Origin: Patescibacteria group bacterium
GTDB lineage: Bacteria > Patescibacteriota > Microgenomatia > UBA1400 > MFAQ01
Length of the DNA: 64,000 nt
NCBI GenBank assembly: GCA_943355005.1
Contig: CALRDV010000005.1
Location: 4,999-68,998, forward strand
Direction of reading: 5' to 3'
This document shows positions 1 through 64,000 of this stretch, in pieces. The translations under genes were made by a program, and so were the position numbers. Below the pieces are notes generated by a model. That model worked only from the letters and a program-made list of their open reading frames with translations. It was not told the DNA's origin and did not search any database. Numbering within the stretch: the first letter of the stretch is position 1; each line of letters begins with the position of its first letter.

Positions 1-57
1 ATCTATTCCTCACCTCCCAGCATCACGACAAAAAAATCCACGTAATTTCCAAATAAT

Positions 58-86
58 TGTCATTCCGGGCTTGACCCGGAATCCAG
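58..86 (+). repeat. Palindromic repeat, type 1 (GTCATTCCGGGCTTGACCCGGAATCCAG), intergenic, upstream of the S8 protease gene
   Basis: The sequence forms a perfect hairpin, ATTCCGGG-cttga-CCCGGAAT. The same 28-mer recurs at 14465, 41882 (one mismatch) and 56956. Confidence 0.8.
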
Positions 87-140
87 TCCCCCAATCTTGC
101 AATTTGACCATCCGTATTATTTCCTGTATTCTTTAATGTA

Positions 141-1394
141 ATGTTTAAAACAACTTTAAGAATAATAATCCTTTCCCTATTTGCTCTTTCTGCTGCTTCC
201 CTAGCCAAAAATATTTTCGCTCAGGCCAAGCCGGAAAATTTAATCCCCGATTCTTACATTGTTGTATTCAAAGATAGCGTCGGTAATCCAAGTGAAAAAG
301 CAAATGCCATGGGCAAGCTCCACGGTTTTTCAGTGGACCATTCCTTCTCATCAGCCATCAAAGGTTTCTCTGCTGTCATTCCGGCAGCCAGATTGGCTCA
401 GATTAAGCAAGATTCAGAAGTTCAATTTATTACCCAAGATAGAGTAGTTACCACTCAAGCAGGACAAGTAACTACTCAAGCAGTCCAGCAAGTCCCAACC
501 GGAGTAAATCGAATGGGAGTTCCAAGCTCAGGTAATACGGGTAGTGGAATCGGTGTAGCAGTCATTGATACCGGCATCGCACTTTCACATCCGGATCTTC
601 AGGCAAATATTGGCGGTAACTATTCCTGTGTCAAAGGAAAACGGACAGGGGACGATGATAACGGTCATGGTTCCCACGTAGCCGGTACTATCGCAGCAGT
701 AAACAATGGAGTTGGTGTCGTCGGAGTGGCATCCAAAGTTAAACTCTACGCTGTCAAAGTTCTTAACTCGCAAGGTTCGGGTTCCTGGTCTTCCATTATC
801 TGCGGTATCGACTGGGTTACCAAAAATGCTAATGTTCTAAATATCAAAGTTGCCAACATGAGTTTAGGTGGTAGTGGTTCAAGCGACAACAACTGCGGCA
901 ACACAAATGGAGACGCTTTACATAAAGCTATTTGTAAATCTAGGGATGCCGGAGTGACTTACATCGTAGCTGCAGGCAATAATGGCGCCGATGCTTCTAC
1001 TTTTTCACCCGCCTCTTACAATGACGCCGTTATTACAGTTTCCGCCTTGGCAGATAGTGACGGTAAGTCCGGAGGTTTGGGTGCCACAACTTCTTATGGA
1101 GCAGATGATACATTTGCCACTTTTAGTAATTACGGCAATGTCGTTGATTTAGGCGCTCCAGGGGTAAATATTTATTCTACTTGGATAGGCAATGGCTACA
1201 ATACTATAAGTGGTACTAGTATGGCGACTCCTCACGTCTCCGGCTCAGCTGCTTTGTATATAGCCAAAAATCCTTCATCTTCATGGACGCAAGTTAGAGA
1301 AGGGCTAAAAGCGCTAGGTGAGCTCAAAAATGCCGGTCACACCGATCCTTCGAATCTACATCCCGAGCCAATTGTCCTCACGAATACGCTGTAA
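141..1394 (+). CDS. Secreted subtilisin-like serine protease (peptidase S8) with an N-terminal signal peptide and a propeptide-like region
   Basis: The catalytic triad motifs are present: VAVIDTGI (Asp), HGSHVAGTIAA (His) and GTSMATPHVSG (Ser). The N-terminus is hydrophobic, consistent with a signal peptide. Confidence 0.9.
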   Translation: MFKTTLRIIILSLFALSAASLAKNIFAQAKPENLIPDSYIVVFKDSVGNPSEKANAMGKLHGFSVDHSFSSAIKGFSAVIPAARLAQIKQDSEVQFITQDRVVTTQAGQVTTQAVQQVPTGVNRMGVPSSGNTGSGIGVAVIDTGIALSHPDLQANIGGNYSCVKGKRTGDDDNGHGSHVAGTIAAVNNGVGVVGVASKVKLYAVKVLNSQGSGSWSSIICGIDWVTKNANVLNIKVANMSLGGSGSSDNNCGNTNGDALHKAICKSRDAGVTYIVAAGNNGADASTFSPASYNDAVITVSALADSDGKSGGLGATTSYGADDTFATFSNYGNVVDLGAPGVNIYSTWIGNGYNTISGTSMATPHVSGSAALYIAKNPSSSWTQVREGLKALGELKNAGHTDPSNLHPEPIVLTNTL

Positions 1395-1552
1395 CTTTCC
1401 GTAAAGAAACACTTGACATTTATCTTATAGAGGTCCATAGTGTGACATGTAAATGCCAAATAATTTTTGGATTCTGCCCTCAATTTACTCTTCGTTTTTC
1501 TCCTTCTTTTTGTATAAATCTTTTAAATTAGTACCCGCTCTGCCTCACCACT

Positions 1553-1591
1553 CGTCATTGCGAATCTCGTAATCGAGCTGTGGCAATCCAG
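1553..1591 (+). repeat. Palindromic repeat, type 2 (GTCATTGCGA-atctcgtaatcgag-cTGTGGCAATCCAGG), intergenic
   Basis: It shares the GTCATTGCGA 5' arm and the TGGCAATCCAG 3' arm with copies at 12138, 47052, 51984 and 56376. Its inner CTCGTAATCGAG hairpin resembles the copy at 52483. Confidence 0.8.
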
Positions 1592-1645
1592 GCTAATACA
1601 AAAGACAATATAAATTAACATACAGAAAGAAGGTGAAATAAATAA

Positions 1646-2176
1646 ATGAAGAAAATAATATTAAGCGTTCTCGCAATCGTTTTGACTCTCGGTGTCGTTG
1701 GTGGTTCAGCATATGCATTATTTAGCTCTACAGCTACAGTTCAAGGTATTGCAATTAGTACCGGTAATGCAGGTCTAAAAATCTGGGATGGTGACTCCTA
1801 TGAAACCACCTGGACATCTACAGATGCGTTCAACGGTATGTATCCAGGAGAGAGTAGAACCACGACCTGGTACCTAAGAAACGATAGTACATCGGCCATT
1901 AGTTTAGATGTAACAGGGCAATTGATGTCAGCTGGTGGTGATTGGGCTGAGTTACAAGTTATTAAAATGAAAGCCGATGGTAATTCATTAGCTCCAGCTC
2001 CAGAAGGACCTCTCACAGACTGGAATTCTACCCCTGTCTCTTTGGGAAATATCCTTCAGAACACAACCGCAACATATCTCGTAACATTTACTTTACCAAG
2101 CGCCTCAGGAAATGAAGTGGCTGGAAAGTCCTTAAACAATGTAACGTTTAACTTTGTAGGAACAGAAAAACTATAG
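1646..2176 (+). CDS. Small secreted protein with a SipW-cognate-type (TasA/camelysin-like) signal peptide
   Basis: The N-terminus reads MKKIILSVLAIVLTLGVVGGSAYALFSSTATVQG, which resembles the AYFSDT-type SipW-cognate signal class. It lies immediately upstream of a SipW-type signal peptidase gene. Confidence 0.55.
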   Translation: MKKIILSVLAIVLTLGVVGGSAYALFSSTATVQGIAISTGNAGLKIWDGDSYETTWTSTDAFNGMYPGESRTTTWYLRNDSTSAISLDVTGQLMSAGGDWAELQVIKMKADGNSLAPAPEGPLTDWNSTPVSLGNILQNTTATYLVTFTLPSASGNEVAGKSLNNVTFNFVGTEKL

Positions 2177-2225
2177 AGTTTGAGCCTCTATCAATTACAG
2201 GTAGGACAGACCTGTGATTGGTTAG

Positions 2226-3395
2226 ATGCTTAACCAAAAACTAAAACCAATCTTAAAATTTTTTGAATGGCTAATTTTCTCAGCCCTTATTTTTGTTGTT
2301 TTTATTATTCTCTCTCCACTTTTCCATCTAAGAGGACTACCTTCCACATTTATCGTAGCTACCGGCTCCATGGAGCCATTAATCAAAATAGGTTCGATTG
2401 CGCTTACACAAGAAATAGATCCTAAATCGGTTAAGGTTGGCGACATCATCGCTTTCACTTCGCCAAGCGATCCAAAACAAACCATTCTTCATCGGGTAAA
2501 CAGCATCTCATCTGTTGATCCATTAACGTTTAAAACCAAAGGTGACAATAATAAATCAATAGATAATTGGGATGTCCGAGATTCCGGTATCAAAGGCAAA
2601 TTTAGCTTCGCTATTCCATATCTTGGTCACGCCGGCGCCTTTATTCGCAAGCCTTTGGGATTTAGTATCGTCATTGGCATTCCGGCAGTACTCTTTATCC
2701 TTCTTCAGCTTTTAATCATCAAAAAAGCGATTGCTGAAGAGGTTGATCGTAAAGTTGCTAAGGCACTTGGCTCTCATACACTTCCTGTTATCATTGCCTT
2801 TTTTATATCACTCCTTGCTCTGTCTAGAGTGCCACTAGCATTGGCATATTTTTCTGACACAGCAACTATTTCGGGACTAAGTCTGTCGGTCGCAAATTTC
2901 TCCTCCGATGACGATGATGACGACGACAAACACTGCCCACCGGCCAACGACAAGGGAAACACGAATGACAAAGGGAATGGACATGATAATAACTGCGACG
3001 GCGAGAAAGATACCGGTAACAATAAGGATAAAGATAAAGAAAATGATAATGATGATGAAAAGGAAGATGAAGAGGTAAGCAATTCTCATCATCCAAAATT
3101 AGAAACTCATCTCGATTCAGAACGCCACTATTTCTCCTTCAGTCTTACTGATGTCGAAGATTTTTACGAGATTTCGTACCGAGTAAATTACGACACTGAA
3201 AATTCCTCGAGAGAGTTTGAAGGTCGGGAAGATATGGACAGAGAGCTGGAATATAGAAAACTTGATATCTTGCTTGGTTCCAAATCTGCCGGCGGAGGTG
3301 CTGTCTTTGACGAAGGCGTCAAAAATATCAAAATCTCCATTCGTCTCACCCGTCCAGACGGCACATTCTTCGACCTCGAAGATAATATGGAATAG
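2226..3395 (+). CDS. sipW: Signal peptidase I of the SipW/archaeal-ER (S26B) type, fused in frame to a C-terminal extension that carries a second SipW-cognate-like signal, an Asp-rich tract and a globular tail
   Basis: The N-terminal TM helix plus VATGSMEP (catalytic Ser box) and the HRV region are typical of SipW. After about 190 aa the sequence continues ...LPVIIAFFISLLALSRVPLALAYFSDTATISG...DDDDDDDK..., with no in-frame start codon separating the two parts. Confidence 0.65.
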   Translation: MLNQKLKPILKFFEWLIFSALIFVVFIILSPLFHLRGLPSTFIVATGSMEPLIKIGSIALTQEIDPKSVKVGDIIAFTSPSDPKQTILHRVNSISSVDPLTFKTKGDNNKSIDNWDVRDSGIKGKFSFAIPYLGHAGAFIRKPLGFSIVIGIPAVLFILLQLLIIKKAIAEEVDRKVAKALGSHTLPVIIAFFISLLALSRVPLALAYFSDTATISGLSLSVANFSSDDDDDDDKHCPPANDKGNTNDKGNGHDNNCDGEKDTGNNKDKDKENDNDDEKEDEEVSNSHHPKLETHLDSERHYFSFSLTDVEDFYEISYRVNYDTENSSREFEGREDMDRELEYRKLDILLGSKSAGGGAVFDEGVKNIKISIRLTRPDGTFFDLEDNME

Positions 3396-3412
3396 TTCCA
3401 GTCAACACCCCC

Positions 3413-3560
3413 CGTCATTGCGGGGTTTGAGGTATTTTGGGTTTAACAATGAATCCCTTGTGGATTTATTGTTAAAAAAAATATAAAAATAACTCAAACA
3501 TGACGCAGCCTGTTTCGTAACGAACCAGGCTAGGCAGGGTTTACAACGCGTGGCAATCTC
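3413..3560 (+). repeat. Possible long composite member of the palindromic repeat family (5' GTCATTGCGGGG ... 3' CGTGGCAATCTCC with about 120 bp of interior)
   Basis: The two canonical element termini are present about 135 bp apart in the sipW to collagen-like intergenic space. The interior is AT-rich and non-coding. Confidence 0.4.
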
Positions 3561-3661
3561 CCTCCACCCATCTTCCGAAAAACTGGATATATCAATCTTC
3601 TGTAAATAAAACTATACTGACGTAATATTGCTTTGTTTAATTAGCAAAATAATTAAAAAAA

Positions 3662-4393
3662 ATGAAAAAGAAGTTCCTGCCACTTCTTCTCGTAGGGGTC
3701 TCCGTTATTATTTTCCCGTTTCTTTTCAGCCAGCCAGTCCACGCCGACGAAGACAGTCCAAGTACTGTAACCTTCTGTCTCAAGCACAATGGCTCAGTCT
3801 ACACCGCCGGTCGTGGACAGAAAAAGTCATTCTGCAGAGACGATGATAGATATATTAGTTTCAAACTGAGTATTTTAGACAATTTGGGCACCGTTGGCCC
3901 ACAAGGGCCCATTGGTCCCGCCGGCTCTCAGGGTGTTCAAGGAATTCAAGGTGAGCAAGGAATACAGGGAATCCCCGGCACAGGCAGTGGAGATTCCATT
4001 CCCGGCCCCAAAGGCGACCAGGGAATCCAAGGAATTCAAGGTGAAGTTGGACCCAAAGGTGACACCGGACTTCAAGGCATACAGGGACCTGTGGGTCCTG
4101 CCGGCCAAGACGGCACCTCAGGCTCAGGTTCCGGCATCTCCGGCTGGGAGAAAGTCATGGCAGCCACCACTTCCGCAGGCACGGACCAAACCTTCAGCGC
4201 CACCTGTACCTCAGGCAAGAAAGTCATTGGTGGAGGCTACGCAACTTCAAACGCCGTAACCTATTTAACCTATTACGCATTGGAAAATTACCCAAGCACC
4301 GACAATTCTTGGACCGCCACTGTACACAGAGCTAATTCTGGAGGTGCCACTTGGACTCTCAATGTCTACGCTCTCTGCGTCTCCGGACTATAA
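3662..4393 (+). CDS. Secreted collagen-like triple-helix repeat protein with a C-terminal globular domain
   Basis: A signal peptide (MKKKFLPLLLVGVSVIIFPFLFS) is followed by about 35 G-x-y triplets (GPQGPIGPAGSQGVQGIQGEQGIQGIPG...GPVGPAGQDG) and then a non-repetitive tail. Confidence 0.7.
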   Translation: MKKKFLPLLLVGVSVIIFPFLFSQPVHADEDSPSTVTFCLKHNGSVYTAGRGQKKSFCRDDDRYISFKLSILDNLGTVGPQGPIGPAGSQGVQGIQGEQGIQGIPGTGSGDSIPGPKGDQGIQGIQGEVGPKGDTGLQGIQGPVGPAGQDGTSGSGSGISGWEKVMAATTSAGTDQTFSATCTSGKKVIGGGYATSNAVTYLTYYALENYPSTDNSWTATVHRANSGGATWTLNVYALCVSGL

Positions 4394-4419
4394 TGTAGTC
4401 TTAGAGGAAAATAAATATT

Positions 4420-4451
4420 CCCCCATATTATGTAGTATGGGGGAGTTTTTT
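4420..4451 (+). terminator. Rho-independent terminator after the collagen-like gene
   Basis: CCCCCATA-ttatgtag-TATGGGGG forms a hairpin that is followed by AGTTTTTTAT. Confidence 0.7.
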
Positions 4452-4561
4452 ATGCCATTTAGCTTCAAATCAAAGGTAAAAATATATTGTAGTTTGTAGC
4501 ACAAGGATGTAGAATATCGTACACAATAGTCTTATAAAAAAGAAGTCTACTCCACAGAAAA

Positions 4562-6163
4562 ATGCTTAATTCAGACATAGATGTCAAAAAAAGGATACTC
4601 GAGAACGACGCGCTAGTCGAGAAGAAACTATCCGAAGACGAGCTTTTTGTGGAAATTGCCAAAGATTTTGGCTTGCCATTCACGAAAATTAACGCCTCAA
4701 ATATTGAGAAACAGGTCCTAAATCTATTGCCGGAAAAGATTGCCAGATCAAATAAAACAATAGCTTTCGGGAGAGACGAAAAAGTCGTCAAAATAGCCGT
4801 TGTTGATCAGCCAAATCAGGATTTACTTGATATGATTTCGAGGAAGACCAATCAGCCTATAAAGGTCTATTTCACTTCACCGGAATACCTAAAGAAAGCC
4901 TTACTTTTGTATCGTTTATCTCTTCAGGGGGCTTTCGATAAAATTCTTAGCGACATCTCGGATATTACCTTGGAAACAGCTCCTATTAGGAAGATAGTTG
5001 ATCTTTTGATTGACTATGCATATCAAGATGGAGCTTCGGATATCCATATCGAGCCGGAAGAAAAAAAGTTTAAGGTCCGTTTCAGAATTGATGGAATTCT
5101 GCACGACGTCCTGACACTACCAAGAGATCTACTGGATCGCGTGGTCACTCGCGTAAAAGTACTTTCACGTCTCAGGACGGATGAGCACCTTAGTCCTCAG
5201 GATGGTAAATTCCGTTTCTTTATCGAAGATGAGAATCTGGATATCCGCGTTTCTATTGTTCCCATTGCCGATGGTGAGAAAATCGTTCTCCGATTGCTTA
5301 CTTCTAAGTCTCGTGAGTACTCACTGGATAATCTGGGACTCAGCGAAACGGATTTGAAAACCATCCGCAAAGCTCTGGACAAGTCCTACGGCATGATTCT
5401 TTCCACTGGTCCCACCGGTTCAGGCAAAACCACTACTATCTACGCCTTGATAAAAATTCTCAATACGAGAGACAGAAATATCACTACTATCGAAGACCCT
5501 ATCGAATATCGTATTGAGGGTATAAACCAAATTCAGGTAAATACCAAAACCAATCTAACTTTCGCTAATGGTTTGGGCTCCATCCTTCGCCAAGATCCAA
5601 ACATTATTTTTGTCGGCGAGGTACGCGATAGCGAAACAGCTGCTATTGCGGTGAACGCTGCTCTTACAGGTCACTTAGTTTTCTCCACTTTACACACTTC
5701 GGACGCAGTCGGAGCGGTTCCCAGACTTTTGGATATGGGTATAGAACCATTTTTACTAACTTCTACGGTAAATGTCATCATTGCTCAGCGTCTTTTACGT
5801 CGAGTGTGTGTAGACTGCAAATATTCTTACACGGTCACCCGAAAAGAGTTGGCCAAAAATATTCCTTTGGATTCCATTAAACGGGACTTTGGCAGTTCCT
5901 CCGAAATTAAATTTTACAAAGGCAAGGGTTGTCCCACTTGTCACCATACCGGCTATCTCGGTCGAGCCGGCATTGTCGAAGTTCTCACCATTTCCAAGGC
6001 TATCAGAAAGTTAATTATCAGTGGAGGTGATTCGGATCAAATCTTGGAAGCTGCTCAGAAAGAGGGGATGATTACCATGTTTGATGATGGATTGCGCAAA
6101 GCTCACCAAGGCGTCACCACTATCGATGAAGTTCTCCGGGTTACCAAAGTTGAAATATTATGA
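4562..6163 (+). CDS. pilB: Type IV pilus assembly ATPase (PilB/GspE family)
   Basis: Walker A GPTGSGKTTT, the GspE signature region, the C-terminal tetracysteine CxxC...CPTCHH, and an N-terminal GSPII-like domain are all present. Confidence 0.9.
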   Translation: MLNSDIDVKKRILENDALVEKKLSEDELFVEIAKDFGLPFTKINASNIEKQVLNLLPEKIARSNKTIAFGRDEKVVKIAVVDQPNQDLLDMISRKTNQPIKVYFTSPEYLKKALLLYRLSLQGAFDKILSDISDITLETAPIRKIVDLLIDYAYQDGASDIHIEPEEKKFKVRFRIDGILHDVLTLPRDLLDRVVTRVKVLSRLRTDEHLSPQDGKFRFFIEDENLDIRVSIVPIADGEKIVLRLLTSKSREYSLDNLGLSETDLKTIRKALDKSYGMILSTGPTGSGKTTTIYALIKILNTRDRNITTIEDPIEYRIEGINQIQVNTKTNLTFANGLGSILRQDPNIIFVGEVRDSETAAIAVNAALTGHLVFSTLHTSDAVGAVPRLLDMGIEPFLLTSTVNVIIAQRLLRRVCVDCKYSYTVTRKELAKNIPLDSIKRDFGSSSEIKFYKGKGCPTCHHTGYLGRAGIVEVLTISKAIRKLIISGGDSDQILEAAQKEGMITMFDDGLRKAHQGVTTIDEVLRVTKVEIL

Positions 6164-7224
6164 AAAAAACCAAAGATCTAAGCAAGATCAGAATCAGTAA
6201 TAACGACAAACTAAATTTTTTGTCCGGGTTGGGCACCATGTTAAGAGCCGGCTTATCCGTCCTGGAAGTTGTCAGTTCACTCGCTGAGGACTCACGTGGA
6301 GATCTAAAAATCTTTTTCGAAGTTCTGTATGAAGATTTAACCCAAGGTAAAACCATCTCTTCATCATTAGCCAAATTTCCAAGGTCCTTTGACAAAGTCA
6401 CCATCAATGTCCTAAAGTCAGCTGAAGAAAGTGGTACTTTGGAGTCGACTCTCAAGGACGTCGAAACCACCATTCAGAAAACAATTAAATTCAATGACAA
6501 GATTCGTTCCGCCCTTCTTTACCCACTAGTCGTTTCTGTTGTGTTTATTTTCATCATTGTCGGTATCTTAATTTTCGTCATTCCCCGCGTGTCTACAGTC
6601 TTTACTTCCTTAAATATCGACCTCCCTTTACCCACCAAAATTCTTTTGTATATTTCGAATATCCTGACACAGCAAACCATTTGGGTAGTCGGTTTCTTCA
6701 GTGCTCTTATCCTAGGAATTATTATTTTGTATATCAAGAAAAGAGATTGGCTAATAAACCGCTTCTTGTCTCTACCTTTTATTTCTACTATAGCGGCGGA
6801 GATAGATTTGACCCGCTTTTCTCATAGCCTCTCATTACTTCTGGATGCCGGAATTCCAATTACTTCGGCTCTCGCCCTTACTCAAGAAGTCATCGTGAAA
6901 GAGGAAATTAGAAATGTCATTGCTGAAACCAGAGATATGGTTGGCTCCGGCAAAAAGATTTCTGAAAGTTTTAAGAAATACAAAAAAATCATTCCTAAAT
7001 TGGTTATCAAAATCATAGAAGCGGGTGAACATTCAGGTTCGCTTAGCGCTTCCATGCAATACATTTCAGATTATTTGGAATACCAGGTAGAGAAGAAACT
7101 CTTCTCCGCTACGACGCTTCTTGAGCCCTTTATGCTCGTGACTATTGGCTTTGTCGTGGGTGGCATGATGCTATCTATCATCAGCCCGATTTATTCTTTA
7201 ATTGGCCAAATTGGACCTCGATAA
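6160..7224 (+). CDS. pilC: Type IV pilus inner-membrane platform protein (PilC/GspF family)
   Basis: It has a GspF-like domain architecture with three or more TM helices and overlaps the pilB stop codon, indicating translational coupling. Confidence 0.75.
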   Translation: MKKTKDLSKIRISNNDKLNFLSGLGTMLRAGLSVLEVVSSLAEDSRGDLKIFFEVLYEDLTQGKTISSSLAKFPRSFDKVTINVLKSAEESGTLESTLKDVETTIQKTIKFNDKIRSALLYPLVVSVVFIFIIVGILIFVIPRVSTVFTSLNIDLPLPTKILLYISNILTQQTIWVVGFFSALILGIIILYIKKRDWLINRFLSLPFISTIAAEIDLTRFSHSLSLLLDAGIPITSALALTQEVIVKEEIRNVIAETRDMVGSGKKISESFKKYKKIIPKLVIKIIEAGEHSGSLSASMQYISDYLEYQVEKKLFSATTLLEPFMLVTIGFVVGGMMLSIISPIYSLIGQIGPR

Positions 7225-7691
7225 TGAAAGGCCACACCTTATTAGAGATACTTATTGTCCTCGGATTATTTACTGTTATTTTTACGGCGACATCTCTAAA
7301 TCTCTTAGGTGCTAGGTCAAAAACATCACTCGGAACTTCAGTCGACGTTCTCTTGGCCGATCTCCGCGCTCAGCAGACCAAAGCCATGAGTGGCGATACC
7401 GGAGGAGGAGGTACCAATGTCAACTTCGGAATCCATTTTCTAAGTAATTCATATGTTCTTTTCAAAAACACCTATTCTGCCTCAGATCCCTACAATTATT
7501 CGGTGAATTTAGACGATGTCAAGATTGATACTACTTTTTCCGGCTCAGAAATTATCTTTCTTAAAGGTAGTGGAGAAGTTTCGGGATACAACCCTGTCGC
7601 CAACACCATCCGTTTAACCAGCCTTAGTAGTTCCGGTAGTCCAAAGATTATCACCATTAATCGTTTCGGTGTCATTATCTCCGTCAACTAA
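7224..7691 (+). CDS. Pseudopilin or minor pilin with a prepilin-type N-terminal cleavage/methylation motif
   Basis: The N-terminus reads MKGHTLLEILIVLGLFTVIF, which matches the G-(F/H)TLLE class III signal. Confidence 0.7.
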   Translation: MKGHTLLEILIVLGLFTVIFTATSLNLLGARSKTSLGTSVDVLLADLRAQQTKAMSGDTGGGGTNVNFGIHFLSNSYVLFKNTYSASDPYNYSVNLDDVKIDTTFSGSEIIFLKGSGEVSGYNPVANTIRLTSLSSSGSPKIITINRFGVIISVN

Positions 7692-7692
7692 C

Positions 7693-9531
7693 ATGAAATT
7701 ATTCAATAAAAATCATGGTTTCTCCCTCGTCGAACTCCTCATCGCCATGGGTCTCTTGACGATTTTCATCCCCGCTCTAGTCAGTGGCCTCTCCGCCGCC
7801 AGATCAGGTAAAGTTCAGCAAGAACAAAGACTAAGCGCCATGTCCTATCTCAAAGAAGCGGAGGAAGCAGCTAGGGCAGTAAGAAATAATGATTGGGCAA
7901 ATGTCAAAACAGCGGGGACATACTACCCATCCATTTCAGGAAACACTTGGATACTAAATTCCGGCACTCAAAATATTAGCGGATTTACCAGATCAATTAT
8001 TATCAGTGATGTTTCCCGTGACTCTATCTCCGGTAATATTTCTTCGACCGGGACAGTTCCGGATCCCTCAGTCAAAAAAGTCGACATTTCGGTTTCGTGG
8101 ACCACGCCTTTTTATTCGCATGTGGACTCCACCTTTTATGTGAGCCGATATTTATCAAATACTCCACTTGCCGGCTCCGGAACTATTCAGCCTTTTTCCG
8201 GAAATGGTAATTGGTGTACTCCTTCACTGTCCATTACAAACGTAGATTTATCAGGTCAAGGTGTCCCAAACGCTGTATCCGCGATTTCCGGTCAAGTATT
8301 TGCGGCCACCGGAGCGAACGCTTCCGGAGTCTCTTTTGCAGATGTATTACTCACCGATCCGGCCTATCCTTCACCCCCGGTCTCAACCCTAAACGGTACA
8401 TTCAATGGCTTCAAAACCAATGGCATTTTTGGTGATAGTAGTTACGCATATATCACGACCGATACGAATTCCAAAGAAGTTGTCATTATCGATTTGGCAC
8501 ACAAGGACATCAGTAACAAATTTCTTTTGGCCGGCGTTTTTGACGCTCCTGGGAATACCAGTGCCAAGGGCATCTTTGTAACCGCGACCTACGGATATAT
8601 GACTACGGGAAGCAAGATGTTCAACTTTAATAAAGTAGGTTCAAGTCTTCCCTTGGATAATAACGGAGTCGCGCTCGATGGACTCGGTCAGAGGATTAGT
8701 GTGGTTGGGAACTACGCCTATGTTGCTACAGATTCAACCGGAAACCAGTTAAACATCATCGATATCAGCAATCCGTCGGATCTTAAGAAAGTCGATACCG
8801 TTCATGTCGATGGAAAAGCCGGAAAAGATGTCTTCATTAATACCGCCGGAACTCGAGCATATTTGGTAACTGCCTCATCTGCTTCTCAGCGGGAATTCTT
8901 CATTATTAATATCGACAAAACCAGTGCCAACTACAAACAAATAATTAGCTCTTACGACACAAGCGGTATGAATCCTACAGGGGTTTCCGTTGTTACACCA
9001 AAGAAAGGTATTATCGTCGGTATCGGTGGACTTGAATACCAGGTAATCGATTTAAGCGACGAAACCAATATTCCTTCCACGCCATGTGGAACTCTAAATA
9101 TTGATTCTGGTATTAACGGTGTTTCTTCCATATTGACGACCAGCACTCCTCCAAGAGCCTATTCATATATCATCACCAGCGTCCACTCGAAAGAACTTCA
9201 AATCATTGAAGGGGGAAGTGGAGGGGGAGGTGGCACAGGAATGTTCGAATCAACCACTTTCGACGCCGGTCACGACGTCGCCTTTAACTACTTCACTGCG
9301 ACTGCGGATCCAAATTTGACCTACAAATTCTCTATCAAACATGGCATAAGTGGCAGCTGTGCAGGAGTCACTTTCTCCGACAGTGATTACAATTTACTTC
9401 CCATAGGTAGTCTTCCTTTAACTACGATAGGAGCAGGCTATACCAATCCGGGTCAGTGTATGCGCTATCGGGTCACTAATTCCGCCTCCTCCGCAGTCAG
9501 TTATTCTCTAACTATCAATTACTCACCATGA
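7693..9531 (+). CDS. Giant pilin-like protein (about 610 aa) with a prepilin N-terminus
   Basis: The N-terminus MKLFNKNHGFSLVELLIAMGLLTIFIP matches the G-FSLVE motif. A large S/T/G-rich extracellular region contains a GGSGGGGGTG tract. The upstream extension of the ORF to 7669 is probably not translated. Confidence 0.65.
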   Translation: MKLFNKNHGFSLVELLIAMGLLTIFIPALVSGLSAARSGKVQQEQRLSAMSYLKEAEEAARAVRNNDWANVKTAGTYYPSISGNTWILNSGTQNISGFTRSIIISDVSRDSISGNISSTGTVPDPSVKKVDISVSWTTPFYSHVDSTFYVSRYLSNTPLAGSGTIQPFSGNGNWCTPSLSITNVDLSGQGVPNAVSAISGQVFAATGANASGVSFADVLLTDPAYPSPPVSTLNGTFNGFKTNGIFGDSSYAYITTDTNSKEVVIIDLAHKDISNKFLLAGVFDAPGNTSAKGIFVTATYGYMTTGSKMFNFNKVGSSLPLDNNGVALDGLGQRISVVGNYAYVATDSTGNQLNIIDISNPSDLKKVDTVHVDGKAGKDVFINTAGTRAYLVTASSASQREFFIINIDKTSANYKQIISSYDTSGMNPTGVSVVTPKKGIIVGIGGLEYQVIDLSDETNIPSTPCGTLNIDSGINGVSSILTTSTPPRAYSYIITSVHSKELQIIEGGSGGGGGTGMFESTTFDAGHDVAFNYFTATADPNLTYKFSIKHGISGSCAGVTFSDSDYNLLPIGSLPLTTIGAGYTNPGQCMRYRVTNSASSAVSYSLTINYSP

Positions 9532-10031
9532 AAATAAATTCTAAAAATCATCGTGGTTTGCCTCGCCATCAGGCGGGATTTTCGATTTTGGAACTTCTGA
9601 TTTACATGGGAGTATCCGCTTTTTTACTTGGTTCATTGACTCAGATATTTGTACTAATCAGTAGGCTTAGATTAGACACTCAAGCCTCTTCAGAGCTCCA
9701 GCAAGATGGTATGTTCCTGTTATCCAGGATGAGTTATGATTTGGCCCGCTCAGGTACCATCACTACACCTGCTCTTGGCTCACAAGGAGCCATCCTACAG
9801 ACAGATATGATTAAGTATTCCCTGGACGCTAACAATCACATTCAAATAACTGATTTGTCCGGCTCAGATATGATTTCCGGTTATGACACTACGGTTTCGG
9901 GTCTAAACTTCTTGCACCTTAAGAGTGGCAGTAAAGATAACGTCCAAGTTTCTTTTACTCTTACCAGCAAAGTGGTCAAGGCCGGAGGGTCGCAGACTAA
10001 ACAATTTATTACAACTATTGGTACAAGGTAA
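9528..10031 (+). CDS. Pseudopilin with a prepilin-type N-terminus
   Basis: The N-terminus reads ...HQAGFSILELLIYMGVSAFLLGSL, which matches the G-FSILE motif. Confidence 0.65.
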   Translation: MKINSKNHRGLPRHQAGFSILELLIYMGVSAFLLGSLTQIFVLISRLRLDTQASSELQQDGMFLLSRMSYDLARSGTITTPALGSQGAILQTDMIKYSLDANNHIQITDLSGSDMISGYDTTVSGLNFLHLKSGSKDNVQVSFTLTSKVVKAGGSQTKQFITTIGTR

Positions 10032-10032
10032 T

Positions 10033-10419
10033 ATGAAAAGGTCAACTCAAAAAGGAAACGTCTTAATTACTCTGATAATTTTTATGTTGATTTCTACCAT
10101 AGTTATCTCAGCGGCGGTTGCTATGATAATTACCAATACCGGCGCAATATCCGGTATCGAGCAAGGCCAGATGGCTTACCAAGCAGCCGAAAGTGGAGTG
10201 GAAGAAGCTGTAATTCAGCTATTAAGAAACCCCAATTTCTCAGGCACTGTCAGCAATATTTCTACCGGACTTTCTAAATTCACCTATACTGTCAGTGTAT
10301 CTTCGCCCAAAACCATTGATTCATATGGCTCATATTTAGGCTTCAAAAGGCATATCTATGTCACCACCTCGTATAATTCAGGACAGTTAGTGGTCAATCC
10401 TTGGCAAGAATCTTTTTAA
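10033..10419 (+). CDS. Minor pilin-like (PilX-like) protein
   Basis: The start was chosen at MKRSTQKGNVLITLIIFMLISTIVISAAV, which directly abuts the previous stop codon. It has a hydrophobic N-terminal helix but no canonical G-F-xLxE motif. Confidence 0.4.
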   Translation: MKRSTQKGNVLITLIIFMLISTIVISAAVAMIITNTGAISGIEQGQMAYQAAESGVEEAVIQLLRNPNFSGTVSNISTGLSKFTYTVSVSSPKTIDSYGSYLGFKRHIYVTTSYNSGQLVVNPWQESF

Positions 10420-10432
10420 TTACAAAAAAACC

Positions 10433-11443
10433 ATGCCCAAAAAAAGAAACTCCATCATTAAAATAGAAGGTGATAGATTAATCTTCGAAAATTCGGATTT
10501 ATCCAAGTCTCTCAAATTTAATTATCCTGCGGATACAGTTAGAGATTTAGAAATACTTGATGCCGAGAAGTTGGAAGAGGGGATTCAAACTTTCATCACC
10601 AAGAATGAAATTTCTGCCGGTTCTCTGCTCTTGGTACTTTCCAAAAATATTACCTTCCAAAAATCAATTTCTTCTTCAAACATAGAACAAGAAAGAACAG
10701 CTTTCTTGGACAGTATACCTTTCGAAACCATCTCTTCCAAAATTTACGGGAAGAAGGATAGTCAGGTAATTGTCGCTACCAATCGAGATCTTGTTCAGAA
10801 ATTCCAATCAATATTTGTTCACCTAGGTTTTCAGGTTGAGGGTGTCGTTCCTGAAGAATTATTACCGGAAAATTACTCGGATCTGTACCTAAAAAAATCT
10901 ACATCCTATTCTCATCTCAGTATGGCAGGTAACTCCGGCTACAAAGAAACCAAAATCAATAAAATCGCCAAGAAAGAGATAGAAGCCAGCAAAAATCTGC
11001 GCTTACTCCTTACCCTCTTTGGATTTTCTTTCCTCGTCCTAGGTGGCGCCTACTACTACTCCCACCGAGAGTACGATTCGGCAAAAGTCTCAGAGGTTGT
11101 CATTCCCGACCTGATCGGGAATCCATCCGGAATACCTACAAACACATTATCCGACCCTTCCACCTTATCGGTCAAGATTTTATATCGTCCACAAGAGGAA
11201 TTATCAGCCAAGGAGTTGCAAAGTATTTTATGGTCAAGTGGTTTCAAGAATACCGATTTAGTTGCCACCACTTCCGCTGGCCTGAGCACAAATCTCTCTT
11301 TGTCGCCGAACCTTCCTCCAGACCTAATTCAAAAGATTCAAGGAGAACTCTCCAAAATCGACAAAAACTACACTGTTGACTCACTAGTTTCGGAAAATTC
11401 GGAAGTAACGATTTTACTTGCTAAATCAAGCAAAAAGCGATAA
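10433..11443 (+). CDS. Hypothetical pilus-assembly membrane protein (PilM/PilN-like by position)
   Basis: It has a single central TM helix (LRLLLTLFGFSFLVLGGAYYY) and sits between pseudopilin genes and the major pilin gene. I recognised no diagnostic motifs. Confidence 0.35.
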   Translation: MPKKRNSIIKIEGDRLIFENSDLSKSLKFNYPADTVRDLEILDAEKLEEGIQTFITKNEISAGSLLLVLSKNITFQKSISSSNIEQERTAFLDSIPFETISSKIYGKKDSQVIVATNRDLVQKFQSIFVHLGFQVEGVVPEELLPENYSDLYLKKSTSYSHLSMAGNSGYKETKINKIAKKEIEASKNLRLLLTLFGFSFLVLGGAYYYSHREYDSAKVSEVVIPDLIGNPSGIPTNTLSDPSTLSVKILYRPQEELSAKELQSILWSSGFKNTDLVATTSAGLSTNLSLSPNLPPDLIQKIQGELSKIDKNYTVDSLVSENSEVTILLAKSSKKR

Positions 11444-11490
11444 TCCTAAATTTCACTATCAAAGTACATCAAAACATATCGGCAAAACTA

Positions 11491-11519
11491 TTGACATCTA
11501 TAGCTATAAGGTGTTTAAT
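11491..11519 (+). promoter_or_regulatory. Sigma70-like promoter for the major pilin gene
   Basis: TTGACA (11491-11496), a 17-bp spacer and TTTAAT (11514-11519) lie about 30 bp upstream of the pilin start codon. Confidence 0.45.
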
Positions 11520-11549
11520 CAGGGCATTAATAATAATTAATGCAAAGTT

Positions 11550-12005
11550 ATGGCCACCAAAAATAATAACCAAAAAGGTTTCACTCTCATCGAGCTTCTC
11601 GTCGTCATGGGAATTCTCGCCGTACTATTAACCGCCGTTTTGATGGCTATAAACCCATCCAGACAATTCGCTCAAGCCAGAGATTCTCAGCGCAGAAATG
11701 ATGTCTTAGCTGTACTAGATGCCGTCCAGCAAAGTATGGCCGACAACAAAGGTGTTCTTCCTGGCAGTATCACAGCCACCCCGACCGAAATTAAGACCGG
11801 TGGAATTGACCTCTGTAGCGAACTTATGCCGAAGTACATCTCCATTCTCCCTTCAGATCCTTCCTTAAATACTAGTCTTACTGTATGTCCAGCCTCTCCG
11901 GCCACCTACGCTACCAACTACTATATTTCTAAGGACTCTGATGGTCGCGTAACCGTCACTGCTAACGGAAAAGAAATTGCCACCTCAATTTCCGTCACCC
12001 GCTAA
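11550..12005 (+). CDS. pilA: Type IV major pilin (PilA-like)
   Basis: The N-terminus MATKNNNQKGFTLIELLVVMGILAVLLTAV is a canonical G-FTLIELL prepilin peptidase site. The gene is 151 aa and is followed by a strong terminator. Confidence 0.8.
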   Translation: MATKNNNQKGFTLIELLVVMGILAVLLTAVLMAINPSRQFAQARDSQRRNDVLAVLDAVQQSMADNKGVLPGSITATPTEIKTGGIDLCSELMPKYISILPSDPSLNTSLTVCPASPATYATNYYISKDSDGRVTVTANGKEIATSISVTR

Positions 12006-12021
12006 GACTTAATCGTCATTG

Positions 12022-12052
12022 CAAAAAAAACCCGCTTCGGCGGGTTTTTTGT
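12022..12052 (+). terminator. Rho-independent terminator after the major pilin gene
   Basis: The sequence is AAAAAAAA-CCCGC-ttcg-GCGGG-TTTTTTGT: a GC hairpin flanked by an A-tract and a T-tract. It is preceded by a half-repeat, CGTCATTGC, at 12013-12021. Confidence 0.85.
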
Positions 12053-12087
12053 ATCATAATCACCACACCCGCTCGCTTTACTCGCCT

Positions 12088-12110
12088 CCCTCTCCTTATT
12101 AAGGAGAGGG
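12088..12110. repeat. Perfect 10-bp inverted repeat (CCCTCTCCTT-att-AAGGAGAGGG)
   Basis: It was seen directly in the pilin/megaprotein intergenic region. It could be a second hairpin/terminator or a protein-binding site. Confidence 0.6.
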
Positions 12111-12137
12111 TTAGGGTGAGGTTATATCTTTTTCATT

Positions 12138-12169
12138 CGTCATTGCGAGGTACTCCGTGGCAATCCAGG
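12138..12169 (+). repeat. Palindromic repeat, type 2 (CGTCATTGCGAGGTACTCCGTGGCAATCCAGG), intergenic
   Basis: The 30-mer is identical to the copy inside the CDS at 51984-52014. Confidence 0.85.
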
Positions 12170-12257
12170 TTTTATTCCTTGTACCGAAAATCACATTTTC
12201 CTATTTGATTCCCTTTGATTCTATTGTATAATCCCATAATCATTATCGCAGTTATAA

Positions 12258-15200
12258 ATGACATCGAAATTTACGGGCGCCATCATCGTCGATTCCTCTT
12301 TTTGGGCAAAGCCCGGTGTCCAAAACAAATGGAAAAAAGCCCTAGATAAAATAGATACGGGATACCGCATTTTTGATAAGACAAAAAATAGGTTTGAAAT
12401 CAAGAAATCTCTCGCCAAATTCCTCAATGAAACTACAGCTCAAGAAGTTTTTCTAATAGACACCACACATACATCACCCTCCGACCTTGCCACCTTCTTC
12501 AAGTCAGCTCGTCACTCAGACAACCAGCTCTTCCTCCAATCCAATCCGTCCATCACTCCATTCCACAAAATCCTCTCCAAAAACCTGCACCACGGCCATG
12601 AAGTTTTAGCCTATTCACCTCTCAAACTTCTTCCCCAATCACTTTGCTACAATCTCAAACCCTCCGACCTCTCTTTTGGCACCGATCACGCCATCATCCA
12701 TCTCGCCACTCTGATGTCTCTCTCGATACAAAAAGTCGAGACCAAAATAATATCCAAGAAACGTCACCTACTTCAATCAAGTATTTCCCATCTATCCACC
12801 CGCCTTTCACCACCACGCCCGTATCACCTTCTGGGAGATAACTCGGACAATATGCTCGGCGCCGGCATGGTCCACAGAGGAAAAACTTTCATCACTCACA
12901 CCACTTTGAAAGAGCATCACAGCGCCACAAATACTTTTACTGTTCCTCAAGCTCTCACCGGACTATTTATCTTGCTCGTCCTCATCGCTGGTGTCCTCAC
13001 TTATCCCAGGAACACCATGATTGCTTTCACAGCCGTTCTCTCCACCATATATTTTATCGATGTTCTCTTTAATCTTTTCCTGGTGGGCAAAAGTCTTCAG
13101 ACACCTCCCGAATTGAAGTTCACCCCGGAAGAAGTGGCTAGTCTGAAAGACGAAGAATTACCGATTTATACCATCCTTGTTCCTTTATTCAGAGAAGCCC
13201 TCGTCCTCCCTGGTTTTGTCGAATCAATTTCCAAGATGAACTATCCTCAATCAAAATTGGATGTGCTTCTTCTCATGGAGGAGGATGATAAAGAAACTAT
13301 AGACGTCGCCAATTCTTTAAATCTTCCCGCCTTTATCCGCCAAATCATCGTGCCTCACTCCATGCCGAAGTCCAAGCCCAAGGCCTGTAACTACGGTTTA
13401 GCTTTTGCGAAAGGGGAGTACCTCGTAATTTACGACGCCGAAGATCATCCGGATGCAGATCAGCTGAAGAAAGCCATTTTAGGATTCCGTTCTTCACCTC
13501 CGGAAGTTGCCTGTCTCCAAGCCAAGCTAAATTATCACAACGCCAATCAGAATTTACTTACCCGTTTCTTTACCGCCGAGTATTCTTTGTGGTTCGATGT
13601 TGTCCTCCCCGGCATGCAGTCCATCAATACTTCCATTCCCTTAGGTGGCACTTCCAATCATTTCCGAGTCAAAGATATTATTAAGTTCCGAGGTTGGGAC
13701 GCTTTCAATGTTACCGAAGATGCTGACTTGGGTTCTCGCCTTTTCCGCGCCGGCTACCGCACTGCCATTGTTGATTCTGTCACTTTAGAAGAAGCCAATA
13801 GTAAAGTAGGAAACTGGATTCGTCAGCGTTCTCGCTGGATCAAGGGCTACATGCAGACCTATTTAGTTCACACTCGCGATTGGCGAACTTTTTACAAAGA
13901 ACAAGGCTTGCATGCTGTTATCTTTCAGCTCTCCGTCGGCGGCAAGATTGCCTTCATGCTCATCAATCCACTTTTGTGGGTTATGACCATTTCCTACTTT
14001 GCTCTATATAAATATGTTGGACCAACCATCGAGAGTTTTTACCCAACTCCCGTTTTCTACATGGCTGCGTTTTCTCTAGTCTTTGGAAACTTCCTTTTCC
14101 TCTACTACTACATGATTGGTGTCGCCAAGCACGGACACTGGACCCTGGTCAAATGGGTTTTCCTCGTTCCTCTTTACTGGTTACTTCTTAGTCGAGCTGC
14201 CCTCAAGGCACTTTATCAATTAGTCGTAAATCCACACTATTGGGAGAAGACTGATCACGGTTTACATTTTAGTTTCTTAGCCAAGAAACAAGCCAAAGCA
14301 GAACAGAAAGCCGCCCGCAAAAATAATCACAAAGTCTCTCTCTTCTTCCTCACCGCAATTCTTAATGTTTTAAACCTCCTCCAAAAACTCACTACTCCGA
14401 AACCATCCGTCATTGCGAGTTTCGGTAAACCGAACCGAAGCAATCTCACTCCATCAAACGACAATGTCATTCCGGGCTCGACCCGGAATCCAGAATCTGT
14501 CATTGCGAGCAAAGCGAAGCAATCTAGCTCAATAGCTTCGTCATTGCGAGATTCGTACTCGAACCGAAGCAATCTCATACCATCCAGACTCACATCATCA
14601 TTCAAAAAAGCCTACTACCACCCCCAAGCCGGTAGCATCATGCTCATCATCGCTTCCGTTCTCGGCAACTTCCTAAACTTCGTCTACAGCGCCTACCTCG
14701 GCAACACCATTAGTCTCGAGCAGTTCGGTCTCATCAGTCTTTTTGGCAGCTTTCTATATCTCACTCAAATTCCAACCAGTATTTTTGGAAGTTCCGTCAC
14801 CCGCGAAAGCGCTTTCTATTTTGGTAAGGAGAAAACTCAGCCCAAACATATTTGGAAACAATTTCGTCGCTGGGGAATCTACTTCTCTCTAATTCTTACA
14901 GTTATTTGGCTTCTTTCCATTCCATTTCTCCGGTCTATCTTCAAAGGCGATTCCTTTATTCCTTTTTACATATTCTCCCCGGTCATAATTCTCGGCTTAC
15001 TTTCTTCCGTTGATAGGGGGTTCTTGAATGGCACTCTTCGTTTCAAAATCCTCGCCACCGTCGGTATCACTGAGGCCGTCATTAAACTTCTGTTTACTAT
15101 CCTTTTGGTATCCATCAATCAGAAGCAGAATGTCTATCTCGCTCTACCTCTCTCCATGGCTTTCTCTTTCTTGCTTAGTTGGTTCTTCGCCAGCAGAGTT

Positions 15201-17039
15201 CCGGAAGACAGAGTGGTTACCGAAGATAAGAAAATAAAGTTCCCTTTCAAATTCGCCGGCACAGTTATTCTAAATAAACTTTCATTTGTCGCTTTCCTGG
15301 GTCTGGATATTGTGATTGCGAAAATAATTCTTTCACCCGAGGACGCCGGTCGCTTTGCCCTGGTATCGCTAGTTGGCAAAATGGTCTATTTTTTCTCCGG
15401 GCTTACAGGCCAGTTTATTCTCCCTCTCGTAAGTAAAGAGGAAGGTGCTTCGGGTAATCCTCAAAAAATATTTAGTCAAATCTTCCTGGTCACCATTTTC
15501 TTTACTGCAGTTTCTTATCTTGGTCTTGGCGTCTTTGGCTGGCTAAGTGTACCTCTCTTATTTGGCCCCAAGATGCTCGCAGTGATTCAATACTTGCCTT
15601 TTTATCTCCTCGGCATCGCTTCGTTTACTTTGGCTATGTCCATAATTTCCTATCACCAGTCCCGCAAGAAATATTTAGTTTCCATTGCCAGTTTTGCAAT
15701 TACCCTGATTCAGCTATTCATTCTCATTCGTTATTACCAAACCTTAAAAAGTTTTACCGTCACCCTCGGTATCTTCGGCATTATCCAGTTACTTGTCGCC
15801 GGTATCATGCATCGTCTCACTCGATATTCCACTGCCATAACCCAGAATTCTTACGCCTTTTTTAATCTCTTTAAATCACAAAAGAAATCAGATAAGGCTT
15901 TCGAAGGTCAGATCCGTTTCTTGATTTTCAATTGGCGTGATACCAAACATGTCTGGGCAGGGGGTGCCGAAGTCTACGTCCAAGAGCTTGCCAAAAACTT
16001 AGTAGAGAAAGGACACCAAGTCACCATCTTCTGTGGGAATGATGGAAAGAACTTGAATTCAGAAACCATCGACGGCGTGGAGATTGTCCGAAGAGGGGGT
16101 TTCTTCACTGTCTATATCTGGGCTGCTATCTATTATCTCTTCAAATTCCAGGACAGCTTCGACATCATCATTGATTCCGAAAATGGCGTTCCCTTCTTTA
16201 CTCCTTTCTATACCCGCAGACCCAAACTTTTATTGATCTTCCATGTTCACCAAGAGTTCTTTAGGGAAAATTTAAAGTTCCCAATGCTTCAAATAGCATG
16301 CTTTATGGAAAAAGTATTAATGCCAATTTTGTATAAAAACGAGAAAGTGATGACTATTTCAGAATCATCCGTTCAAGACATATTAAAGTTAGGTATCTTC
16401 AAAAAAGAGGATATATTTGTTGTAAATCCAGGGGTAGTTGTTGAATATCCTCCAGAGGTGACACCACTAACAGAATATCCATCATTGGTATATATAGGTA
16501 GACTTAAAAAATACAAAAATGTTGACATTGCCGTCAAAGCTTTTAAGAAAGTACTTGAAAAATTCCCGGATGCAATATTCAGTATTGGTGGTCATGGGGA
16601 AAGTTTAAGTCAGCTTACAAATTTAGTTAATAAACTCGGAATTCAAAAATCTGTAAAATTACTAGGACGTGTAACAGAGCTTCAGAAATCAAAACTATAT
16701 CAAGAATCATGGGTAGCTATACAGCCGTCTTCTTTTGAAGGTTGGGGAATTACCGTTATTGAAGCAAACTTATTTGGAACACCTGTTGTAGCTTCTAACA
16801 TACATGGGTTAAGAGATTCTATTGTCGACGGGGAAACCGGGATTCTAGTCAAGTCGAAAGACTCAAGTGCCTTCGCAAGTGCCATAAATAAAATATTCGG
16901 AAACAAAAAACTTAGATTAAGAATGTCCGTCGCCGGTGTAGAGCGAGCCAAAAAATTCAACTGGTCCGAAAACACCGACATCTTCCTCTCAGCCATTCAG
17001 CGATATTACCTAGACCTCAACTACAATGAAAACAAATAA
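12258..17039 (+). CDS. 1593-aa multidomain envelope-glycan megaprotein: an N-terminal unknown domain, a processive GT2 synthase-like domain, a repeat-derived linker, a polytopic MOP/Wzx-flippase-like membrane domain and a C-terminal GT4 glycosyltransferase
   Basis: The GT2 motifs are LLMEEDD, YDAEDHPDAD, TEDADLG and QRSRWIKG. The linker at 14408-14576 consists of four palindromic repeats. A membrane domain of about 12 TM helices follows (MLIIASVLGNFLNFVYSAYLGN...). The GT4 domain carries EGWGITVIEANLFGTPVVASNIHGLRDSIVDGETG. Confidence 0.7.
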   Translation: MTSKFTGAIIVDSSFWAKPGVQNKWKKALDKIDTGYRIFDKTKNRFEIKKSLAKFLNETTAQEVFLIDTTHTSPSDLATFFKSARHSDNQLFLQSNPSITPFHKILSKNLHHGHEVLAYSPLKLLPQSLCYNLKPSDLSFGTDHAIIHLATLMSLSIQKVETKIISKKRHLLQSSISHLSTRLSPPRPYHLLGDNSDNMLGAGMVHRGKTFITHTTLKEHHSATNTFTVPQALTGLFILLVLIAGVLTYPRNTMIAFTAVLSTIYFIDVLFNLFLVGKSLQTPPELKFTPEEVASLKDEELPIYTILVPLFREALVLPGFVESISKMNYPQSKLDVLLLMEEDDKETIDVANSLNLPAFIRQIIVPHSMPKSKPKACNYGLAFAKGEYLVIYDAEDHPDADQLKKAILGFRSSPPEVACLQAKLNYHNANQNLLTRFFTAEYSLWFDVVLPGMQSINTSIPLGGTSNHFRVKDIIKFRGWDAFNVTEDADLGSRLFRAGYRTAIVDSVTLEEANSKVGNWIRQRSRWIKGYMQTYLVHTRDWRTFYKEQGLHAVIFQLSVGGKIAFMLINPLLWVMTISYFALYKYVGPTIESFYPTPVFYMAAFSLVFGNFLFLYYYMIGVAKHGHWTLVKWVFLVPLYWLLLSRAALKALYQLVVNPHYWEKTDHGLHFSFLAKKQAKAEQKAARKNNHKVSLFFLTAILNVLNLLQKLTTPKPSVIASFGKPNRSNLTPSNDNVIPGSTRNPESVIASKAKQSSSIASSLRDSYSNRSNLIPSRLTSSFKKAYYHPQAGSIMLIIASVLGNFLNFVYSAYLGNTISLEQFGLISLFGSFLYLTQIPTSIFGSSVTRESAFYFGKEKTQPKHIWKQFRRWGIYFSLILTVIWLLSIPFLRSIFKGDSFIPFYIFSPVIILGLLSSVDRGFLNGTLRFKILATVGITEAVIKLLFTILLVSINQKQNVYLALPLSMAFSFLLSWFFASRVPEDRVVTEDKKIKFPFKFAGTVILNKLSFVAFLGLDIVIAKIILSPEDAGRFALVSLVGKMVYFFSGLTGQFILPLVSKEEGASGNPQKIFSQIFLVTIFFTAVSYLGLGVFGWLSVPLLFGPKMLAVIQYLPFYLLGIASFTLAMSIISYHQSRKKYLVSIASFAITLIQLFILIRYYQTLKSFTVTLGIFGIIQLLVAGIMHRLTRYSTAITQNSYAFFNLFKSQKKSDKAFEGQIRFLIFNWRDTKHVWAGGAEVYVQELAKNLVEKGHQVTIFCGNDGKNLNSETIDGVEIVRRGGFFTVYIWAAIYYLFKFQDSFDIIIDSENGVPFFTPFYTRRPKLLLIFHVHQEFFRENLKFPMLQIACFMEKVLMPILYKNEKVMTISESSVQDILKLGIFKKEDIFVVNPGVVVEYPPEVTPLTEYPSLVYIGRLKKYKNVDIAVKAFKKVLEKFPDAIFSIGGHGESLSQLTNLVNKLGIQKSVKLLGRVTELQKSKLYQESWVAIQPSSFEGWGITVIEANLFGTPVVASNIHGLRDSIVDGETGILVKSKDSSAFASAINKIFGNKKLRLRMSVAGVERAKKFNWSENTDIFLSAIQRYYLDLNYNENK
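14408..14576 (+). repeat. Tandem cluster of four palindromic repeats (types 2, 1, 2, 2) inserted in frame in the megaprotein gene
   Basis: Copies lie at 14408-14447, 14465-14493, 14499-14527 and 14538-14576. They translate as SVIASFGKPNRSNLT...VIPGSTRNPESVIASKAKQSSSIASSLRDSYSNRSNLI. Confidence 0.85.
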
Positions 17040-17928
17040 AAAGTTGACAGTCACCATCGGCATCCCTGCCTATTTTGAGGGATCAAATGTAATATCGATT
17101 GTTTCAAAAATTATGAGTCAAAATACTACCCACTTTGAACTTGCAAAGATTGTGGTAGTTTTAGATGGATACGAAGATGAGTTTTCCGAATACTTGTCGA
17201 TGTATCACAATGAAAAAGTAAAAATATTCAAAAATACTAACAGAAAAGGAAAGTCACACAGGCTCAATCAAATTTTTGAAACATCAGAAACCGACCTGGT
17301 AATAACGTTGGATACGGATATTGATTTTGCTAATGAAAATGTACTCGATAATTTAGTCATACCTTTTTTGAAAAATAGTTCGATAGGTATGGTGTCCGGC
17401 AAATCTTTCCCCACAACACCGAACTATTTTGTCGAAAAAGTCTCACTCTCTAGCATTCTTATTTGGGAAGAAATAAAATCCAGATCAAAAAATCCGGCTT
17501 TTACGGCGGAAGGAACAATTAGATGTTTTTGTAAAGCCCTTTACAAGCAATTAAGATTTCCGAACAAAAGTGCCGACGATATATACTCATACTTAGCCTG
17601 TACGCATCTTGGATTCAAATATTTCCATCAAAAAAAATCGATCGTAAATTATAAGACTCCAAAGTCTTGGGTAGACTTTTATCGAGGGCAAATAAGGTTC
17701 TTGTCATCACTAAGTATTCAGGAGGGCGAGTTTAATAATGAGTTTGTAAAAAATAATTTCTGTATCAAGAACTCAGACAGAATCGCGGCCCTATTAAAGG
17801 TTGGCAGGAAACTTCCCTTGCAAACAATTGTCTATATTTTTACCTGGATAATAGCAAAAATTACCATAATTATTTCCGGGCCGGTAACTACTTCAACTTG
17901 GAAAATTTTGCTCTCAACTAAGAAATAA
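17026..17928 (+). CDS. Glycosyltransferase family 2
   Basis: The N-terminal region LTVTIGIPAYFEGSNV is a GT2 Rossmann start, and the gene is paralogous to the next two genes. Confidence 0.7.
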   Translation: MKTNKKLTVTIGIPAYFEGSNVISIVSKIMSQNTTHFELAKIVVVLDGYEDEFSEYLSMYHNEKVKIFKNTNRKGKSHRLNQIFETSETDLVITLDTDIDFANENVLDNLVIPFLKNSSIGMVSGKSFPTTPNYFVEKVSLSSILIWEEIKSRSKNPAFTAEGTIRCFCKALYKQLRFPNKSADDIYSYLACTHLGFKYFHQKKSIVNYKTPKSWVDFYRGQIRFLSSLSIQEGEFNNEFVKNNFCIKNSDRIAALLKVGRKLPLQTIVYIFTWIIAKITIIISGPVTTSTWKILLSTKK

Positions 17929-17930
17929 AT

Positions 17931-18845
17931 ATGAATAAACCAACTGTCACAATCTATGTTCCTGCCTACAATGAAGAGGCAAATATCTCCAACCTTATTA
18001 AATCATTATTAAAGCAAAGGCAGAGAAAATATCGGCTTAAGAACATAGTTGTAACATCTGATGCCAGCACGGATAGGACCGTTCAGTTAGCCAAACAATT
18101 TAAAGATAAAATAATTATAGTTCTAGACAATAAAACACGATTGGGAAAAAATCAACGAGTCAATGAGGTTATCAAGATGTCATCAAGCGATATATCTGTG
18201 ATAATTGATGCTGACACTGTTCCGGAAAGTGATTCGACCATAGAATTACTAATTGATCCCATTATAAAAAATTCTCGCGTTGTTTATACTTCAGGGCTTC
18301 CAGTTCCAATAAAATCAAATACTTTTATTGGTACTGCAATACAAATTGCTAGAGGTGTTTGGGACAAAATCCGTGACGAAATTAAGAATGGAGAAGGCAT
18401 ATATACCTGTCACGGACAGCTATACGCGTTGAGGACGGACTTTGCAAAAATGCACCCATACCCTAACGAGATGTGGACAGATTCTACTTTCTATTATTTT
18501 ACCTGTATTAAAAAGAATCGCTTATATAAGCCAGCGAAAAGAGCTCGAGTTCTCTTTAATACTCCATCTACCCTTAAAGATCATATTTCACAGATTGGAC
18601 GATACCAAAATCTTGATTCGATTTCAATTAAATATTTTGGAGACGAAATCAGGAAAGAATTATCTATACCAAAAAATCTTTTGTATAAATATAAATTAAA
18701 CGCCTTTCTCCATTATCCGGTTCACACCTTAACAATATTCATTATTAATATTTATGCAAAGACTGTTACAAAAGTCTTAAAAATAAATAAATCCGGAGCA
18801 TGGTTAACGCAATCCAGCACCAAACAATTAATAAAAAATGAATAA
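17931..18845 (+). CDS. Glycosyltransferase family 2
   Basis: PTVTIYVPAYNEEANISNLIKSLLKQ is present, together with a DxD-like IIDADTV motif. Confidence 0.8.
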   Translation: MNKPTVTIYVPAYNEEANISNLIKSLLKQRQRKYRLKNIVVTSDASTDRTVQLAKQFKDKIIIVLDNKTRLGKNQRVNEVIKMSSSDISVIIDADTVPESDSTIELLIDPIIKNSRVVYTSGLPVPIKSNTFIGTAIQIARGVWDKIRDEIKNGEGIYTCHGQLYALRTDFAKMHPYPNEMWTDSTFYYFTCIKKNRLYKPAKRARVLFNTPSTLKDHISQIGRYQNLDSISIKYFGDEIRKELSIPKNLLYKYKLNAFLHYPVHTLTIFIINIYAKTVTKVLKINKSGAWLTQSSTKQLIKNE

Positions 18846-19734
18846 ATTTCCTTCAGTTACTATTGGAATCCCTGCATACAATGAAGCTGAAAACATTGGC
18901 AGTTTAATTACGAGCATATTGAATCAAGATTTCCATAATTTTAACTTAGTTAAAATTATTATTTCCTCTGACAACAGTTCTGATGATACGGTTAAAATAT
19001 CAAAATCGTTCGACGAGAATATCATTGATGTATTTGATAATAAAACCCGAAAAGGTGTGGCCTTTCGGCAGAATCAAATCATACAGTCATCGAACACAGA
19101 TGTATTGATATTATTAAATGCTGATATAAAAATAAAGCAGAAAGATTTTCTGTGGAGGATGATAATGCCGATAGTATCTTCAGATGCAGACTTGACCTCA
19201 TGCAATCTGGCAGCTTTAGAGCCAAGGACGTTTATTGGAAAAATAATGGTATTTTCGTTCAGTTTAGGTAACAGAGTTTTTGTGGAAATGAGAGGTGGAC
19301 ATAACTTATATACGTGTCACGGAGCAGTCAGGGCTTTTTCGAAAAGATTTTATAAAGACTTAGAATTCGAAGAAAGTGTCGGTGAGGACGCATACTCATA
19401 CTTAGATTGTCTAGCTAAAGGTCTTACATACAGATATGTAGCCAATGCGACAGCTTTTATTCGCTGGCCGGAGAACGCCGAGGATCAATATCATCAGAGT
19501 CTCAGGTTCCATCAATCAAAAAAAATATTATCGAAAAAGTTTGGAGAAAAATTAGTACATAAGGAATATAAAATACCAAAGCAAAAGGTTCTAATTTCAG
19601 TGATAAAGTTTTATTTTTTCCATCCGGTGCACGCCCTAATATATACTCTATTTTATTTCTACACAAAGTTATCGTCACTCTTTAATAAGCATGATAATAC
19701 CTGGAAAGTTTCAATAAGCTCAAAGAAACTATGA
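18838..19734 (+). CDS. Glycosyltransferase family 2
   Basis: PSVTIGIPAYNEAENIGSLITSILNQ is present with LLNADIK. This is the third tandem paralogue and shares the YTCHG motif. Confidence 0.8.
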   Translation: MNKFPSVTIGIPAYNEAENIGSLITSILNQDFHNFNLVKIIISSDNSSDDTVKISKSFDENIIDVFDNKTRKGVAFRQNQIIQSSNTDVLILLNADIKIKQKDFLWRMIMPIVSSDADLTSCNLAALEPRTFIGKIMVFSFSLGNRVFVEMRGGHNLYTCHGAVRAFSKRFYKDLEFEESVGEDAYSYLDCLAKGLTYRYVANATAFIRWPENAEDQYHQSLRFHQSKKILSKKFGEKLVHKEYKIPKQKVLISVIKFYFFHPVHALIYTLFYFYTKLSSLFNKHDNTWKVSISSKKL

Positions 19735-20537
19735 AAAAAACAGCCCAAATTATCAGGGGAATTATCTACTATCTATTCGGTGTTTTTGATGATTTCTTAA
19801 ACATAAAGGTTCCGGATATTGTAGTTATTTGTTATCACGGAATTGGCATAGATGATTGGCAATACAATATTAGCCTTGAAGAATTTAAAAAACAGGTTGA
19901 CGTGATTTTAAAACTACGAACTCCGATGTCCTTGTCTCAGTTGACCGAATACATACAAGGTAAAAGAAAAATAGAGAAACCGTCATTTGTTATTACGTTC
20001 GATGATGGCTACAAAAATGTACTTAATTGTCTCGAATATCTAAAAAATAAGGATATAAAACCAGGGGTATTTCTACTATCAAACGAGGACGGAGTTAATA
20101 GGTCTGAGATGGGAAATTCACTAGAGCTCTTAACATCAAAAGATGTTTCAAATTTAGTTTCAGCTGGTTGGGAAATTGGATCACATGGCGCAACACATCA
20201 GGATTTCTCTTGTCTGTCTACGGATGAAATTACTAAAGAGATTAAAGTTTCCAAAAGTGACCTTGAGAAAAACCTGGTAACAGAAGTTCAGTATATTGCT
20301 TATCCCAAAGGCAGATATACAAATTCCATACTCGATGAAGTCAAGCAAGCGGGATACAAATTAGGACTTACTATGGATGATAGTTTTATTTCTCGTCAAA
20401 CCAATCCACTGCTAGTTCCAAGAATAGGTGTGGACAAAAGCCATAAAATTTATGAATTTAAAGGGTCATTTTCTCCGACTGTAATCAAACTTAGACATCT
20501 ACTAAAAAAAATCAACATAAACAAGATATATGGCTAA
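19731..20537 (+). CDS. Polysaccharide deacetylase (CE4 / NodB homology domain)
   Basis: It has VITFDDGYKNV (the Asp-Asp motif) and GSHGATHQDF (the His motif). Confidence 0.8.
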   Translation: MKKTAQIIRGIIYYLFGVFDDFLNIKVPDIVVICYHGIGIDDWQYNISLEEFKKQVDVILKLRTPMSLSQLTEYIQGKRKIEKPSFVITFDDGYKNVLNCLEYLKNKDIKPGVFLLSNEDGVNRSEMGNSLELLTSKDVSNLVSAGWEIGSHGATHQDFSCLSTDEITKEIKVSKSDLEKNLVTEVQYIAYPKGRYTNSILDEVKQAGYKLGLTMDDSFISRQTNPLLVPRIGVDKSHKIYEFKGSFSPTVIKLRHLLKKININKIYG

Positions 20538-21708
20538 TAAAAAAATAGAAGTTATCAGTAAGTATTTCTCTCCTGCTAACGCCGGGATTGAAGTCAATAT
20601 TACCGAAACCTACAAAATCCTGGCTAAAAAGGGTTGGGATATCACAGTCCACACCTCGACCGACACCTTAACCGAATCAAACGTCCTCCCTTTAACGGAT
20701 CAAATTTTGGGGATGAATGTTAAGAGGTACAAATTTGCTAAATTAGGGTATTTCCCCAAACTTGACTGGGACAATACCGACTTAGTTTGTTTTCATAATT
20801 TCAATGTATTTTACTTTTTTATACTTGCTTATATAGGAATCAGAAAGGTCTTTGGAAAGAAAAATTTCGGAGTAGTCGTCACACCACATGGTGGCTTCAA
20901 TCCGGAATGGTCAATATACCCAAAGCTAATGGTTTTGATAAAGAAGTCTTATCACTTTACAATTGGAACCTTCCTTATAAATAACGTAGTAGATAGAGTT
21001 CGGGCTGTATCGGAATGGGAAAGAAACGAACTTATAAAGTGTAATGTTTCACCGAAAAAAGTAATAACTATCAGTAATGGACTGGAAGATGATGCATATA
21101 GGGATCTGGAATCTCTTGCCGGTAGCGACATAAAGAAAAAGGTTAAAGATCTCGGAAAATATTTAATCCAAGTAGGTAGAGTATATGTAATCAAAAACTA
21201 CGAGACAGTTATAAAGTCTCTCGTAGACATTCCGAATGATGTGAAGTTTGTTATTGCCGGCGGAGTGGAGGGAAACAATAGTTATTTGGAAAGTCTCAAG
21301 ACACTTTCAAGGGAATTAAAGGTAGAAGATCGGGTAGTATTCCTTGGGGTCATTAGAGGTGTTGATAAGTATTACTTGATAAAGAATGCACAAATGATGG
21401 TCCATATGGCAATTTGGGAAAGCTTTTGTAATGTTGTACACGAAGGCATGAGTCAAGGACTTGTATGTATAGTGGCAAACAATACTGCTCTTCCACTACT
21501 TATTAAAGATGGAGTTAATGGCTATTGTGTCGAAACAAAAGATAGTAAAACGCTTTCGGAAAAAATAAACTTTGTGCTAGAAAATCAAAAAAACAAAATA
21601 ATTGTGGACATGAAAGAAAGAAATAGAAAATTTGGACTTGAAGAATCTTGGACAAGCGTAGCTAATAAAATGGATAAGTTATATAAAAGTTTATTGAAAG
21701 CAATATGA
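20530..21708 (+). CDS. Glycosyltransferase family 4 (GT-B fold)
   Basis: It has a two-Rossmann-domain architecture. The C-terminal domain reads KFVIAGGVEG...VHMAIWESFCNVVHEGMSQGLVCI, an E-x7-E-like region. Confidence 0.65.
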   Translation: MANKKIEVISKYFSPANAGIEVNITETYKILAKKGWDITVHTSTDTLTESNVLPLTDQILGMNVKRYKFAKLGYFPKLDWDNTDLVCFHNFNVFYFFILAYIGIRKVFGKKNFGVVVTPHGGFNPEWSIYPKLMVLIKKSYHFTIGTFLINNVVDRVRAVSEWERNELIKCNVSPKKVITISNGLEDDAYRDLESLAGSDIKKKVKDLGKYLIQVGRVYVIKNYETVIKSLVDIPNDVKFVIAGGVEGNNSYLESLKTLSRELKVEDRVVFLGVIRGVDKYYLIKNAQMMVHMAIWESFCNVVHEGMSQGLVCIVANNTALPLLIKDGVNGYCVETKDSKTLSEKINFVLENQKNKIIVDMKERNRKFGLEESWTSVANKMDKLYKSLLKAI

Positions 21709-22439
21709 TGATATTAAATAGCGTAAGAAAATTGTTTTTTCCAGAGCCATATATCGACAATGGTAATTCTCTAAAAAATAAGGTGGTGATAATTACTGGT
21801 GCAAGACGAGGAATCGGACTTGCCACTGCTCAACTGCTTAGAAAAAAGGGTGCTAAGCTTGCGCTAATTTCTAGAAAATTTGAAAGTAAAAAATTAGATG
21901 GAGTTCTATATATTGAAGCCGACATATCTATTGAAGAGGAGTGCCGGAATGCAATTAGTCTGTGTATTAAAAACTATGGGAAAATTGACTGTTTAATTAA
22001 CAACGCCGGAACCTTTATTGACAAGTCGCTGGATCAAACGACTTTGGAGGAATTTAAGAAAATTTTTGAAAATAATGTGTTCGGAATGTTTAATATGACC
22101 AGACTTATTGTTCCATTTATGAAAAAACAAAAAATGGGAACTATCATAAACATTGGTTCAAAAATAAGTCATAATTCCAATGTCACGCCGAATAAAGTTA
22201 CTTATGCCACTAGCAAATATGCTGTAGAAGGATTTTCTTTTTCCTTAAACAAAGAATTGAAAAAATTCGGCATCAGAGTTTGTTGTTTAATGCCGGGAAC
22301 AGTTTCGACATTTATATCTAGACTAAGTAAAGATTATTTATCACCCTTTGAAGTTGCAAATTTAATTAAAATTATTATCGAATCAGAAAATATTGACTTT
22401 GAAAGTATAGTTTTTAAGTCGGTAAGACAAAACATATAA
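21705..22439 (+). CDS. Short-chain dehydrogenase/reductase (SDR)
   Basis: It has VVIITGARRGIGLATA (TGxxxGxG), NNAG, and YATSKYAVEGF (catalytic YxxxK). Confidence 0.85.
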   Translation: MMILNSVRKLFFPEPYIDNGNSLKNKVVIITGARRGIGLATAQLLRKKGAKLALISRKFESKKLDGVLYIEADISIEEECRNAISLCIKNYGKIDCLINNAGTFIDKSLDQTTLEEFKKIFENNVFGMFNMTRLIVPFMKKQKMGTIINIGSKISHNSNVTPNKVTYATSKYAVEGFSFSLNKELKKFGIRVCCLMPGTVSTFISRLSKDYLSPFEVANLIKIIIESENIDFESIVFKSVRQNI

Positions 22440-22444
22440 AGACT

Positions 22445-23950
22445 ATGAATTTCAAACTTCCAAAAATAGTAATTAATCCGGCTTTGGTAATCACTCTTTT
22501 ATTAGCTATATTGCTATTGTTCTTTACCGTTAAGGGAACCAAAAAAACATATTACGACCAAAGCTTGTACGACACCTCAATGGGAAGTCCTTTTGAGTCA
22601 TCTAATAACTCCTCAAGGTATGCTTTGACTGAGGCAATAACGAACAGACTTTCCTTCATATTAACTCCAGAAGAAGCAAAATTTTCTTCTCCAGATGTCG
22701 CAAAAAAGAACAATCGTTACTTTAGTCTTTTTATGCCTGGAGTATCGGTCTTAGGCGCACCCTTGTTTTATATTGGAAAATATTTGGGGTTTCCACAACT
22801 AACTACATATTTGTTAAACGGAATTATTTCGTTAGTGTGCTTACTCTTTATTGTAAAGATTTCAAGAAAAATAGGTGCAAATAAGAACTGGTCAATTATT
22901 AGCGGATTTCTATTTATATTTTCTTCAAATGTTTGGGCGTATTCTCTTGGCTATACTCAGCATTTGCTGACCACACTGTTGGTGTTAATAGGACTCAAAA
23001 TTATACAAAACAAAATTAACGTGTTAAACAATCTCTTTCTTGGAGTTGTCTTCGGAGCCGGCTTAATGGTCGATTTACCAAACGCAATAATTCTGCTACC
23101 TATCGTCATTTATCAGATTTTGCGCCATTTTGAGGTTACATATAAAACATTTAAGATAAATTGGAAATTATTACTTCTTGCTGTTGGGGTGGTTCCTTTT
23201 ATAGCTAGTTTTATTGGTTATAATATTTTGACCACAGGTTCTCCTTTATCTCCGGCACAATTTTTAGGGAGAACTAGCGACTTTTTTGTAACACAGGAAG
23301 AAATCAACATTTATGAGGCCTCTCGTACGGAACCCAAAACTGGCATTAGTCTACCGTTTAAATCTAGAAAGCAACTGCAAGGACTTTATATTTTAATTGT
23401 TTCGAATGAAAGAGGAATCTTGTATTATTCGCCAGTCTTGATATTGGGTTTATTTGGTTTTTATATATCTTCCAAAAATAGAGGAAGTCTTAGTTTCAAT
23501 CAAGTAACTCTGGGAATAATCGGATTAAATTTATTTGTTTACGCAATGTTTGGTGATCCCTGGGGTGGCTGGTCATTTGGACCTAGGTATATGATTCCGG
23601 CAACCGCCGTCATTATGATATATTTCCCATTCTTTTTTGAATCAAAGAAATATCGAGTTTTGAAATCAATTCTGATGGTTATCTTGGCCAGTTACAGTAT
23701 TTATCTCTCTTCCTTGGGGGCACTAACCACATCTATGGTCCCACCAAAACAAGAGGCAATCTACTTTACAAATCCAATCCCATACACCCCGCAACTGAAC
23801 AAAGAATTTATTGAAACTAAAACCAGTTCTCTTTTTTACAATCTTGTTTTAAACGACAAAATATCAACACTTGCCTACTCAAGAGTTATTCTATCGCTTT
23901 GTTTGATTTATTTATTTGGCATGACTATTTACGCAAACACCCATGATTAA
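22445..23950 (+). CDS. Polytopic membrane protein, probably a GT-C-type glycosyltransferase or polymerase
   Basis: About 12 predicted TM helices, with no soluble enzymatic motifs recognised. The assignment rests on context within the glycosylation locus. Confidence 0.45.
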   Translation: MNFKLPKIVINPALVITLLLAILLLFFTVKGTKKTYYDQSLYDTSMGSPFESSNNSSRYALTEAITNRLSFILTPEEAKFSSPDVAKKNNRYFSLFMPGVSVLGAPLFYIGKYLGFPQLTTYLLNGIISLVCLLFIVKISRKIGANKNWSIISGFLFIFSSNVWAYSLGYTQHLLTTLLVLIGLKIIQNKINVLNNLFLGVVFGAGLMVDLPNAIILLPIVIYQILRHFEVTYKTFKINWKLLLLAVGVVPFIASFIGYNILTTGSPLSPAQFLGRTSDFFVTQEEINIYEASRTEPKTGISLPFKSRKQLQGLYILIVSNERGILYYSPVLILGLFGFYISSKNRGSLSFNQVTLGIIGLNLFVYAMFGDPWGGWSFGPRYMIPATAVIMIYFPFFFESKKYRVLKSILMVILASYSIYLSSLGALTTSMVPPKQEAIYFTNPIPYTPQLNKEFIETKTSSLFYNLVLNDKISTLAYSRVILSLCLIYLFGMTIYANTHD

Positions 23951-25514
23951 ATTTATTCAAAACAAATCTGTTGTCTGGTATTTGGCGATAATCTTGTCAA
24001 TCGTTTCCATCTTTACCTTCAAGCTATATCTAGACAACGGTCTGGGTCTTTCCTACAACGACGCGCGTTCACACTTGGACATTGGTCGTCGTGTGGTAGA
24101 AGGTCTTAAGCCGGGCTTAGCTCAGCTCGGCTCAGTCTGGCTACCGCTAGACCACGTCCTCATGATTCCGTTAGTTTGGAATGACTGGGCTTGGCACAGT
24201 GGTTTTGCTGGGGCGTTTTGGAACATGCTTTCTTACGTCGGTATTGGAGTCCTAATTTACAAATATTTAGAGAAGTTAAAAGTTGGTATGGTCGGCAGAC
24301 TGTTCGGAGTATTTGTCTTTGCCAGCAATCTCAATATTTTGTATCTTCAGTCTACCGCCATGACAGAACCTCTTCTTTTGTTCACCATGCTGGCAGGCTG
24401 TTACTACCTCATGATTTGGATGACGGAGGATAGATTGCTGGATCTAATCAAAGCTTCTTTCTGGGTCATGATGTCCACACTGGTACGTTACGATGGCTGG
24501 TTCCTTTTGGCCGTAGTTGCTGGTCTGGTCGCGCTCAGAACTTGGTACAAAAAGGGTTACAAAACTGCCGAAGGTACCCTCATTTTATTCTGTACTGTCG
24601 CCGCTTTTGGTGTTGTATTGTGGTTTGGTTGGAATCTTTTGATTTTCAAAGACCCTCTCTACTTTGCCTTCGGTCCTTACTCCGCCCACGCCCAGCAAGA
24701 GCAAATGCTCGCTGCGGGCGCTTTACCTACCAAAGGCAACGCCGTGCTATCTCTACAGACATATTTGTACTCCATGATCTACAACTCTATTGCCACCGTT
24801 GCTTTCTTGGGTATCATTGCCACATTTGTGCTCTGGTTTGATAAAAAGCTTGATGGGGCAGCCCGTCTTGCCTCCTCGGCTCTCTGGGCACCCTTTGGTT
24901 TCAATATCATCGCCCTCATCTTCGGCTTCTCGGTTATTTTTATTCAAGGAATTTCCGGCAATACCTGGTTCAATGTCCGCTACGGCGTCATGCTCATGCC
25001 GACGCTTGCCATCTTTATTGGGTACTTTGTACATCGTTTCAAAGATTTTCGCTGGGTCATCATTGGACTATTTATGTTTGTTTCCTTCATAGCTTTTACC
25101 AGTAACGACTCTGTCAGTATCGACGATGCTCGTGTTGGAAGCAGTCAGAAAAATGTTTCCGAAGTATCAGGTTGGCTAGAGAAGAATGCCAAAGACAAGC
25201 CGGGTTTCATTATGATTTCTGCTGCCAGCCACGACGCTATTATTTTCTCCAGTAATCTGCCAATGAAGAAGTTTATTCACGAAGGTACTGGTGCATATTG
25301 GGAAAGTGCCGCTATTGCTCCGGACCGCTGGGCCAGATGGATCGTCATGAGAACCCACGATGTGAACGACTCTACCTTTAAGTTTGTCGGTGTCGCTCCG
25401 GGATTTACCAAGTATGATTTAGTAGACAGCTATCCTTTTGCTGATATTTATCAGCTGAGAGATGAATATCTGCCGGATCTAAACACCACCCCCGTCTATG
25501 GCCGTCAAAAATAA
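23943..25514 (+). CDS. Polytopic membrane protein, GT-C-like, with a C-terminal periplasmic domain
   Basis: The N-terminal half has about 11 TM helices and the C-terminal roughly 150 aa is soluble. This architecture is typical of ArnT/PMT/AftD-like GT-C enzymes. Confidence 0.45.
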   Translation: MIKFIQNKSVVWYLAIILSIVSIFTFKLYLDNGLGLSYNDARSHLDIGRRVVEGLKPGLAQLGSVWLPLDHVLMIPLVWNDWAWHSGFAGAFWNMLSYVGIGVLIYKYLEKLKVGMVGRLFGVFVFASNLNILYLQSTAMTEPLLLFTMLAGCYYLMIWMTEDRLLDLIKASFWVMMSTLVRYDGWFLLAVVAGLVALRTWYKKGYKTAEGTLILFCTVAAFGVVLWFGWNLLIFKDPLYFAFGPYSAHAQQEQMLAAGALPTKGNAVLSLQTYLYSMIYNSIATVAFLGIIATFVLWFDKKLDGAARLASSALWAPFGFNIIALIFGFSVIFIQGISGNTWFNVRYGVMLMPTLAIFIGYFVHRFKDFRWVIIGLFMFVSFIAFTSNDSVSIDDARVGSSQKNVSEVSGWLEKNAKDKPGFIMISAASHDAIIFSSNLPMKKFIHEGTGAYWESAAIAPDRWARWIVMRTHDVNDSTFKFVGVAPGFTKYDLVDSYPFADIYQLRDEYLPDLNTTPVYGRQK

Positions 25515-26724
25515 AATCATCTTAGTCCTATTCATTTTTGCAATTTTAATCGTTGCTAGATTTTTTCAACTCTCCTTGGTTGGTGGTTCGGCTACCCCCA
25601 AACAATTTTGGTCTATCCGCTCCATCGATGTGATGAAATATAGCCGTGACTTGGCCAGGGAAAAATTAATGGATCCAAAGTTCGATGTCACCATCGAAAA
25701 TCAAATTAGCGCCATTGCTTCCACCGGCGCAAGTCATGTGGCTCTCGGAGTTCCTTACGATCATGAATTTTTACCCATTATGCGCCGCTGGGTCACTGCT
25801 ATCCGCCGGCACAATATGAAGGTATGGTTCCGTGGCAATCTCTCCGGTTGGGAAGGTTGGTTCGAATACAAAAAGATCGATCAAGAAACTCATACCGCTT
25901 GGATCAAAGACTTTATTCTCAAGAATCAAGATCTTTTTGAAGACGGCGATTTATTTTCCTCCTGTCCGGAGTGCGAGAATGGCGGAGAAGGGGACCCCCG
26001 CCAAACCGGCAAGGTCGAGCAGTATCGTCAGTTCTTAGTAAACGAAACAGACGCTGTCCGTTTTGCTATGCGCAAGATCGGTAGAGATATTCCGGAGAAC
26101 CTTCACTCCATGAACGGGGATGTAGCTAGATTAATCATGGACAAAGAAACCACCAAGAGATTGGGTGGAAATGTGGTCATCGATCATTATGTCGCCACTC
26201 CGGAAAAATTAATTTCCGATATCAGAGAAATGGCTCGGTCCTCAGGTGGCAATATTATTCTTGGCGAATTCGGTGCCCCCATTCCGGATATTCATGGCAA
26301 CATGGACGAAGCTCAGCAATCCAAGTGGGTCGAGTCTGCTCTCCGAGCCATGAGTCAGGAACCTCTGGTGGTCGGTGTCAATTACTGGACTAGCTTCGGA
26401 GGCAGTACCAAGCTCTGGAACGACGACGGAACAGCAAGGCAGGCTGTCGAGGGTGTCTCCAAATACTTCACCCCACCTCAAGCAGCCTCAAAGGTGGTTA
26501 CCTGGTTTGGCCTGCCTGTAGCCGACGCTCAGGTCTATCTGGGTACATATAGTAGTAGTACCTCAGCGGGTGGCTCATTTAGCCTCCCCAGTGTCTCTCA
26601 ATCGACCTTGGAAGTCTCCAAACCTGGCTTTGTAACCTACAAATTCCCCGTAACTTCGACCCAGAAGATTTATCTAGAGCCTACTTCTTTGTTTACCTTC
26701 CTCAAATTCTTCATTTTTTCGTAA
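25498..26724 (+). CDS. Membrane-anchored glycoside-hydrolase-like protein (clan GH-A TIM-barrel, GH5-like)
   Basis: It has an N-terminal TM anchor. NIILGEFGAP resembles the GH5 nucleophile motif (I-x-x-E-F-G), and NLSGWEGWFE may be the acid/base region. Confidence 0.4.
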   Translation: MAVKNKIILVLFIFAILIVARFFQLSLVGGSATPKQFWSIRSIDVMKYSRDLAREKLMDPKFDVTIENQISAIASTGASHVALGVPYDHEFLPIMRRWVTAIRRHNMKVWFRGNLSGWEGWFEYKKIDQETHTAWIKDFILKNQDLFEDGDLFSSCPECENGGEGDPRQTGKVEQYRQFLVNETDAVRFAMRKIGRDIPENLHSMNGDVARLIMDKETTKRLGGNVVIDHYVATPEKLISDIREMARSSGGNIILGEFGAPIPDIHGNMDEAQQSKWVESALRAMSQEPLVVGVNYWTSFGGSTKLWNDDGTARQAVEGVSKYFTPPQAASKVVTWFGLPVADAQVYLGTYSSSTSAGGSFSLPSVSQSTLEVSKPGFVTYKFPVTSTQKIYLEPTSLFTFLKFFIFS

Positions 26725-26795
26725 TAGGGTTATCCACATCCATAGTATTGAATAATTGGCGGTAAAAGCGTAAAATTGGCACATTCAATAATTGA

Positions 26796-27419
26796 ATGAC
26801 CAAAATGACCACAAAACAAATTGTTAGTATTGTTACCACCTTCGTTTTTACTGCGATAGTTTTAGTCAGTCCCATAACAGCCAAAGCCCAACTCTCTTAC
26901 CCCAATTTTCCCAGCTGTCTGAATCCGAGCGGCACTGTAAAGGTTATCAATGACTCAGGTTCTCACGGAGTTCCCGGAGATACTAGTAATTACACCGGCA
27001 AAGATATTGTTTATACAAATTCGGATGGCAATTACACCCAGTGTCTCTGTACTTCCAATGGAGATGGTATTCAGACCAATTGGTGGAAGACCGGCTCCAT
27101 TACCGAAGAAGAAACAAATACTCTAAAAGCTGACGGCTGGCTCTATATTCCCGATGGTAGTCTTTGGGGATTAGAGAAAGACTCCTACATGGCCAAGAAT
27201 TCCAAATATGCTTGTACTTCCAATACCGAATCCGGTGGTGGCTCTAGTAATAACAGTTCAAGTAATAGTTCTTCATCCAATGGTTCTGTCCAAGGCACTT
27301 CTACTACCCGCTTTGGTCAAGTCCTGGGACTAGCCACTACAGGAACACTTCCTGCTGTCATTGGCTATATTACTCTCGGCGCCATCGCTCTGATCATCTC
27401 CCGAAGATTAACTAAATAA
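26796..27419 (+). CDS. Secreted surface protein with a C-terminal LAxTG-type sorting signal
   Basis: It has a signal peptide and an S/N-rich stalk (GGGSSNNSSSNSSSSNGS). The C-terminus reads LATTG, then TLPAVIGYITLGAIALII (hydrophobic), then SRRLTK (a positively charged tail). Confidence 0.55.
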   Translation: MTKMTTKQIVSIVTTFVFTAIVLVSPITAKAQLSYPNFPSCLNPSGTVKVINDSGSHGVPGDTSNYTGKDIVYTNSDGNYTQCLCTSNGDGIQTNWWKTGSITEEETNTLKADGWLYIPDGSLWGLEKDSYMAKNSKYACTSNTESGGGSSNNSSSNSSSSNGSVQGTSTTRFGQVLGLATTGTLPAVIGYITLGAIALIISRRLTK

Positions 27420-27428
27420 TAAACACTT

Positions 27429-27461
27429 TGTCATTGCGAGTGTACTCACGTGGCAATCTAG
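27429..27461 (+). repeat. Palindromic repeat, type 2 (TGTCATTGCGAGTGTACTCACGTGGCAATCTAG), intergenic
   Basis: It has the same termini as the other type 2 copies. Confidence 0.8.
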
Positions 27462-27464
27462 ATT

Positions 27465-27995
27465 ATGTTTAAAAAATTCCTCTCTGCTCTATTTTTTATC
27501 TCCGGGATATTCTTGATCTCTCTCGGTTTTGTGGATTTGGCCAAAAGACAAGGAATCATTACCCCGGAGGAAGTCATACCATCACCTTCGTTGGCTACCG
27601 AAGAGCCTCTCTTGATTTTTCTTCCCAAAGTCGGCATCAAACTCCCAATCTATCCGACGGAAATAAAAGACCGGAAATGGCCAACCACCGAAAGCGGTGT
27701 GTCATATATCAAAGATTCAGGTAGGCTCGGTGTTTCAGGTAATCTAGTGATGTACGGCCACAACTGGAAAAACCTTCTAGGCAGTCTCAAGAATTCCAAA
27801 GTTGGCGATACTCTGGACATTTTCTCCAATCAAAACAAAAATCATTCGTACGTCATCAAGTACGTCGCCACAGTAGACGCCAAAGACGTCAGTATTCTCG
27901 CCGATACCTCATCTGAAAGAATCACTCTCTACACCTGTACCGGGCTCCTAGACTCACAGCGCTTCGTCGTCGTCGCCGAAAGAATCAAAAGCTAA
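27465..27995 (+). CDS. Sortase (class E-like transpeptidase)
   Basis: It has an N-terminal TM anchor, NLVMYGHNW (catalytic His), ITLYTCTG (TLxTC catalytic Cys) and RFVVVAERI (conserved Arg). Confidence 0.7.
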   Translation: MFKKFLSALFFISGIFLISLGFVDLAKRQGIITPEEVIPSPSLATEEPLLIFLPKVGIKLPIYPTEIKDRKWPTTESGVSYIKDSGRLGVSGNLVMYGHNWKNLLGSLKNSKVGDTLDIFSNQNKNHSYVIKYVATVDAKDVSILADTSSERITLYTCTGLLDSQRFVVVAERIKS

Positions 27996-28023
27996 ACGTT
28001 TTTCCCCGCGCTATACTTATCTC

Positions 28024-28608
28024 ATGAACAAACTTTTAGGTCTAAGTCTGCTCGTCATTCTCATTGTTACTTTAGCAAAGCAATTCACTCCAGCTTTTCA
28101 GCAGGAAGTGGGTTACAAGATGAAGAAGGTTGAAACATTTTCAAAGACCGAGATTCGAGCCATTACCCCCGTAGATACCGATTTTGGAATTGTCATTCCC
28201 AAAATCGACGCCAACTCCGCGATCGTCAAAGATGTCGATCCTTACGATGAGCTTGCTTACACTCAAGCCTTTACTGCGGGTATCGCCCATGTCAAAGGCT
28301 CTGTGATGCCGGGCCAAAAGGGCAATATTTTTCTCTTCGCCCAGAACTCAGCCGATTCTTTTAAGTCTTCCAAATTTAATCAAACATTTTATCTCCTAAA
28401 CAAAATGGAAGCAGGGGATGAGATCTATCTATACTACGGCAGGAAAAAATATGTCTACATCGTGACGGACAAGAAAATTGTTGCCAGAAGCACCGTCGAG
28501 TATCTTTCGGATGATAAGTCGGCCGAAACCATTACCCTGATGACCACCTACCCGCCTGCCACTTCCCTGATGCGGGTCCTCGTCCACGCCACCCTTCAGA
28601 AGATTTAG
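28024..28608 (+). CDS. Sortase-fold paralogue, probably catalytically inactive
   Basis: It is homologous in length and layout to the upstream sortase, but the TLxTC box reads ITLMTTYPP (no Cys) and the His box reads NIFLFAQNS (no His). Confidence 0.45.
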   Translation: MNKLLGLSLLVILIVTLAKQFTPAFQQEVGYKMKKVETFSKTEIRAITPVDTDFGIVIPKIDANSAIVKDVDPYDELAYTQAFTAGIAHVKGSVMPGQKGNIFLFAQNSADSFKSSKFNQTFYLLNKMEAGDEIYLYYGRKKYVYIVTDKKIVARSTVEYLSDDKSAETITLMTTYPPATSLMRVLVHATLQKI

Positions 28609-29165
28609 AATACCCCGGTAAACGCTTTCCAGTCGGTAATGATGGTCAATACTATGTACGCAATAACACCTGGAGTCACCACTAAGCTCTCAAACCACTC
28701 TCCTGTTTTGATTCTCCATGACTTTGTCGGTGGTAGTCCAAATTTATATTTCAGAGGATAGAGTAGGGGAAGACCCTCCTCCGTCACACCGTCGGCGCAA
28801 AGGTGAGAGATATACCCAATCATCAAGGATATCGACACAATCTGAAAATTAATAAATGTGCCATTGAAAATTATGGGTAGTAGCCAATAAACTATTTTGT
28901 CTACAAGAAAGATACCAAGTAATGAGTGAGTCAGCCCGCGGTGAGATAAAAAAAGTTCATTGAATATTTTTCCCACAGACCTACCAAATGGGAGCATGCC
29001 CCACAATCTATTCGTAGCCTGATCTAAGTCGGGCAGTAGCCCTCCCGCCGTATTGGCGACGAGCGCCGTCATAATTGTAGCCAGCCCCAGGTTTGTTTGA
29101 GGGTAATAAACATTCGCCGTCAGCAGCCCGGCAAAGGCTATCATGTTGTGAGTTCTTCCCAGCAT
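28605..29165 (-). CDS. Membrane-bound metal-dependent hydrolase (DUF457/YdjM-like)
   Basis: This is one of only three real minus-strand genes. It has four or five TM helices and His-containing motifs (GRTHNM, GLTHSLLG, HLCADG) typical of this family. Confidence 0.55.
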   Translation of the reverse strand: MLGRTHNMIAFAGLLTANVYYPQTNLGLATIMTALVANTAGGLLPDLDQATNRLWGMLPFGRSVGKIFNELFLSHRGLTHSLLGIFLVDKIVYWLLPIIFNGTFINFQIVSISLMIGYISHLCADGVTEEGLPLLYPLKYKFGLPPTKSWRIKTGEWFESLVVTPGVIAYIVLTIITDWKAFTGVF

Positions 29166-29201
29166 TTATTCAGTATATCTAAAAATAGATATAATCGGAC
29201 T

Positions 29202-29507
29202 ATGGTCAGTCTAAAAAAACTTCAAAAACAAATCTACGCAAACAAAATTGAGAAAGGTTTCAACACCACCGATATCTATAAAGAATTTTGTCTTATCCAC
29301 GAAGAAGTTTCTGAGGCTTGCCGGGCTCACTACAAAAAAGAATATACAGTCGGAGAAGAATTAGCAGATGTTGCCATCTATTTACTCGGTCTATCGGAAA
29401 TATTAAATATCAATCTCGAAAAAGAAATCCTCAGAAAGGTTGCTAAAAACAAAAAGCGCGAATACAAAAGAGTGAATGGAGTGATGCGAAGAATTAAGGA
29501 CGCTTAG
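29202..29507 (+). CDS. MazG-like nucleotide pyrophosphohydrolase (small all-alpha NTP-PPase)
   Basis: EELADVAIYLLGLSEILNINLEKEI matches the MazG EExxD/metal-binding helix. The start was chosen at MVSLKK because the longer ORF beginning at 29097 overlaps the antisense gene. Confidence 0.55.
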   Translation: MVSLKKLQKQIYANKIEKGFNTTDIYKEFCLIHEEVSEACRAHYKKEYTVGEELADVAIYLLGLSEILNINLEKEILRKVAKNKKREYKRVNGVMRRIKDA

Positions 29508-29547
29508 CCCTCAGAAGATATCCGTATGTGACATAATTAAAAGAGTT

Positions 29548-32223
29548 ATGCCCTCCGGCCAGAGATTTTCTCATCAAAAACTATTTTTAATTCGATTTCT
29601 TTTGATTGCTGGCTTTATTGGCAACGGTATCTATCTTTGGTGGCGGATGAATCCTTTATTTTGGAATAATTCTTTTCTTTCGATACTTCTTTTGGTTGCC
29701 GAATTGGTTTTTTTTGCAAACATGGTTATTCATCTTCCTGTGTTGTGGTTCCGGAAGCCCACACCTATTCCTTTAAGTCCGCCGGTAGGCCCGATAAAAA
29801 TTGCTTTAGTCATTCCTACCTACAATGAATCCATTAAGCTTCTATCCAATACTTTAAAGCACTGTCTAAATTTAGATATTCCTCCAAACATTAAACTTAA
29901 GGTTGTTGTCTTGGATGATGGACAGCGTCCGTGGCTGAAAGAATTTGTCTCCAAAGAAGGCCGTTCCGGCGGACGCACGAAGCTAGAATATGTCTCTCGC
30001 AGTATCAGGAATGGGTTTAAAGCAGGCAACATAAATCATTATTTGGAAGAATATTGCAAAGAGGATTGGCTCCTGGTTCTGGATGCAGACTTCGTTCCAA
30101 GACGTGACATTCTCTCCAAATTTTATCCTTATCTCGGGACAAGTAGTTTAGGCTTTGTCCAAGCCCCCCAAAGCTTTGACAATATCCCATTTACTGACCC
30201 CTTTGGCCAAGACCCCGACCTCTGGTTCTCGATATTGGAGGTAGGTAGAGAAGGTCAAGACTCTCTTATCTGCTGTGGCACTCCTACCATTTTTTCTGTC
30301 CCGGCTCTGCGCAAGATTCACGGCATGCAGTTAGGAGTGACGGAAGACTTCATTACGGGGGTTACTATGCAATCATACGGATATCGATCGGCATACATTC
30401 ACGAAACAATAGCTATTGGCAAATCAAGTACCGACATGGCAGATGTTACCAATAAAGCCGAAAGATACGCTTCCGGAGCATTTGAATTTGTTTTCGAGCG
30501 AAAAAAATGGCGTCTAGGACAAAAGCTAAGTTTTTGGCAAAAATTTATTCACTTTACCTACCCATTATCTTTTCTGGCCCCTCTTTTTACTCCAATTCTG
30601 ATTATGATGCCAATTATCTCTCTGATGACCGGAATAAGTCCTTTTGTCATCGATCAAAGCAGTAGACCTTATCTGGTAATTCAGCTACTTTCGCTTCTAA
30701 GTTTAGAGGTGATATTTTTCTCTTTGGTTGGCACCAAAGCCTGGCGTGCTTGGCAATTTTATTGGGGCATGTTTCCGGCTAGTTTTACCGCCGTTTTTAG
30801 GACATTATTTGGGCGGGCGATCTTTAAAGTCAGTGAAAAGGGAGATAGCAATCAGGTCTCCGGTCTGACTCAATTAAGATTTGTAATATGGCAATTGTTT
30901 TTCTTTCTGCTTGGGTTGGTCGCTCTGGCTCAATCCTTATTGTTGTTTGTAAGGGGAGAGTTAAATATTTCTCTTTATCCTGCAGTCGGATGGCTGATAC
31001 TAAACTCTGCACTTCTATCCGGTGTTATTAGTCCGCCGTTCCGCAAAATCGTTCTGGAATTTAAGTCCATCACGATAACCAAAAAAGTCTTAATTTTTGC
31101 ACCTCTATTGGCAACGTTTTTTATGATTGTATATCTTGGAAATGTCGTGAGAGATAAGTTCGTAACACCGAGCGACAGAATCCAAGATGAGGAAGTTGTC
31201 GGAAATGTTTCCAAAAATGCAGACCGGTTCGCTGTCTCACTTGATAGAGTAAATGCCAAGCTAAGCAAAACCGGAGAAAATAATTTTCAAAAATTATTAT
31301 TCTTTATTGGCTGGGACGAAAACACAGAGGAGTCAGGTATTGCACAGTTCAAAAGCGAAGTCGAACCGGTCCTAGATCTCGCATACAGTCGTCATATGAC
31401 TCCTATCATTACTTGGGAGCCAAAATTTACGGATTCAGCCAAAAGTCTTTCTTTGACGGATATTGTTTCCGGTGATAGTGATAGATATTTGAGGGGATGG
31501 AGAAGTGAATTGCAGAAATGGTTTGACACACATAAAGGATATGAAGTAAGGATTCGCTTTATGCATGAAATGAATGCGCCTATTGCAGAATATCCTTGGA
31601 GTCATTTAGCCCCTGCGGACTATAAAGCAATACATGAACATGTTTATTCCGAGATTGGTCAAGTCGAAGGTAATTTGAAGTGGATGTTAGTCTTCCAAAA
31701 TTTGACTTCGGATGCCAACTGGCAAAACAAGCGTGCCTCCGATTATGAAAAATACGTTCCAAATATTCCTTTTGAGTACATTGGAATAGATGGATACAGC
31801 CGTCCTTTTAAGAAAGGAATCGACGGCCCTCCCGGAGGTGAAGTCACTCCTCAACAAGTACTTCCCGAGGCATTTTTCCGGATCATGCACGAGAAGTTCC
31901 CGAAGGCTCAGCTGGTGATAAGTGAAACCTCTGTGCCGTATTTATCCAAGACCGACGAAGCTGTACCGTATCCGACAGGAAAGACATCTTTCAAGATGAC
32001 GGACACGGAAAGATCTGAATGGATTAAAGATTTGCAACAATACACCATTAAACTTGGGCAAAAATACGGACTATCGGAAGTTACTTGGTTTGATGGTAAT
32101 ACAGATTATCACTGGTCACTCATTGCTCCGGAAGATAAGCTAACTATCGCCTCATTTGGAAAAATGATTTCAGCATTACAGGCCAGTGGAATTGCTGTTG
32201 GGATTTATCCGGGGGGAAAATGA
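29548..32223 (+). CDS. Fusion protein: an N-terminal processive GT2 (cellulose-synthase-like) membrane synthase and a C-terminal GH26-like glycoside hydrolase domain
   Basis: The GT2 motifs are IALVIPTYNES, VVVLDDGQ (DDG), LVLDADFVP (DxD), VTEDFITG (TED) and AERYASGAFE (a degenerate QxxRW). Six or more TM helices follow. The C-terminal domain has ITWEPKF, IRFMHEMNAPIAEYPW (the GH26 R-x-x-HEMN acid/base box) and LVISETSV (the nucleophile region). Confidence 0.7.
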   Translation: MPSGQRFSHQKLFLIRFLLIAGFIGNGIYLWWRMNPLFWNNSFLSILLLVAELVFFANMVIHLPVLWFRKPTPIPLSPPVGPIKIALVIPTYNESIKLLSNTLKHCLNLDIPPNIKLKVVVLDDGQRPWLKEFVSKEGRSGGRTKLEYVSRSIRNGFKAGNINHYLEEYCKEDWLLVLDADFVPRRDILSKFYPYLGTSSLGFVQAPQSFDNIPFTDPFGQDPDLWFSILEVGREGQDSLICCGTPTIFSVPALRKIHGMQLGVTEDFITGVTMQSYGYRSAYIHETIAIGKSSTDMADVTNKAERYASGAFEFVFERKKWRLGQKLSFWQKFIHFTYPLSFLAPLFTPILIMMPIISLMTGISPFVIDQSSRPYLVIQLLSLLSLEVIFFSLVGTKAWRAWQFYWGMFPASFTAVFRTLFGRAIFKVSEKGDSNQVSGLTQLRFVIWQLFFFLLGLVALAQSLLLFVRGELNISLYPAVGWLILNSALLSGVISPPFRKIVLEFKSITITKKVLIFAPLLATFFMIVYLGNVVRDKFVTPSDRIQDEEVVGNVSKNADRFAVSLDRVNAKLSKTGENNFQKLLFFIGWDENTEESGIAQFKSEVEPVLDLAYSRHMTPIITWEPKFTDSAKSLSLTDIVSGDSDRYLRGWRSELQKWFDTHKGYEVRIRFMHEMNAPIAEYPWSHLAPADYKAIHEHVYSEIGQVEGNLKWMLVFQNLTSDANWQNKRASDYEKYVPNIPFEYIGIDGYSRPFKKGIDGPPGGEVTPQQVLPEAFFRIMHEKFPKAQLVISETSVPYLSKTDEAVPYPTGKTSFKMTDTERSEWIKDLQQYTIKLGQKYGLSEVTWFDGNTDYHWSLIAPEDKLTIASFGKMISALQASGIAVGIYPGGK

Positions 32224-32242
32224 TATACAATTTGCGCAGGAC

Positions 32243-33379
32243 ATGACAAACATAAATCAAAATATTCAAAAATTCATCCCGGTATTTTTGGTTGGGATTG
32301 GATTAATTTTGGTCTTTGCGGTTGCAATGTATTCTAGATATAACAATCAAGACCCAAGGTCTTTAGGATACAGTGGGAAACCTGTTCCGGTTGAGGTGTC
32401 ATTTCCGGATATTACCGAGAGTACGCCGTCTTCCACCCCTTCACCACAAATCACCAAGAAAATGCCGCTCTATTTGGGATTTTCTTTTGAGCCGTTTGAT
32501 GATCAGCACATTGCAGATATGTCAAAGATGGTTGGAGATAATCAAACCATAGCCAACACTTATTTACAGTGGGGGAATCCGGGCAATTCACGTTTTACTC
32601 CTGAGTTATTTCAAGTTTTTACACGGCGAAATATGACCCCTATGATTACCTGGGAACCTTGGGTACCGGGTGCCGGTGTCAATCAGTCTGAATATTCACT
32701 TGCTGTGATATCCGGAGGGAAATACGATGATTACATTCGTCAGTCTGCCAATGAAATAAAGAAGTATGGCCGACCCGTTTTTATCAGGTTCGCTCATGAG
32801 ATGAATGGTGATTGGTACCCTTGGTCCGGTACTGTAAACGGTAATACTCCTTCTCAGTATGTAGCTACTTGGAAACACGTCGTAGATATTTTCAAATCGG
32901 AAAATGTTAGCAATGTCACCTGGGTCTGGTGTCCCAATGCCGGTAGTTACCCTGCCGTTCCTGCAAACGATTTATCCAGATATTATCCCGGCGATGCGTA
33001 TACGGACTGGGTGGGTTTAGATGGTTACAACTGGGGAGAGTATCAGGGAAGTCAGGGATGGAATAGCTTCGACAAGATATTCGGCACTTCATTCACCAAA
33101 ATGTCCAAGATTACCTCTAAGTCGTTAATGATTGCTGAAGTTGGTTCAAATGAACTTGGTGGTAAGAAAAGCGACTGGATGAAGGAATTTTTATCTCCGA
33201 ACTTAACTCAAAAGTATCCCCAATTGGGCGCCATAATTTATTTCAATTTAAAGAAGGAAGTGGATTGGCGTATCCAATCGTCACCCGAATCGCTCAAAGC
33301 CTTTGTTGAGTCTCTTGGTCGACAAACCATTGCAAAACAAGTAAGTACCTCCAATCAAAAGATTATTCAGTCAAAGTAA
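32243..33379 (+). CDS. Membrane-anchored GH26-like glycoside hydrolase (beta-mannanase family)
   Basis: It has an N-terminal TM helix, MITWEPW, FIRFAHEMNGDWYPW and MIAEVGS. It is paralogous to the C-terminus of the upstream fusion protein. Confidence 0.65.
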   Translation: MTNINQNIQKFIPVFLVGIGLILVFAVAMYSRYNNQDPRSLGYSGKPVPVEVSFPDITESTPSSTPSPQITKKMPLYLGFSFEPFDDQHIADMSKMVGDNQTIANTYLQWGNPGNSRFTPELFQVFTRRNMTPMITWEPWVPGAGVNQSEYSLAVISGGKYDDYIRQSANEIKKYGRPVFIRFAHEMNGDWYPWSGTVNGNTPSQYVATWKHVVDIFKSENVSNVTWVWCPNAGSYPAVPANDLSRYYPGDAYTDWVGLDGYNWGEYQGSQGWNSFDKIFGTSFTKMSKITSKSLMIAEVGSNELGGKKSDWMKEFLSPNLTQKYPQLGAIIYFNLKKEVDWRIQSSPESLKAFVESLGRQTIAKQVSTSNQKIIQSK

Positions 33380-33384
33380 TCAGG

Positions 33385-34428
33385 GTGGCAAGTAAAATGA
33401 AAAAAAAGAAGGTTCAGGAAGTCAGCTACGTCAAATATTTATTTGGGTTTACCCTGGTCCTCTTTATATTTGTCGGTACATGGGTTTGGAAATTTTATCA
33501 AACCTCCGTATCAAGCCAATCCAATATATTACTGGTCAGTTCGCTCATCAATCCTCCGGACAAAATATTTTTCCAGGGAATTACAGGCACTCATAGTTTA
33601 AGAACTTTCCGGTCTTTGCATTTGGATGAGTTAAACTCGTCTGGGAATCAGATTCCTAGCTTCTTCTTAGGTCGGTATCAAAGTTGGTCGCAAGACGAGC
33701 TCGCCAAAGCAGATTTTGTATTCTTGGAGCAAGTTCACAAAGCCGGAGCCATACCTTACATCTCATGGGAGCCTTGGTCCGGGTCCCGTTTGGCTACACC
33801 AAGCTCTCAAATTGCTTATCGGCTTGCAAACATCGTTAGAGGCGATTTTGATAGCTATATCCACACATATGCGTCTGATTTAAAGAAGTTTGGCTATCCT
33901 GTTCTGTTGCGGTTCGCTCACGAGATGAATGGTGATTGGTATCCATGGGGGATAGATGTAAATTCAAATACCTCTAAAGATTTCGTTGACGCCTGGAGAC
34001 ACGTTCACGATATTTTTATTTCGGAAGGGGCTATAAATGTTTTGTGGCTTTGGGCACCGAACGAACCTTTTGGCGGTAAAAATGGGACTAACTCGGCAAA
34101 ATATTCTACATTTTATCCCGGGGACAGTTATGTAGATTGGGTCGGATTCTCTGCGTACAATTGGGGAGAAGCGAGAGAATTTAATGTCAACAGAAGTTTT
34201 TCAACCATGGTATCCAAAGCATATGATTTACTTGTCCCATTCAGGAAACCCATTATGCTGGCCGAATCAAACAGTTCTATTACCGGCGTAGACAAGGCAG
34301 ACTGGATCAAAAATATGAAAGCAGATCTAAAGAAATTTCCTTTAATTAGAGGTGCAATTTGGTATGAAAGCGACGACGGTTCATTTAGTATCGAAAAAGA
34401 ATTGTTTTTAGTGCCATTTGTGCCATAA
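33385..34428 (+). CDS. Membrane-anchored GH26-like glycoside hydrolase (paralogue)
   Basis: It has an N-terminal TM helix, YISWEPW, LLRFAHEMNGDWYPW and MLAESNS. Confidence 0.65.
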   Translation: MASKMKKKKVQEVSYVKYLFGFTLVLFIFVGTWVWKFYQTSVSSQSNILLVSSLINPPDKIFFQGITGTHSLRTFRSLHLDELNSSGNQIPSFFLGRYQSWSQDELAKADFVFLEQVHKAGAIPYISWEPWSGSRLATPSSQIAYRLANIVRGDFDSYIHTYASDLKKFGYPVLLRFAHEMNGDWYPWGIDVNSNTSKDFVDAWRHVHDIFISEGAINVLWLWAPNEPFGGKNGTNSAKYSTFYPGDSYVDWVGFSAYNWGEAREFNVNRSFSTMVSKAYDLLVPFRKPIMLAESNSSITGVDKADWIKNMKADLKKFPLIRGAIWYESDDGSFSIEKELFLVPFVP

Positions 34429-34439
34429 TGATTTAAGCT

Positions 34440-35354
34440 ATGGCGCATCCTGCCCTCACTCTTTTTGCACCGCACCCACACAACAATCATAAAGCCAAAA
34501 TTCTTTGGCCTGGTTCTATCTTGGTTCTTATTGGCCTTTTCATCATGGGTCGTTCGATTATCGATATCACCATTGGTCTTCAGCCAGGTGTTCTTGGTTA
34601 CGCTTCTCAAATAGATCCCGCTAAAGTTATTGAGCTTACCAATAGTCAGCGCTTGAATTCGGGTCTTGGCATTGTTACTTTAAACTCCGACCTTTCTCAA
34701 GCCGCCGCTGCCAAAGCCGCAGATATGTTTGCTCACAATTATTGGGCACATATCTCACCTCAGGGTACAGAACCTTGGTACTTCGTCACCAATTCCGGCT
34801 ACAAATATCAGCACGCCGGCGAAAATCTGGCTCGAGATTTTAGTAATCCAGGGGACATAGTGAAGGCTTGGATGGCTTCACCTACTCACAAGCAAAATCT
34901 TTTGGATCCCCGATATAAAGATATTGGTGTTGCCGTCATGGATGGCTATATCAATGGTGTCGAGACGACAATCGTTGTTCAGATGTTCGGGACGCCACAA
35001 ACTTCCGTCGCTCAAATCGCCGCGAACAGAGTAGACGCCAAACCTGCTCTCGCTCAAGAGCCTGTTCCTGTACCTCCACAAACACCGGCTGTAAAAGTAC
35101 CGGTTAAGCCGTCTCCCCAGCCCACAGTTGTAGGTGAAAAATTAATTCCTTCATCAGGAATTTCACCTCTCGATCTTTCCCGAACCTGGTCTCTCGCTTT
35201 TGTCATTCTTGTTCTATTTGCTCTTAGTCTTGATTGGATATTTGTTCTTCGTTACAACATCATCCGCATCTCCGGAGATACGTGGGCTCACCTTACTTAT
35301 TTCATTGGCATGGCCGTCATTCTCATTATTATTCGTCAAGGAATCATTCTATGA
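34440..35354 (+). CDS. CAP/SCP (PR-1-like) domain protein with a Pro-rich linker and a C-terminal TM anchor
   Basis: The region NYWAHISPQGTEPW...GENLA...HKQNLLDPRYKDIGVAV matches CAP-domain signatures. PVPVPPQTPAVKVPVKPSPQP is followed by a TM segment. Confidence 0.65.
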   Translation: MAHPALTLFAPHPHNNHKAKILWPGSILVLIGLFIMGRSIIDITIGLQPGVLGYASQIDPAKVIELTNSQRLNSGLGIVTLNSDLSQAAAAKAADMFAHNYWAHISPQGTEPWYFVTNSGYKYQHAGENLARDFSNPGDIVKAWMASPTHKQNLLDPRYKDIGVAVMDGYINGVETTIVVQMFGTPQTSVAQIAANRVDAKPALAQEPVPVPPQTPAVKVPVKPSPQPTVVGEKLIPSSGISPLDLSRTWSLAFVILVLFALSLDWIFVLRYNIIRISGDTWAHLTYFIGMAVILIIIRQGIIL

Positions 35355-35602
35355 GAAGACCTGTCAGCAAAGTCCTCGATTATTTATTCTTAAGTTTTAT
35401 CGTTTCTGCTGCAATTATAGGAGTTTTAATTTTTAATGGAAATAAAAATTATCAGATTATTACTGTCTTTACGTTATCCCTTTCATATGTCATATGGGGT
35501 CTACTACATCACCAAAAAGAGGGGACACTTCATCCAAAAATCATAGCTGAATATATCGCGTATGCAGTTCTTGGAACGATATTAGTTATAGGTTTATTTT
35601 AA
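35352..35602 (+). CDS. Small hypothetical membrane protein
   Basis: About 83 aa with two hydrophobic helices. The start was chosen at MRRPVSKVL, and the call rests only on ORF and hydrophobicity. Confidence 0.3.
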
Positions 35603-35637
35603 TTTTCAAACTTGCGTCGTAACGTATAATAGAAGAA

Positions 35638-36381
35638 ATGAAAGGAATTATTTTAGCGGGTGGAAGAGCCACCAGACTCCGACCATTGACTTGGGTGATC
35701 AGTAAACAATTGTTACCGATCTACAACAAACCCATGATCTATTACCCTATCGAAACTCTTACCAGAGCCGGAATCAAAGATATCTTAATAATTCTTGCTC
35801 CGGAAAATGCCGGACTCTTTTTGAATCTTCTGGGGACCGGTGATCAGTTTGGAGTTCACTTCAGTTACGTCATTCAGAAGGAGCCGAAAGGTTTAGGTGA
35901 AGCCTTTATTCTTGGTGAAGATTTTTTGGACAACGACAACGTCACGATGGCTCTTGGGGACAATATATTTGACGAAGATTTTTCTAAACAAATTAATTCA
36001 TTCAAGTCAGGTGGACAAATCTATGTCAAGAAGTTAGACAGAATTGAGGAAGTCAGAAGACTTGGAGTAGTGGAGATAGATAAAAATAATAAGGTCCTAT
36101 CCATAGAAGAAAAGCCGGAGCACCCCAAATCTATGTATGTCTCTACCGGTCTTTATACCTACGATTCACGAGTAGTGGAAATCGCCAAGAATCTTAAACC
36201 TTCCGCTAGGGGAGAGCTAGAGATTAGTGGTAACCCCAGTATTAGTAATACATTTCTAGAGTCGGGAGAGCTTAAGGCTTGCGTCTTTGATAGTTACTGG
36301 CAGGATGCCGGCACCTTCGATAGTCTTTTGGAAGCCGGCAATCACATGGCCGAGAAAGAAAAATTAGCTAAAAAAATATGA
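35638..36381 (+). CDS. rmlA: Sugar-1-phosphate nucleotidylyltransferase (a short glucose-1-phosphate thymidylyltransferase-like RmlA)
   Basis: MKGIILAGGRATRLRPLT is the G-x-G-x-R-L pyrophosphorylase motif. The gene heads the rmlBCD operon. Confidence 0.75.
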   Translation: MKGIILAGGRATRLRPLTWVISKQLLPIYNKPMIYYPIETLTRAGIKDILIILAPENAGLFLNLLGTGDQFGVHFSYVIQKEPKGLGEAFILGEDFLDNDNVTMALGDNIFDEDFSKQINSFKSGGQIYVKKLDRIEEVRRLGVVEIDKNNKVLSIEEKPEHPKSMYVSTGLYTYDSRVVEIAKNLKPSARGELEISGNPSISNTFLESGELKACVFDSYWQDAGTFDSLLEAGNHMAEKEKLAKKI

Positions 36382-37376
36382 AACTCTTAGTCACAGGCGG
36401 CGCCGGTTTTATTGGTTCAAATTTTATCCGCTACTGGCTGGAAAAATATCCTTCGGACCAAATAATTACTTTAGATTCTCTTACATATGCCGGTCATTTG
36501 AGTTCTTTGTCGGATATAGAAAAAAATCCCAACTACGCTTTTGTCAAAGGAGATATTACGGATCCGGTAATTGTCGATGAGCTGGTTTCTCAGGTAGACA
36601 CTATTGTTCATTTTGCCGCCGAGTCCCACGTCGACAGGTCTGTTAAGGACCCCTTGGTTTTTGTCAAAACCAATATCATCGGAACTCAAACTTTATTGGA
36701 AGCCGCCAAAAAGCATGGTAATAAAAGATTCCATCACATTTCTACCGACGAAGTATTTGGTGCATTGACACTTGGTACAGACGCCAAGTTCGATGAAAAC
36801 ACACCCTACGACCCTAGAAGTCCTTACTCCGCTTCCAAAGCCGGCTCAGACCATCTTGTCCGGGCATATTTTCACACCTTTGGACTGCCCATTACGATTA
36901 CCAATTGTAGTAACAATTTCGGACCCTACCAAGATACGGAGAAATTTATTCCCAGGATGATTACCAATCTTCTGCAGGGAGAGAAAGTAAAAATTTATGG
37001 CGATGGACTCTATGTCCGTGATTGGCTCTACGTTCTAGATCACTGCTCTGCCATCGATGCTGTTCTTAAGAAAGGCAAAATAGGGGATACTTACACCGTA
37101 GGTGGGCTTACCAAGGATTACTCAAATCTAGATATCACCATGATGATTCTGAAGATGATGGGTAAGGACGAAAGTAGTATTGAATACGTTACTGATCGCC
37201 CTGGTCACGATCGCCGCTATGCCGTCAACTGGTCCAAAATAAATAAAGAGCTCGATTGGTCTCCGTCCGCCGATTTTGATTTCAGGTTACAGGAAACCAT
37301 TACCTGGTACAATTCGAACCAATCTTGGTGGAAAGATATGAAAATCACTTCAGAAAACTTTTATAAAAATAAATAA
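36378..37376 (+). CDS. rmlB: dTDP-glucose 4,6-dehydratase
   Basis: It has LLVTGGAGFIGSNF, the YSASKAGSDHLVRAY catalytic YxxxK, and TDEVFG. Confidence 0.9.
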   Translation: MKLLVTGGAGFIGSNFIRYWLEKYPSDQIITLDSLTYAGHLSSLSDIEKNPNYAFVKGDITDPVIVDELVSQVDTIVHFAAESHVDRSVKDPLVFVKTNIIGTQTLLEAAKKHGNKRFHHISTDEVFGALTLGTDAKFDENTPYDPRSPYSASKAGSDHLVRAYFHTFGLPITITNCSNNFGPYQDTEKFIPRMITNLLQGEKVKIYGDGLYVRDWLYVLDHCSAIDAVLKKGKIGDTYTVGGLTKDYSNLDITMMILKMMGKDESSIEYVTDRPGHDRRYAVNWSKINKELDWSPSADFDFRLQETITWYNSNQSWWKDMKITSENFYKNK

Positions 37377-37382
37377 ACCAAT

Positions 37383-37946
37383 ATGGGGCTGATCAAAATA
37401 AAACACAAATCAATCGCCCTGCCCAAAAATACCAAGCTTTATCGTCAAACATACGAAAAGACCGAGGGCATCAAAGATGTCCATGTTCTTAAAGTAAATG
37501 TTTTTGCAGATGATTATGGTGGTTGGTTTAAGGAGTCTATGAGATTAGATACCAAGGGAAACAATGTCGCTCTCAAAGAGCTTGGGTTATCGTTTCACCC
37601 CATCCAAACCAATACCTCATTTTTGGCACCCAAGACCAAACGATTTTGGCACATTCATCCGAAACAAAATGAAATCTGGACTACAAGTGGCACAATACTC
37701 ATGGGTCTTATCGACTACCGGCCAGAATCTATTACTTATCGCACTAAGATGAAAGTCATTCTTTCTTCTGACAAATTGATTTATATACCCGCCGGCGTCG
37801 CTCATGGTTTTATCAATCCCAATTTTGATCCGGTTGTTCTAAACTATTTTACGGATCAATACTTCGTGGCGAATGAATTTACCCAAGAATGTCGCATAGA
37901 CCCCAAAGTTGTATCCTTCGATTTTGTCAAACCGGAAAAAATGTAA
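37383..37946 (+). CDS. rmlC: dTDP-4-dehydrorhamnose 3,5-epimerase-like cupin
   Basis: It has a cupin fold with FWHIHPKQNEIWT and GVAHGF. The identification relies on its operon position between rmlB and rmlD. Confidence 0.65.
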   Translation: MGLIKIKHKSIALPKNTKLYRQTYEKTEGIKDVHVLKVNVFADDYGGWFKESMRLDTKGNNVALKELGLSFHPIQTNTSFLAPKTKRFWHIHPKQNEIWTTSGTILMGLIDYRPESITYRTKMKVILSSDKLIYIPAGVAHGFINPNFDPVVLNYFTDQYFVANEFTQECRIDPKVVSFDFVKPEKM

Positions 37947-37948
37947 AT

Positions 37949-38887
37949 ATGAAAGAAAAAATACTCGTCACCGGCGCAACAGGATTAGTAGGTTCAAGAT
38001 TCGTCGAACTTGCCAAAGAATACAGTCTCTATACTCCGACATCAGAGGAAATGGATATTAATAATCCAAGTTCTGTGAAGTCTTATGTGGAGAAAACAAA
38101 TCCGGATTGGATTATCAACTTCGCCGCTTTTACAGATGTAAATGCTTCAGAAGAACAAACCGGTGACAACACCGCTAGCGCATGGCAAATAAATGTGGTT
38201 GGAGTGCAGAATTTGCTTGGCGCTTTCAAGTCCAAAAATATTATTCAAATATCTACGGACATGGTTTTCCCGGGAGATTTATCACAGCCAGGACCCTATG
38301 CCGAGACAGATATACCACCCACCACAAACGAAAAACTTACCTGGTATGGCTGGACCAAAAATAGAGCCGAAAAATTAATCAATGAAAGAGGTGGTACTGT
38401 TCTTAGAATTATTTATCCCGTTAGATCAAGTTTTGAGGATAAATTAGACTATATTCGAGGAGCCCTCAAAAAATTTGTTGAAGGTAAGATGTATCCCTTG
38501 TTTCATGACCAGCAAATCTCTATCGCCTTTGTAGACGAAATAGTCACTACTCTTAAGAAAATTATTGAGAATGACGCACACGGTGTTTTTCATGCTTCAT
38601 CCGACACCACTACGCCTCATGAATTAATTTCCTTCGTAATTAAGCAACTTGGTGGCGATGAATCATTGGTTAAATCAGCCTCAATTCATGATTTTCTGGC
38701 GACTCAAAAGAATGCCAATCGTTATCCGGTTTTTGGTGGTCTAAAGTCTAAGCTTACAGAAGAAAGATTGTTTGGTGGACTAAAAACTGTTATTACCGAA
38801 GAAGAGCTAAGCACTCATTTCTCTACATGGCAAACTGTGGTCGAGTATCTCATTGGCCAAGGTCTCACCTTGCCTGATAAGCAATAA
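37949..38887 (+). CDS. rmlD: dTDP-4-dehydrorhamnose reductase
   Basis: It begins MKEKILVTGATGLVGSRF and has an NAD(P)-binding Rossmann fold of RmlD size. The start was taken at MKEK rather than at the ORF start 37889, which overlaps rmlC. Confidence 0.7.
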   Translation: MKEKILVTGATGLVGSRFVELAKEYSLYTPTSEEMDINNPSSVKSYVEKTNPDWIINFAAFTDVNASEEQTGDNTASAWQINVVGVQNLLGAFKSKNIIQISTDMVFPGDLSQPGPYAETDIPPTTNEKLTWYGWTKNRAEKLINERGGTVLRIIYPVRSSFEDKLDYIRGALKKFVEGKMYPLFHDQQISIAFVDEIVTTLKKIIENDAHGVFHASSDTTTPHELISFVIKQLGGDESLVKSASIHDFLATQKNANRYPVFGGLKSKLTEERLFGGLKTVITEEELSTHFSTWQTVVEYLIGQGLTLPDKQ

Positions 38888-38904
38888 TCGAGTACCATAA
38901 TAAT

Positions 38905-39717
38905 ATGTCTGTTCGTTCTGTCATTCCCGACCTGATCGGGAATCTATTTAAATTCACTCCGATTATAATTGTCGCTTTTTTGGCTTTCATCTTCTCCCCA
39001 CTCGTCATGGCCAGCGCCAAATCAGACTACGATTATCAGTACGGTAAATATAGAACCAATTTTGCCGAGTTCGCTATTCTTAAGCAAGACTACTTAACAA
39101 CTCCAAGTCTGGACAATCAGCAAAAGGTTATGATCTCGGCCAAGCAGACTATCCTTAGTCGTGATCTAGCCAAAGCATCTCTAGATTGGTATCTTCTGGA
39201 TCTTATTGGCAGTTATCGCGTCGATTACGACCCCATTAAGCCCGTAATCACTGCTTTAAACAGCTCACGCCAATATTTCCTGGATCAATCATTTAAAGCC
39301 CAAAGTATAGTCACTGAAGCCGATTTAAAGAAATTTACCAACAATTATCTCGAGACTGTTCCTGTAAACGACGCCATGATTAAGTTCGGCATCTTAGCTC
39401 ACAAAATCGCTGAGTTGGTCAGAATCCAAATCGATTCCAAGACGGCATTGGAAACCATCATTCCCAAACTACCTTCACCTATGCCACAGAATCTTACCGA
39501 TCGTATCCAAGAGCTCAGAGATAAAGCCAAATTTATAGATGCGAAGATTGATACATTTGCCAATAATCTTCCCATGGCCGAGGCCGTGTCTGAGTCAGCT
39601 AATGATATTTTCTTCTCCTCCCGCGTAGAGATTTTGACTGAGATTCGTCTACTTCAATTAGATTGGATTAATCGTCTTATTGATATCGATATAAACTATG
39701 TCCAACCCCAAATTTGA
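38905..39717 (+). CDS. Hypothetical secreted/membrane-anchored protein
   Basis: An N-terminal hydrophobic segment is followed by an alpha-helical-looking domain. I recognised no motifs. Confidence 0.35.
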   Translation: MSVRSVIPDLIGNLFKFTPIIIVAFLAFIFSPLVMASAKSDYDYQYGKYRTNFAEFAILKQDYLTTPSLDNQQKVMISAKQTILSRDLAKASLDWYLLDLIGSYRVDYDPIKPVITALNSSRQYFLDQSFKAQSIVTEADLKKFTNNYLETVPVNDAMIKFGILAHKIAELVRIQIDSKTALETIIPKLPSPMPQNLTDRIQELRDKAKFIDAKIDTFANNLPMAEAVSESANDIFFSSRVEILTEIRLLQLDWINRLIDIDINYVQPQI

Positions 39718-40063
39718 AATAACCAATCCGGAAGCAATTAAGCTTATAAATGATCTAAAAAGTGGAGTTATTTTTGCTCCCGTAAAAGCTTGGCTTACTA
39801 AATATAAGTGGTACTGGGTAAGTGGTCTGGTCGTGATTGTGCTTTTGATTTCTTTAGCTATTGGCAAGTCTATTGCCGACAGTCGCAGGGCTCCGGTATT
39901 TCTACCACCCGATCTGGGTACTCCGGTACCTACCACAGAAGTTGTTGTTAAATCAGATTATCAGTGGATTCGACAGAATATTTTAAATTACAGCACCGAG
40001 CTTCCTGATCCGGTGATTCCAGTAATGGATAACGCAATAAATCTCGAAAGTGCTAATATATAA
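39698..40063 (+). CDS. Hypothetical single-TM membrane protein
   Basis: 121 aa with a central TM helix (WYWVSGLVVIVLLISLAIG). It overlaps the upstream gene by 20 bp. Confidence 0.3.
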   Translation: MSNPKFEITNPEAIKLINDLKSGVIFAPVKAWLTKYKWYWVSGLVVIVLLISLAIGKSIADSRRAPVFLPPDLGTPVPTTEVVVKSDYQWIRQNILNYSTELPDPVIPVMDNAINLESANI

Positions 40064-40066
40064 ACT

Positions 40067-40819
40067 ATGGCAAAAACCGCTACCAAAAAAACAATTAATA
40101 AAGTAAAACCGGCAATGTCCGCAGAAAAAATGAAAACAAAAAAATCGGTGAAAGTAATTAAAAAACTACGTCCCGTTTCGGAAGAAACGTTTGAAATGGA
40201 TTCTTCTGTTTCTTCAATTAAAGAAGTCAGTCGTCCTCCCTTTGGATTTATTGTAAAACTAGTGCTAATCGTGGCTCTTGGTTCTGCCCTTTATCTACTT
40301 GCTCAGAAATATCGCGGTCTTGTATTGGCCGGTACCGTAAATTCTTCTCCTATTAGCCGATATGAACTAAACCAGAAAATGGTCGAGAAATATGGCAAAC
40401 AAACTCTGGATGATATTATCAACGAAAGAATCCTAAATTCTGAATTAAAGAAAAACAATATTGTAGTTTCCGATCAAGATGTCTCTACAGAAATGGCCAA
40501 GATTATCAAAGACTATGGTGGTGATGAAGCCTTTAAGTCGGCACTCACTCAATATGGTCTTACCGAAGCCAAAGCCAAAGATTCCATCAAGCAGAGTTTG
40601 GGTCTCAAGAAGTTAGTTGAAAAAAGTTACAAGATTGACATCACTGCCGACAAAATCAAAAAGTACTTTGATGACAACAAGACTCAGTTCAAAGATAAAA
40701 AATTGGAAGAAGTCTCAGCCAGTATCAAGGATACCCTTTATCAGCAGGAAGTCTACGCCAAGACCCAAGAGTGGTTTACCGGTGTTCGCAAGACTGCCAA
40801 GATCGTAACCTTCATTTAA
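40067..40819 (+). CDS. SurA N-terminal-domain-like periplasmic chaperone (membrane anchored)
   Basis: It has a Lys-rich N-terminus, a TM helix, and then ISRYELNQKMVEKYGKQTLDDIINERILNSELKK..., which resembles the SurA/PpiD N-terminal chaperone domain. No PPIase domain is present. Confidence 0.4.
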   Translation: MAKTATKKTINKVKPAMSAEKMKTKKSVKVIKKLRPVSEETFEMDSSVSSIKEVSRPPFGFIVKLVLIVALGSALYLLAQKYRGLVLAGTVNSSPISRYELNQKMVEKYGKQTLDDIINERILNSELKKNNIVVSDQDVSTEMAKIIKDYGGDEAFKSALTQYGLTEAKAKDSIKQSLGLKKLVEKSYKIDITADKIKKYFDDNKTQFKDKKLEEVSASIKDTLYQQEVYAKTQEWFTGVRKTAKIVTFI

Positions 40820-40825
40820 ATTAAA

Positions 40826-41623
40826 GTGAAAAAATCTGCCCAAGATTTAAAAGAAAAAATTTCGAAAGCTGTTGTTAAGCGCTGGATGATTCCGGCGCTT
40901 ACGGCTTTTGTGGTTATTATTTTGATAATCATCGCGGTTTTTTATAGGAGAGGTCCTCAAGTTATAGCTCCCGTTGAGCCATCGGCATCACCTTCTGCCA
41001 TTTTAAATCCTGGGAATATTTCACTACCTTCACCCGAGTTGCGAAGCAGTAGCTCAATTGAGAGTGTTTTAAAAGGCCGTCGCACCCGAAGAGACTTTAT
41101 GGATACAGAGCTTACTCTCAAGCAAGTGTCTCAGATGCTTTGGGCGGCTCAAGGTGTCACAGTCGATTGGGGTGGTCGCACTACTCCTTCTGCCAAGTCC
41201 ACCTATCCATTATCGGTATTCCTAATTGCAAACAAGGTTTCCGGCTTGGAGCCGGGAGAGTATCAATACATTCCGGGGGATAGAACTCCGATCCACCAGC
41301 TGAGACCTTTGAAGTTAGTTGATCTAAAAAAAGCTCTGTTTGAAACCTTAAACGAAAGTTCATTCAGGAATGCTCCCGCGGTTTTGGTAATTACCGGGAA
41401 CATGGGGAAAATGGCCGAGTCTTATGGTGGCATCCCTCACGATAAAGAAGTTTACTTAGAAGCCGGCCACGCCGGTCAAAATCTCTATCTTCAGGCCGAA
41501 AGTCTAAAACTCGGCGTGGTTACCATCTCCGGCTTCGACGAAGAAAAAGTCCTGGATCTAGTGACTATTCCAGACACGGATACTATAATCTACCTAATTC
41601 CATTTGGAATCCCTAAACAATAA
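40826..41623 (+). CDS. SagB-type dehydrogenase / nitroreductase-family protein with an N-terminal TM anchor
   Basis: It has GRRTRRDF (the nitroreductase RRSxRxF box), TPSAKSTYPL (the SagB-type PSAGxxYP box), and AGHAGQNLYLQA. Confidence 0.6.
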   Translation: MKKSAQDLKEKISKAVVKRWMIPALTAFVVIILIIIAVFYRRGPQVIAPVEPSASPSAILNPGNISLPSPELRSSSSIESVLKGRRTRRDFMDTELTLKQVSQMLWAAQGVTVDWGGRTTPSAKSTYPLSVFLIANKVSGLEPGEYQYIPGDRTPIHQLRPLKLVDLKKALFETLNESSFRNAPAVLVITGNMGKMAESYGGIPHDKEVYLEAGHAGQNLYLQAESLKLGVVTISGFDEEKVLDLVTIPDTDTIIYLIPFGIPKQ

Positions 41624-41628
41624 ATAAG

Positions 41629-41868
41629 ATGACTGGAGAAAAAACCTTAGAAGAAATAACTCAAAAAAACCAAAAAGAGAGATTTAGTCATTTATCAGAC
41701 AGAGAAAGAGAATCTTTTTTTCAAAAATTGATGACTCATGATCATCTAAACGAGGATCTAGCGAGGGCTGTATTTGAATTATTTGAAGATGGACGGGCGG
41801 GGTCAGTTGCTGAAGCAAAAAAAATCATAAGGGAGAGTGAAAATCCATCTCACTACTCCGATCACTAG
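41629..41868 (+). CDS. Hypothetical small protein
   Basis: 79 aa, charged and helical. The call rests on the ORF only. Confidence 0.25.
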   Translation: MTGEKTLEEITQKNQKERFSHLSDRERESFFQKLMTHDHLNEDLARAVFELFEDGRAGSVAEAKKIIRESENPSHYSDH

Positions 41869-41881
41869 TCCAAAGATCTAT

Positions 41882-41909
41882 TGTCATTCCGGGCTTGACT
41901 CGGAATCCA
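41882..41909 (+). repeat. Palindromic repeat, type 1 variant (TGTCATTCCGGGCTTGACTCGGAATCCA), intergenic
   Basis: It has one mismatch in the 3' stem arm relative to the consensus. Confidence 0.8.
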
Positions 41910-41923
41910 TCAAATCAATTCCA

Positions 41924-42556
41924 CTACCTGCCCTTACGCCACTTTTCGATTTCCTTGTGATTCCCGGAAAGTAAAACATCCGGCACTTTCCAGCCATTGT
42001 AATCGGCCGGGCGGGTGTATTGAGGATATTCCATGGCCATTTCCTCACTGTAGGACTCTTCTTTAAGAGATTCAGGGTTTCCGAGTACCCCGGGCATCAG
42101 CCGGCAAATACTATCGACCACCACCATCACCGGAAGTTCGCCACCACTTAATACATAAGGCCCGATGCTATAGATTTCATCTGCCAAGTGTTCGTGGACG
42201 CGGTGATCAATACCCTCAAAGTGAGGTGCAATAAAAATCAAATGCTCTTCGGATTTTAATTTTTCGGCACTTTTCTGGTCATACATTTTGCCCTTTGTAT
42301 CCATCAAAATCACTTTAGTGTTTTCTTTTTTAAGTTCTTTTATCGCTCTGTCTATCACGTCGATTTTCATCACCATGCCGGCTCCGCCCCCAAATGGGTG
42401 GTCATCTACACTTTTGTAGTTATCATCGCTCCAGTCCCTTAAATTGCGGACATTAATCTGCACGGCCTCTGTTCCGACGGCTCTGCCAATCATGGAAGTG
42501 CGGAAAACACCCTCAAACATCTCGGGGAATATGGTCAAAATATCGATTATCAGCAT
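41924..42556 (-). CDS. trmD: tRNA (guanine37-N1)-methyltransferase
   Basis: It has IIDILTIFPEMFEG, GGGAGMVMK, and a C-terminal SPOUT knot region. The start was taken at MLIIDIL, since the longer ORF to 42610 adds a non-conserved leader. Confidence 0.85.
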   Translation of the reverse strand: MLIIDILTIFPEMFEGVFRTSMIGRAVGTEAVQINVRNLRDWSDDNYKSVDDHPFGGGAGMVMKIDVIDRAIKELKKENTKVILMDTKGKMYDQKSAEKLKSEEHLIFIAPHFEGIDHRVHEHLADEIYSIGPYVLSGGELPVMVVVDSICRLMPGVLGNPESLKEESYSEEMAMEYPQYTRPADYNGWKVPDVLLSGNHKEIEKWRKGR

Positions 42557-42576
42557 ACAGATAGTATAATCGAAGC

Positions 42577-42900
42577 ATGCCAAGACTTGTAAAGAAAACC
42601 GCTCACGCACCCATGAAGGTAGGGGATAAGTTTATTTGTATGTGTGGACTCTCCAAAGACCAGCCATTTTGCGACAAATCCCACCTAAAGACCATAAAGG
42701 AGGACGAATCCAAGCTCTACTGGTACGAGAATGGTAAAGCCGAAGAAATTGTGACCGAACCCGGCGAGTGTAATTGTGAAGAGTGTAAAGAAGAGAAAGC
42801 CTGTTGTGATGAAGGTGACTGTAAGTGTGGAGGTAAAGGAGATAGTGAGTGTAAAGGGGATTGCTCAGGAGAAAATTACTGCGGCAATTGTAAAAAATAA
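42577..42900 (+). CDS. CDGSH-type iron-sulfur domain protein with a metallothionein-like Cys-rich C-terminal tail
   Basis: CMCGLSKDQPFCDKSH matches the CDGSH [2Fe-2S] finger. The last roughly 45 aa contain 13 Cys (ECNCEECKEEKACCDEGDCKCGG...CGNCKK). Confidence 0.5.
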   Translation: MPRLVKKTAHAPMKVGDKFICMCGLSKDQPFCDKSHLKTIKEDESKLYWYENGKAEEIVTEPGECNCEECKEEKACCDEGDCKCGGKGDSECKGDCSGENYCGNCKK

Positions 42901-42902
42901 TT

Positions 42903-44084
42903 ATGAAAAAACTTCCTATCGCCGTCATTATCATCCCCACGTATAACGAAGCTGATTCAATTGGAAAGATGATCGACCATCTTTTTACTGTCACATTCCC
43001 AATAATTAAAAATTGGGACTGTAAGGTATTGGTGGTAGACGACACGTCCCCGGATGGCACATACAAGGTTGTTCAGGCCAAGCAAAAACAATTTAAGAAT
43101 TTATTTTTATCACTCAGCGCCAAGAAAACCGGAATCGGCGGGGCTTACGTTCGAGGATTCCGCTACTCTATGACGGAGCTTCGTGCAGATGTCGTCATTG
43201 AGATGGATGGCGACTTTCAGCACCCACCTAGACTGGTTACCAAGCTTTTAAAAGCAATCGATGATGGTTATGATTATGTAATCGGCTCCAGAAAAATAAA
43301 GGGCGGTACAAATCCAAAAGGATGGGGATTCAAAAGATTGTTCTTTAGTGAGATTGGTGGACTTGTAGCCAGAATGATCATGTTTTTCCCGACCAGAAAA
43401 TTCTTTAAAATCACCGACCCCACCAGTGGTCTAAGAGCATCAAGAGTCAAAGGTTTTGTCGACACCATGGACATGGATCATCTATATTCCAAAAGCTTTG
43501 GTTACAAGATGGAGTTTTTGTTTCAGATGATCGGACTGGGAGCAAGATACACAGAGATACCTCTCCAATTCAATGTTCGCAATGCTGGCGAATCCAAGAT
43601 CGAACCACAAACAGCAAAAGAGATATTTAAAACAGTTTTCTTGTTGAGATTAAATGATCCGGTTACCAAAAAGTTTATCAAGTTCGGCACTATTGGTTTC
43701 TGCGGTTTTATTATTAACAAAATAGGCTTAGATGTCTTTGCTACCATTCTCGGTAGGTTTATTGATAGTGTTGGTGTTCGAAACACTTTTGCAAACGCTA
43801 TGGCCGCCGAACTATCCATAATTAATAATTTTACGCTCAACAATCGTTGGACCTTCAAGAAAGAGCGCCTTCCTTGGGGCAAGAAATTAATTCGTAAATT
43901 CACCCAGTTCAATCTCAGCTCTGTCTTCTCCGGAATTATTATGCCTAGCTTGGTTATCGGAGCCGGCACCCATTTCTTTGGAGATGACTACCGTACCTTT
44001 TTCTTGATTGGAGCAGTCATCTTTATCACTGTCCCGCTAAATTGGTTCATTTATAACGTCTTTATCTGGAAAAAGATTCAGTGA
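42903..44084 (+). CDS. Polyprenol-phosphate glycosyltransferase (GT2, Dpm1/GtrB-like) fused to a GtrA-like TM domain
   Basis: It has IAVIIIPTYNEADSI and DGDFQHPP in the GT2 part. The C-terminal four TM helices contain IKFGTIGFCGFIINKIG...NNFTLNNRWTF (the GtrA family signature). Confidence 0.8.
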   Translation: MKKLPIAVIIIPTYNEADSIGKMIDHLFTVTFPIIKNWDCKVLVVDDTSPDGTYKVVQAKQKQFKNLFLSLSAKKTGIGGAYVRGFRYSMTELRADVVIEMDGDFQHPPRLVTKLLKAIDDGYDYVIGSRKIKGGTNPKGWGFKRLFFSEIGGLVARMIMFFPTRKFFKITDPTSGLRASRVKGFVDTMDMDHLYSKSFGYKMEFLFQMIGLGARYTEIPLQFNVRNAGESKIEPQTAKEIFKTVFLLRLNDPVTKKFIKFGTIGFCGFIINKIGLDVFATILGRFIDSVGVRNTFANAMAAELSIINNFTLNNRWTFKKERLPWGKKLIRKFTQFNLSSVFSGIIMPSLVIGAGTHFFGDDYRTFFLIGAVIFITVPLNWFIYNVFIWKKIQ

Positions 44085-45184
44085 AAAAAACTCGCTTAGA
44101 GTTATTGGACATTTCGAGAGGCATTTTTTTGTTTGGAATTCTTGTCGATCATCTTCGAAATTTCCCAAGCATATTTTTATTTCTCACTGGTGGTGCCTAT
44201 CTCTGGGTTTCTTTTGCTGCCGGTTTTTTTGTCATTTCCGGGTTCATCTATGGTTACAAGAATAGTCTTCAAGAGATTTCTTTCGGATCACTTGTCAAGC
44301 ATGCTTGGTCAAGGGCTGCAAAGCTTTACTTCTGGGGAATTGCTCTGACTCTTCTCTTTACCGTTTGGGGAAATTATCTTCCGGTCGAGATCAGAAAGAT
44401 GGGCCTCTGGGAAATTGAAACAAGCAACCTTTTCCGGCTGGTAGTCGATACGCTAACTTTGAAATATATCTACGGTTGGGCCGACTTCTTGCCATATTAC
44501 AGTCTGTATTTATTATTTTCACCCTTCGTGCTTTTGGGAATCAAATACCTCAAAACTTGGCCAATCTTACTTATGAGTTTAATTGTTTGGTATTTTAGGG
44601 GTGACAATATTTACTTGGCTTACCAGATAGTTTTTTTCGCCGGTATGGCTTTGGGCCTAAATCACTCCTATCTGGTCGAAAGATTATTGAAGCTATCCAG
44701 CCATACCAGGAAGGTTCTATTAAAGTTGGTAATCTTTTTGTTTATTGGTTCACTGGTACTATGTCTAATCTCAGTTTTCTTCATAAAAAACATTTCAAAT
44801 TTAGGTATCTCCCTGAATAGCTCAATCATGTATTTTATACATAAAAACAATGTTCTAAATTTGTACTTCGATAAGAAATTACTTGGGTTTGGACGATTAC
44901 TATTAATACCTATTTGGTATGGAGCATTCTTTATATTTATGCACAAGAATATCAATTCTTTTAAGAACTTCATTGGAGAAGCGCTTCGAGATTGGGGTAA
45001 AAACTCTCTTTTTGTCTATATTCTTCATTCCATTATTGTCTTTGCAAGTCCATATTTGATATTCAAAATAGGGCTAAATGGTTTTTGGGATTACACTCTA
45101 TACGTTGGACTGGTTCTATTACTTGTAAATTATGTCGTCAAGATCAAATCTAGGTTCTGGCCCTACAAAACTATCTTCGATTGA
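44081..45184 (+). CDS. Acyltransferase-3 / OpgC-like polytopic membrane protein
   Basis: It has about 10 TM helices and begins LLDISRGIFLFGILVDHL, which is typical of the acyltransferase_3 family. Confidence 0.45.
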   Translation: MKKTRLELLDISRGIFLFGILVDHLRNFPSIFLFLTGGAYLWVSFAAGFFVISGFIYGYKNSLQEISFGSLVKHAWSRAAKLYFWGIALTLLFTVWGNYLPVEIRKMGLWEIETSNLFRLVVDTLTLKYIYGWADFLPYYSLYLLFSPFVLLGIKYLKTWPILLMSLIVWYFRGDNIYLAYQIVFFAGMALGLNHSYLVERLLKLSSHTRKVLLKLVIFLFIGSLVLCLISVFFIKNISNLGISLNSSIMYFIHKNNVLNLYFDKKLLGFGRLLLIPIWYGAFFIFMHKNINSFKNFIGEALRDWGKNSLFVYILHSIIVFASPYLIFKIGLNGFWDYTLYVGLVLLLVNYVVKIKSRFWPYKTIFD

Positions 45185-45189
45185 AGCAA

Positions 45190-46305
45190 TTATAAGTACG
45201 GAGCCCAATCTGCAATCGGTGCAGTATTATTCAGAAGGAAGTTCCAAGAGTATATTAAAATCGGCACTATCAGTAAACAGACAATAAATTTAAACTCTTT
45301 TTTTTGTATCATCTTATCCCAGCCAATTAGTACAAATGGAGCAATGGGTAAAATATATCTGCCGATATCTCTGTGAGCGATGAATAAAGTAGAGAGGAAA
45401 AAAAGTCCGGCGAAGAAATATTCGATATCCAGTTTCTTTTCTCTAAGTTTCATAATTCCAATTCCAAATACTAGCCATACCCAAATAATATCTTCAGACC
45501 AGAAACTGCCTACCCAGTTTTGACCATTAGGAGAGAATACACTAAATGGAGGCCAGAAAAGATGGATATTGTCTCCACTATTGAAATAAGCTAATACGTC
45601 TCCCGTTCTAACACCAAAGAACCAAAACAGAAGCGGAATTACCGCAAGCTGGATTAGTAGTGGCCAATATTTAAACAGAATCTTTTTCTCTTTAAATGAT
45701 TGAACTAAAGCAAAAATACCGTAAGCGGCGAGTAGTATAATCGCTGGACTTTTAGTAAGCTGAGCCAAGGCGGCCATGATACCCGCCATCAGAAAATTTT
45801 CTTTTTTGAAAGCATAGACACTGGCCAAGATAAAAAAGATAAACCACGGTTCCGGAGATCCTACGGCTCTTACGGCTACCCACCGGGCAGGCAAAATCAA
45901 GAAAGCCAGACATAGCCAAAGAGCATTTTTGCTTAATTTAAAATCAGTTGTGTACTTCAGCAACATCAGGTAGCAAAGCATCGAACCCAGCAAGGTTGCC
46001 ATCAGCATTGCGGTTGGACCTTTCATAAAAATATCAAACACAGAAATCACTGCCGGATATAGCGGAAAGTGAGCCGGGTAATACTCGGTAGGGAGAGGAC
46101 TTGAAAACTCTGTCTTGATTGCTTCTTTGTTGTACCAAGTTTTAGCCACAATCAAATAATTTGGTCCGTCAAAGTTCTGCCAAAGAGATTTGGTTCCTTC
46201 TGTGAAGTCCAAATTCCATCCGGGGAGATAGATCTTCAAGGCAAAAGGAGCCCAGACCAGCAAGGTAAAGAGTAAGGTAATCAACATTAAATAAGCTCGT
46301 TTCAT
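45190..46305 (-). CDS. Polytopic membrane protein (GT-C-like mannosyltransferase candidate)
   Basis: A minus-strand ORF of 371 aa with about 10 TM helices. The assignment is by context. Confidence 0.45.
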   Translation of the reverse strand: MKRAYLMLITLLFTLLVWAPFALKIYLPGWNLDFTEGTKSLWQNFDGPNYLIVAKTWYNKEAIKTEFSSPLPTEYYPAHFPLYPAVISVFDIFMKGPTAMLMATLLGSMLCYLMLLKYTTDFKLSKNALWLCLAFLILPARWVAVRAVGSPEPWFIFFILASVYAFKKENFLMAGIMAALAQLTKSPAIILLAAYGIFALVQSFKEKKILFKYWPLLIQLAVIPLLFWFFGVRTGDVLAYFNSGDNIHLFWPPFSVFSPNGQNWVGSFWSEDIIWVWLVFGIGIMKLREKKLDIEYFFAGLFFLSTLFIAHRDIGRYILPIAPFVLIGWDKMIQKKEFKFIVCLLIVPILIYSWNFLLNNTAPIADWAPYL

Positions 46306-46324
46306 CTATCTCTAGTATATACTT

Positions 46325-47041
46325 GTGAGTATGTCGCGACAAATAGATAAAATGTCTGTGTTTTTGCCGGCCTTCAACGAAGAAGCCAATCTCGAAAAGA
46401 CCGTCAAAAATGTAGTCGAAAATCTCAAAAAAAATGTATCGGAGTGGGAACTAGTCATCGTAAATGATGGTTCCAAGGATAATACAGGTAAAATCGCTGA
46501 TTCTCTAAGTAAAAATGAAAAAAGGATTTCCGTCATTCATCACAATCCAAACCGCGGTTACGGAGCCGCCTTCAAGAGTGGCTTGTATGCATGCAAATAT
46601 CCTTGGATTTCTTTTATCGACTCCGACGGCCAATTTGATTTCAAAGAAATTAACCGCTTTATCGATGCTCAGGATAGAACTAAGGCAGATATGGTAATTG
46701 GTTATTACTTGGGTAGAAAGGTATCTCTCTTACGTAAATTAAATTCGAAGGCTTGGCAGACTGTCGTCTTTATTCTGTTTGGGTTAAACGTTCATGATAT
46801 TGACTGTGGCTTTAAATTAATTTCCAAAAAGGTTATTGATAAGATTGAACCTCTGCAAAGCGAAAGAGGCGCATTTATAAGTAGTGAGTTTCTTATCAAG
46901 TCAAAAAAATCGGGATTTAAAATCGTGGAGATTGGGGTCCAGCATTATCCTAGAAAATTCGGAGAAGCTACCGGTGCTAAGCTAAATGTAATCATCCAAA
47001 GCTTCATCGACCTCTTCAAACTCTGGTACAAATTAAAATAA
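46325..47041 (+). CDS. Glycosyltransferase family 2 (dolichyl/polyprenyl-phosphate sugar synthase-like)
   Basis: It has MSVFLPAFNEEANLEKTV, VIVNDGSKDNT and IDSDGQFD (DxD). Confidence 0.8.
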   Translation: MSMSRQIDKMSVFLPAFNEEANLEKTVKNVVENLKKNVSEWELVIVNDGSKDNTGKIADSLSKNEKRISVIHHNPNRGYGAAFKSGLYACKYPWISFIDSDGQFDFKEINRFIDAQDRTKADMVIGYYLGRKVSLLRKLNSKAWQTVVFILFGLNVHDIDCGFKLISKKVIDKIEPLQSERGAFISSEFLIKSKKSGFKIVEIGVQHYPRKFGEATGAKLNVIIQSFIDLFKLWYKLK

Positions 47042-47051
47042 TACTACCCCT

Positions 47052-47088
47052 CGTCATTGCGAGGAGCAAAGCGAAGTGGCAATCCAGG
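47052..47088 (+). repeat. Palindromic repeat, type 2 (CGTCATTGCGAGGAGCAAAGCGAAGTGGCAATCCAGG), intergenic
   Basis: It has the same termini as the other type 2 copies. Its interior is similar to the copy at 56376. Confidence 0.8.
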
Positions 47089-47097
47089 AAAACAAAC

Positions 47098-48597
47098 ATG
47101 AAAATACTTCAAAACATAAAGGACTTCGCCAAAAACCACAGACTTGAGTTTACTTTAATTTCTATAATTCTTCTGCTCGCTCTCACTCTCCGTCTGTATC
47201 GAATAGGCGACTTCCTAACCTTTCTGGGTGACGAAGGTCGAGATGTCCGTATCGTCAGGGATTTGATTACGAGGGGAAATCTTGTCTTCATTGGACCTCA
47301 GACTAGTATCGGGAATATGTATCTCGGTCCACTCTACTACTATATGATGGCTCCAGCTCTCCTCCTCTCCGGTCTGAATCCTGTTGGGCCGGCCGTGATG
47401 AATGCGCTTCTGGGCACTTTCACTATCTGGCTAACTTGGTTTGTGGCTCGGAAATGGTTCGGTAAATCTGCCGCTATTATCGCCGCTGGTTTGTATGCCA
47501 TCTCACCGGTCGCCATTATTTATTCCAGAGCTTCCTGGAATCCAAACCCCATGCCATTCTTCGCCCTGCTTTGTGTTTGGGGAATTTATGAAGTCTGGCA
47601 GAACAAAAAATATTTCTGGCTTCCTATTGTCGGAGTTTCTTTTGCCTTCGCGCTTCAGATGCATTATCTAGGATTGTTGCTTATCCCTACGTTGGGACTT
47701 TTTTGGCTCTTTTCCTTCAATCAAATCAAAAAAAATGTAGTACAAAAAAAGATTTTTGTCCGTCAAACACTGATAGCCATTGGCCTTTTCTTGCTCCTAA
47801 TGTCTCCACTTTTGTTGTTTGATATCAAGCACAATTGGATGAACTTCAACGCCTTTAAAGCTTTTTTCTCCGATCGTCAAACTACGGTAAATCTAAACCC
47901 GGTTAAATCAGACAGGTTCCTTCCGGTGATGCTTATGACGGTTTCCGACATGTTTTTAGCTAGACAAACTTTATTTGCTCCAATTGGCTTGGTGCTCACC
48001 TTACTACTTTCTATCTGGATTTATTTAAAGTCAAAGTGGAAAACACCCCTAAAGGTTCTCTTCCTTTGGCTTGGCTTGGCTATCTTAGGTCTTAGTGTCT
48101 ACAAACAGCACGTCTATATTCACTATTTAGGTTTTATTTATCCCGCTCTTTATTTACTTTTGGGCGCCTTACTCGGATTCTTGTTCGAACAGAAATTAGT
48201 TTTGAAAATATTATCTATTATTTTAGTAATATTCCTTTTTAGCTATTCCCTTATTTACAGTCCGATAAAAGAAACCCCAAACCGTCAGCTCTGGCGGACA
48301 GAAGCCGCCGTCGATCTTATTATTAAGGAGTCGTCTGGCCAGCCTTTTAACTTCGGACTTATTGCCAAACAGAACTACGACGAATCCTATCGATATTTTT
48401 TGGAAAACAAAAAGGCACCTGCTTTCAGAGGAGAAGATAAAATTACCGATCAGCTCTTTGTAATTTGTGAAGATGGTGACTCATGTGTACCGGAAGGCAA
48501 CACTGCTTATCAAATCGCTAAGTTTGGTCAGGCTCATGTGGTCGGCACTTGGAATATTGACTATCTCAAAATTTATCGTTTAACGCACTTCAAATGA
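47098..48597 (+). CDS. GT-C family glycosyltransferase (ArnT/PMT-like, GT39/GT83-like)
   Basis: It has 11-13 TM helices and an early periplasmic loop with the acidic motif FLGDEGRD, which resembles the GT-C DE/DD loop. Confidence 0.55.
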   Translation: MKILQNIKDFAKNHRLEFTLISIILLLALTLRLYRIGDFLTFLGDEGRDVRIVRDLITRGNLVFIGPQTSIGNMYLGPLYYYMMAPALLLSGLNPVGPAVMNALLGTFTIWLTWFVARKWFGKSAAIIAAGLYAISPVAIIYSRASWNPNPMPFFALLCVWGIYEVWQNKKYFWLPIVGVSFAFALQMHYLGLLLIPTLGLFWLFSFNQIKKNVVQKKIFVRQTLIAIGLFLLLMSPLLLFDIKHNWMNFNAFKAFFSDRQTTVNLNPVKSDRFLPVMLMTVSDMFLARQTLFAPIGLVLTLLLSIWIYLKSKWKTPLKVLFLWLGLAILGLSVYKQHVYIHYLGFIYPALYLLLGALLGFLFEQKLVLKILSIILVIFLFSYSLIYSPIKETPNRQLWRTEAAVDLIIKESSGQPFNFGLIAKQNYDESYRYFLENKKAPAFRGEDKITDQLFVICEDGDSCVPEGNTAYQIAKFGQAHVVGTWNIDYLKIYRLTHFK

Positions 48598-49148
48598 GTA
48601 ACACATTGCCTACTTCTCCACTGATTTGGCTTGATTTAGAATTCACCGACTTGGATGTCGACAAGGGGGTAATAGTTGAGATCGCAACTGTTGTAACGGA
48701 CGGTAATCTAAAGGTTCTTGGTACCGGTCCGGACATAGTCATTCACCAGCCGGAGTCAATTCTTACGACCATGGTCAAGTGGAATCAAAAACATTTTAGC
48801 GAGTCCGGCCTAATTACCGAGATTCGAAACTCTCAAGTTTCCGTGGCCCAAGCCGAAGAGGAAACCCTCATTTTTTTGAAAAAATATTGTGCACCTCACA
48901 CGGCTCTTTTGGCAGGGTCATCTGTTTATATCGATCGTGAATTTTTAAGGATATACATGCCAAATCTTTACGACTTTGTTCACTACAGAATAATTGACAC
49001 AAATACTTTAAAGGAGCTTATGCACCGCTGGTACCCCAGTATTCCCGATTATCCGAAGGTTGAGCCACATCGCTCTGCAGGAGACATTCTCGAGTCCATA
49101 GATGAGTTAAAATACTATCAGACCCAGATTTTTAAACTTAACTCATGA
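48594..49148 (+). CDS. orn: Oligoribonuclease (DEDDh 3'-5' exonuclease)
   Basis: It has IWLDLEFTDLD (Exo I), the Exo II/III regions, and HRSAGD with a downstream D. Its size of 184 aa is typical. Confidence 0.85.
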   Translation: MSNTLPTSPLIWLDLEFTDLDVDKGVIVEIATVVTDGNLKVLGTGPDIVIHQPESILTTMVKWNQKHFSESGLITEIRNSQVSVAQAEEETLIFLKKYCAPHTALLAGSSVYIDREFLRIYMPNLYDFVHYRIIDTNTLKELMHRWYPSIPDYPKVEPHRSAGDILESIDELKYYQTQIFKLNS

Positions 49149-49906
49149 CACCAAAACTTTCCATCGTCCTCAGTAACTACAACGAACACGCCAATCTCGA
49201 AAGGGGAGTCCTCGACGAAATGTATTCTTATCTTAAGACTGCCAAATATACTTGGGAAGTAATCATCAACGACGATGGTTCTACGGATGGCGGAGATAAA
49301 ATTATCGAAAACTTTTGTAAGAAACATCCCGGATTCAAAATGATTAGAGGTCAGCACGGGGGGAAGGCAGCCGGCATTTGGAATGGTATTAGGGAAGCCA
49401 AAGGGGAAGTTGTCCTCTTTACCGACATGGATCAGTCTACCCCTCTCAAAGAGGTCGAAAAACTATTGCCATGGTTTGATAAAGGCTTTGATGTTGTTTT
49501 TGGTTCCAGGGGTAAGATGAGAAAGAACTTCAATCTGATCCGCCAAGCTTCGTCCTGGTCCTTCAGAACTTTCAGAGGCATGATGCTTCTCCACGATGTA
49601 GTGGATACTCAGTGTGGTTTCAAAGCTCTCCGTACTCAAGTAGCCAAGAAAATTTTCCCAATGCTTTCGGTAATCAAAAGTAAAAAAACCGTCAGTAAGG
49701 GCTGGACTGTCTCCGCTTTCGATGTAGAGCTTTTATTTTTAGCCGAAAAGCTTGGAAACAGATTGAAAGAAGTCGACGTACTTTGGAAAAACGAAGACAC
49801 TTCTACCAGTAAGCAAAAAAGTTTTATCGGAGAGTCTGTAGACATGTTGCAGCAAATTATTCAGGTAAAAATTAACGACCTAAACGGCTTGTATGACCAA
49901 AAATAG
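49145..49906 (+). CDS. Glycosyltransferase family 2 (dolichyl-phosphate glucosyl/mannosyltransferase-like)
   Basis: It has LSIVLSNYNEHANL, IINDDGSTDG and FTDMDQS. Confidence 0.8.
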   Translation: MTPKLSIVLSNYNEHANLERGVLDEMYSYLKTAKYTWEVIINDDGSTDGGDKIIENFCKKHPGFKMIRGQHGGKAAGIWNGIREAKGEVVLFTDMDQSTPLKEVEKLLPWFDKGFDVVFGSRGKMRKNFNLIRQASSWSFRTFRGMMLLHDVVDTQCGFKALRTQVAKKIFPMLSVIKSKKTVSKGWTVSAFDVELLFLAEKLGNRLKEVDVLWKNEDTSTSKQKSFIGESVDMLQQIIQVKINDLNGLYDQK

Positions 49907-51395
49907 ACTTGTTTGGCTTATTGTTCTGGCCTTCACCACTCTTGTATTATTTTTATTTTTTCGTCTTTACTCCTTAAACAAAATCCCTGTTTTTGTAGAT
50001 GAAGCCATATATGTCCGTTGGTCTCAAGTTATGAGGACGGAGCCAACACTCAGGTTTTTGCCTTTATCGGATGGTAAGCAGCCACTATTTATGTGGTTGA
50101 CCATGCCCGCCCTCAAATTTATTTCAGATCCTCTTGTCGCTGGCCGGACGATTTCAGTACTGGCGGGATTTGGATCTCTGATTGGTGTTGGGATTCTTGC
50201 CTTCGTCATCTTTGCCAATCCATTTATTGCCTTATTCTCGTCGCTTATTTATGCCATCGTCCCTTTCACTATGTTCTTCGACCGTATGGCTTTGGCGGAC
50301 AGCCTTCTGGCGATGTTTGGTGTCTGGTCTTTGATTTTTGCGGTAAAGTTTGCCAAAACTCTCAGTACCGAATACGCCATTTATCTTGGTTTTGCCATCG
50401 GAGGAGGACTGCTTACAAAGTCTCCGGCTATGATTTTTTATATCTGGTCACTTCTCACAGTCATTTTTTTCTTGGATCGGTCAAAAATAGATTTTAATAG
50501 CATCGGTAAATTTATTTGGGGAGTTTTCTTAGTCGTAGTAATATCTCAAGTGATGTATGGCGTTCTCAGATTGGGTGTCGGCTTCCAGATGATAGGCTCC
50601 AGAAATCAGGATTATGTTTATTCCATCAAGGAAGTGTTGAGTCACCCATTTTTGCCATTTATCGCAAACATAGAAACCACTGCGAACTGGCTTTTCTTGT
50701 TACTTACTCCCACTGTTCTGATTTTGGGAGTCCTCGGCTATTTAAATTCCCAAACCAGACGATCTTTTATTTTTCTTCTCTTGGTGTCTCTCTTACCACT
50801 TTTGTTCCAAGCGTCTATCGCCAAAGTCTATACCACTCGTTATATTCTTTTTGCCGTATTACCGCTTTTGCCTTTGGCCGGACTTGGTCTTCATTGGTTG
50901 TTTAGTCGCAAAGGGTTACTTATTAAGTCATCGATAATATTATTTTTATCCGTACCGATTATCATTACTTTTGTCTATCTGTTTAATCCTTCTGCTGCAC
51001 CCATGACTAGAGATATGAGTACCGGATATTTGGGTGAATGGACAGCGGGCACGGGTCAGAGAGAGGTTGCAGAGTATTTACTAAACGAAGAGGCCAAAGG
51101 AAACAAAATCGTGGTCTTTACCGAGGGAACCTTTGGGACTCTTCCGGATGGTTTACAAATCTATACCGAGGGTCACAAAAACATCACCATTGTGGGATCC
51201 ACTCCCAATATTTTTGAAATTCCTGAGGGTTTATTAAATACCAGCAAAGACAATCAAAGATATTATGTTTTAAATGCCTCAAGGAATCATCTGCCTGCCT
51301 CGGAAATGGCAAAACTCGAGCTAATCAAAGAATACCCCAAATTACCAAGACCGGACGGATCGCGCGAGGCTCTTCTCTTCTTCCGCCTGAAATAA
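49893..51395 (+). CDS. GT-C family membrane glycosyltransferase (ArnT-like)
   Basis: It has 12 or more TM helices, an FVDEAIY-like first loop, and a C-terminal soluble domain. Confidence 0.5.
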   Translation: MTKNRLVWLIVLAFTTLVLFLFFRLYSLNKIPVFVDEAIYVRWSQVMRTEPTLRFLPLSDGKQPLFMWLTMPALKFISDPLVAGRTISVLAGFGSLIGVGILAFVIFANPFIALFSSLIYAIVPFTMFFDRMALADSLLAMFGVWSLIFAVKFAKTLSTEYAIYLGFAIGGGLLTKSPAMIFYIWSLLTVIFFLDRSKIDFNSIGKFIWGVFLVVVISQVMYGVLRLGVGFQMIGSRNQDYVYSIKEVLSHPFLPFIANIETTANWLFLLLTPTVLILGVLGYLNSQTRRSFIFLLLVSLLPLLFQASIAKVYTTRYILFAVLPLLPLAGLGLHWLFSRKGLLIKSSIILFLSVPIIITFVYLFNPSAAPMTRDMSTGYLGEWTAGTGQREVAEYLLNEEAKGNKIVVFTEGTFGTLPDGLQIYTEGHKNITIVGSTPNIFEIPEGLLNTSKDNQRYYVLNASRNHLPASEMAKLELIKEYPKLPRPDGSREALLFFRLK

Positions 51396-51424
51396 GGTCG
51401 TTCTTCCATATATAATTACATCAC

Positions 51425-53269
51425 ATGCGTTACTTTTTTCAGATCATTTCAACTATCGCCAAATTCGTTTCTCGCTACCGCATAGAATTTTTACTCTTAC
51501 TTCTTGTCATTCCCGCAATTAGCGATGTTTTTAAAGAAGGTTTTATGCCTATGCATGATGATCTTCAAGTTCTCAGGTTAGTTGAGGTCCACAAGTGTAT
51601 TTTGGATGGTCAGATACCTTGCCGATGGGTTCCGGATGCCGGTTTTGGCTACGGATACCCTCTAATGCAATTTTACCCTCCCATGCCTTATTACCCCATG
51701 GAGCTCATGGTTTTACTGGGGTTTGGATTTTTCTTCCCGGTTAAAGTCATGTTTGCTTTAGCTTTTGTTCTCAGTGCCCTCGGTATGTATTTGCTGGGGA
51801 AGGAGTTTTTTGGAAAATGGGGTGGCATCCTAGCCTCGGTGTTATACGTCTATTCTCCTTATCATTCTGTCGACGTCTATGTCCGTGGTGCTATGAACGA
51901 AGCTTGGGGGATGGTCTGGTTCCCGTTCGTCCTCCTCTACATCTACAGACTTGTCTCCCGCCAAGGCGGGACTCACACCGCCCCGTCATTGCGAGGTACT
52001 CCGTGGCAATCCAGTTTAGCAAAAATTAAATTTCAAGTTAGTTCGGATTTTATTTACCTCAGTATCGCCATAGCTCTTCAGCTTACTTCCCACAATGTTA
52101 TGACTCTCGTATTTGCCCCTACGGCCATTATTTGGGCATTATTCTGGATGTGGAAGCTAAAATCATTTGACAAGATAAAAGACCTCTTCTTCTCTGGCTT
52201 ATTCGCTTTAGGTCTTTCTGCTTTTTTCTTTATTCCTGTCGTGTTGGAGCAGAAATTTGTGCACGTAGACTCTATGACAAGTGGCTATTTTAATTATTTA
52301 GCCCATTTTGCCGACATAAAACAACTTTTTTGGACTAGATTCTGGGGCTATGGTGGTTCTACTTGGGGGCCGGAAGATGGCATGTCTTTCTCTGTCGGTC
52401 ATTTTCAGTGGATCGGCGTTATCCTCGCCGGCACCGTTGCCTCATTAAGACTCTACCGCCTCAAATTTTACAAAAAAAGCTCCGTCATTGCGAGTCTCGT
52501 AGTCGAGCCGAAGCAATCTCAATCCACCAAATCATCCTCATTAAACCTCATGATCCTTTTGACCATCGCTTTTGGTTTTGGTTATGCCTTCCTCACCCAC
52601 AGCCGATCCAGTTTTATATGGGAGAGACTTCCTGTCTTGCAATACGCTCAATTCCCATGGCGCTTGGTCGCTCTAATCGTTTTTTACTTTTCTTTTGCTA
52701 CCGGTTATTTAGCTACCGTCACTCTGCCAAAAATTTTCAAAACGGTTGCCCTTACTACACTTATTGTTAGTATCATTTTATTCAATCTTCCCTTTTTCAA
52801 ATTCGAACGCCATGTCAGAGTGACATTTCAAGAAAAATTGTCCGGACTTTCTTGGGAAAATCAGGTCACTGGAGGTATCTTTGATTATCTCCCGAGGACA
52901 GCTTCCAGACCTCCAGGAGATCCGGCTTTCACTATTCCCATATACATCGAAGGTCAGGGTGGCATTCTCAACTACCGTTCCGGGTCAAATTGGATTACTT
53001 TCGATGCTTATGTTTCTACAGACACTTCCAAAGTTATGATACCTATGTTTACTTTCCAAGGAATAAAAACCAAGGTGGATTCCAAAAAAGTGATTACCGA
53101 AATGGATCCTGACTTAGGCAGAGTTATTTTTAGTCTTGATAAGGGACTTCATCACGTCGAAGCCAAGATTGGCTATACCAAAGTCAGACTTATTTCCGAT
53201 CTATTAACTCTCTTTTCATTCATTCTTTTAATAAAACTACTTCGCGATGATCGAAAACACACCTCCTGA
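51425..53269 (+). CDS. Large polytopic membrane protein (GT-C/YfhO-like) containing two in-frame palindromic-repeat insertions
   Basis: It has about 13 TM helices and a C-terminal beta-rich soluble domain. The repeats at 51984-52014 and 52483-52520 translate to SLRGTPWQSS and SVIASLVVEPKQSQS. Confidence 0.5.
   Translation: MRYFFQIISTIAKFVSRYRIEFLLLLLVIPAISDVFKEGFMPMHDDLQVLRLVEVHKCILDGQIPCRWVPDAGFGYGYPLMQFYPPMPYYPMELMVLLGFGFFFPVKVMFALAFVLSALGMYLLGKEFFGKWGGILASVLYVYSPYHSVDVYVRGAMNEAWGMVWFPFVLLYIYRLVSRQGGTHTAPSLRGTPWQSSLAKIKFQVSSDFIYLSIAIALQLTSHNVMTLVFAPTAIIWALFWMWKLKSFDKIKDLFFSGLFALGLSAFFFIPVVLEQKFVHVDSMTSGYFNYLAHFADIKQLFWTRFWGYGGSTWGPEDGMSFSVGHFQWIGVILAGTVASLRLYRLKFYKKSSVIASLVVEPKQSQSTKSSSLNLMILLTIAFGFGYAFLTHSRSSFIWERLPVLQYAQFPWRLVALIVFYFSFATGYLATVTLPKIFKTVALTTLIVSIILFNLPFFKFERHVRVTFQEKLSGLSWENQVTGGIFDYLPRTASRPPGDPAFTIPIYIEGQGGILNYRSGSNWITFDAYVSTDTSKVMIPMFTFQGIKTKVDSKKVITEMDPDLGRVIFSLDKGLHHVEAKIGYTKVRLISDLLTLFSFILLIKLLRDDRKHTS
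51984..52014 (+). repeat. Palindromic repeat, type 2, inserted in frame in a CDS (a 30-mer identical to the intergenic copy at 12138)
   Basis: The sequence is CGTCATTGCGAGGTACTCCGTGGCAATCCAG. Confidence 0.85.
52483..52520 (+). repeat. Palindromic repeat, type 2, inserted in frame in a CDS
   Basis: The sequence is CGTCATTGCGAGTCTCGTAGTCGAGCCGAAGCAATCTC, and its inner hairpin resembles the copy at 1553. Confidence 0.85.
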
Positions 53270-54725
53270 CGCCCCATCGGTACTTGAAGTCCAAGAAGTA
53301 AAAAGACGGAGTATTTCCGGTGTCCTAGCTCTCATATCTCGTACTTTCATCATTCAAATTATCTCCTTTGTTGCCACCCTTGCTCTTACCATTTTTCTGG
53401 ACCCAAACACTTACGGAATCTTTTATCTTGTTTCTTCGGTCGTCAACTTTATGGCATATTTTTCCGACGTCGGTTTGGCCGCAGCACTAATTCAAAAAAA
53501 GGAAGCTATTACCAAGGAGGATCTCTCCACTACTTTTACTATTCAACAAATATTGGTTCTATCTCTGCTTACCATCTTGTTTGTCTTGTCTCCGATAATT
53601 CAAACTCAGTATCAAATTGATCAGTCAGGGATGTATCTACTTTATGCCATGGGTGTTTCTCTTTTCTTGAGTTCGCTAAAGACAATACCTTCCATCATGT
53701 TGGAACGGGAAATCAAATTCAATAAACTAATTCTTCCCCAAGTTCTGGAAACTCTTGCTTTCAATTTTGTCGCCGTCTTCTTTGCGTGGAAGGGTTTTGG
53801 AGTCACTGCTTTTACTTTTGCTGTTCTCGCAAGGGGAGTTGTCGGTCTGATTGCTTTATATATTGTCTACCCATGGAAGCCAATTTTCGGCATCAATCGC
53901 TCCTCGCTTTCTCATTTACTAAAGTTTGGTTTACCATACCAAGTAAATACATTTTTAGCTGTATTGAAAGATGATGGTATGACGATTATTCTGACCAGAA
54001 TAATTGGAACACAGGGACTGGGCTATATTGGTTGGGCCTCCCGGTGGGCCGGTTTACCTCTAAGAATTGTGATGGATAACTTGACTAGAGTTTCCTTCCC
54101 AACTTTTGCGAGACTCCAGCACGACAAAGAGAGATTGGCTAAAGCCGTCGAGATTAGTCTTAAATATATGTGTCTTTTAACTTTTCCGATTCTTGCCGGG
54201 ATGGGTTTCCTGGCTTTGCCCATGACCCACTTGATTCCACGGTACGCCAAATGGCTTCCGGCCATTATTCCTCTTTACCTATATCTGTACAATTCTGCTT
54301 GGGCCAGCATTAGCACCAGTCTGACAAATCTACTAAATGCTACCGGTCATATAAAATCTACTTTCAAACTCATGCTTATGTGGACAGGTCTCACTTGGGC
54401 CATTATGCCAATATTGTCGATTAAATTTGGGTATATGGGAGTTGCTTTTGCTACCGGAATTATTGCCACTTCTTCCATAGTCACCATTATTATGGCCAAA
54501 CAACATGTCAACTTTAGTATGATAAATATAGTTAGAACTCCTCTTCTCGGATTACTTCCCATGATCTTCTGGCTCTACTTGTCAGTCGGCTCTATCGGTT
54601 CATACACTACCTTGGTCGGCATCATCATTACTTCTGCTATCATTTATTTTGGTTCAATATATATTTTGGAAGGCAAATTATTTTTTACGGATACGCTTAG
54701 TTACTTCAAGATCAAACATGTTTAG
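53247..54725 (+). CDS. Polysaccharide biosynthesis flippase (MOP superfamily, Wzx-like)
   Basis: It has 12-14 TM helices. The N-terminal MOP-type helices carry Arg/Lys (ISRTFIIQIISFVATLALT), and the size of 492 aa fits. Confidence 0.65.
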   Translation: MIENTPPDAPSVLEVQEVKRRSISGVLALISRTFIIQIISFVATLALTIFLDPNTYGIFYLVSSVVNFMAYFSDVGLAAALIQKKEAITKEDLSTTFTIQQILVLSLLTILFVLSPIIQTQYQIDQSGMYLLYAMGVSLFLSSLKTIPSIMLEREIKFNKLILPQVLETLAFNFVAVFFAWKGFGVTAFTFAVLARGVVGLIALYIVYPWKPIFGINRSSLSHLLKFGLPYQVNTFLAVLKDDGMTIILTRIIGTQGLGYIGWASRWAGLPLRIVMDNLTRVSFPTFARLQHDKERLAKAVEISLKYMCLLTFPILAGMGFLALPMTHLIPRYAKWLPAIIPLYLYLYNSAWASISTSLTNLLNATGHIKSTFKLMLMWTGLTWAIMPILSIKFGYMGVAFATGIIATSSIVTIIMAKQHVNFSMINIVRTPLLGLLPMIFWLYLSVGSIGSYTTLVGIIITSAIIYFGSIYILEGKLFFTDTLSYFKIKHV

Positions 54726-57700
54726 AAAACTATTAGTCATAGTCGCCATTATTTTCTTCAGTCTGCCCGGAAAAGCTTCAGCATTCAAGGCAGATACTTT
54801 TGTGACTTTTGCGAATCCTGTCCGCGGTCCGGAAAATTGGCAAGCGGGAAAGCAAGATCCCCTGGCTCTTCCGAAGTTTCAGTATGCCGAGTCTACTCCC
54901 TCCGCTTACCCCATCACCTGGCTACTTCGCTACGATGCAGTCCGAGATTCAACGATGTCCGCTTTTTTCAAGACTCTTTCGGAATCCGACAAGACTCAAA
55001 CCTTAGGTGCCTTTTTGGAGATTACTCCAAAGCTAGCGAGTGATTCGGATGTTTCATACCCTGCCGGCACTACTCCATTCAATGCCAATCGAATTTTCCT
55101 TTCCGGCTACACGACAGACCAAAGGACCAATCTGATCGACACCTTCATGGCAGCTTTCTTTGTGGAGTTCGGTTACTACCCTAAGTCGGTAGGGGCTTGG
55201 CACCTGGATAGTTATAGTCTGCAGTATCTTCAATCAAGATATTCCGTCCTTACTGCCATGAACTGCGACGACCAATACTCTACGGATAATTACCGGATTT
55301 GGGGAGGGTACTTGGGTAGTCCTTATTTCCCTGACAAAAACAATTCCTTAATTCCTGCGAACTCCTCTTCCAATCGAATCAATCTAGCTATGGTTCGCTG
55401 GGCTCAGCGTGATCTCTTTAACTTTTATGGATACCGATCCGAATCTTCTTACTCCGTACAGGTAAACGATTATCTGGCTCAAGGTCAAAACACCAAGTAT
55501 TTCGAAAAACTTTTAGGTCAATATTCTCAGAAGAAAATGAACGAGTTTACCTATATCAATATTGGTCTGGAAAACGACCACAGTCTACTTGAATACAAGT
55601 CCGAAATAAAAAATGTCTACAAACTACTCATTGCCAATCAGGGGACGTACAATCTCCGATTTACCTCTCTTTCTGATTTCGGTGATTGGTTCAAAGCTCG
55701 TTATCCGGAGAGCTCTCCGGCTTATTACTACGAGTCTACGGACCCACTCAGTGCCAGGTCGGGTAAGGTCTACTGGTACCAAAGTCCTTGGTATCGCATT
55801 GGCTTCAAATCCGAAAACGGTAGTACTAAAATCGTTGATTTCCGAGTCTACAATCGCAATGTTTTTGAGGATTATCTCCATACCCCAAATCAAGGTTTAA
55901 ATCTCTATCAGGAGATTCCGGCAGTCATCGATTCCGTCAAATGGCCAGGTACCGAAGCAGTATTGAGCTTTGATATGGAAAAAGCGACCTTTGTTTACTC
56001 GAAGCAGTGGGATTATTGGCAAGTTGCCTTTAAGTCCGGAAATCAAACTCTCACATTGTATCCAGACAAAATTTCCTTCACCGGTTTTTCGGCACCGTCA
56101 ATTTCATCCAAAGACGTAAAGTCTGTTTCCAAGAAAGACACTACCACCTGGGAACTAACTCCTTTCACGCCATTCCAAAAAACTTCCAAATTCACCTGGC
56201 TCTTCTGGCTAGTGGTTATCATTGCCGTGATCAAAATCATCAAAAGATTTAAAAATCCTCCTACTTCGTCATTGCGAGATTCGGTACACCGAACCGAAGC
56301 AATCTCGTCCACAAAAACATCCGTCATTGCGAGGATATTCCCGAAGCAATCTAGCTCATCAACCACTCCAGTATCCGTCATTGCGAGGAGCGAAGTGACG
56401 TGGCAATCCAGGAATTTACTTTTCGGCATTATCATCGCCCTCCTCGCCACCCTTACCGTCCTCCGAAACGGACTCCTTTATCCTTTTGGTATGGGTTTCT
56501 GGGGACCAAATGGACACGACGCCATTTTTCATCTTTCTCTAATCGAAAAATTCGCCACCAACCCCTTTAGTTTTGTTCACCCGCAAATTGCAGGGGAGAA
56601 GATAGCCAATTATCACTTTATTTTTGATTTTATTTCCGGACTTATTGTTAAACTCTTTGGAATATCATCTATTGATCTCTATTTTCGGATTTTCCCTGTC
56701 ATTGCCGGTATCGCTATCGTGTTTCTTCTTGATAAGCTTTTAAAACTCTGGAACTACAACGCTCAAGAAAGATTGCTAGCGATTTTTCTAGCCTTTTTAG
56801 CCGGTTCATTTGGCTTTATCTCCAAGCTCTTTGTGGGGCAGAGTATTTTTGCCGGGGAATCATCTTTCTGGTCCAATCAGTCTGTTTCCATATTTCTAAA
56901 CCCTCCCTACGCCCTCTCACTAATTGTGCTGTTAATTTTTTTACTTCAACTTTCTCGTCATTCCGGGCTTGACCCGGAATCCAGAAATTTGTCATTGCGA
57001 GGAGGTAATCCGACGTGGCAATCTACATCCATCAACCGCCATGATTATTTTCCCCTCATCCTCCTTGGCGCCCTCCTAGCCCAAACAAAAATTTACGCCT
57101 TTATCCTGCTTCTCGGCGCTCTACTATTTTCTAAGAGATACAAGCTCTTTATCGGAGTATTGGTATTAGGTGTTCTTATTTCTTTGCCCTTCACGACTCT
57201 TGGTGGACCGTCTCCGTTTCTTTTCTCACCTCTTTGGTTCCCCAGAAGTCTTTTTGCTTCTTTTGATCGCATGTATTGGCCACAGTTGGTTCAAGCTTGG
57301 CAAGCATACGAGGCTTCAGCGAATTTTGTAAAGTTGGCCTTAGTAAATCTTTTTGCTCTCGTAATTTTTCTTGTAGGCAATCTAGGAATGAGATGTTTTG
57401 GCTTATTGGAAGTAATTAAGACTAAGTCACAATCTGTCTCAGAATCTCTTGTCCGATGGATAATTCTTTTCGGCCTTATCACCCCCATACTTTTTGTCCA
57501 GAATATCAATCCCTGGAACACTATCCAGTTTATGTATTATTCTCTCTTTTTCTTAGCCCTCTTCACTGCCAAGTGGCTTTCAAAACAAAATATATTACTT
57601 TTTCTACCATTGGTATTTCTTGCCACTCTCACCTCCATTGGCACTCTCCAAGACTACATCGGTTTTTTCTCTGCTTCCAGAATTAGTTATTCCGAGCTCT

Positions 57701-58086
57701 TGGCTCTAGACAAATTAAGAGACCAATCAAAAGGAATTGTCCTGGCTCCGCTTTTTAATCAAGCCGAGTCAGGCGCAATTTTTGCCCCCAAGCCTTTGTA
57801 TTCTTATGTTTCCACGGCATATATCTCAGGATTGTCAGGTCAGCCTGAATATCTGGCAGACACAATAAATCTAGACATTACCGGCTTCAACTACACAGAC
57901 CAAGCTAGAGATATTCAACGCTTCTATGTGACAGGGGATAAGCAATGGGCTTTGGATTTCTTATCCAAGAACAAGATTAAATACGTCTACGAAACCCCAC
58001 TCCGGAAAATACATTTAGCTCCGGAGGATCTCAAACTCAAGAAAATCTTTGACTCAGGAGAAATAAACGTATATAAATTTAACTAA
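54718..58086 (+). CDS. Very large envelope protein: a periplasmic N-terminal domain of about 500 aa plus a polytopic membrane domain, containing five in-frame palindromic-repeat insertions
   Basis: The start was taken at MFRKLLVIVAIIFFSLPGKASA (a signal peptide), because the ORF start at 54649 overlaps the flippase gene. The repeats at 56267-56412 and 56956-57025 translate as SSLRDSVHRTEAISS, SVIARIFPKQSSS, SVIARSEVTWQSR, RHSGLDPESR and LSLRGGNPTWQST. Confidence 0.5.
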   Translation: MFRKLLVIVAIIFFSLPGKASAFKADTFVTFANPVRGPENWQAGKQDPLALPKFQYAESTPSAYPITWLLRYDAVRDSTMSAFFKTLSESDKTQTLGAFLEITPKLASDSDVSYPAGTTPFNANRIFLSGYTTDQRTNLIDTFMAAFFVEFGYYPKSVGAWHLDSYSLQYLQSRYSVLTAMNCDDQYSTDNYRIWGGYLGSPYFPDKNNSLIPANSSSNRINLAMVRWAQRDLFNFYGYRSESSYSVQVNDYLAQGQNTKYFEKLLGQYSQKKMNEFTYINIGLENDHSLLEYKSEIKNVYKLLIANQGTYNLRFTSLSDFGDWFKARYPESSPAYYYESTDPLSARSGKVYWYQSPWYRIGFKSENGSTKIVDFRVYNRNVFEDYLHTPNQGLNLYQEIPAVIDSVKWPGTEAVLSFDMEKATFVYSKQWDYWQVAFKSGNQTLTLYPDKISFTGFSAPSISSKDVKSVSKKDTTTWELTPFTPFQKTSKFTWLFWLVVIIAVIKIIKRFKNPPTSSLRDSVHRTEAISSTKTSVIARIFPKQSSSSTTPVSVIARSEVTWQSRNLLFGIIIALLATLTVLRNGLLYPFGMGFWGPNGHDAIFHLSLIEKFATNPFSFVHPQIAGEKIANYHFIFDFISGLIVKLFGISSIDLYFRIFPVIAGIAIVFLLDKLLKLWNYNAQERLLAIFLAFLAGSFGFISKLFVGQSIFAGESSFWSNQSVSIFLNPPYALSLIVLLIFLLQLSRHSGLDPESRNLSLRGGNPTWQSTSINRHDYFPLILLGALLAQTKIYAFILLLGALLFSKRYKLFIGVLVLGVLISLPFTTLGGPSPFLFSPLWFPRSLFASFDRMYWPQLVQAWQAYEASANFVKLALVNLFALVIFLVGNLGMRCFGLLEVIKTKSQSVSESLVRWIILFGLITPILFVQNINPWNTIQFMYYSLFFLALFTAKWLSKQNILLFLPLVFLATLTSIGTLQDYIGFFSASRISYSELLALDKLRDQSKGIVLAPLFNQAESGAIFAPKPLYSYVSTAYISGLSGQPEYLADTINLDITGFNYTDQARDIQRFYVTGDKQWALDFLSKNKIKYVYETPLRKIHLAPEDLKLKKIFDSGEINVYKFN
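56267..56412 (+). repeat. Three tandem type 2 palindromic repeats in frame within a CDS
   Basis: The copies lie at 56267-56306, 56322-56354 and 56376-56412. Confidence 0.85.
56956..57025 (+). repeat. Type 1 plus type 2 palindromic repeats in tandem, in frame within a CDS
   Basis: 56956-56984 is CGTCATTCCGGGCTTGACCCGGAATCCAG. 56990-57025 is GTCATTGCGAGGAGGTAATCCGACGTGGCAATCTAC. Confidence 0.85.
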
Positions 58087-58089
58087 TAC

Positions 58090-59007
58090 ATGTCAAAAAC
58101 GAAAATCTCAGCTGTCGTCAATACACGCAATGAAGCGGATAATATTTTTGATTGTCTAAAAACTTTGGGTTTTTGCGATGAGATCGTGGTGGTTGATATG
58201 GAATCTGAGGATAATACAAAAGAAATAGCCAAGGAGTTTACAGATCGCATTTATGATCACAAGAAAACAGGCTTTGTTGAACCTGCCAGAAACTTTGCTA
58301 TCAAAAAAGCACTTGGGGATTGGATACTTATTGTCGATGCAGACGAGAGAATCCCAAAATCTTTAGCTGTTAAGCTAATCGAAATCGCCAATCTGGACCA
58401 AGCGGATTTTGTCAGGGTCCCCAGAAAAAATATTGTTTTTGGTCAATGGCTTCAGCATTCTCGTTGGTGGCCGGATTACAATATCCGCTTCTTCAAAAAA
58501 GATTCTGTCGAGTGGCAGGAAGAAATTCACTCTGTTCCTATTACGTATGGCAATGGTCTAAATTTGGAGCAAGAATCGGCGATGGCGATAGAGCATCACC
58601 ATTACAGAAGTATCGATGAATACTTTGTTCGTTCTCTTCGATACTCAAATCAACAAGCAAAAGAGCTTATTGAATCGGGTTACAAATTCGAGGCTGCCGA
58701 TTTAATTAAGAAACCCATGGGTGAATTTCTTTCCCGTTTTTTTGCAGGAGAAGGTTACAAGGATGGTCTTCATGGTTTGATAGTTGCCATGCTGCAGTTT
58801 TTCTCCATTTTACTTATCTATCTCAAGGTTTGGCAGTTTGAGGAGCGAAAGCCTATCAAAGGACGCGAGTTTACCCGTGTTTGGCAAGCAGCGTTTTTGG
58901 ATAAATTCAAAGAATTCCGATACTGGTATTTAACTGTTCTCATTCAGAATTCACGCTCAAAAACCGAGGCATTTTTCCTCAAGCTCCGTCGCCGTCTCCA
59001 AAAATAA
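58090..59007 (+). CDS. Glycosyltransferase family 2
   Basis: It has ISAVVNTRNEADNI, VVVDMESEDNT and IVDADERI (DxD). Confidence 0.75.
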   Translation: MSKTKISAVVNTRNEADNIFDCLKTLGFCDEIVVVDMESEDNTKEIAKEFTDRIYDHKKTGFVEPARNFAIKKALGDWILIVDADERIPKSLAVKLIEIANLDQADFVRVPRKNIVFGQWLQHSRWWPDYNIRFFKKDSVEWQEEIHSVPITYGNGLNLEQESAMAIEHHHYRSIDEYFVRSLRYSNQQAKELIESGYKFEAADLIKKPMGEFLSRFFAGEGYKDGLHGLIVAMLQFFSILLIYLKVWQFEERKPIKGREFTRVWQAAFLDKFKEFRYWYLTVLIQNSRSKTEAFFLKLRRRLQK

Positions 59008-59024
59008 GTTGCTATACTGAAAGC

Positions 59025-59240
59025 ATGATCACAAATGATGAGTTTTCAAAGTTAAGATCCATAATCAAAGAAGAAGCAAATACGGCACTTGAAGAAAAAC
59101 TAAAACCTATCCACAAAAAACTAAATAAGATAGATAGAGATCTGAAAGCCACAAATCACTATTTTGACGGTCGTATTATTGGTCACGAAAAAAGAATCAC
59201 CAAGATCGAGTCACACCTAAATATCTCGACAATATTATAG
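59025..59240 (+). CDS. Hypothetical small coiled-coil protein
   Basis: 71 aa with a charged heptad-like pattern. The call rests on the ORF only. Confidence 0.25.
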   Translation: MITNDEFSKLRSIIKEEANTALEEKLKPIHKKLNKIDRDLKATNHYFDGRIIGHEKRITKIESHLNISTIL

Positions 59241-59246
59241 TTCACC

Positions 59247-59618
59247 ATGCAAAACAAGGAATTGTTTCCGGGCGAACCCCCGGCATCTTTGTATATATCT
59301 ACAGTGGAGTTTCCGGACGGTATCGAGTTTCTAGTATTCGAAAAAGATGGACGGTTTAGAGAAGGAAAAGATACTTTAAGGATTCTCGATAAGTATATTT
59401 CAAAAATACCCTCTTCTTGGGTAAGCTACCCGGATTCCATCAAGCGAGTTTTATACTCCATGGACAGACTTGGTTTAATGCCGGAAACATTTTACGGACA
59501 AGTTAATTATTACTTTATTTATTGGATAAAAATCGAGATAAATGAGTCTCAATTAACATTATATTTTACCGAAAGTGGCTCTCCGGAAAGGTGGTCACTC
59601 AAGAGTGAGGGTAAATAG
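59247..59618 (+). CDS. Hypothetical protein
   Basis: 123 aa with no recognisable motifs. It is co-directional and closely spaced with its neighbours. Confidence 0.3.
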   Translation: MQNKELFPGEPPASLYISTVEFPDGIEFLVFEKDGRFREGKDTLRILDKYISKIPSSWVSYPDSIKRVLYSMDRLGLMPETFYGQVNYYFIYWIKIEINESQLTLYFTESGSPERWSLKSEGK

Positions 59619-59634
59619 AATATAATAAGGCTAG

Positions 59635-60564
59635 ATGAAAATAGCTTTTATTACGGTTAACTTTCACAGTGACGAGGACACTATAGAGGTTGTTTCTCAG
59701 CTTGAGAAGAATGTTTTGCCAAAAGATACCGAGATGACCATCTACTGTGTCGACAACTCCGTTTCCCATGAACTCAAGGAAAGTCTTTCAAAATACCCCC
59801 ATTCTGTCTACCTAAATTCTCCCGGCAATATCGGGTTCGCTGCCGGCAACAATATTGGCTTTAAGCAGGCAATAAAAGACAAGGTCGATATTATCGTTCT
59901 GATAAACAACGATACTGTCGTTCCTTCAGATCTGGTACAGAATATTTTAAATTCTCCAATAGAAAGGGACGATATTGGCGTCGTTGGAGGGCTCATTTAT
60001 TTTGCCAAGGGTTTTGAATTTCACGCTAACTACAAGTCATCGGATCTTGGCAAAGTCATTTGGTATGCCGGGGGCAAACATGATTGGAACAATGTCTACG
60101 CCAGCCATGTCGGAGTAGACGAAGTCGACAAAGGTCAGTACGACAAAATCAGAGACACGGATTTTGTTACCGGTTGTTTGTTCATAGTTCGTAGAGAGGT
60201 TCTGGAAACAGTGGGTTTGTTTGACGAACGATATTGTTTGTATTTCGAAGACTCCGATCTTTGTGCTCGCATCAAAAAAGCCGGCTTCCGGCTTGTTGTA
60301 GATCCACAAGTTAAGCTTTGGCACAAAGTGGCCCAAAGTTCAGGTATCGGCTCTCCCTTAAATGATTACTTTTTAACTCGCAACCGTTTACTTTTTGGGA
60401 CTACGTACGCCACAGCAAGAACCAGGTTTGCTCTCATCAGAGAAGCCATCAAAAAATTATTCAGCGGCACTCCGGCCCAAAAAATTGCCGTCAGAGATTT
60501 TTTCACCGGCAATTTAGGATGGGGTAGCTGGAACAAAAAAGTATCACTGCCGATTAAACAATAA
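59635..60564 (+). CDS. Glycosyltransferase family 2 (rhamnosyltransferase-like)
   Basis: It has IAFITVNFHSDEDT, VLINNDTVV, YFEDSDLCARIKKAGF and a GT2 fold. Confidence 0.8.
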   Translation: MKIAFITVNFHSDEDTIEVVSQLEKNVLPKDTEMTIYCVDNSVSHELKESLSKYPHSVYLNSPGNIGFAAGNNIGFKQAIKDKVDIIVLINNDTVVPSDLVQNILNSPIERDDIGVVGGLIYFAKGFEFHANYKSSDLGKVIWYAGGKHDWNNVYASHVGVDEVDKGQYDKIRDTDFVTGCLFIVRREVLETVGLFDERYCLYFEDSDLCARIKKAGFRLVVDPQVKLWHKVAQSSGIGSPLNDYFLTRNRLLFGTTYATARTRFALIREAIKKLFSGTPAQKIAVRDFFTGNLGWGSWNKKVSLPIKQ

Positions 60565-60566
60565 AT

Positions 60567-61364
60567 ATGAAATTATCAATTATTATCCTTGCTCGAAACG
60601 TTGCGGAAGAGATAGTTCCGGCAATCAAATCTTCCCAATTTGCCGATGAGGTTATTGTCGTCGATACCGGCTCCACGGATGGGACACAGGAAGTCTGCCG
60701 AAAGTTGGGGGTAAGACTAGTTCAATCCCCTGGAGATAGTTTTGCCAAGTGGCGCAACGATGGTGCAAAGTCCGCCAGAGGTGAATGGCTCTTGTACCTC
60801 GACTCCGATGAGCGTATCCCGGTTAAACTTGCCAAGGAAGTTTTGGCCACAATCGATTCCACCGAATTTTCTGCCTTTACCATTAGCCGCTATGAAGTAT
60901 TCTTGGGTAAACATCTAAATCACTGGGGGGACCCAAGGGTCCTAAGGCTTATGAGAAAAAATTCTCTTAAGCGTTGGGAGGGTAAGCTTCATGAGCAGCC
61001 AAAGATTGTAGGAAAGGTTGGAGATCTTCGTCAGCAAATGGTCCATTTGTCTCACAAAAATATCGATGAAAAAGTACACAGTACTTTAGCCTGGTCAAGA
61101 ATCGAAGCCAAAATGCTTCTGGACGCCGAACATCCTCCCATGGCGGGCTGGCGTTTTATTCGAATAATGTTGACCGAGTTTTGGGATAGATGTATCAAGC
61201 AAGGTTTGTGGCGAGATGGGACCGAGGGCTGGATAGAAATAATTTATCAAATGTTCAGTAAGTACATGACTTACGAACGTCTCTGGGAAATGCAGCGCAA
61301 ACCCTCACTAAAAGAAACCTACAAAAACATCGACAAACAAATACTAGAAGAATGGGAAAAATAA
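60567..61364 (+). CDS. Glycosyltransferase family 2
   Basis: It has LSIIILARNVAEEI, VVVDTGSTDGT and YLDSDERI. Confidence 0.75.
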   Translation: MKLSIIILARNVAEEIVPAIKSSQFADEVIVVDTGSTDGTQEVCRKLGVRLVQSPGDSFAKWRNDGAKSARGEWLLYLDSDERIPVKLAKEVLATIDSTEFSAFTISRYEVFLGKHLNHWGDPRVLRLMRKNSLKRWEGKLHEQPKIVGKVGDLRQQMVHLSHKNIDEKVHSTLAWSRIEAKMLLDAEHPPMAGWRFIRIMLTEFWDRCIKQGLWRDGTEGWIEIIYQMFSKYMTYERLWEMQRKPSLKETYKNIDKQILEEWEK

Positions 61365-62791
61365 ATATCTTCGGATTTGTAAAAAAGTATCAATTTTTTA
61401 TTGCCATCGGAATTATAGTTTTCATCTTTTACACCTTCAATCTAAATAGAAGTACTAGATTTATCTGGGATGAATCTAGAGCTTTGGTGGATATGCATCG
61501 GATTTGGGAACAAAAATTAATCACCTTTGTCGGTCCAATCTCGGAAGACAACTTAGAGATGTTCCCTTCACTTAGTTATTATATGTATCTTCCGGGAGCT
61601 ATTCTCACCAAATTTGATCCTCTGGGTCCTGTATACATGGCTGTATTATTTGGAATGTTTGCTTGGATTATATTCACTATCGTAATAGTCAAAAAAATAG
61701 GAATTGGCCTTAAATCATTCCTGTTTTCATTATTTGTTGGTATTCTAAATCCGGTTTTAATAGCCTCTCGATGGGCCTGGAATCCCAACCCGGTAATTTT
61801 TTGGATGATGCTATTCATTTCTTCTTTGTTTTTCGAAACTCCAATTGTTCTGTTTCTTGGCGGAGTGTCACTTGGAGCCACACTATACCACCACTATCTT
61901 GCTGCATTTGGGGTAATCCCAGCTCTAATTTTTCTACCGGTATTCTATAAAAATAATAAACATATTTTTAGAAACATTGGTTTTACAATTTCAGGATTCA
62001 TTTTTTCTATTATTCCATTCGCTCTTTTTGAGATTAAAAATCATTATTTCTTAAACTCTGCAAGTTTTTTGGCATCAAATCAAAAATCATTTACTACATT
62101 TTCTATAATCGGATATTGGGAAAGACTATGGAACTCCATAGTCATTTTTGCAGCGATGTTTTTTCCGAACAACCTTTTCTTTACAATTTTTTGTATTGCT
62201 ATGTTTACAGGATTATTTTTAATTTTCAAAAGGGATAACACGATTAGGTATGCATTTCTATCGTTGGTGTTTTCATTCTTATTATTTGGCTTTGTAAGAG
62301 TTACATATTCTCATTACCAATATATTCAGGTGGGATTTGCCCTTCTATTTGTATTTGGCTATCTAATGGTGACCAAGAGCATGTTTGGAAAGTTCGCTAT
62401 CTCCCTTCTCTTAGTTAGCGCACTGTTTATGGGAATTAGGCAAATAAATCAATTTACCTGGCAAGGGGACATCGATGCTGTCAGGAAAATTTCCAGCATT
62501 ATTTCCTTGGAAACTGAGTCAAAAGTGAATATTGCCGCAATATCGAGTGCGGACCCAAATACTACGGGCCAAAAGTATAGGGACATGCTCTTGATAGGAG
62601 GAAAGACTTTGGATGCTTACAATAAGTATCCCGAGGATAAAGTTCTCTATGTCGTATCAAACAGTCTTGATCAAGCAGAAATTAGAACAGACCCCGCTTG
62701 GGAGATGCAGCCGTTTCGAGGCGCTATAATTACCCATACCTGGAAAGTGAGTAATTATCCGACATATCTATATCGTTTTGAAAAAATATGA
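61352..62791 (+). CDS. GT-C family membrane glycosyltransferase (ArnT/PMT-like)
   Basis: It has 12 or more TM helices, an early-loop WDESR acidic motif and a C-terminal soluble domain. Confidence 0.5.
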   Translation: MGKINIFGFVKKYQFFIAIGIIVFIFYTFNLNRSTRFIWDESRALVDMHRIWEQKLITFVGPISEDNLEMFPSLSYYMYLPGAILTKFDPLGPVYMAVLFGMFAWIIFTIVIVKKIGIGLKSFLFSLFVGILNPVLIASRWAWNPNPVIFWMMLFISSLFFETPIVLFLGGVSLGATLYHHYLAAFGVIPALIFLPVFYKNNKHIFRNIGFTISGFIFSIIPFALFEIKNHYFLNSASFLASNQKSFTTFSIIGYWERLWNSIVIFAAMFFPNNLFFTIFCIAMFTGLFLIFKRDNTIRYAFLSLVFSFLLFGFVRVTYSHYQYIQVGFALLFVFGYLMVTKSMFGKFAISLLLVSALFMGIRQINQFTWQGDIDAVRKISSIISLETESKVNIAAISSADPNTTGQKYRDMLLIGGKTLDAYNKYPEDKVLYVVSNSLDQAEIRTDPAWEMQPFRGAIITHTWKVSNYPTYLYRFEKI

Positions 62792-63852
62792 AAAAAGCTT
62801 TACTCTTCGACCCATACATGGACACTCTTGGAGGAGGGGAGAGGTACGTTCTCTCCTTCGCTTTGGGTCTGATTAAAAACGGTTACTCCGTCACATTGGC
62901 CTGGAACTCCGACAAAGAGTTGAGAGAAGCCGAAAAACGTTTTGGCCTGGACTTCTCTAAAATTATGGTGGATTCCGCCGCTTACGATCTTTGTAGTCAG
63001 AAATCAGCCTACGCCGAAAGGCTAAACTTCACCAAGGACTATGATCTGATTTTTTGGGTCAGTGATGGCAGTTTGCCTTTTTTGTTCTCCAAAAACAATC
63101 TTATTCATCTTCAAGTTCCATTCAAAAAGTTTGGTTCCAATGCTGTCATTAATAATCTAAAAACTGTATTTGTAAAAAAGTTTGTCTACAACTCCAACTT
63201 TACCAAAGAAGTTTTGGAAAAACAGCTGCCGGCTTCTAAAGGTTTTGTTCTATATCCTCCCATCGATATCGATAAATTATCTTCAGGTGAGAAAGAAAAT
63301 GTCATTCTCTCAGTTGGTCGTTTCGATTCACCTTCTCATAGTAAACGCCAAGATGTTTTGGTTGAAGCTTTTAAAATTCTTTCAAAGAAAAACAAAGATT
63401 TTAAGTTGGTTCTAGCCGGAGGATTAGTTGGAGATGAAACTCTTATGAATAAAATTAAAGCTTCAGCCGAAGGATTGAATATTGAGTTCGTTATCAATCC
63501 GGACTTTACCGAGCTAAAGTCGATGTATTCCAAGTCTAAGTTTTATTGGCACGCCGCCGGCTACGAAGTTGACGAGATGAAAGATCCGGAAAAGGTTGAG
63601 CACTTTGGTATGACCACGGTGGAGGCCATGGCATCCGGTGCAGTCCCCATTGTGATATCCAAAGGTGGCCAGAAGGAAATTGTGACTCCGGAGACGGGAT
63701 TCCTATGTGAAACTCCTGAAGAAATTGCAGACAAAACTCTTTTGCTAATTTCAGACCAAGTAAAGCTTACCGAAATGTCCAAGACTTGCTTAAATAGGTC
63801 AAAGGTCTTTTCTATTGATAATTTTTATGAAAAAATTAAGGTCTTATTATGA
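62788..63852 (+). CDS. Glycosyltransferase family 4 (GT-B)
   Basis: The C-terminal domain reads EHFGMTTVEAMASGAVPIVISKGGQKEIV, which is the E-x7-E region typical of GT4. Confidence 0.75.
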   Translation: MKKALLFDPYMDTLGGGERYVLSFALGLIKNGYSVTLAWNSDKELREAEKRFGLDFSKIMVDSAAYDLCSQKSAYAERLNFTKDYDLIFWVSDGSLPFLFSKNNLIHLQVPFKKFGSNAVINNLKTVFVKKFVYNSNFTKEVLEKQLPASKGFVLYPPIDIDKLSSGEKENVILSVGRFDSPSHSKRQDVLVEAFKILSKKNKDFKLVLAGGLVGDETLMNKIKASAEGLNIEFVINPDFTELKSMYSKSKFYWHAAGYEVDEMKDPEKVEHFGMTTVEAMASGAVPIVISKGGQKEIVTPETGFLCETPEEIADKTLLLISDQVKLTEMSKTCLNRSKVFSIDNFYEKIKVLL

Positions 63853-64000
63853 AAAATATAATCATGTTTGATAGGAAGAACTTCTGGCCGATACTGATAT
63901 TTTCTCTCATAATTATCACTACCCTTATTAAGGGTGCAGAAGTCCTCAATAATAATTTTCCAATTACTACCGACCAAGGCAGAGATCTGGTTGATATTCG
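63849..64000 (+). CDS. Start of a further membrane protein (truncated by the window edge)
   Basis: An ATG at 63849 overlaps the previous stop codon, and the ORF has a hydrophobic N-terminus (NFWPILIFSLIIIT). Confidence 0.3.
   Translation, partial: MKNIIMFDRKNFWPILIFSLIIITTLIKGAEVLNNNFPITTDQGRDLVDI

Follow-up and report, generated by a model that had tools for sequence, protein, structure and literature searches.

Introduction

Among described bacterial repeats, the closest to those considered here are the CGTC-tagged REPs, a superfamily that includes dRS3/NTS of Neisseria and RPE-4 and RPE-6 of Rickettsia, and that is defined by a CGTC (or TGTC/CCTC) tag, an 8-9-bp stem starting from A-T pairs, a 4-5-nt loop and mostly a CCA tail (Di Nocera, De Gregorio, Rocco 2013, PMC3733652). 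In-frame copies within genes have been documented for these repeats, and the published families mostly form head-to-head dimers, head-to-tail arrangements being described as 'negligible' (PMC3733652).

For one member, NTS (published sequence CGTCATTCCCGCGMAVGCGGGAATCYRG), a cognate enzyme is known. SsnA, a GIY-YIG nuclease of ~95 aa, binds and cuts NTS as single-stranded DNA (ssDNA); cleavage depends critically on the three nucleotides that precede the palindrome, and binding on the C that follows it; residues Y6, Y17 and E64 were mutated in that work, no interaction with RNA was found, and the enzyme restricts transformation, having been shown to act as a nuclease and not as a transposase (Chenal et al. 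2025, PMC11893778).

Here we analyze a 64-kb stretch of DNA (the window) from a Candidatus Collierbacteria-related CPR bacterium, in which a gene for a 614-aa membrane protein had been noted, in a sequence-only reading, to contain two repeat insertions. We consider it probable that these segments are copies of an oriented hairpin of the CGTC superfamily, with the architecture of NTS and RPE-4/-6, which has spread in Collierbacteria into very short intergenic spacers and, in frame, into genes.

Results

An oriented, tagged hairpin repeat

About 20 copies of a CGTC-tagged hairpin repeat are present in the window (Table 1). Their consensus, 5'-(C/T)GTCATT-palindrome-AATC(C/T)NN, describes an oriented hairpin in which an unpaired (C/T)GTC tag is followed by a palindrome running from ATT to AAT, an immediate C and a short CYR tail (in the window CCAG, CTAG, CTCA, CCAT and similar). 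Type A (GTCATTGCGAG...GCAATC) has 13 copies, retrieved with the pattern GTCATTGCGAR-N(3-33)-GCAATC on the + strand only, and type C (GTCATTCC...GGAATC) has 6, where 0.00 and 0.02 copies, respectively, would be expected by chance. All 19 good copies lie on the + strand with (C/T)GTC directly before ATT, GTC-ATT...AAT-C is present in every window copy, and the 10 kb upstream of the window hold 5 further copies, each on +.

As DNA, type C folds into a stem of 8 bp closed by a loop of 5 nt (z about -3). In type A, five base pairs (ATTGC/GCAAT) make up the outer stem, which an internal loop separates from a variable inner stem of 4-6 bp; single type A hairpins are only modestly stable (z -0.7 to -2.5, one positive). 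Among 170 distinct repeat cores 85% fold better than shuffled sequences (Wilcoxon p = 7e-23); the variable core of the repeats retains hairpin potential. By sequence anatomy the repeats match the CGTC-tagged REP superfamily (Di Nocera 2013), of which we take them to be putative members. The published degenerate search pattern for Ssn-related motifs (SRM) had no match on either strand of the window, so that family membership rests on the termini and the architecture. The sequence-only reading had not recognized this CGTC-tagged REP/NTS-like family, its strict orientation or the same events in neighboring genes.

Table 1. Repeat copies, host gene and variable blocks, in window coordinates
Feature	Position	Strand	Remarks
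Type C (GTCATTCCGGGCTTGACCCGGAATCCAG)	59..86	+	intergenic
Type A	1553..1591	+	intergenic
Type C	11099..11126	+	in frame (VIPDLIGNP), after TM helix of ORF 10433-11443
Type A, identical to site-1 copy	12138..12168	+	intergenic, between ORFs ending 12005 and starting 12258
Head-to-tail array of four repeats	14408..14577	+	type A 14409, type C 14466, type A 14499, type A 14540; in frame, linker between GT2 and flippase-like modules of ORF 12258-17039
Type A	27429..27461	+	fills 45-nt spacer of two co-directional genes
Type C	38920..38947	+	extreme 5' end of ORF 38905-39717
Type C	41883..41910	+	intergenic, between convergent genes
Type A	47052..47087	+	fills spacer of genes 46325-47041 and 47098-48597
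Host gene	51425..53269	+	614-aa GT-C-fold membrane glycosyltransferase (PMT_2/GT39-like), about 12 TM helices
Degenerate CGTC-type hairpin	51952..51974	+	TGTC-TCCCGCC-AA-GGCGGGA-CTC: TGTC tag, 6-7-bp stem TCCCGCC/GGCGGGA, CTC tail; encodes SRQGG
Site-1 variable block	51953..52045	+	V177-S207, cytoplasmic loop 2; from alignment, pLDDT, topology
Type A, site 1	51984..52014	+	in frame, read (P)SLRGTPWQSS = P187-SLRGTPWQSS197
Site-2 variable block	52463..52546	+	K347-N374, cytoplasmic loop 4
Type A, site 2	52483..52521	+	in frame, read as SVIASLVVEPKQSQ; S353-VIASLVVEPKQSQS
Head-to-tail array of three type A	56267..56411	+	in frame in ORF 54649-58086
Type C (56957) and type A (56991)	56956..57026	+	in frame in ORF 54649-58086

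Sense orientation and the question of RNA function

Roughly 50% of the copies are intragenic, and 41/41 good intragenic copies are in sense orientation; of the good minus-strand copies, 4/6 flank ssn genes. Coding composition is the main contributor to GC skew in the window. Co-orientation with genes would be explained if the repeats were primarily RNA elements, that is, sense hairpins that stabilize or punctuate polycistronic mRNA or make ribosomes pause once a TM helix has emerged, and the placement of the copies agrees with this, as the intergenic ones all follow a co-oriented gene or separate two such genes, often 5-20 nt past the stop codon, and the intragenic ones often follow directly after a TM helix. 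We nevertheless judge an RNA role of this kind to be unlikely. Because the palindrome folds much alike whichever way it is oriented, the strict polarity does not follow from RNA structure alone; no T-run lies 3' of the hairpins, and an Rfam scan of the window, which has no tRNAs, matched no family. In NTS the conserved tag and tail, both single-stranded, serve in recognition by protein, and SsnA, as noted above, does not interact with RNA (PMC11893778). In a metagenome scan the motif was widespread and elsewhere frequently arranged as inverted pairs, without sense bias (50 sense vs 47 antisense, mostly from high-GC organisms, where stop-to-stop ORFs are unreliable). A head-to-head pair was seen only in lineage L026 and in unrelated metagenome loci, whereas the window copies all share one orientation.

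The translated copies are restricted further. The HCE frame of type A is used by 0/24 intragenic copies (binomial p = 1e-4, although many of the 24 are orthologous, which leaves fewer independent events), and mean net charge is +1.1 and +1.7 in the used frames vs -0.8 in the unused one. Across the dataset, type A is confined to two sense frames, with peptides that are mostly stop-free, Cys-free and net positive.

Repeats inside a GT-C glycosyltransferase gene

The protein encoded by the host gene is a GT-C glycosyltransferase. Its Pfam PMT_2 match (26.3 bits vs a cut-off of 26.1) ends at residue 180, just ahead of site 1; its AF2 model (pTM 0.82) matches AglB, ArnT, STT3, DPY19 and AftD in Foldseek, the first three with probability 1.00; and the GT-C acidic motif, H44-D45-D46, is located in the first external loop. 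Among its 1969 homologues the closest named ones are from Candidatus Collierbacteria, and all family-invariant residues, H44, D45 and D46 among them, are retained.

Three elements are found in this gene, two of type A and one decayed hairpin, so that the two insertions claimed by the sequence-only reading both stand but its count falls short by one. Its coding assignment for the site-1 copy, SLRGTPWQSS in the frame of the 614-aa ORF, holds, as does that of the second copy as an in-frame insertion, which ends at 52521. The claimed identity over 30 nt between the site-1 copy and an intergenic copy at 12138-12169 is real, with a length of 31 nt and an end at 12168, and that copy does lie between genes. 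The 31-nt sequence CGTCATTGCGAGGTACTCCGTGGCAATCCAG occurs exactly twice in the window, and its identity stops at the element boundaries (base before, t vs c; base after, g vs t). The decayed hairpin, just upstream of the site-1 type A copy, has a predicted DNA fold of -6.1 kcal/mol (z -2.5) and aligns at the same codon with intact GTCATTCCCGACCTG...GGGAATC elements of the related loci L001, L003, L004 and L014.

Both inserts are predicted to form low-confidence linkers between TM helices, with AlphaFold pLDDT <50 at residues 182-203 and 359-365 between helices 165-178/207-222 and 326-356/365-391, in agreement with the earlier placement in loops and not in TM segments. The helices were assigned with AF2 guidance, a high-threshold hydropathy scan having missed weakly hydrophobic ones. 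The site-1 loop had been called periplasmic; this does not hold, because the GT-C fold, helix counting and the positive-inside rule place both loops in the cytoplasm, an assignment by GT-C convention, helix number and charge bias (20 K+R vs 6 D+E in the 'in' loops, 10 K+R vs 15 D+E in the short 'out' loops), and not by model geometry.

In the alignment of the gene family every large indel falls within three poorly conserved loops, while the conserved loops H44-D45-D46, YSPYHSVD..RGA.NE.WG and GYFNYLAH are free of them; in another lineage an insert occupies a third cytoplasmic loop of this glycosyltransferase family. The earlier suggestion of selection against disruptive insertions is plausible to the extent that it describes a purifying filter. 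Copies are shown to be retained only at positions where the 10-30 residues they add belong to linkers that are disordered, not conserved and on the cytoplasmic side of membrane proteins.

The neighboring 1145-aa ORF (54649-58086) shows the same insertion behavior. Its three-repeat array is missing in most orthologues, and its type C/type A pair, which follows a TM helix, marks a further hot spot. In ORF 38905-39717, translation may in fact start downstream of the type C copy at the 5' end.

Origin and turnover of the inserts

In the outgroup orthologues and most of the ingroup ones (556-585 aa), sites 1 and 2 are occupied by short K/R-rich loops, and no outgroup carries an insert at either. 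On these alignments the ancestral state of both sites appears to be empty, with the inserts gained relative to the ancestral gene, as the earlier reading of the segments as insertions had it. That they are instead ordinary ancestral loop or low-complexity sequence, with a chance likeness to the intergenic copy, has next to no probability: the short length of the match speaks for it, while 0/100 shuffles gave a match, most orthologues and all outgroups are without the segments, and the same element recurs at 20 places in the window. The shuffles and the orthologue alignments refute this explanation.

The repeat DNA is far better conserved than the coding DNA around it (89-96% vs 69-74% identity between orthologues). 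The site-1 type A copy is identical to that of L014 at 24/25 aligned bases in genes that are 69% identical as a whole, and the site-2 copy shares 35/38 bases with L004/L003 and 33/37 with L008 (whole gene 69-74%). Both sites are recurrent hot spots. The distribution of inserts calls for no fewer than 3 gains or losses at site 1 and no fewer than 4 at site 2, where a difference of 51 nt separates the sisters L006 and L008.

This presence/absence pattern can also be obtained from ancestral insertion followed by repeated deletion, and it is possible, if doubtful in our estimation, that there is no ongoing mobility and that a few old insertions were homogenized by gene conversion or recombination between copies and strains and removed by hairpin-prone deletion, the hot spots being scars. 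The site-2 5' flank TTTTACAAAAAA (FYKK) is common to the window, L001-L004 and L008, which argues for one old event followed by losses; the same position holds different cores in different lineages, and the identity between the 12138 and 51984 copies ends exactly at the element ends, as conversion would give. Separate clades, however, carry type C (L014, L010, L011) or type A at slightly different codons of sites 1 and 2, which requires independent arrivals, and close relatives carry anywhere between 0 and 13 repeats per ~21 kb. For the reading as spreading Ssn-type insertions, the fuzzy boundaries of the inserted blocks count as evidence against; the extra codons relative to repeat-free orthologues (about 23 at site 1 and about 21 at site 2) exceed the repeats themselves. 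Empty and filled sites have diverged too far for any target-site duplication to be recognizable.

GIY-YIG genes beside the repeats

Related Collierbacteria loci (L004, L011, L012, L014 and L020) contain five ORFs of 95-118 aa with GIY-YIG as their single domain (PF01541, E 1e-14 to 1e-17), L004:3113-3400 and L012:3395-3688 among them, with repeats on their flanks within 8-50 nt. Such genes occur in 5/14 repeat-bearing vs 0/66 repeat-free loci (Fisher p = 8e-5). Family assignment was made through Pfam PF01541 and the spacing of Y7/Y18/E65 in the L004 protein, which is the same as that of Y6/Y17/E64 in SsnA; the closest solved structures to the Collierbacteria protein are UPF0213 proteins (E 3e-4). 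The determinants recognized by SsnA, GTC before the palindrome and C directly after it, are present in the window copies. In the source genome, regex and phmmer searches of 74 kb (the window plus 10 kb upstream) found no GIY-YIG gene. This negative result counts against the reading as Ssn-type insertions, as do the unmatched SRM pattern, the modest stability and shorter stem of type A, and the demonstrated action of SsnA as a nuclease and not a transposase.

An association of repeats with a flanking cognate enzyme gene is also known from GTAG REPs and BIMEs, which likewise are short extragenic palindromes with an unpaired tag, recognized as ssDNA hairpins, and the present repeats are short, dispersed and partly clustered as in BIMEs. 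Classical GTAG REPs with a RAYT transposase as their mobilizing enzyme, or IS-derived MITEs, are nonetheless a very improbable source. The tag is CGTC/TGTC and not GTAG, each element spans 27-51 nt and lacks IS-type terminal inverted repeats, and GTAG REPs typically form inverted pairs; association with RAYT genes is not a feature of CGTC repeats, and the gene flanked in the relatives encodes a predicted GIY-YIG nuclease, unlike the HUH Y1 transposase of the RAYT system.

Discussion

The repeats described in this work represent a real and largely already-explained phenomenon, now in a new lineage. With the CGTC REPs they share the CGTC/TGTC tag, a stem starting in AT, a CCA-like tail, positions near ORF 3' ends and in-frame copies within ORFs, and type C fits the 8-bp stem and 5-nt loop. 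Type A differs in lacking the 8-9-bp perfect stem of the four published families, and for this reason both type A copies in the host gene depart from the published definitions. The window arrangement is exclusively head-to-tail, and Patescibacteria are not among the phyla given in PMC3733652.

With NTS/dRS3 the repeats have in common identical termini (CGTCATT...AATCYRG), an oriented hairpin whose palindrome is preceded by GTC and followed by C, and many, clustered copies; the ~95-aa single-domain GIY-YIG gene with repeats on its flanks in related genomes, and its Y-Y-E spacing, extend this likeness to the enzyme. The stem sequences are different, the published SRM pattern being unmatched, and type A combines its 5-bp outer stem with an internal loop and a variable inner hairpin. 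Unlike NTS, about half of the Collierbacteria copies are translated, all are co-oriented with genes and head-to-tail, and the host is a CPR bacterium with no ssn gene in the 74 kb examined.

The palindromes of Rickettsia (Ogata et al. 2000, 2002, as summarized in PMC10969869 and PMC3733652) offer a parallel for insertion into proteins. They too are palindromes inserted in frame in a bacterium that depends on its host and has a reduced genome, the many genes that carry them being unrelated and apparently functional, and RPE-4 and RPE-6 are themselves CGTC repeats (PMC3733652); RPE-1, at about 100-150 bp in the same summaries, is longer than the 27-51 nt of the Collierbacteria elements. As in the RPE case, the inserts are in frame, the conserved residues are all kept and orthologues without inserts exist. 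The Collierbacteria inserts differ in their concentration in membrane proteins of an envelope-glycosylation cluster, where they occupy cytoplasmic loops and the linkers between domains, and in that the same loops have been struck repeatedly in sister lineages. Strict sense orientation, head-to-tail arrays, a roughly 50% intragenic share and presence in CPR have not been described for CGTC repeats.

For the spread of a CGTC-superfamily hairpin, which we favor, the following sequence of events may be proposed. The coding strand, when single-stranded, would form the repeat hairpin, which an Ssn-type nuclease supplied in trans could recognize; a copy or gene-conversion process based on ssDNA would then spread and homogenize the repeats, and selection would purge disruptive insertions, leaving loop hot spots. 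A more far-reaching proposal, to which we give little credence at present, is that in Collierbacteria NTS-like hairpins have gone over to a head-to-tail arrangement on the coding strand alone and persist only on the strand that is exposed as ssDNA in replication or transcription, where they might serve as ready-made, positively charged, disordered linker modules that time and again remodel cytoplasmic loops and inter-domain linkers of envelope-glycosylation enzymes, and might mark a surface-variation locus for Ssn control of natural transformation, as NTS do near surface-antigen genes of Neisseria.

Together these findings link three literatures, those on dRS3/NTS and Ssn in Neisseria, on CGTC REPs and on the protein-coding palindromes of Rickettsia, and extend their reach to CPR. 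They affect the annotation of "hypothetical" insertions and fused ORFs in CPR genes, and the repeats both inflate and split profile matches, as with the PMT_2 match that stops at the insert. The repeats create lineage-specific loops and could mark turnover at the level of strains, and their sense-only polarity provides a testable handle on how CGTC repeats are generated or selected. If the Ssn link is true, CPR bacteria, which depend on DNA uptake, would possess an NTS-like system concentrated in envelope genes.

Repeat copies inside and outside a glycosyltransferase gene

The 31-mer CGTCATTGCGAGGTACTCCGTGGCAATCCAG occurs exactly twice in the window, at 12138-12168 and 51984-52014, with no matches in shuffled sequence, and identity between the two copies stops where the borders of the element fall. 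According to the window ORF map the first copy is intergenic; the second lies in the 614-aa ORF 51425-53269, where it is translated as SLRGTPWQSS, and a second, related copy in the same ORF (52483-52521) is translated as SVIASLVVEPKQSQ. The sequence-only reading, which had described an identical genic and intergenic pair and two translated repeat segments in this gene, is therefore confirmed on both points. Near the intergenic copy, at 12015-12060, GTCATTGC stands directly 3' of the stop at 12005 and precedes a strong terminator-like hairpin (AAAAAACCCGC-TTCG-GCGGGTTTTTT), which together may represent an intrinsic terminator joined to the head of a repeat; a second hairpin, CCTCTCCTTATTAAGGAGAGG, lies between this and the repeat at about 12090-12110.

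These copies belong to one oriented family of two hairpin kinds. Type A (GTCATTGCGAR-N(3-33)-GCAATC) is present 13 times in the window, against 0.00 expected, and type C (GTCATTCC-N(6-30)-GGAATC) six times on the plus strand plus one weak minus-strand match, against 0.02 expected by chance. All 19 good copies of both types lie on the plus strand, which also holds almost all window genes, as do five further copies in the 10 kb 5' of the window (same 202-kb contig). In type C hairpins an 8-bp stem without mismatches closes a 5-nt loop (z about -3); type A has an outer stem of 5 bp (ATTGC/GCAAT), separated by an internal loop from an inner hairpin that varies. Real type A cores fold better than shuffled ones in 85% of cases (p = 7e-23; 170 distinct cores, all loci), and the hairpin is kept despite varying sequence. 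On the minus strand the type C pattern matches just once (GTCATTCCAAACTAACGGAATC, 24164-24185, 5-bp stem), antisense in ORF 23943-25514; this may be an antisense copy that has decayed or a fortuitous match, with 0.02 matches expected for the pattern as a whole. A partial repeat head, GTCATTGCGGGG, is located at 3414-3424, 19 nt 3' of the stop of ORF 2226-3395, with the matching 3' half absent. The repeat-array regions 12000-16000 and 56000-58000 have a strongly negative GC skew (-0.19 to -0.24), and the spacers separating arrayed repeats are rich in C/A and poor in G.

Topology and insertion history of the host protein

Foldseek assigns the 614-aa protein to the GT-C fold (matches to AglB, ArnT, STT3, DPY19 and AftD), and its Pfam PMT_2 match ends at residue 180. 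In the AlphaFold model (pTM 0.82), two stretches have pLDDT <50: residues 182-203, flanked by helices 165-178 and 207-222, and residues 359-365, flanked by helices 326-356 and 365-391. Twelve TM helices were assigned, with the invariant H44-D45-D46 loop set outside as in GT-C enzymes. Outside loops are conserved and net-acidic (K+R 10 vs D+E 15), inside loops short, variable and basic (K+R 20 vs D+E 6), and on this model the repeat-bearing sites 1 (51953-52045) and 2 (52463-52546) are inside, cytoplasmic loops. The earlier proposal that loops tolerate these insertions holds in essence, the inserts falling between helices, at low pLDDT; its periplasmic placement does not hold, the fold and loop charges indicating the cytoplasmic side. 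In a distant orthologue (L026:11150-11270), a head-to-head (sense plus antisense) CGTC-type pair occupies a third cytoplasmic loop, TM10-TM11, in frame.

The protein has 1969 homologues, the closest being Candidatus Collierbacteria by name, and most of 27 aligned orthologues (556-585 aa) have short loops of the RLITKEKSKTNF and RLKKQKTTS type at both sites. On an orthologue tree computed with the variable columns left out, no outgroup is occupied at either site, while occupied branches fall in three separate places for site 1 and at least four for site 2; occupancy also differs between close sister proteins (P0005 vs P0010; P0009 vs P0015). A given loop can hold different elements from lineage to lineage, for example HSRPDRES (type C), a nested SRQGG, and SLRG..WQS, VIARSEATWQS or VIASLVPETKQS (type A), and a decayed type-C-like hairpin at 51952-51974 aligns with intact elements of related loci L001, L003, L004 and L014. 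The extra blocks exceed the repeats in length, and empty and filled alleles are 51 nt apart with flanks replaced, a comparison in which no target duplication was recognisable. In these sequences, gains, losses and conversions are separable only in part. Relative to L004, L008 and L014 the window gene is 69-74% identical, whereas its repeats are far closer (35/38, 33/37 and 24/25 bases, respectively), which suggests that it is the DNA, rather than the peptide, that is under constraint or is being homogenised.

Repeats in other genes

The neighbouring 1145-aa ORF contains five repeats at two hot spots, each directly 3' of TM helices; most orthologues are without repeats, and several sister lineages have other repeat-derived peptides there. 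In ORF 12258-17039 (1593 aa; GT2, flippase-like and GT4 modules), the linker from GT2 to flippase contains four head-to-tail repeats (14408-14577), which supply ~55 of its residues. GT2 homologues mostly have 715-790 aa and end near the linker, and the window's own ORF is absent among the database hits; partial proteins P0123 and P0124 span both sides of the junction, and the modules may thus be truly fused. Within 6 kb lie three paralogues of a PMT_2/GT-C membrane glycosyltransferase (47098-48597, 49893-51395, 51425-53269); next come a Wzx-like flippase (53247-54725) and the 1145-aa multi-TM protein, which has no Pfam match. In this cluster, intragenic repeats occur only in the last of the paralogues and in the 1145-aa ORF. 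The region 16000-24000 is a low-GC island (0.34-0.36 vs 0.40-0.46 elsewhere) of co-directional genes and is free of repeats; this part of the glycan cluster may have been acquired laterally.

Reading frame and polarity

Intragenic copies in sense orientation number 41 over the whole set of Collierbacteria loci; the weak match in ORF 23943-25514 is the only antisense one. Type A is translated solely as VIAS... or SLRG..., with the HCE frame used in 0/24 copies (p = 1e-4, which overstates independence because many copies are orthologous). Peptides from the two used frames carry no Cys and a net positive charge; the unused frame yields an acidic, Cys-rich peptide and is interrupted by stops in 4/12 copies, and stops are more frequent in antisense frames. 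The frame usage agrees with selection that lets through only basic and harmless linker peptides in cytoplasmic loops. Such a filter does not alone account for the lack of antisense copies, given that one of the antisense frames would be just as benign. Minus-strand copies adjoin minus-strand genes only; six of them are good, and four of these lie at the flanks of ssn genes (for Ssn GIY-YIG nucleases). The cause of the polarity may be linked to transcription or to replication. Among the matches listed (locus GC 27-72%), the motif is common in unrelated metagenome contigs, often as inverted pairs and with no sense bias, which marks strict polarity as a trait of the Collierbacteria lineage.

Ssn-like nucleases and known relatives

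The Neisseria NTS, CGTCATTCCCGCGMAVGCGGGAATCYRG, which includes dRS3, is the ssDNA target that SsnA binds and cuts; this GIY-YIG nuclease has ~95 aa, and NTS repeats typically flank its gene; the 3 nt 5' of the palindrome matter for cleavage, and the C 3' of it for binding (Chenal et al. 2025, PMC11893778). In a set of 80 related loci taken from GTDB genomes, it is chiefly Collierbacteria that carry the repeats, and GIY-YIG ORFs occur in 5/14 loci with repeats vs 0/66 without (p = 8e-5). These five Collierbacteria ORFs (95-118 aa; PF01541, E 1e-14 to 1e-17) each have repeats 8-50 nt from their ends, and Y7/Y18/E65 of the L004 protein are spaced like SsnA Y6/Y17/E64, the residues mutated by Chenal et al.

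Repeat-flanked Ssn-like GIY-YIG genes in related loci
Locus	Coordinates	Strand
L004	3113-3400	
L011	~3164-3676	
L012	3395-3688	
L014	16682-17038	(-)
L020	15996-16289	(-)

Depending on the genome, these genes occupy one of two alternative places, 5' of a minus-strand 371-aa gene or 3' of a ~1100-aa ORF; neither is occupied in the window, so the presence of the gene varies, and it is possibly a mobile cassette. No GIY-YIG gene was found in 74 kb of the source genome (window plus 10 kb 5').

Elements of this kind were classed as "CGTC-tagged REPs", in which CGTC-1 is dRS3, CGTC-1/-4 are Rickettsia RPE-6/-4, in-frame intragenic copies are documented and a dedicated transposase was not found (Di Nocera et al. 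2013, PMC3733652). The termini of the window elements are exactly those of NTS, but none of the copies matches the published pattern of Ssn-related motifs (SRM); type A lacks the 8-9-bp stem, and CGTC repeats are described as mostly head-to-head whereas window copies are exclusively head-to-tail. We found no description of CPR occurrence, the two-tier type A hairpin, a head-to-tail sense-only layout, a ~50% coding share or recurrent cytoplasmic-loop use, and the mode of repeat spread is one that we infer. The window element belongs to a known class (CGTC REP, NTS/SRM, RPE-4/-6), of which it is a variant specific to this lineage.

Follow-up and report, generated by a model that had tools for sequence, protein, structure and literature searches.

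The repeats that interrupt a membrane-enzyme gene of the cell envelope in this ultra-small CPR bacterium belong, as judged from their sequence, to a cosmopolitan, nuclease-associated family of hairpin repeats resembling NTS and SRM, and this is the main point of our analysis. We consider it probable (about 0.72) that they form an Ssn-associated family of the NTS/SRM kind, the copies of which survive in genes only if the reading frame is kept and the insert tolerated. Direct support comes from the anatomy of the elements, their status as insertions, their turnover between orthologues, the disorder of the inserted segments, the identity of the type-1 sequence across phyla and the position of both types on the flanks of GIY-YIG genes. 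Ssn nucleases were described in 2025 together with their hairpin motifs, which in Neisseria are extragenic and modulate natural transformation; in organisms examined to date, the enzyme is a single-domain GIY-YIG nuclease of ~95 amino acids that binds hairpins and cuts ssDNA just 5′ of them, on one strand only (PMC11893778). What is new compared with Neisseria is that repeats of this kind, in a distant and compact CPR genome, lie mostly within genes, invariably in sense, and are translated in whichever frame is open.

All five copies in the host gene lie where a preliminary description of this DNA had placed them, and the translations quoted there are correct (table 1). Each element opens with a conserved (C/T)GTCATT and closes with AATC(C/T), and a palindromic stem lies between the two. 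The L1 hairpin has a perfect 8-bp stem, ATTCCGGG CTTGA CCCGGAAT (-8.5 kcal/mol, z -3.2), and K1, which is read in phase 2 as SSLRDSVHRTEAISSTKTS, has a DNA fold of -8.4 kcal/mol. K3 and L2 reach -6.2 and -4.7 kcal/mol, respectively, with z between -1.2 and -1.6. The fold of K2 (-2.6 kcal/mol, z ~0) is no better than that of shuffles, so that only its 5-bp basal stem remains. Because K2, K3 and L2 fold weakly, several of the in-gene copies may no longer be nuclease substrates. L1 and L2 make up a type-1/type-2 pair, an arrangement that is also present at 14466-14525.

Table 1. Features of the host gene, its repeats and the inserted segments; positions refer to the window, the whole 64-kb stretch of DNA that was analysed.
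Feature	Position	Strand	Description
Host gene	54718..58086	+	ORF, 1122 aa
Host protein			Predicted layout: signal peptide; exported DUF3863/polysaccharide-deacetylase-like domain (~aa 24-485); GT-C/oligosaccharyltransferase-like polytopic domain; C-terminal globular domain
K1	56267-56305 (to 56322 with 17-nt conserved tail)	+	Type-2 hairpin element CGTCATTGCGAGATTCGGTACACCGAACCGAAGCAATCT
K2	56322-56352	+	Shortened, decayed type-2 element; phase 0, VIARIFPKQS
K3	56376-56412	+	Type-2 element, GAGGAGCGAAGTGACGTG subtype; phase 0, VIARSEVTWQSR
L1	56956-56985	+	Type-1 element CGTCATTCCGGGCTTGACCCGGAATCCAGA; translation RHSGLDPESR
L2	56990-57024	+	Type-2 element; phase 2, SLRGGNPTWQS
Insert 1	56266..56412	+	Residues 517-565 (49 extra), K/R-rich TM1-TM2 loop
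Insert 2	56956..57027	+	Residues 747-770 (24 extra), loop between two later TM helices

The description of K1 to K3 as a triple tandem does not hold: Tandem Repeats Finder reported no array in 54000-58500, and the three copies are distinct subtypes of 38, 30 and 33 nt separated by unrelated spacers. This bears on the proposal that the inserts originated in the gene itself, through slippage, tandem duplication or recombination between its own loops, their likeness to other copies being secondary. The regular spacing of K1-K3 (55 and 54 nt) speaks for such an origin, as does the orthologue L123, which lacks the elements and bears a repeat of its own, in 3 copies, at the three loops concerned; exchange between loops within the gene therefore does occur. 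However, each subtype recurs in near-identical copies elsewhere, both in other genes and between genes, and also in further phyla (those of the K3 subtype in L125, L126, L001 and the Rickettsiales loci L094 and L120), and as K1, K2 and K3 are three different subtypes, tandem duplication is rejected as the mechanism behind them. An in-gene origin is thus largely refuted and is considered very improbable. Under the preferred reading, the K1-K3 and L1/L2 arrays would grow by successive arrival or replacement of copies beside existing elements.

The host protein was expected to be an architecture of about 1100 amino acids with an N-terminal domain outside the membrane and a polytopic C-terminal domain, and its length, exported N-terminal domain and polytopic C-terminal domain bear this out; the first TM helix also lies where it had been placed (residues 490-512). 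The protein from the window matches no family in Pfam or NCBIfam; a precomputed match to PF12979 (DUF3863) exists for several of its orthologues. A search recovered 257 homologues. An AF2 model built with 24 sequences reached a pLDDT of 61.6, and the run with an alignment of 116 sequences (pLDDT 91.3, pTM 0.89) was used instead. The structure prediction that had been proposed for assigning the N-terminal domain places it in the fold of PDB 3LM3 (Foldseek hit 3lm3, E 2.4e-12, TM 0.62 over 413 columns), and the polytopic domain resembles STT3/AglB/PglB (3wak, 6ezn_F, 6gxc_A and 7zlh_A; E 3e-7 to 8e-4), with TM-scores of only 0.34-0.43. GT-C enzymes of the STT3/AglB/PglB kind combine a polytopic N-terminal TM core, the first external loop of which carries a conserved acidic residue, with a soluble C-terminal domain. 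In the host protein, His600, Asp601 and His605 in the loop after TM2 are invariant across the 116 homologues. On the basis of these models the protein is assigned as a putative fusion of a deacetylase-like (DUF3863) domain with a GT-C/oligosaccharyltransferase-like enzyme.

That the repeats create a hydrophilic insert in a membrane domain was borne out: they form in-frame insertions which coincide with disordered loops of the AF2 model and which about 110 of the 116 homologues lack. Residues 505-575, 71 aa in the window protein, correspond to a segment of 16-29 aa in 110/116 homologues, and residues 738-785, 48 aa in the window protein, to one of 21-32 aa in 108/116 homologues. A pLDDT below 50 occurs only at residues 517-551, within the K1-K3 insert; the next weakest stretch comprises residues 751-770 (mean pLDDT 58-59), with values above 85 on either side. 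Counting positive charges according to the positive-inside rule, the loop of insert 1 is probably cytoplasmic.

The comparison of orthologues that had been suggested for detecting variation in copy number revealed that both copy number and element type vary: the Collierbacteria orthologues carry differing element types, in differing frames, at the same three loops, which have thus been struck in different lineages. No target-site duplication was found at the sites compared. The gene may be a preferred target or recombination hotspot, as had been proposed, or the loops may be the sole places where an insert is tolerated.

The array could also be an artefact in which short repeats were mis-joined during metagenome assembly, a concern raised at the outset. 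The host protein itself is known from a single contig, and ssn genes flanked by repeats often lie on very short contigs, which indicates that these repeats do break assemblies. Against this, the ORF stays open and is colinear with its homologues on both sides of the inserts; K1 with its tail is present at the same site in the independent assembly L122, where 50/55 nt are identical (the genes overall are 71% identical); and comparable inserts are found in L124, L125 and L127. An artefact is therefore regarded as extremely improbable.

The same family extends across the window, which contains 19 intact elements, all on the + strand. Allowing up to 2 mismatches, GTCATTGCGAGG gave 15 matches in the window compared with 3.4 expected, a number reached in 0/100 shuffles, and the type-1 26-mer gave 4 matches (0 expected), again all on the + strand. 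With 5 elements in 3.4 kb (~1 expected, Poisson P ~0.004) the host gene has more copies than any other ORF of the window; the ORF at 12258-17039 holds 4 elements within 170 bp. Neither a scan of the whole window at Rfam gathering thresholds nor one for tRNA and tmRNA detected anything. Across loci, 36 distinct type-2 sequences were collected, which share an ATTGC/GCAAT basal stem. Their distal stems vary and yet stay complementary (ACCGTG/CACGGT, ACCCGCC/GGCGGGT, GGTCGC/GCGACC, TTCGG/CCGAA).

In 144 kb of Collierbacteria DNA, 95.6% of which is coding, there are 49 elements, 33 of them intragenic (67%, all sense) and 16 intergenic. The same elements occur in all three reading frames, where they give rise to unrelated peptides. 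Avoidance of stop codons was considered as the cause of the sense-only orientation and rejected, the reverse orientation also offering two open frames. Almost all genes here share one strand, and the sense-only orientation is therefore confounded with the direction of replication.

These observations also bear on whether the elements are kept for a role in mRNA, as ribosome-pausing hairpins after a TM helix or as processing or stability sites, or as selected cytoplasmic-linker peptides. Such a role would agree with the uniform orientation of the intragenic copies (33/33 in sense, in spite of the open reverse frames), with the position of the inserts directly after TM helices and with the better conservation of K1 than of the surrounding gene. 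It is difficult to reconcile, however, with the unrelated peptides encoded in three frames, the existence of intergenic copies, the occurrence of both orientations around ssn and in L126, the lack of the elements in most homologues and the decay of K2. In addition, the 26-mer is mostly extragenic in other phyla, none of the five in-gene elements (0/5) resembled an intrinsic terminator in a terminator and promoter scan, there being no terminator-like tail, and SsnA does not bind RNA (PMC11893778). A selected role of this sort is therefore unlikely.

The likeness to the Neisseria repeats is most evident at the ends of the element. The Neisseria NTS is CGTCATTCCCGCGMAVGCGGGAATCYRG (PMC11893778) and L1 is CGTCATTCCGGGCTTGACCCGGAATCCAG; 9 nt at each end are the same. 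Cutting and binding by SsnA are reported to depend critically on the GTC that precedes the palindrome and on the C directly following it, the latter being the base most critical for binding (PMC11893778). Both GTC and C are kept in 5/5 in-gene copies, and the (C/T)GTCATT start is present in 5/5 in-gene and 19/19 window copies. Every copy ends in ...AAT|C; the preceding stem is perfect in L1, weaker in K1, K3 and L2 and decayed in K2, and the distal stem of type 2 covaries. By analogy with SsnA, it would seem that an Ssn nuclease recognises these particular copies.

The published SRM pattern, HGTCWYN(0-2)YYVSBRHN(0-5)WNVSBRGN(0-2)RNCYNB, has 0 exact matches in the window; 7/7 type-1/1b copies are one substitution away from it, and the type-2 hairpins are too long for it. 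As this pattern had been put together by hand from 29 genomes in 4 phyla (PMC11893778), we treated it as a search heuristic, and type 2 is best called a divergent variant of SRM. With NTS/SRM the repeats share their form, an oriented hairpin in which a palindrome is preceded by a CGTCATT head and followed by an AATCYRG tail. They are likewise over-represented and clustered, take part in an element-ssn-element architecture with a single-domain GIY-YIG partner of ~95 aa and are phylogenetically widespread. Three differences have to be set against these. Two thirds of the copies here are intragenic, in frame and only in sense, whereas PMC11893778 describes no intragenic copies; type 2, which combines a basal stem of 5 bp with an internal mismatch and a distal hairpin that varies, falls outside the SRM pattern; and the host is a CPR bacterium, in which cleavage and a role in transformation would be putative.

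The association with a nuclease gene is seen in relatives, outside the window. The exact type-1 26-mer is present in at least 120 genome stretches from more than 20 phyla, and in Sulfuricella (L066) exact type-1 copies lie on both sides of a 95-aa GIY-YIG gene. Type-2 elements, singly or in arrays, flank a 97-aa GIY-YIG gene in L125, L126 and L127/L128 (four Collierbacteria-like loci), the upstream and downstream copies being oppositely oriented, each towards the gene, and a further gene of this kind, in L122, is followed by a type-1b copy. The Collierbacteria protein consists of a single PF01541 domain (E 1.3e-14), is 59% identical to that of Sulfuricella and has at least 7967 homologues across phyla; the nuclease is 60-70% identical across phyla. 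Its Tyr9, Tyr20 and Glu67 are spaced exactly as Tyr6, Tyr17 and Glu64 of the 94-aa SsnA, and the Collierbacteria genes would therefore, in size and catalytic spacing, conform to the Ssn family (cd10448). A sequence search of the PDB with this protein returned only a weak UPF0213 match (1zg2, E 0.004), and NCBIfam only sub-threshold matches to intron endonucleases. Of the 202-kb contig, the 64-kb window and the adjacent upstream 10 kb were searched by regular expression and HMM, as was L001, and none of these contains a GIY-YIG ORF. The ssn unit occupies the same intergenic spot adjoining the host gene in L125 and L127/L128 and is absent from it in the window, L122, L123 and L124. The repeats turn over at the same few permissive loops and the nuclease gene comes and goes next door.

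Several other repeat systems resemble these elements in part. The REP/BIME-RAYT systems of Enterobacteria and Pseudomonas likewise comprise imperfect palindromes of 20-40 nt with an oriented flank, arranged in arrays and bracketing the gene of a cognate enzyme, and an ssDNA hairpin is the presumed substrate. The repeats could accordingly have been mobilised by a RAYT (Y1 HUH) transposase instead of a GIY-YIG nuclease, as their strand bias is typical of single-strand transposition and in L126 a gene with a weak PF01797 (Y1_Tnp) match is found 4 kb away from ssn. Yet no element adjoins that gene, the window contains no Y1 transposase match, and the bracketed gene is GIY-YIG in every case examined (5/5: L066, L125, L126, L127/L128 and L122). 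REPs, moreover, are extragenic by definition and carry a GTAG head, whereas 67% of the copies here are intragenic and their ends match the Neisseria NTS (CGTCATT...AATCY). Mobilisation by a RAYT transposase is therefore quite unlikely. The NIME/dRS3 repeats of Neisseria also form mosaic arrays of several hairpin subtypes with short spacers near surface-structure genes, but NIMEs are intergenic and the arrays described here are translated within a membrane enzyme.

A parallel in outcome is provided by the Rickettsia palindromic elements (RPE), which are inserted in frame in unrelated protein-coding genes and add peptides tolerated at the protein surface (review PMC10969869). In both cases palindromic insertions contribute tolerated peptide segments in frame. 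RPEs, however, are ~100-150 bp long, with one conserved peptide and one frame per family, whereas the present elements measure 26-38 nt, are read in three frames, share no sequence similarity with RPE and are linked to a GIY-YIG nuclease gene. An RPE or MITE-like element would be expected to have that length, terminal inverted repeats, a target-site duplication and a single family-specific peptide; the present elements do not fit this description, and no target duplication was seen at the compared sites. The elements share with RPE the outcome of in-frame passengers, not the family, and they offer a second example, after RPE, of selfish repeats remodelling proteins. In the collection of papers searched, nothing relevant was found on in-frame palindromic or hairpin repeats in CPR/Patescibacteria.

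In the preferred reading, the family would consist of dispersed, strand-oriented, hairpin-forming DNA repeats of the NTS/SRM kind, most copies of which would end up within genes because Collierbacteria genomes are ~96% coding. Those in genes would persist only in sense orientation, in a stop-free frame and at sites tolerating 10-50 extra residues, which in the host gene would be three short, probably cytoplasmic loops that connect transmembrane helices. The encoded peptides would then be passengers: disordered, hydrophilic, dependent on frame and missing from most homologues. Spread may proceed by a single-strand, strand-specific process or by gene conversion between copies, and the copies could influence how this envelope-glycan locus recombines or is transformed. 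Because CPR bacteria rely on taking up DNA, a nuclease/hairpin system that edits incoming ssDNA would matter to them.

A bolder and rather doubtful extension is that the unit [hairpin repeat(s) -> ssn -> <- hairpin repeat(s)] represents a class of mobile element that had not been recognised before and that a GIY-YIG ssDNA nuclease would drive, with solitary hairpins that spread strand-specifically and routinely colonise coding sequence in gene-dense CPR genomes. The presence and absence of the ssn unit, the identity of the 26-mer in more than 20 phyla and the 60-70% identity of the nuclease fit an element that moves between lineages. We know of no transposition or copying activity shown for any Ssn. 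On viral contigs the 26-mer is found on 12 stretches, some with 6-10 co-oriented copies; no ssn gene was seen on these stretches, where high-GC ORF noise makes the result uninformative about a vector. If the extension were true, such elements would generate peptide loops particular to single lineages, as well as gene fusions, and Ssn cut sites would be seeded in envelope-glycan genes, so that incoming ssDNA would be fragmented exactly there.

With its sites both empty and occupied and its copies both shared and replaced, the locus is a natural data set for studying how such elements spread. For annotation, segments such as VIARSE.., SSLRG.., HSGLDPES and VIPDLIGNL in CPR proteins should be taken as read-through of the repeats and not as domains; this read-through inflates protein lengths, breaks assemblies and can fuse genes. 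Predicted peptides that span the inserts include SVHRTEAISSTK and NLSLR/GGNPTWQSTSINR.

The five repeats inside the open reading frame (ORF) of the host gene lie precisely where the preliminary description had placed them, and the peptides it quoted for them (residues 517-565 and 747-770 of the host protein) are right. The observation is confirmed and the interpretation borne out in part, as the supposed triple tandem K1-K3 is not a tandem duplication: Tandem Repeats Finder returns nothing, the subtypes differ, the spacers are unrelated and K2 is decayed. Four of the five copies are type 2, GTCATTGCGAG...(CGAA or GTG)GCAATC(C/T), and L1 is type 1, GTCATTCCGGGCTTGACCCGGAATCC; a third form, type 1b (GTCATTCCCGACCTGATCGGGAATC), occurs at window positions 11099 and 38920. 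These motifs are far above chance in the window, where the type-2 head matches 15 times (3.4 expected) and the type-1 26-mer four times (0 expected), in both cases on the + strand, as are all 19 intact elements; the host ORF holds five elements against about one expected. The difference in subtypes, together with copies that are extragenic or in foreign genomes, refutes an origin of the repeats by slippage within the gene. Two head-only or stemless look-alikes, GTCATTGCGGGG... at 3414-3456, just past the stop of ORF 2226-3395, and GTCATTCCTACC... at 29809-29832, are probably decayed copies or chance matches.

Host ORF, its hairpin elements (energies computed for single-stranded DNA) and ssn-associated features of related loci
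Feature	Locus	Position	Strand	Description	Fold (kcal/mol)	z
Host ORF	window	54718-58086	+	1122 aa, ATG at 54718
K1	window	56267-56305	+	type 2	-8.4
K2	window	56322-56352	+	type 2, decayed copy	-2.6	about 0
K3	window	56376-56412	+	type 2	-6.2
L1	window	56956-56985	+	type 1	-8.5	-3.2
L2	window	56990-57024	+	type 2	-4.7
Hairpin-ssn-hairpin unit	L125	13346-13790		between host orthologue and next GT2 gene
Hairpin-ssn-hairpin unit	L127/L128	3904-4417		between host orthologue and next GT2 gene
Tandem copies before ssn, and gene with a weak Y1 transposase match	L126	3791-3949 and 8094-8264

An oriented head, (C/T)GTCATT, and the tail AATC(C/T) are common to all copies. Types 1 and 1b form perfect 8-bp hairpins whose stems differ via compensatory changes, and type 2 is built from a constant 5-bp basal stem (ATTGC/GCAAT), a small internal mismatch and a variable distal hairpin. 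The type-2 distal stems vary yet stay complementary across 36 distinct sequences from the gathered loci (for example ACCGTG/CACGGT, ACCCGCC/GGCGGGT, GGTCGC/GCGACC, TCTCG/CGAG and TTCGG/CCGAA). None of the five elements carries a terminator-like T tail, and in scans of the window no Rfam family or tRNA coincides with the repeats.

A full-text motif search led to the Neisseria Transformation Sequence (NTS), a 28-nt oriented hairpin repeat, CGTCATTCCCGCGMAVGCGGGAATCYRG, which is bound and cut just 5' by SsnA, a 94-aa single-domain GIY-YIG protein acting on single-stranded DNA only and on the NTS strand only (PMC11893778, Nat Commun 2025). Three bases ahead of the palindrome govern cutting and the C behind it is critical for binding; such repeats typically bracket ssn genes, and Ssn-related motifs (SRM) are found in many phyla (PMC11893778). 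L1 is CGTCATTCCGGGCTTGACCCGGAATCCAG, with nine bases at either end the same as in NTS, and all five copies retain GTC in the head as well as the C that follows the palindrome. Head, tail, hairpin and gene bracketing all agree with NTS/SRM and Ssn, the closest system, but the published degenerate SRM pattern is not matched exactly, type 1 being one mismatch off and type 2 beyond its length limits. On these grounds the elements are termed Ssn-associated hairpin repeats, with type 1 near-canonical and type 2 a divergent extended variant.

The element types found in the host gene also bracket Ssn-like GIY-YIG genes. In Sulfuricella a 95-aa GIY-YIG gene has the exact type-1 26-mer on either side. 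Among the Collierbacteria and similar relatives, L125 has a GIY-YIG gene directly after the host-gene orthologue, flanked by a pair of strong type-2 hairpins inverted with respect to each other (-9.4 and -9.6 kcal/mol); L127 and L128 have it in the same place, with one copy upstream and three tandem inverted copies downstream; L126 has four tandem copies upstream and one inverted copy downstream; and in L122 an inverted type 1b comes after another such gene. The protein of these relatives has a single PF01541 domain, is 59% identical to the Sulfuricella protein and spaces its Tyr, Tyr and Glu as Y6, Y17 and E64 of SsnA; at least 7967 proteins are homologous to it at E<=1e-10 (60-70% identity across CPR and Proteobacteria). 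After the host gene the hairpin-ssn-hairpin unit is absent in the window, where the host stop and the next start (58086/58090) are 3 nt apart, and in L122, L123 and L124; it is therefore a presence/absence polymorphism. There is no support for an origin as REP elements mobilized by a RAYT: in five of five cases a GIY-YIG gene is the one bracketed, and the sole Y1_Tnp match, a weak one in L126, lacks flanking elements. On that 790-kb contig the tandem type-2 copies have a 44-nt period, and the gene with the weak Y1 transposase match (PF01797) lies 4 kb from the ssn gene, with a Bro-N gene adjacent.

GTDB genomes contain at least 120 stretches with the exact type-1 26-mer; they represent more than 20 phylum-level groups, CPR Gottesman- and Moranbacteria among them. 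Type-2 copies are also present in Rickettsiales, Jettenia and a betaproteobacterium. An Armatimonadota genome (L022, 5493-5706) carries the 26-mer five times in tandem with a 47-nt period, and two IMG/VR contigs (~57% GC) carry it 6-10 times, co-oriented throughout; no ssn gene was seen on these 26-mer-rich stretches (L022, L129, L134, L140).

A census of 144 kb of Collierbacteria DNA (the window, its 10 kb upstream, L122, L124 and L125; intact basal stem required) yielded 49 elements, 33 intragenic, every one in sense, and 16 intergenic. As this DNA is 95.6% coding, intergenic DNA is about 7-fold enriched; even so, two thirds of the copies are translated. Two frames would stay open in the reverse orientation as well, and therefore stop avoidance fails to explain the sense-only rule. 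A function in the mRNA or the peptide would account for it, but fits poorly with the use of all three reading phases, the decay of K2, the intergenic copies and the lack of elements in most homologues. Copies in minus orientation are found beside ssn genes and between genes in L126. The sense-only orientation may avoid self-cleavage on the replication-exposed strand, which is confounded here with gene direction. Along nearly the whole window the coding (+) strand shows negative GC skew, strongly negative at 10-16 kb and 56-58 kb (-0.15 to -0.24), and replication direction is therefore unreadable from it. Of 118 copies of the 26-mer in other phyla, only 20 fall within ORFs of at least 200 codons, in either orientation, and residence inside genes therefore seems to be a trait of these compact CPR genomes; in a Gottesmanbacteria locus two copies share a single ORF.

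The host protein has 257 detectable homologues, the named ones from Candidatus Collierbacteria, Microgenomates and Woesebacteria. In a 116-sequence alignment, the segment at residues 505-575 has 71 residues in the window protein against 16-29 in 110 sequences, and that at 738-785 has 48 against 21-32 in 108. The expansions are confined to the closest Collierbacteria relatives, in the same three loops with other elements in other frames (peptides SSLR.., VIARS.., HSRPDRE, VIPDLIGNL, VIPGLTRNL, VILAKAGIH). The copy-number variation for which a comparison of orthologues had been proposed is real, as element number and type differ at these loops: in DNA comparison L122 shares K1 and holds other elements at the K2 and K3 positions, site 2 holds type 1b or type 2 in L124 and L125, the third loop is occupied in L125 and L122 and empty in the window, and 14.6 kb of L123 contain none of these elements. 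The five repeats belong to an oriented hairpin family; their insertion is lineage-specific, and they turn over at a small number of loops. Between the window and L122, K1 and its 17-nt tail agree at 50 of 55 nt, in genes that are 71% identical and whose surrounding loop is unalignable, which points to recent arrival, copy-to-copy homogenisation or constraint on the element sequence. The assembly artefact envisaged in the preliminary description is unlikely, because K1 and its tail are common to both loci. The PMT_2-like neighbour gene (51425-53269) likewise has shared and replaced elements among orthologues at two sites. Its in-frame elements are at 51985 and 52484; one site is type 2 in the window and type 1b in L122 and L125 (with a nested insertion in the latter), and the other holds near-identical type 2 copies (35/36 nt, window vs L122). 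L123 carries a private three-copy repeat, CCGCACCTCGCACCAA-N4-TTCGCCCTAATAACT (10210-10244, 10774-10808 and about 11360-11390), in the same three loops; its peptide, APRT..FALIT, is also seen in P0008.

An AlphaFold2 model built on the 116-sequence alignment has mean pLDDT 91.3 and pTM 0.89. Residues 517-551, inside the K1-K3 insert, are the sole stretch below 50, and the L1/L2 insert has an average of 58-59, with values above 85 on either side of it; translated in frame, the repeats yield segments that are predicted to be disordered. By hydropathy and K/R counts the first insert sits in a K/R-rich loop after TM1 (10 K+R vs 3 D+E), and the positive-inside rule suggests that all three loops are cytoplasmic. 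The exported N-terminal domain, previously left uncharacterised, matches in Foldseek PDB 3LM3, a DUF3863 putative glycoside hydrolase/deacetylase (E 2.4e-12, TM 0.62), and also CE4-type deacetylases. The membrane part and C-terminal domain match GT-C oligosaccharyltransferases (AglB 3wak, STT3 6ezn_F, PglB 6gxc_A, DPY19; E 3e-7 to 8e-4, modest TM-scores), and the loop after TM2 contains three residues, H600, D601 and H605, that do not vary in the alignment. The gene lies within a conserved cluster of GT2, PMT_2, Wzx-type flippase, GT4 and YfhO genes, and its product is therefore an envelope-glycan enzyme. Upstream of the cluster, a small 23S_rRNA_IVP (PF05635) gene occurs in opposite orientations in L124 (146-499) and L125 (106-420) and is absent at the corresponding place in the window. 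The window also encodes a 1593-aa ORF (12258-17039) joining a GT2 domain (aa 304-611) to a GT4/GT1 domain (aa 1235-1559); four elements in its middle (14409-14575; types 2, 1, 2, 2) may bridge two formerly separate genes.

The elements would be recognition hairpins of the Ssn-like nuclease, spreading through gene conversion from one copy to another or through a strand-specific process that acts on single-stranded DNA. With 96% of the genome coding, most arrivals would fall in genes, only in-frame, stop-free copies within tolerant loops or linkers would survive, and arrays would grow through arrivals next to existing copies. Should Ssn work here as it does in Neisseria, the copies would be cut sites in incoming or exposed single-stranded DNA, and recombination at this envelope-glycan locus would be affected. 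Like Rickettsia palindromic elements (PMC10969869) they are in-frame passengers, but they differ in size, structure and frame usage. The Ssn paper (PMC11893778) does not mention intragenic copies, and no account of in-frame repeats of this sort in CPR bacteria turned up in our literature search; this is a known kind of repeat with a new behaviour, valuable mainly as a clean comparative system for the spread of Ssn-linked repeats and for protein remodelling. Type IV pilus/secretion ATPase and platform genes (MshEN + T2SSE, T2SSF) lie at 4562-7224 (L001 14422-17084) and are relevant if the repeats act on competence-acquired DNA.
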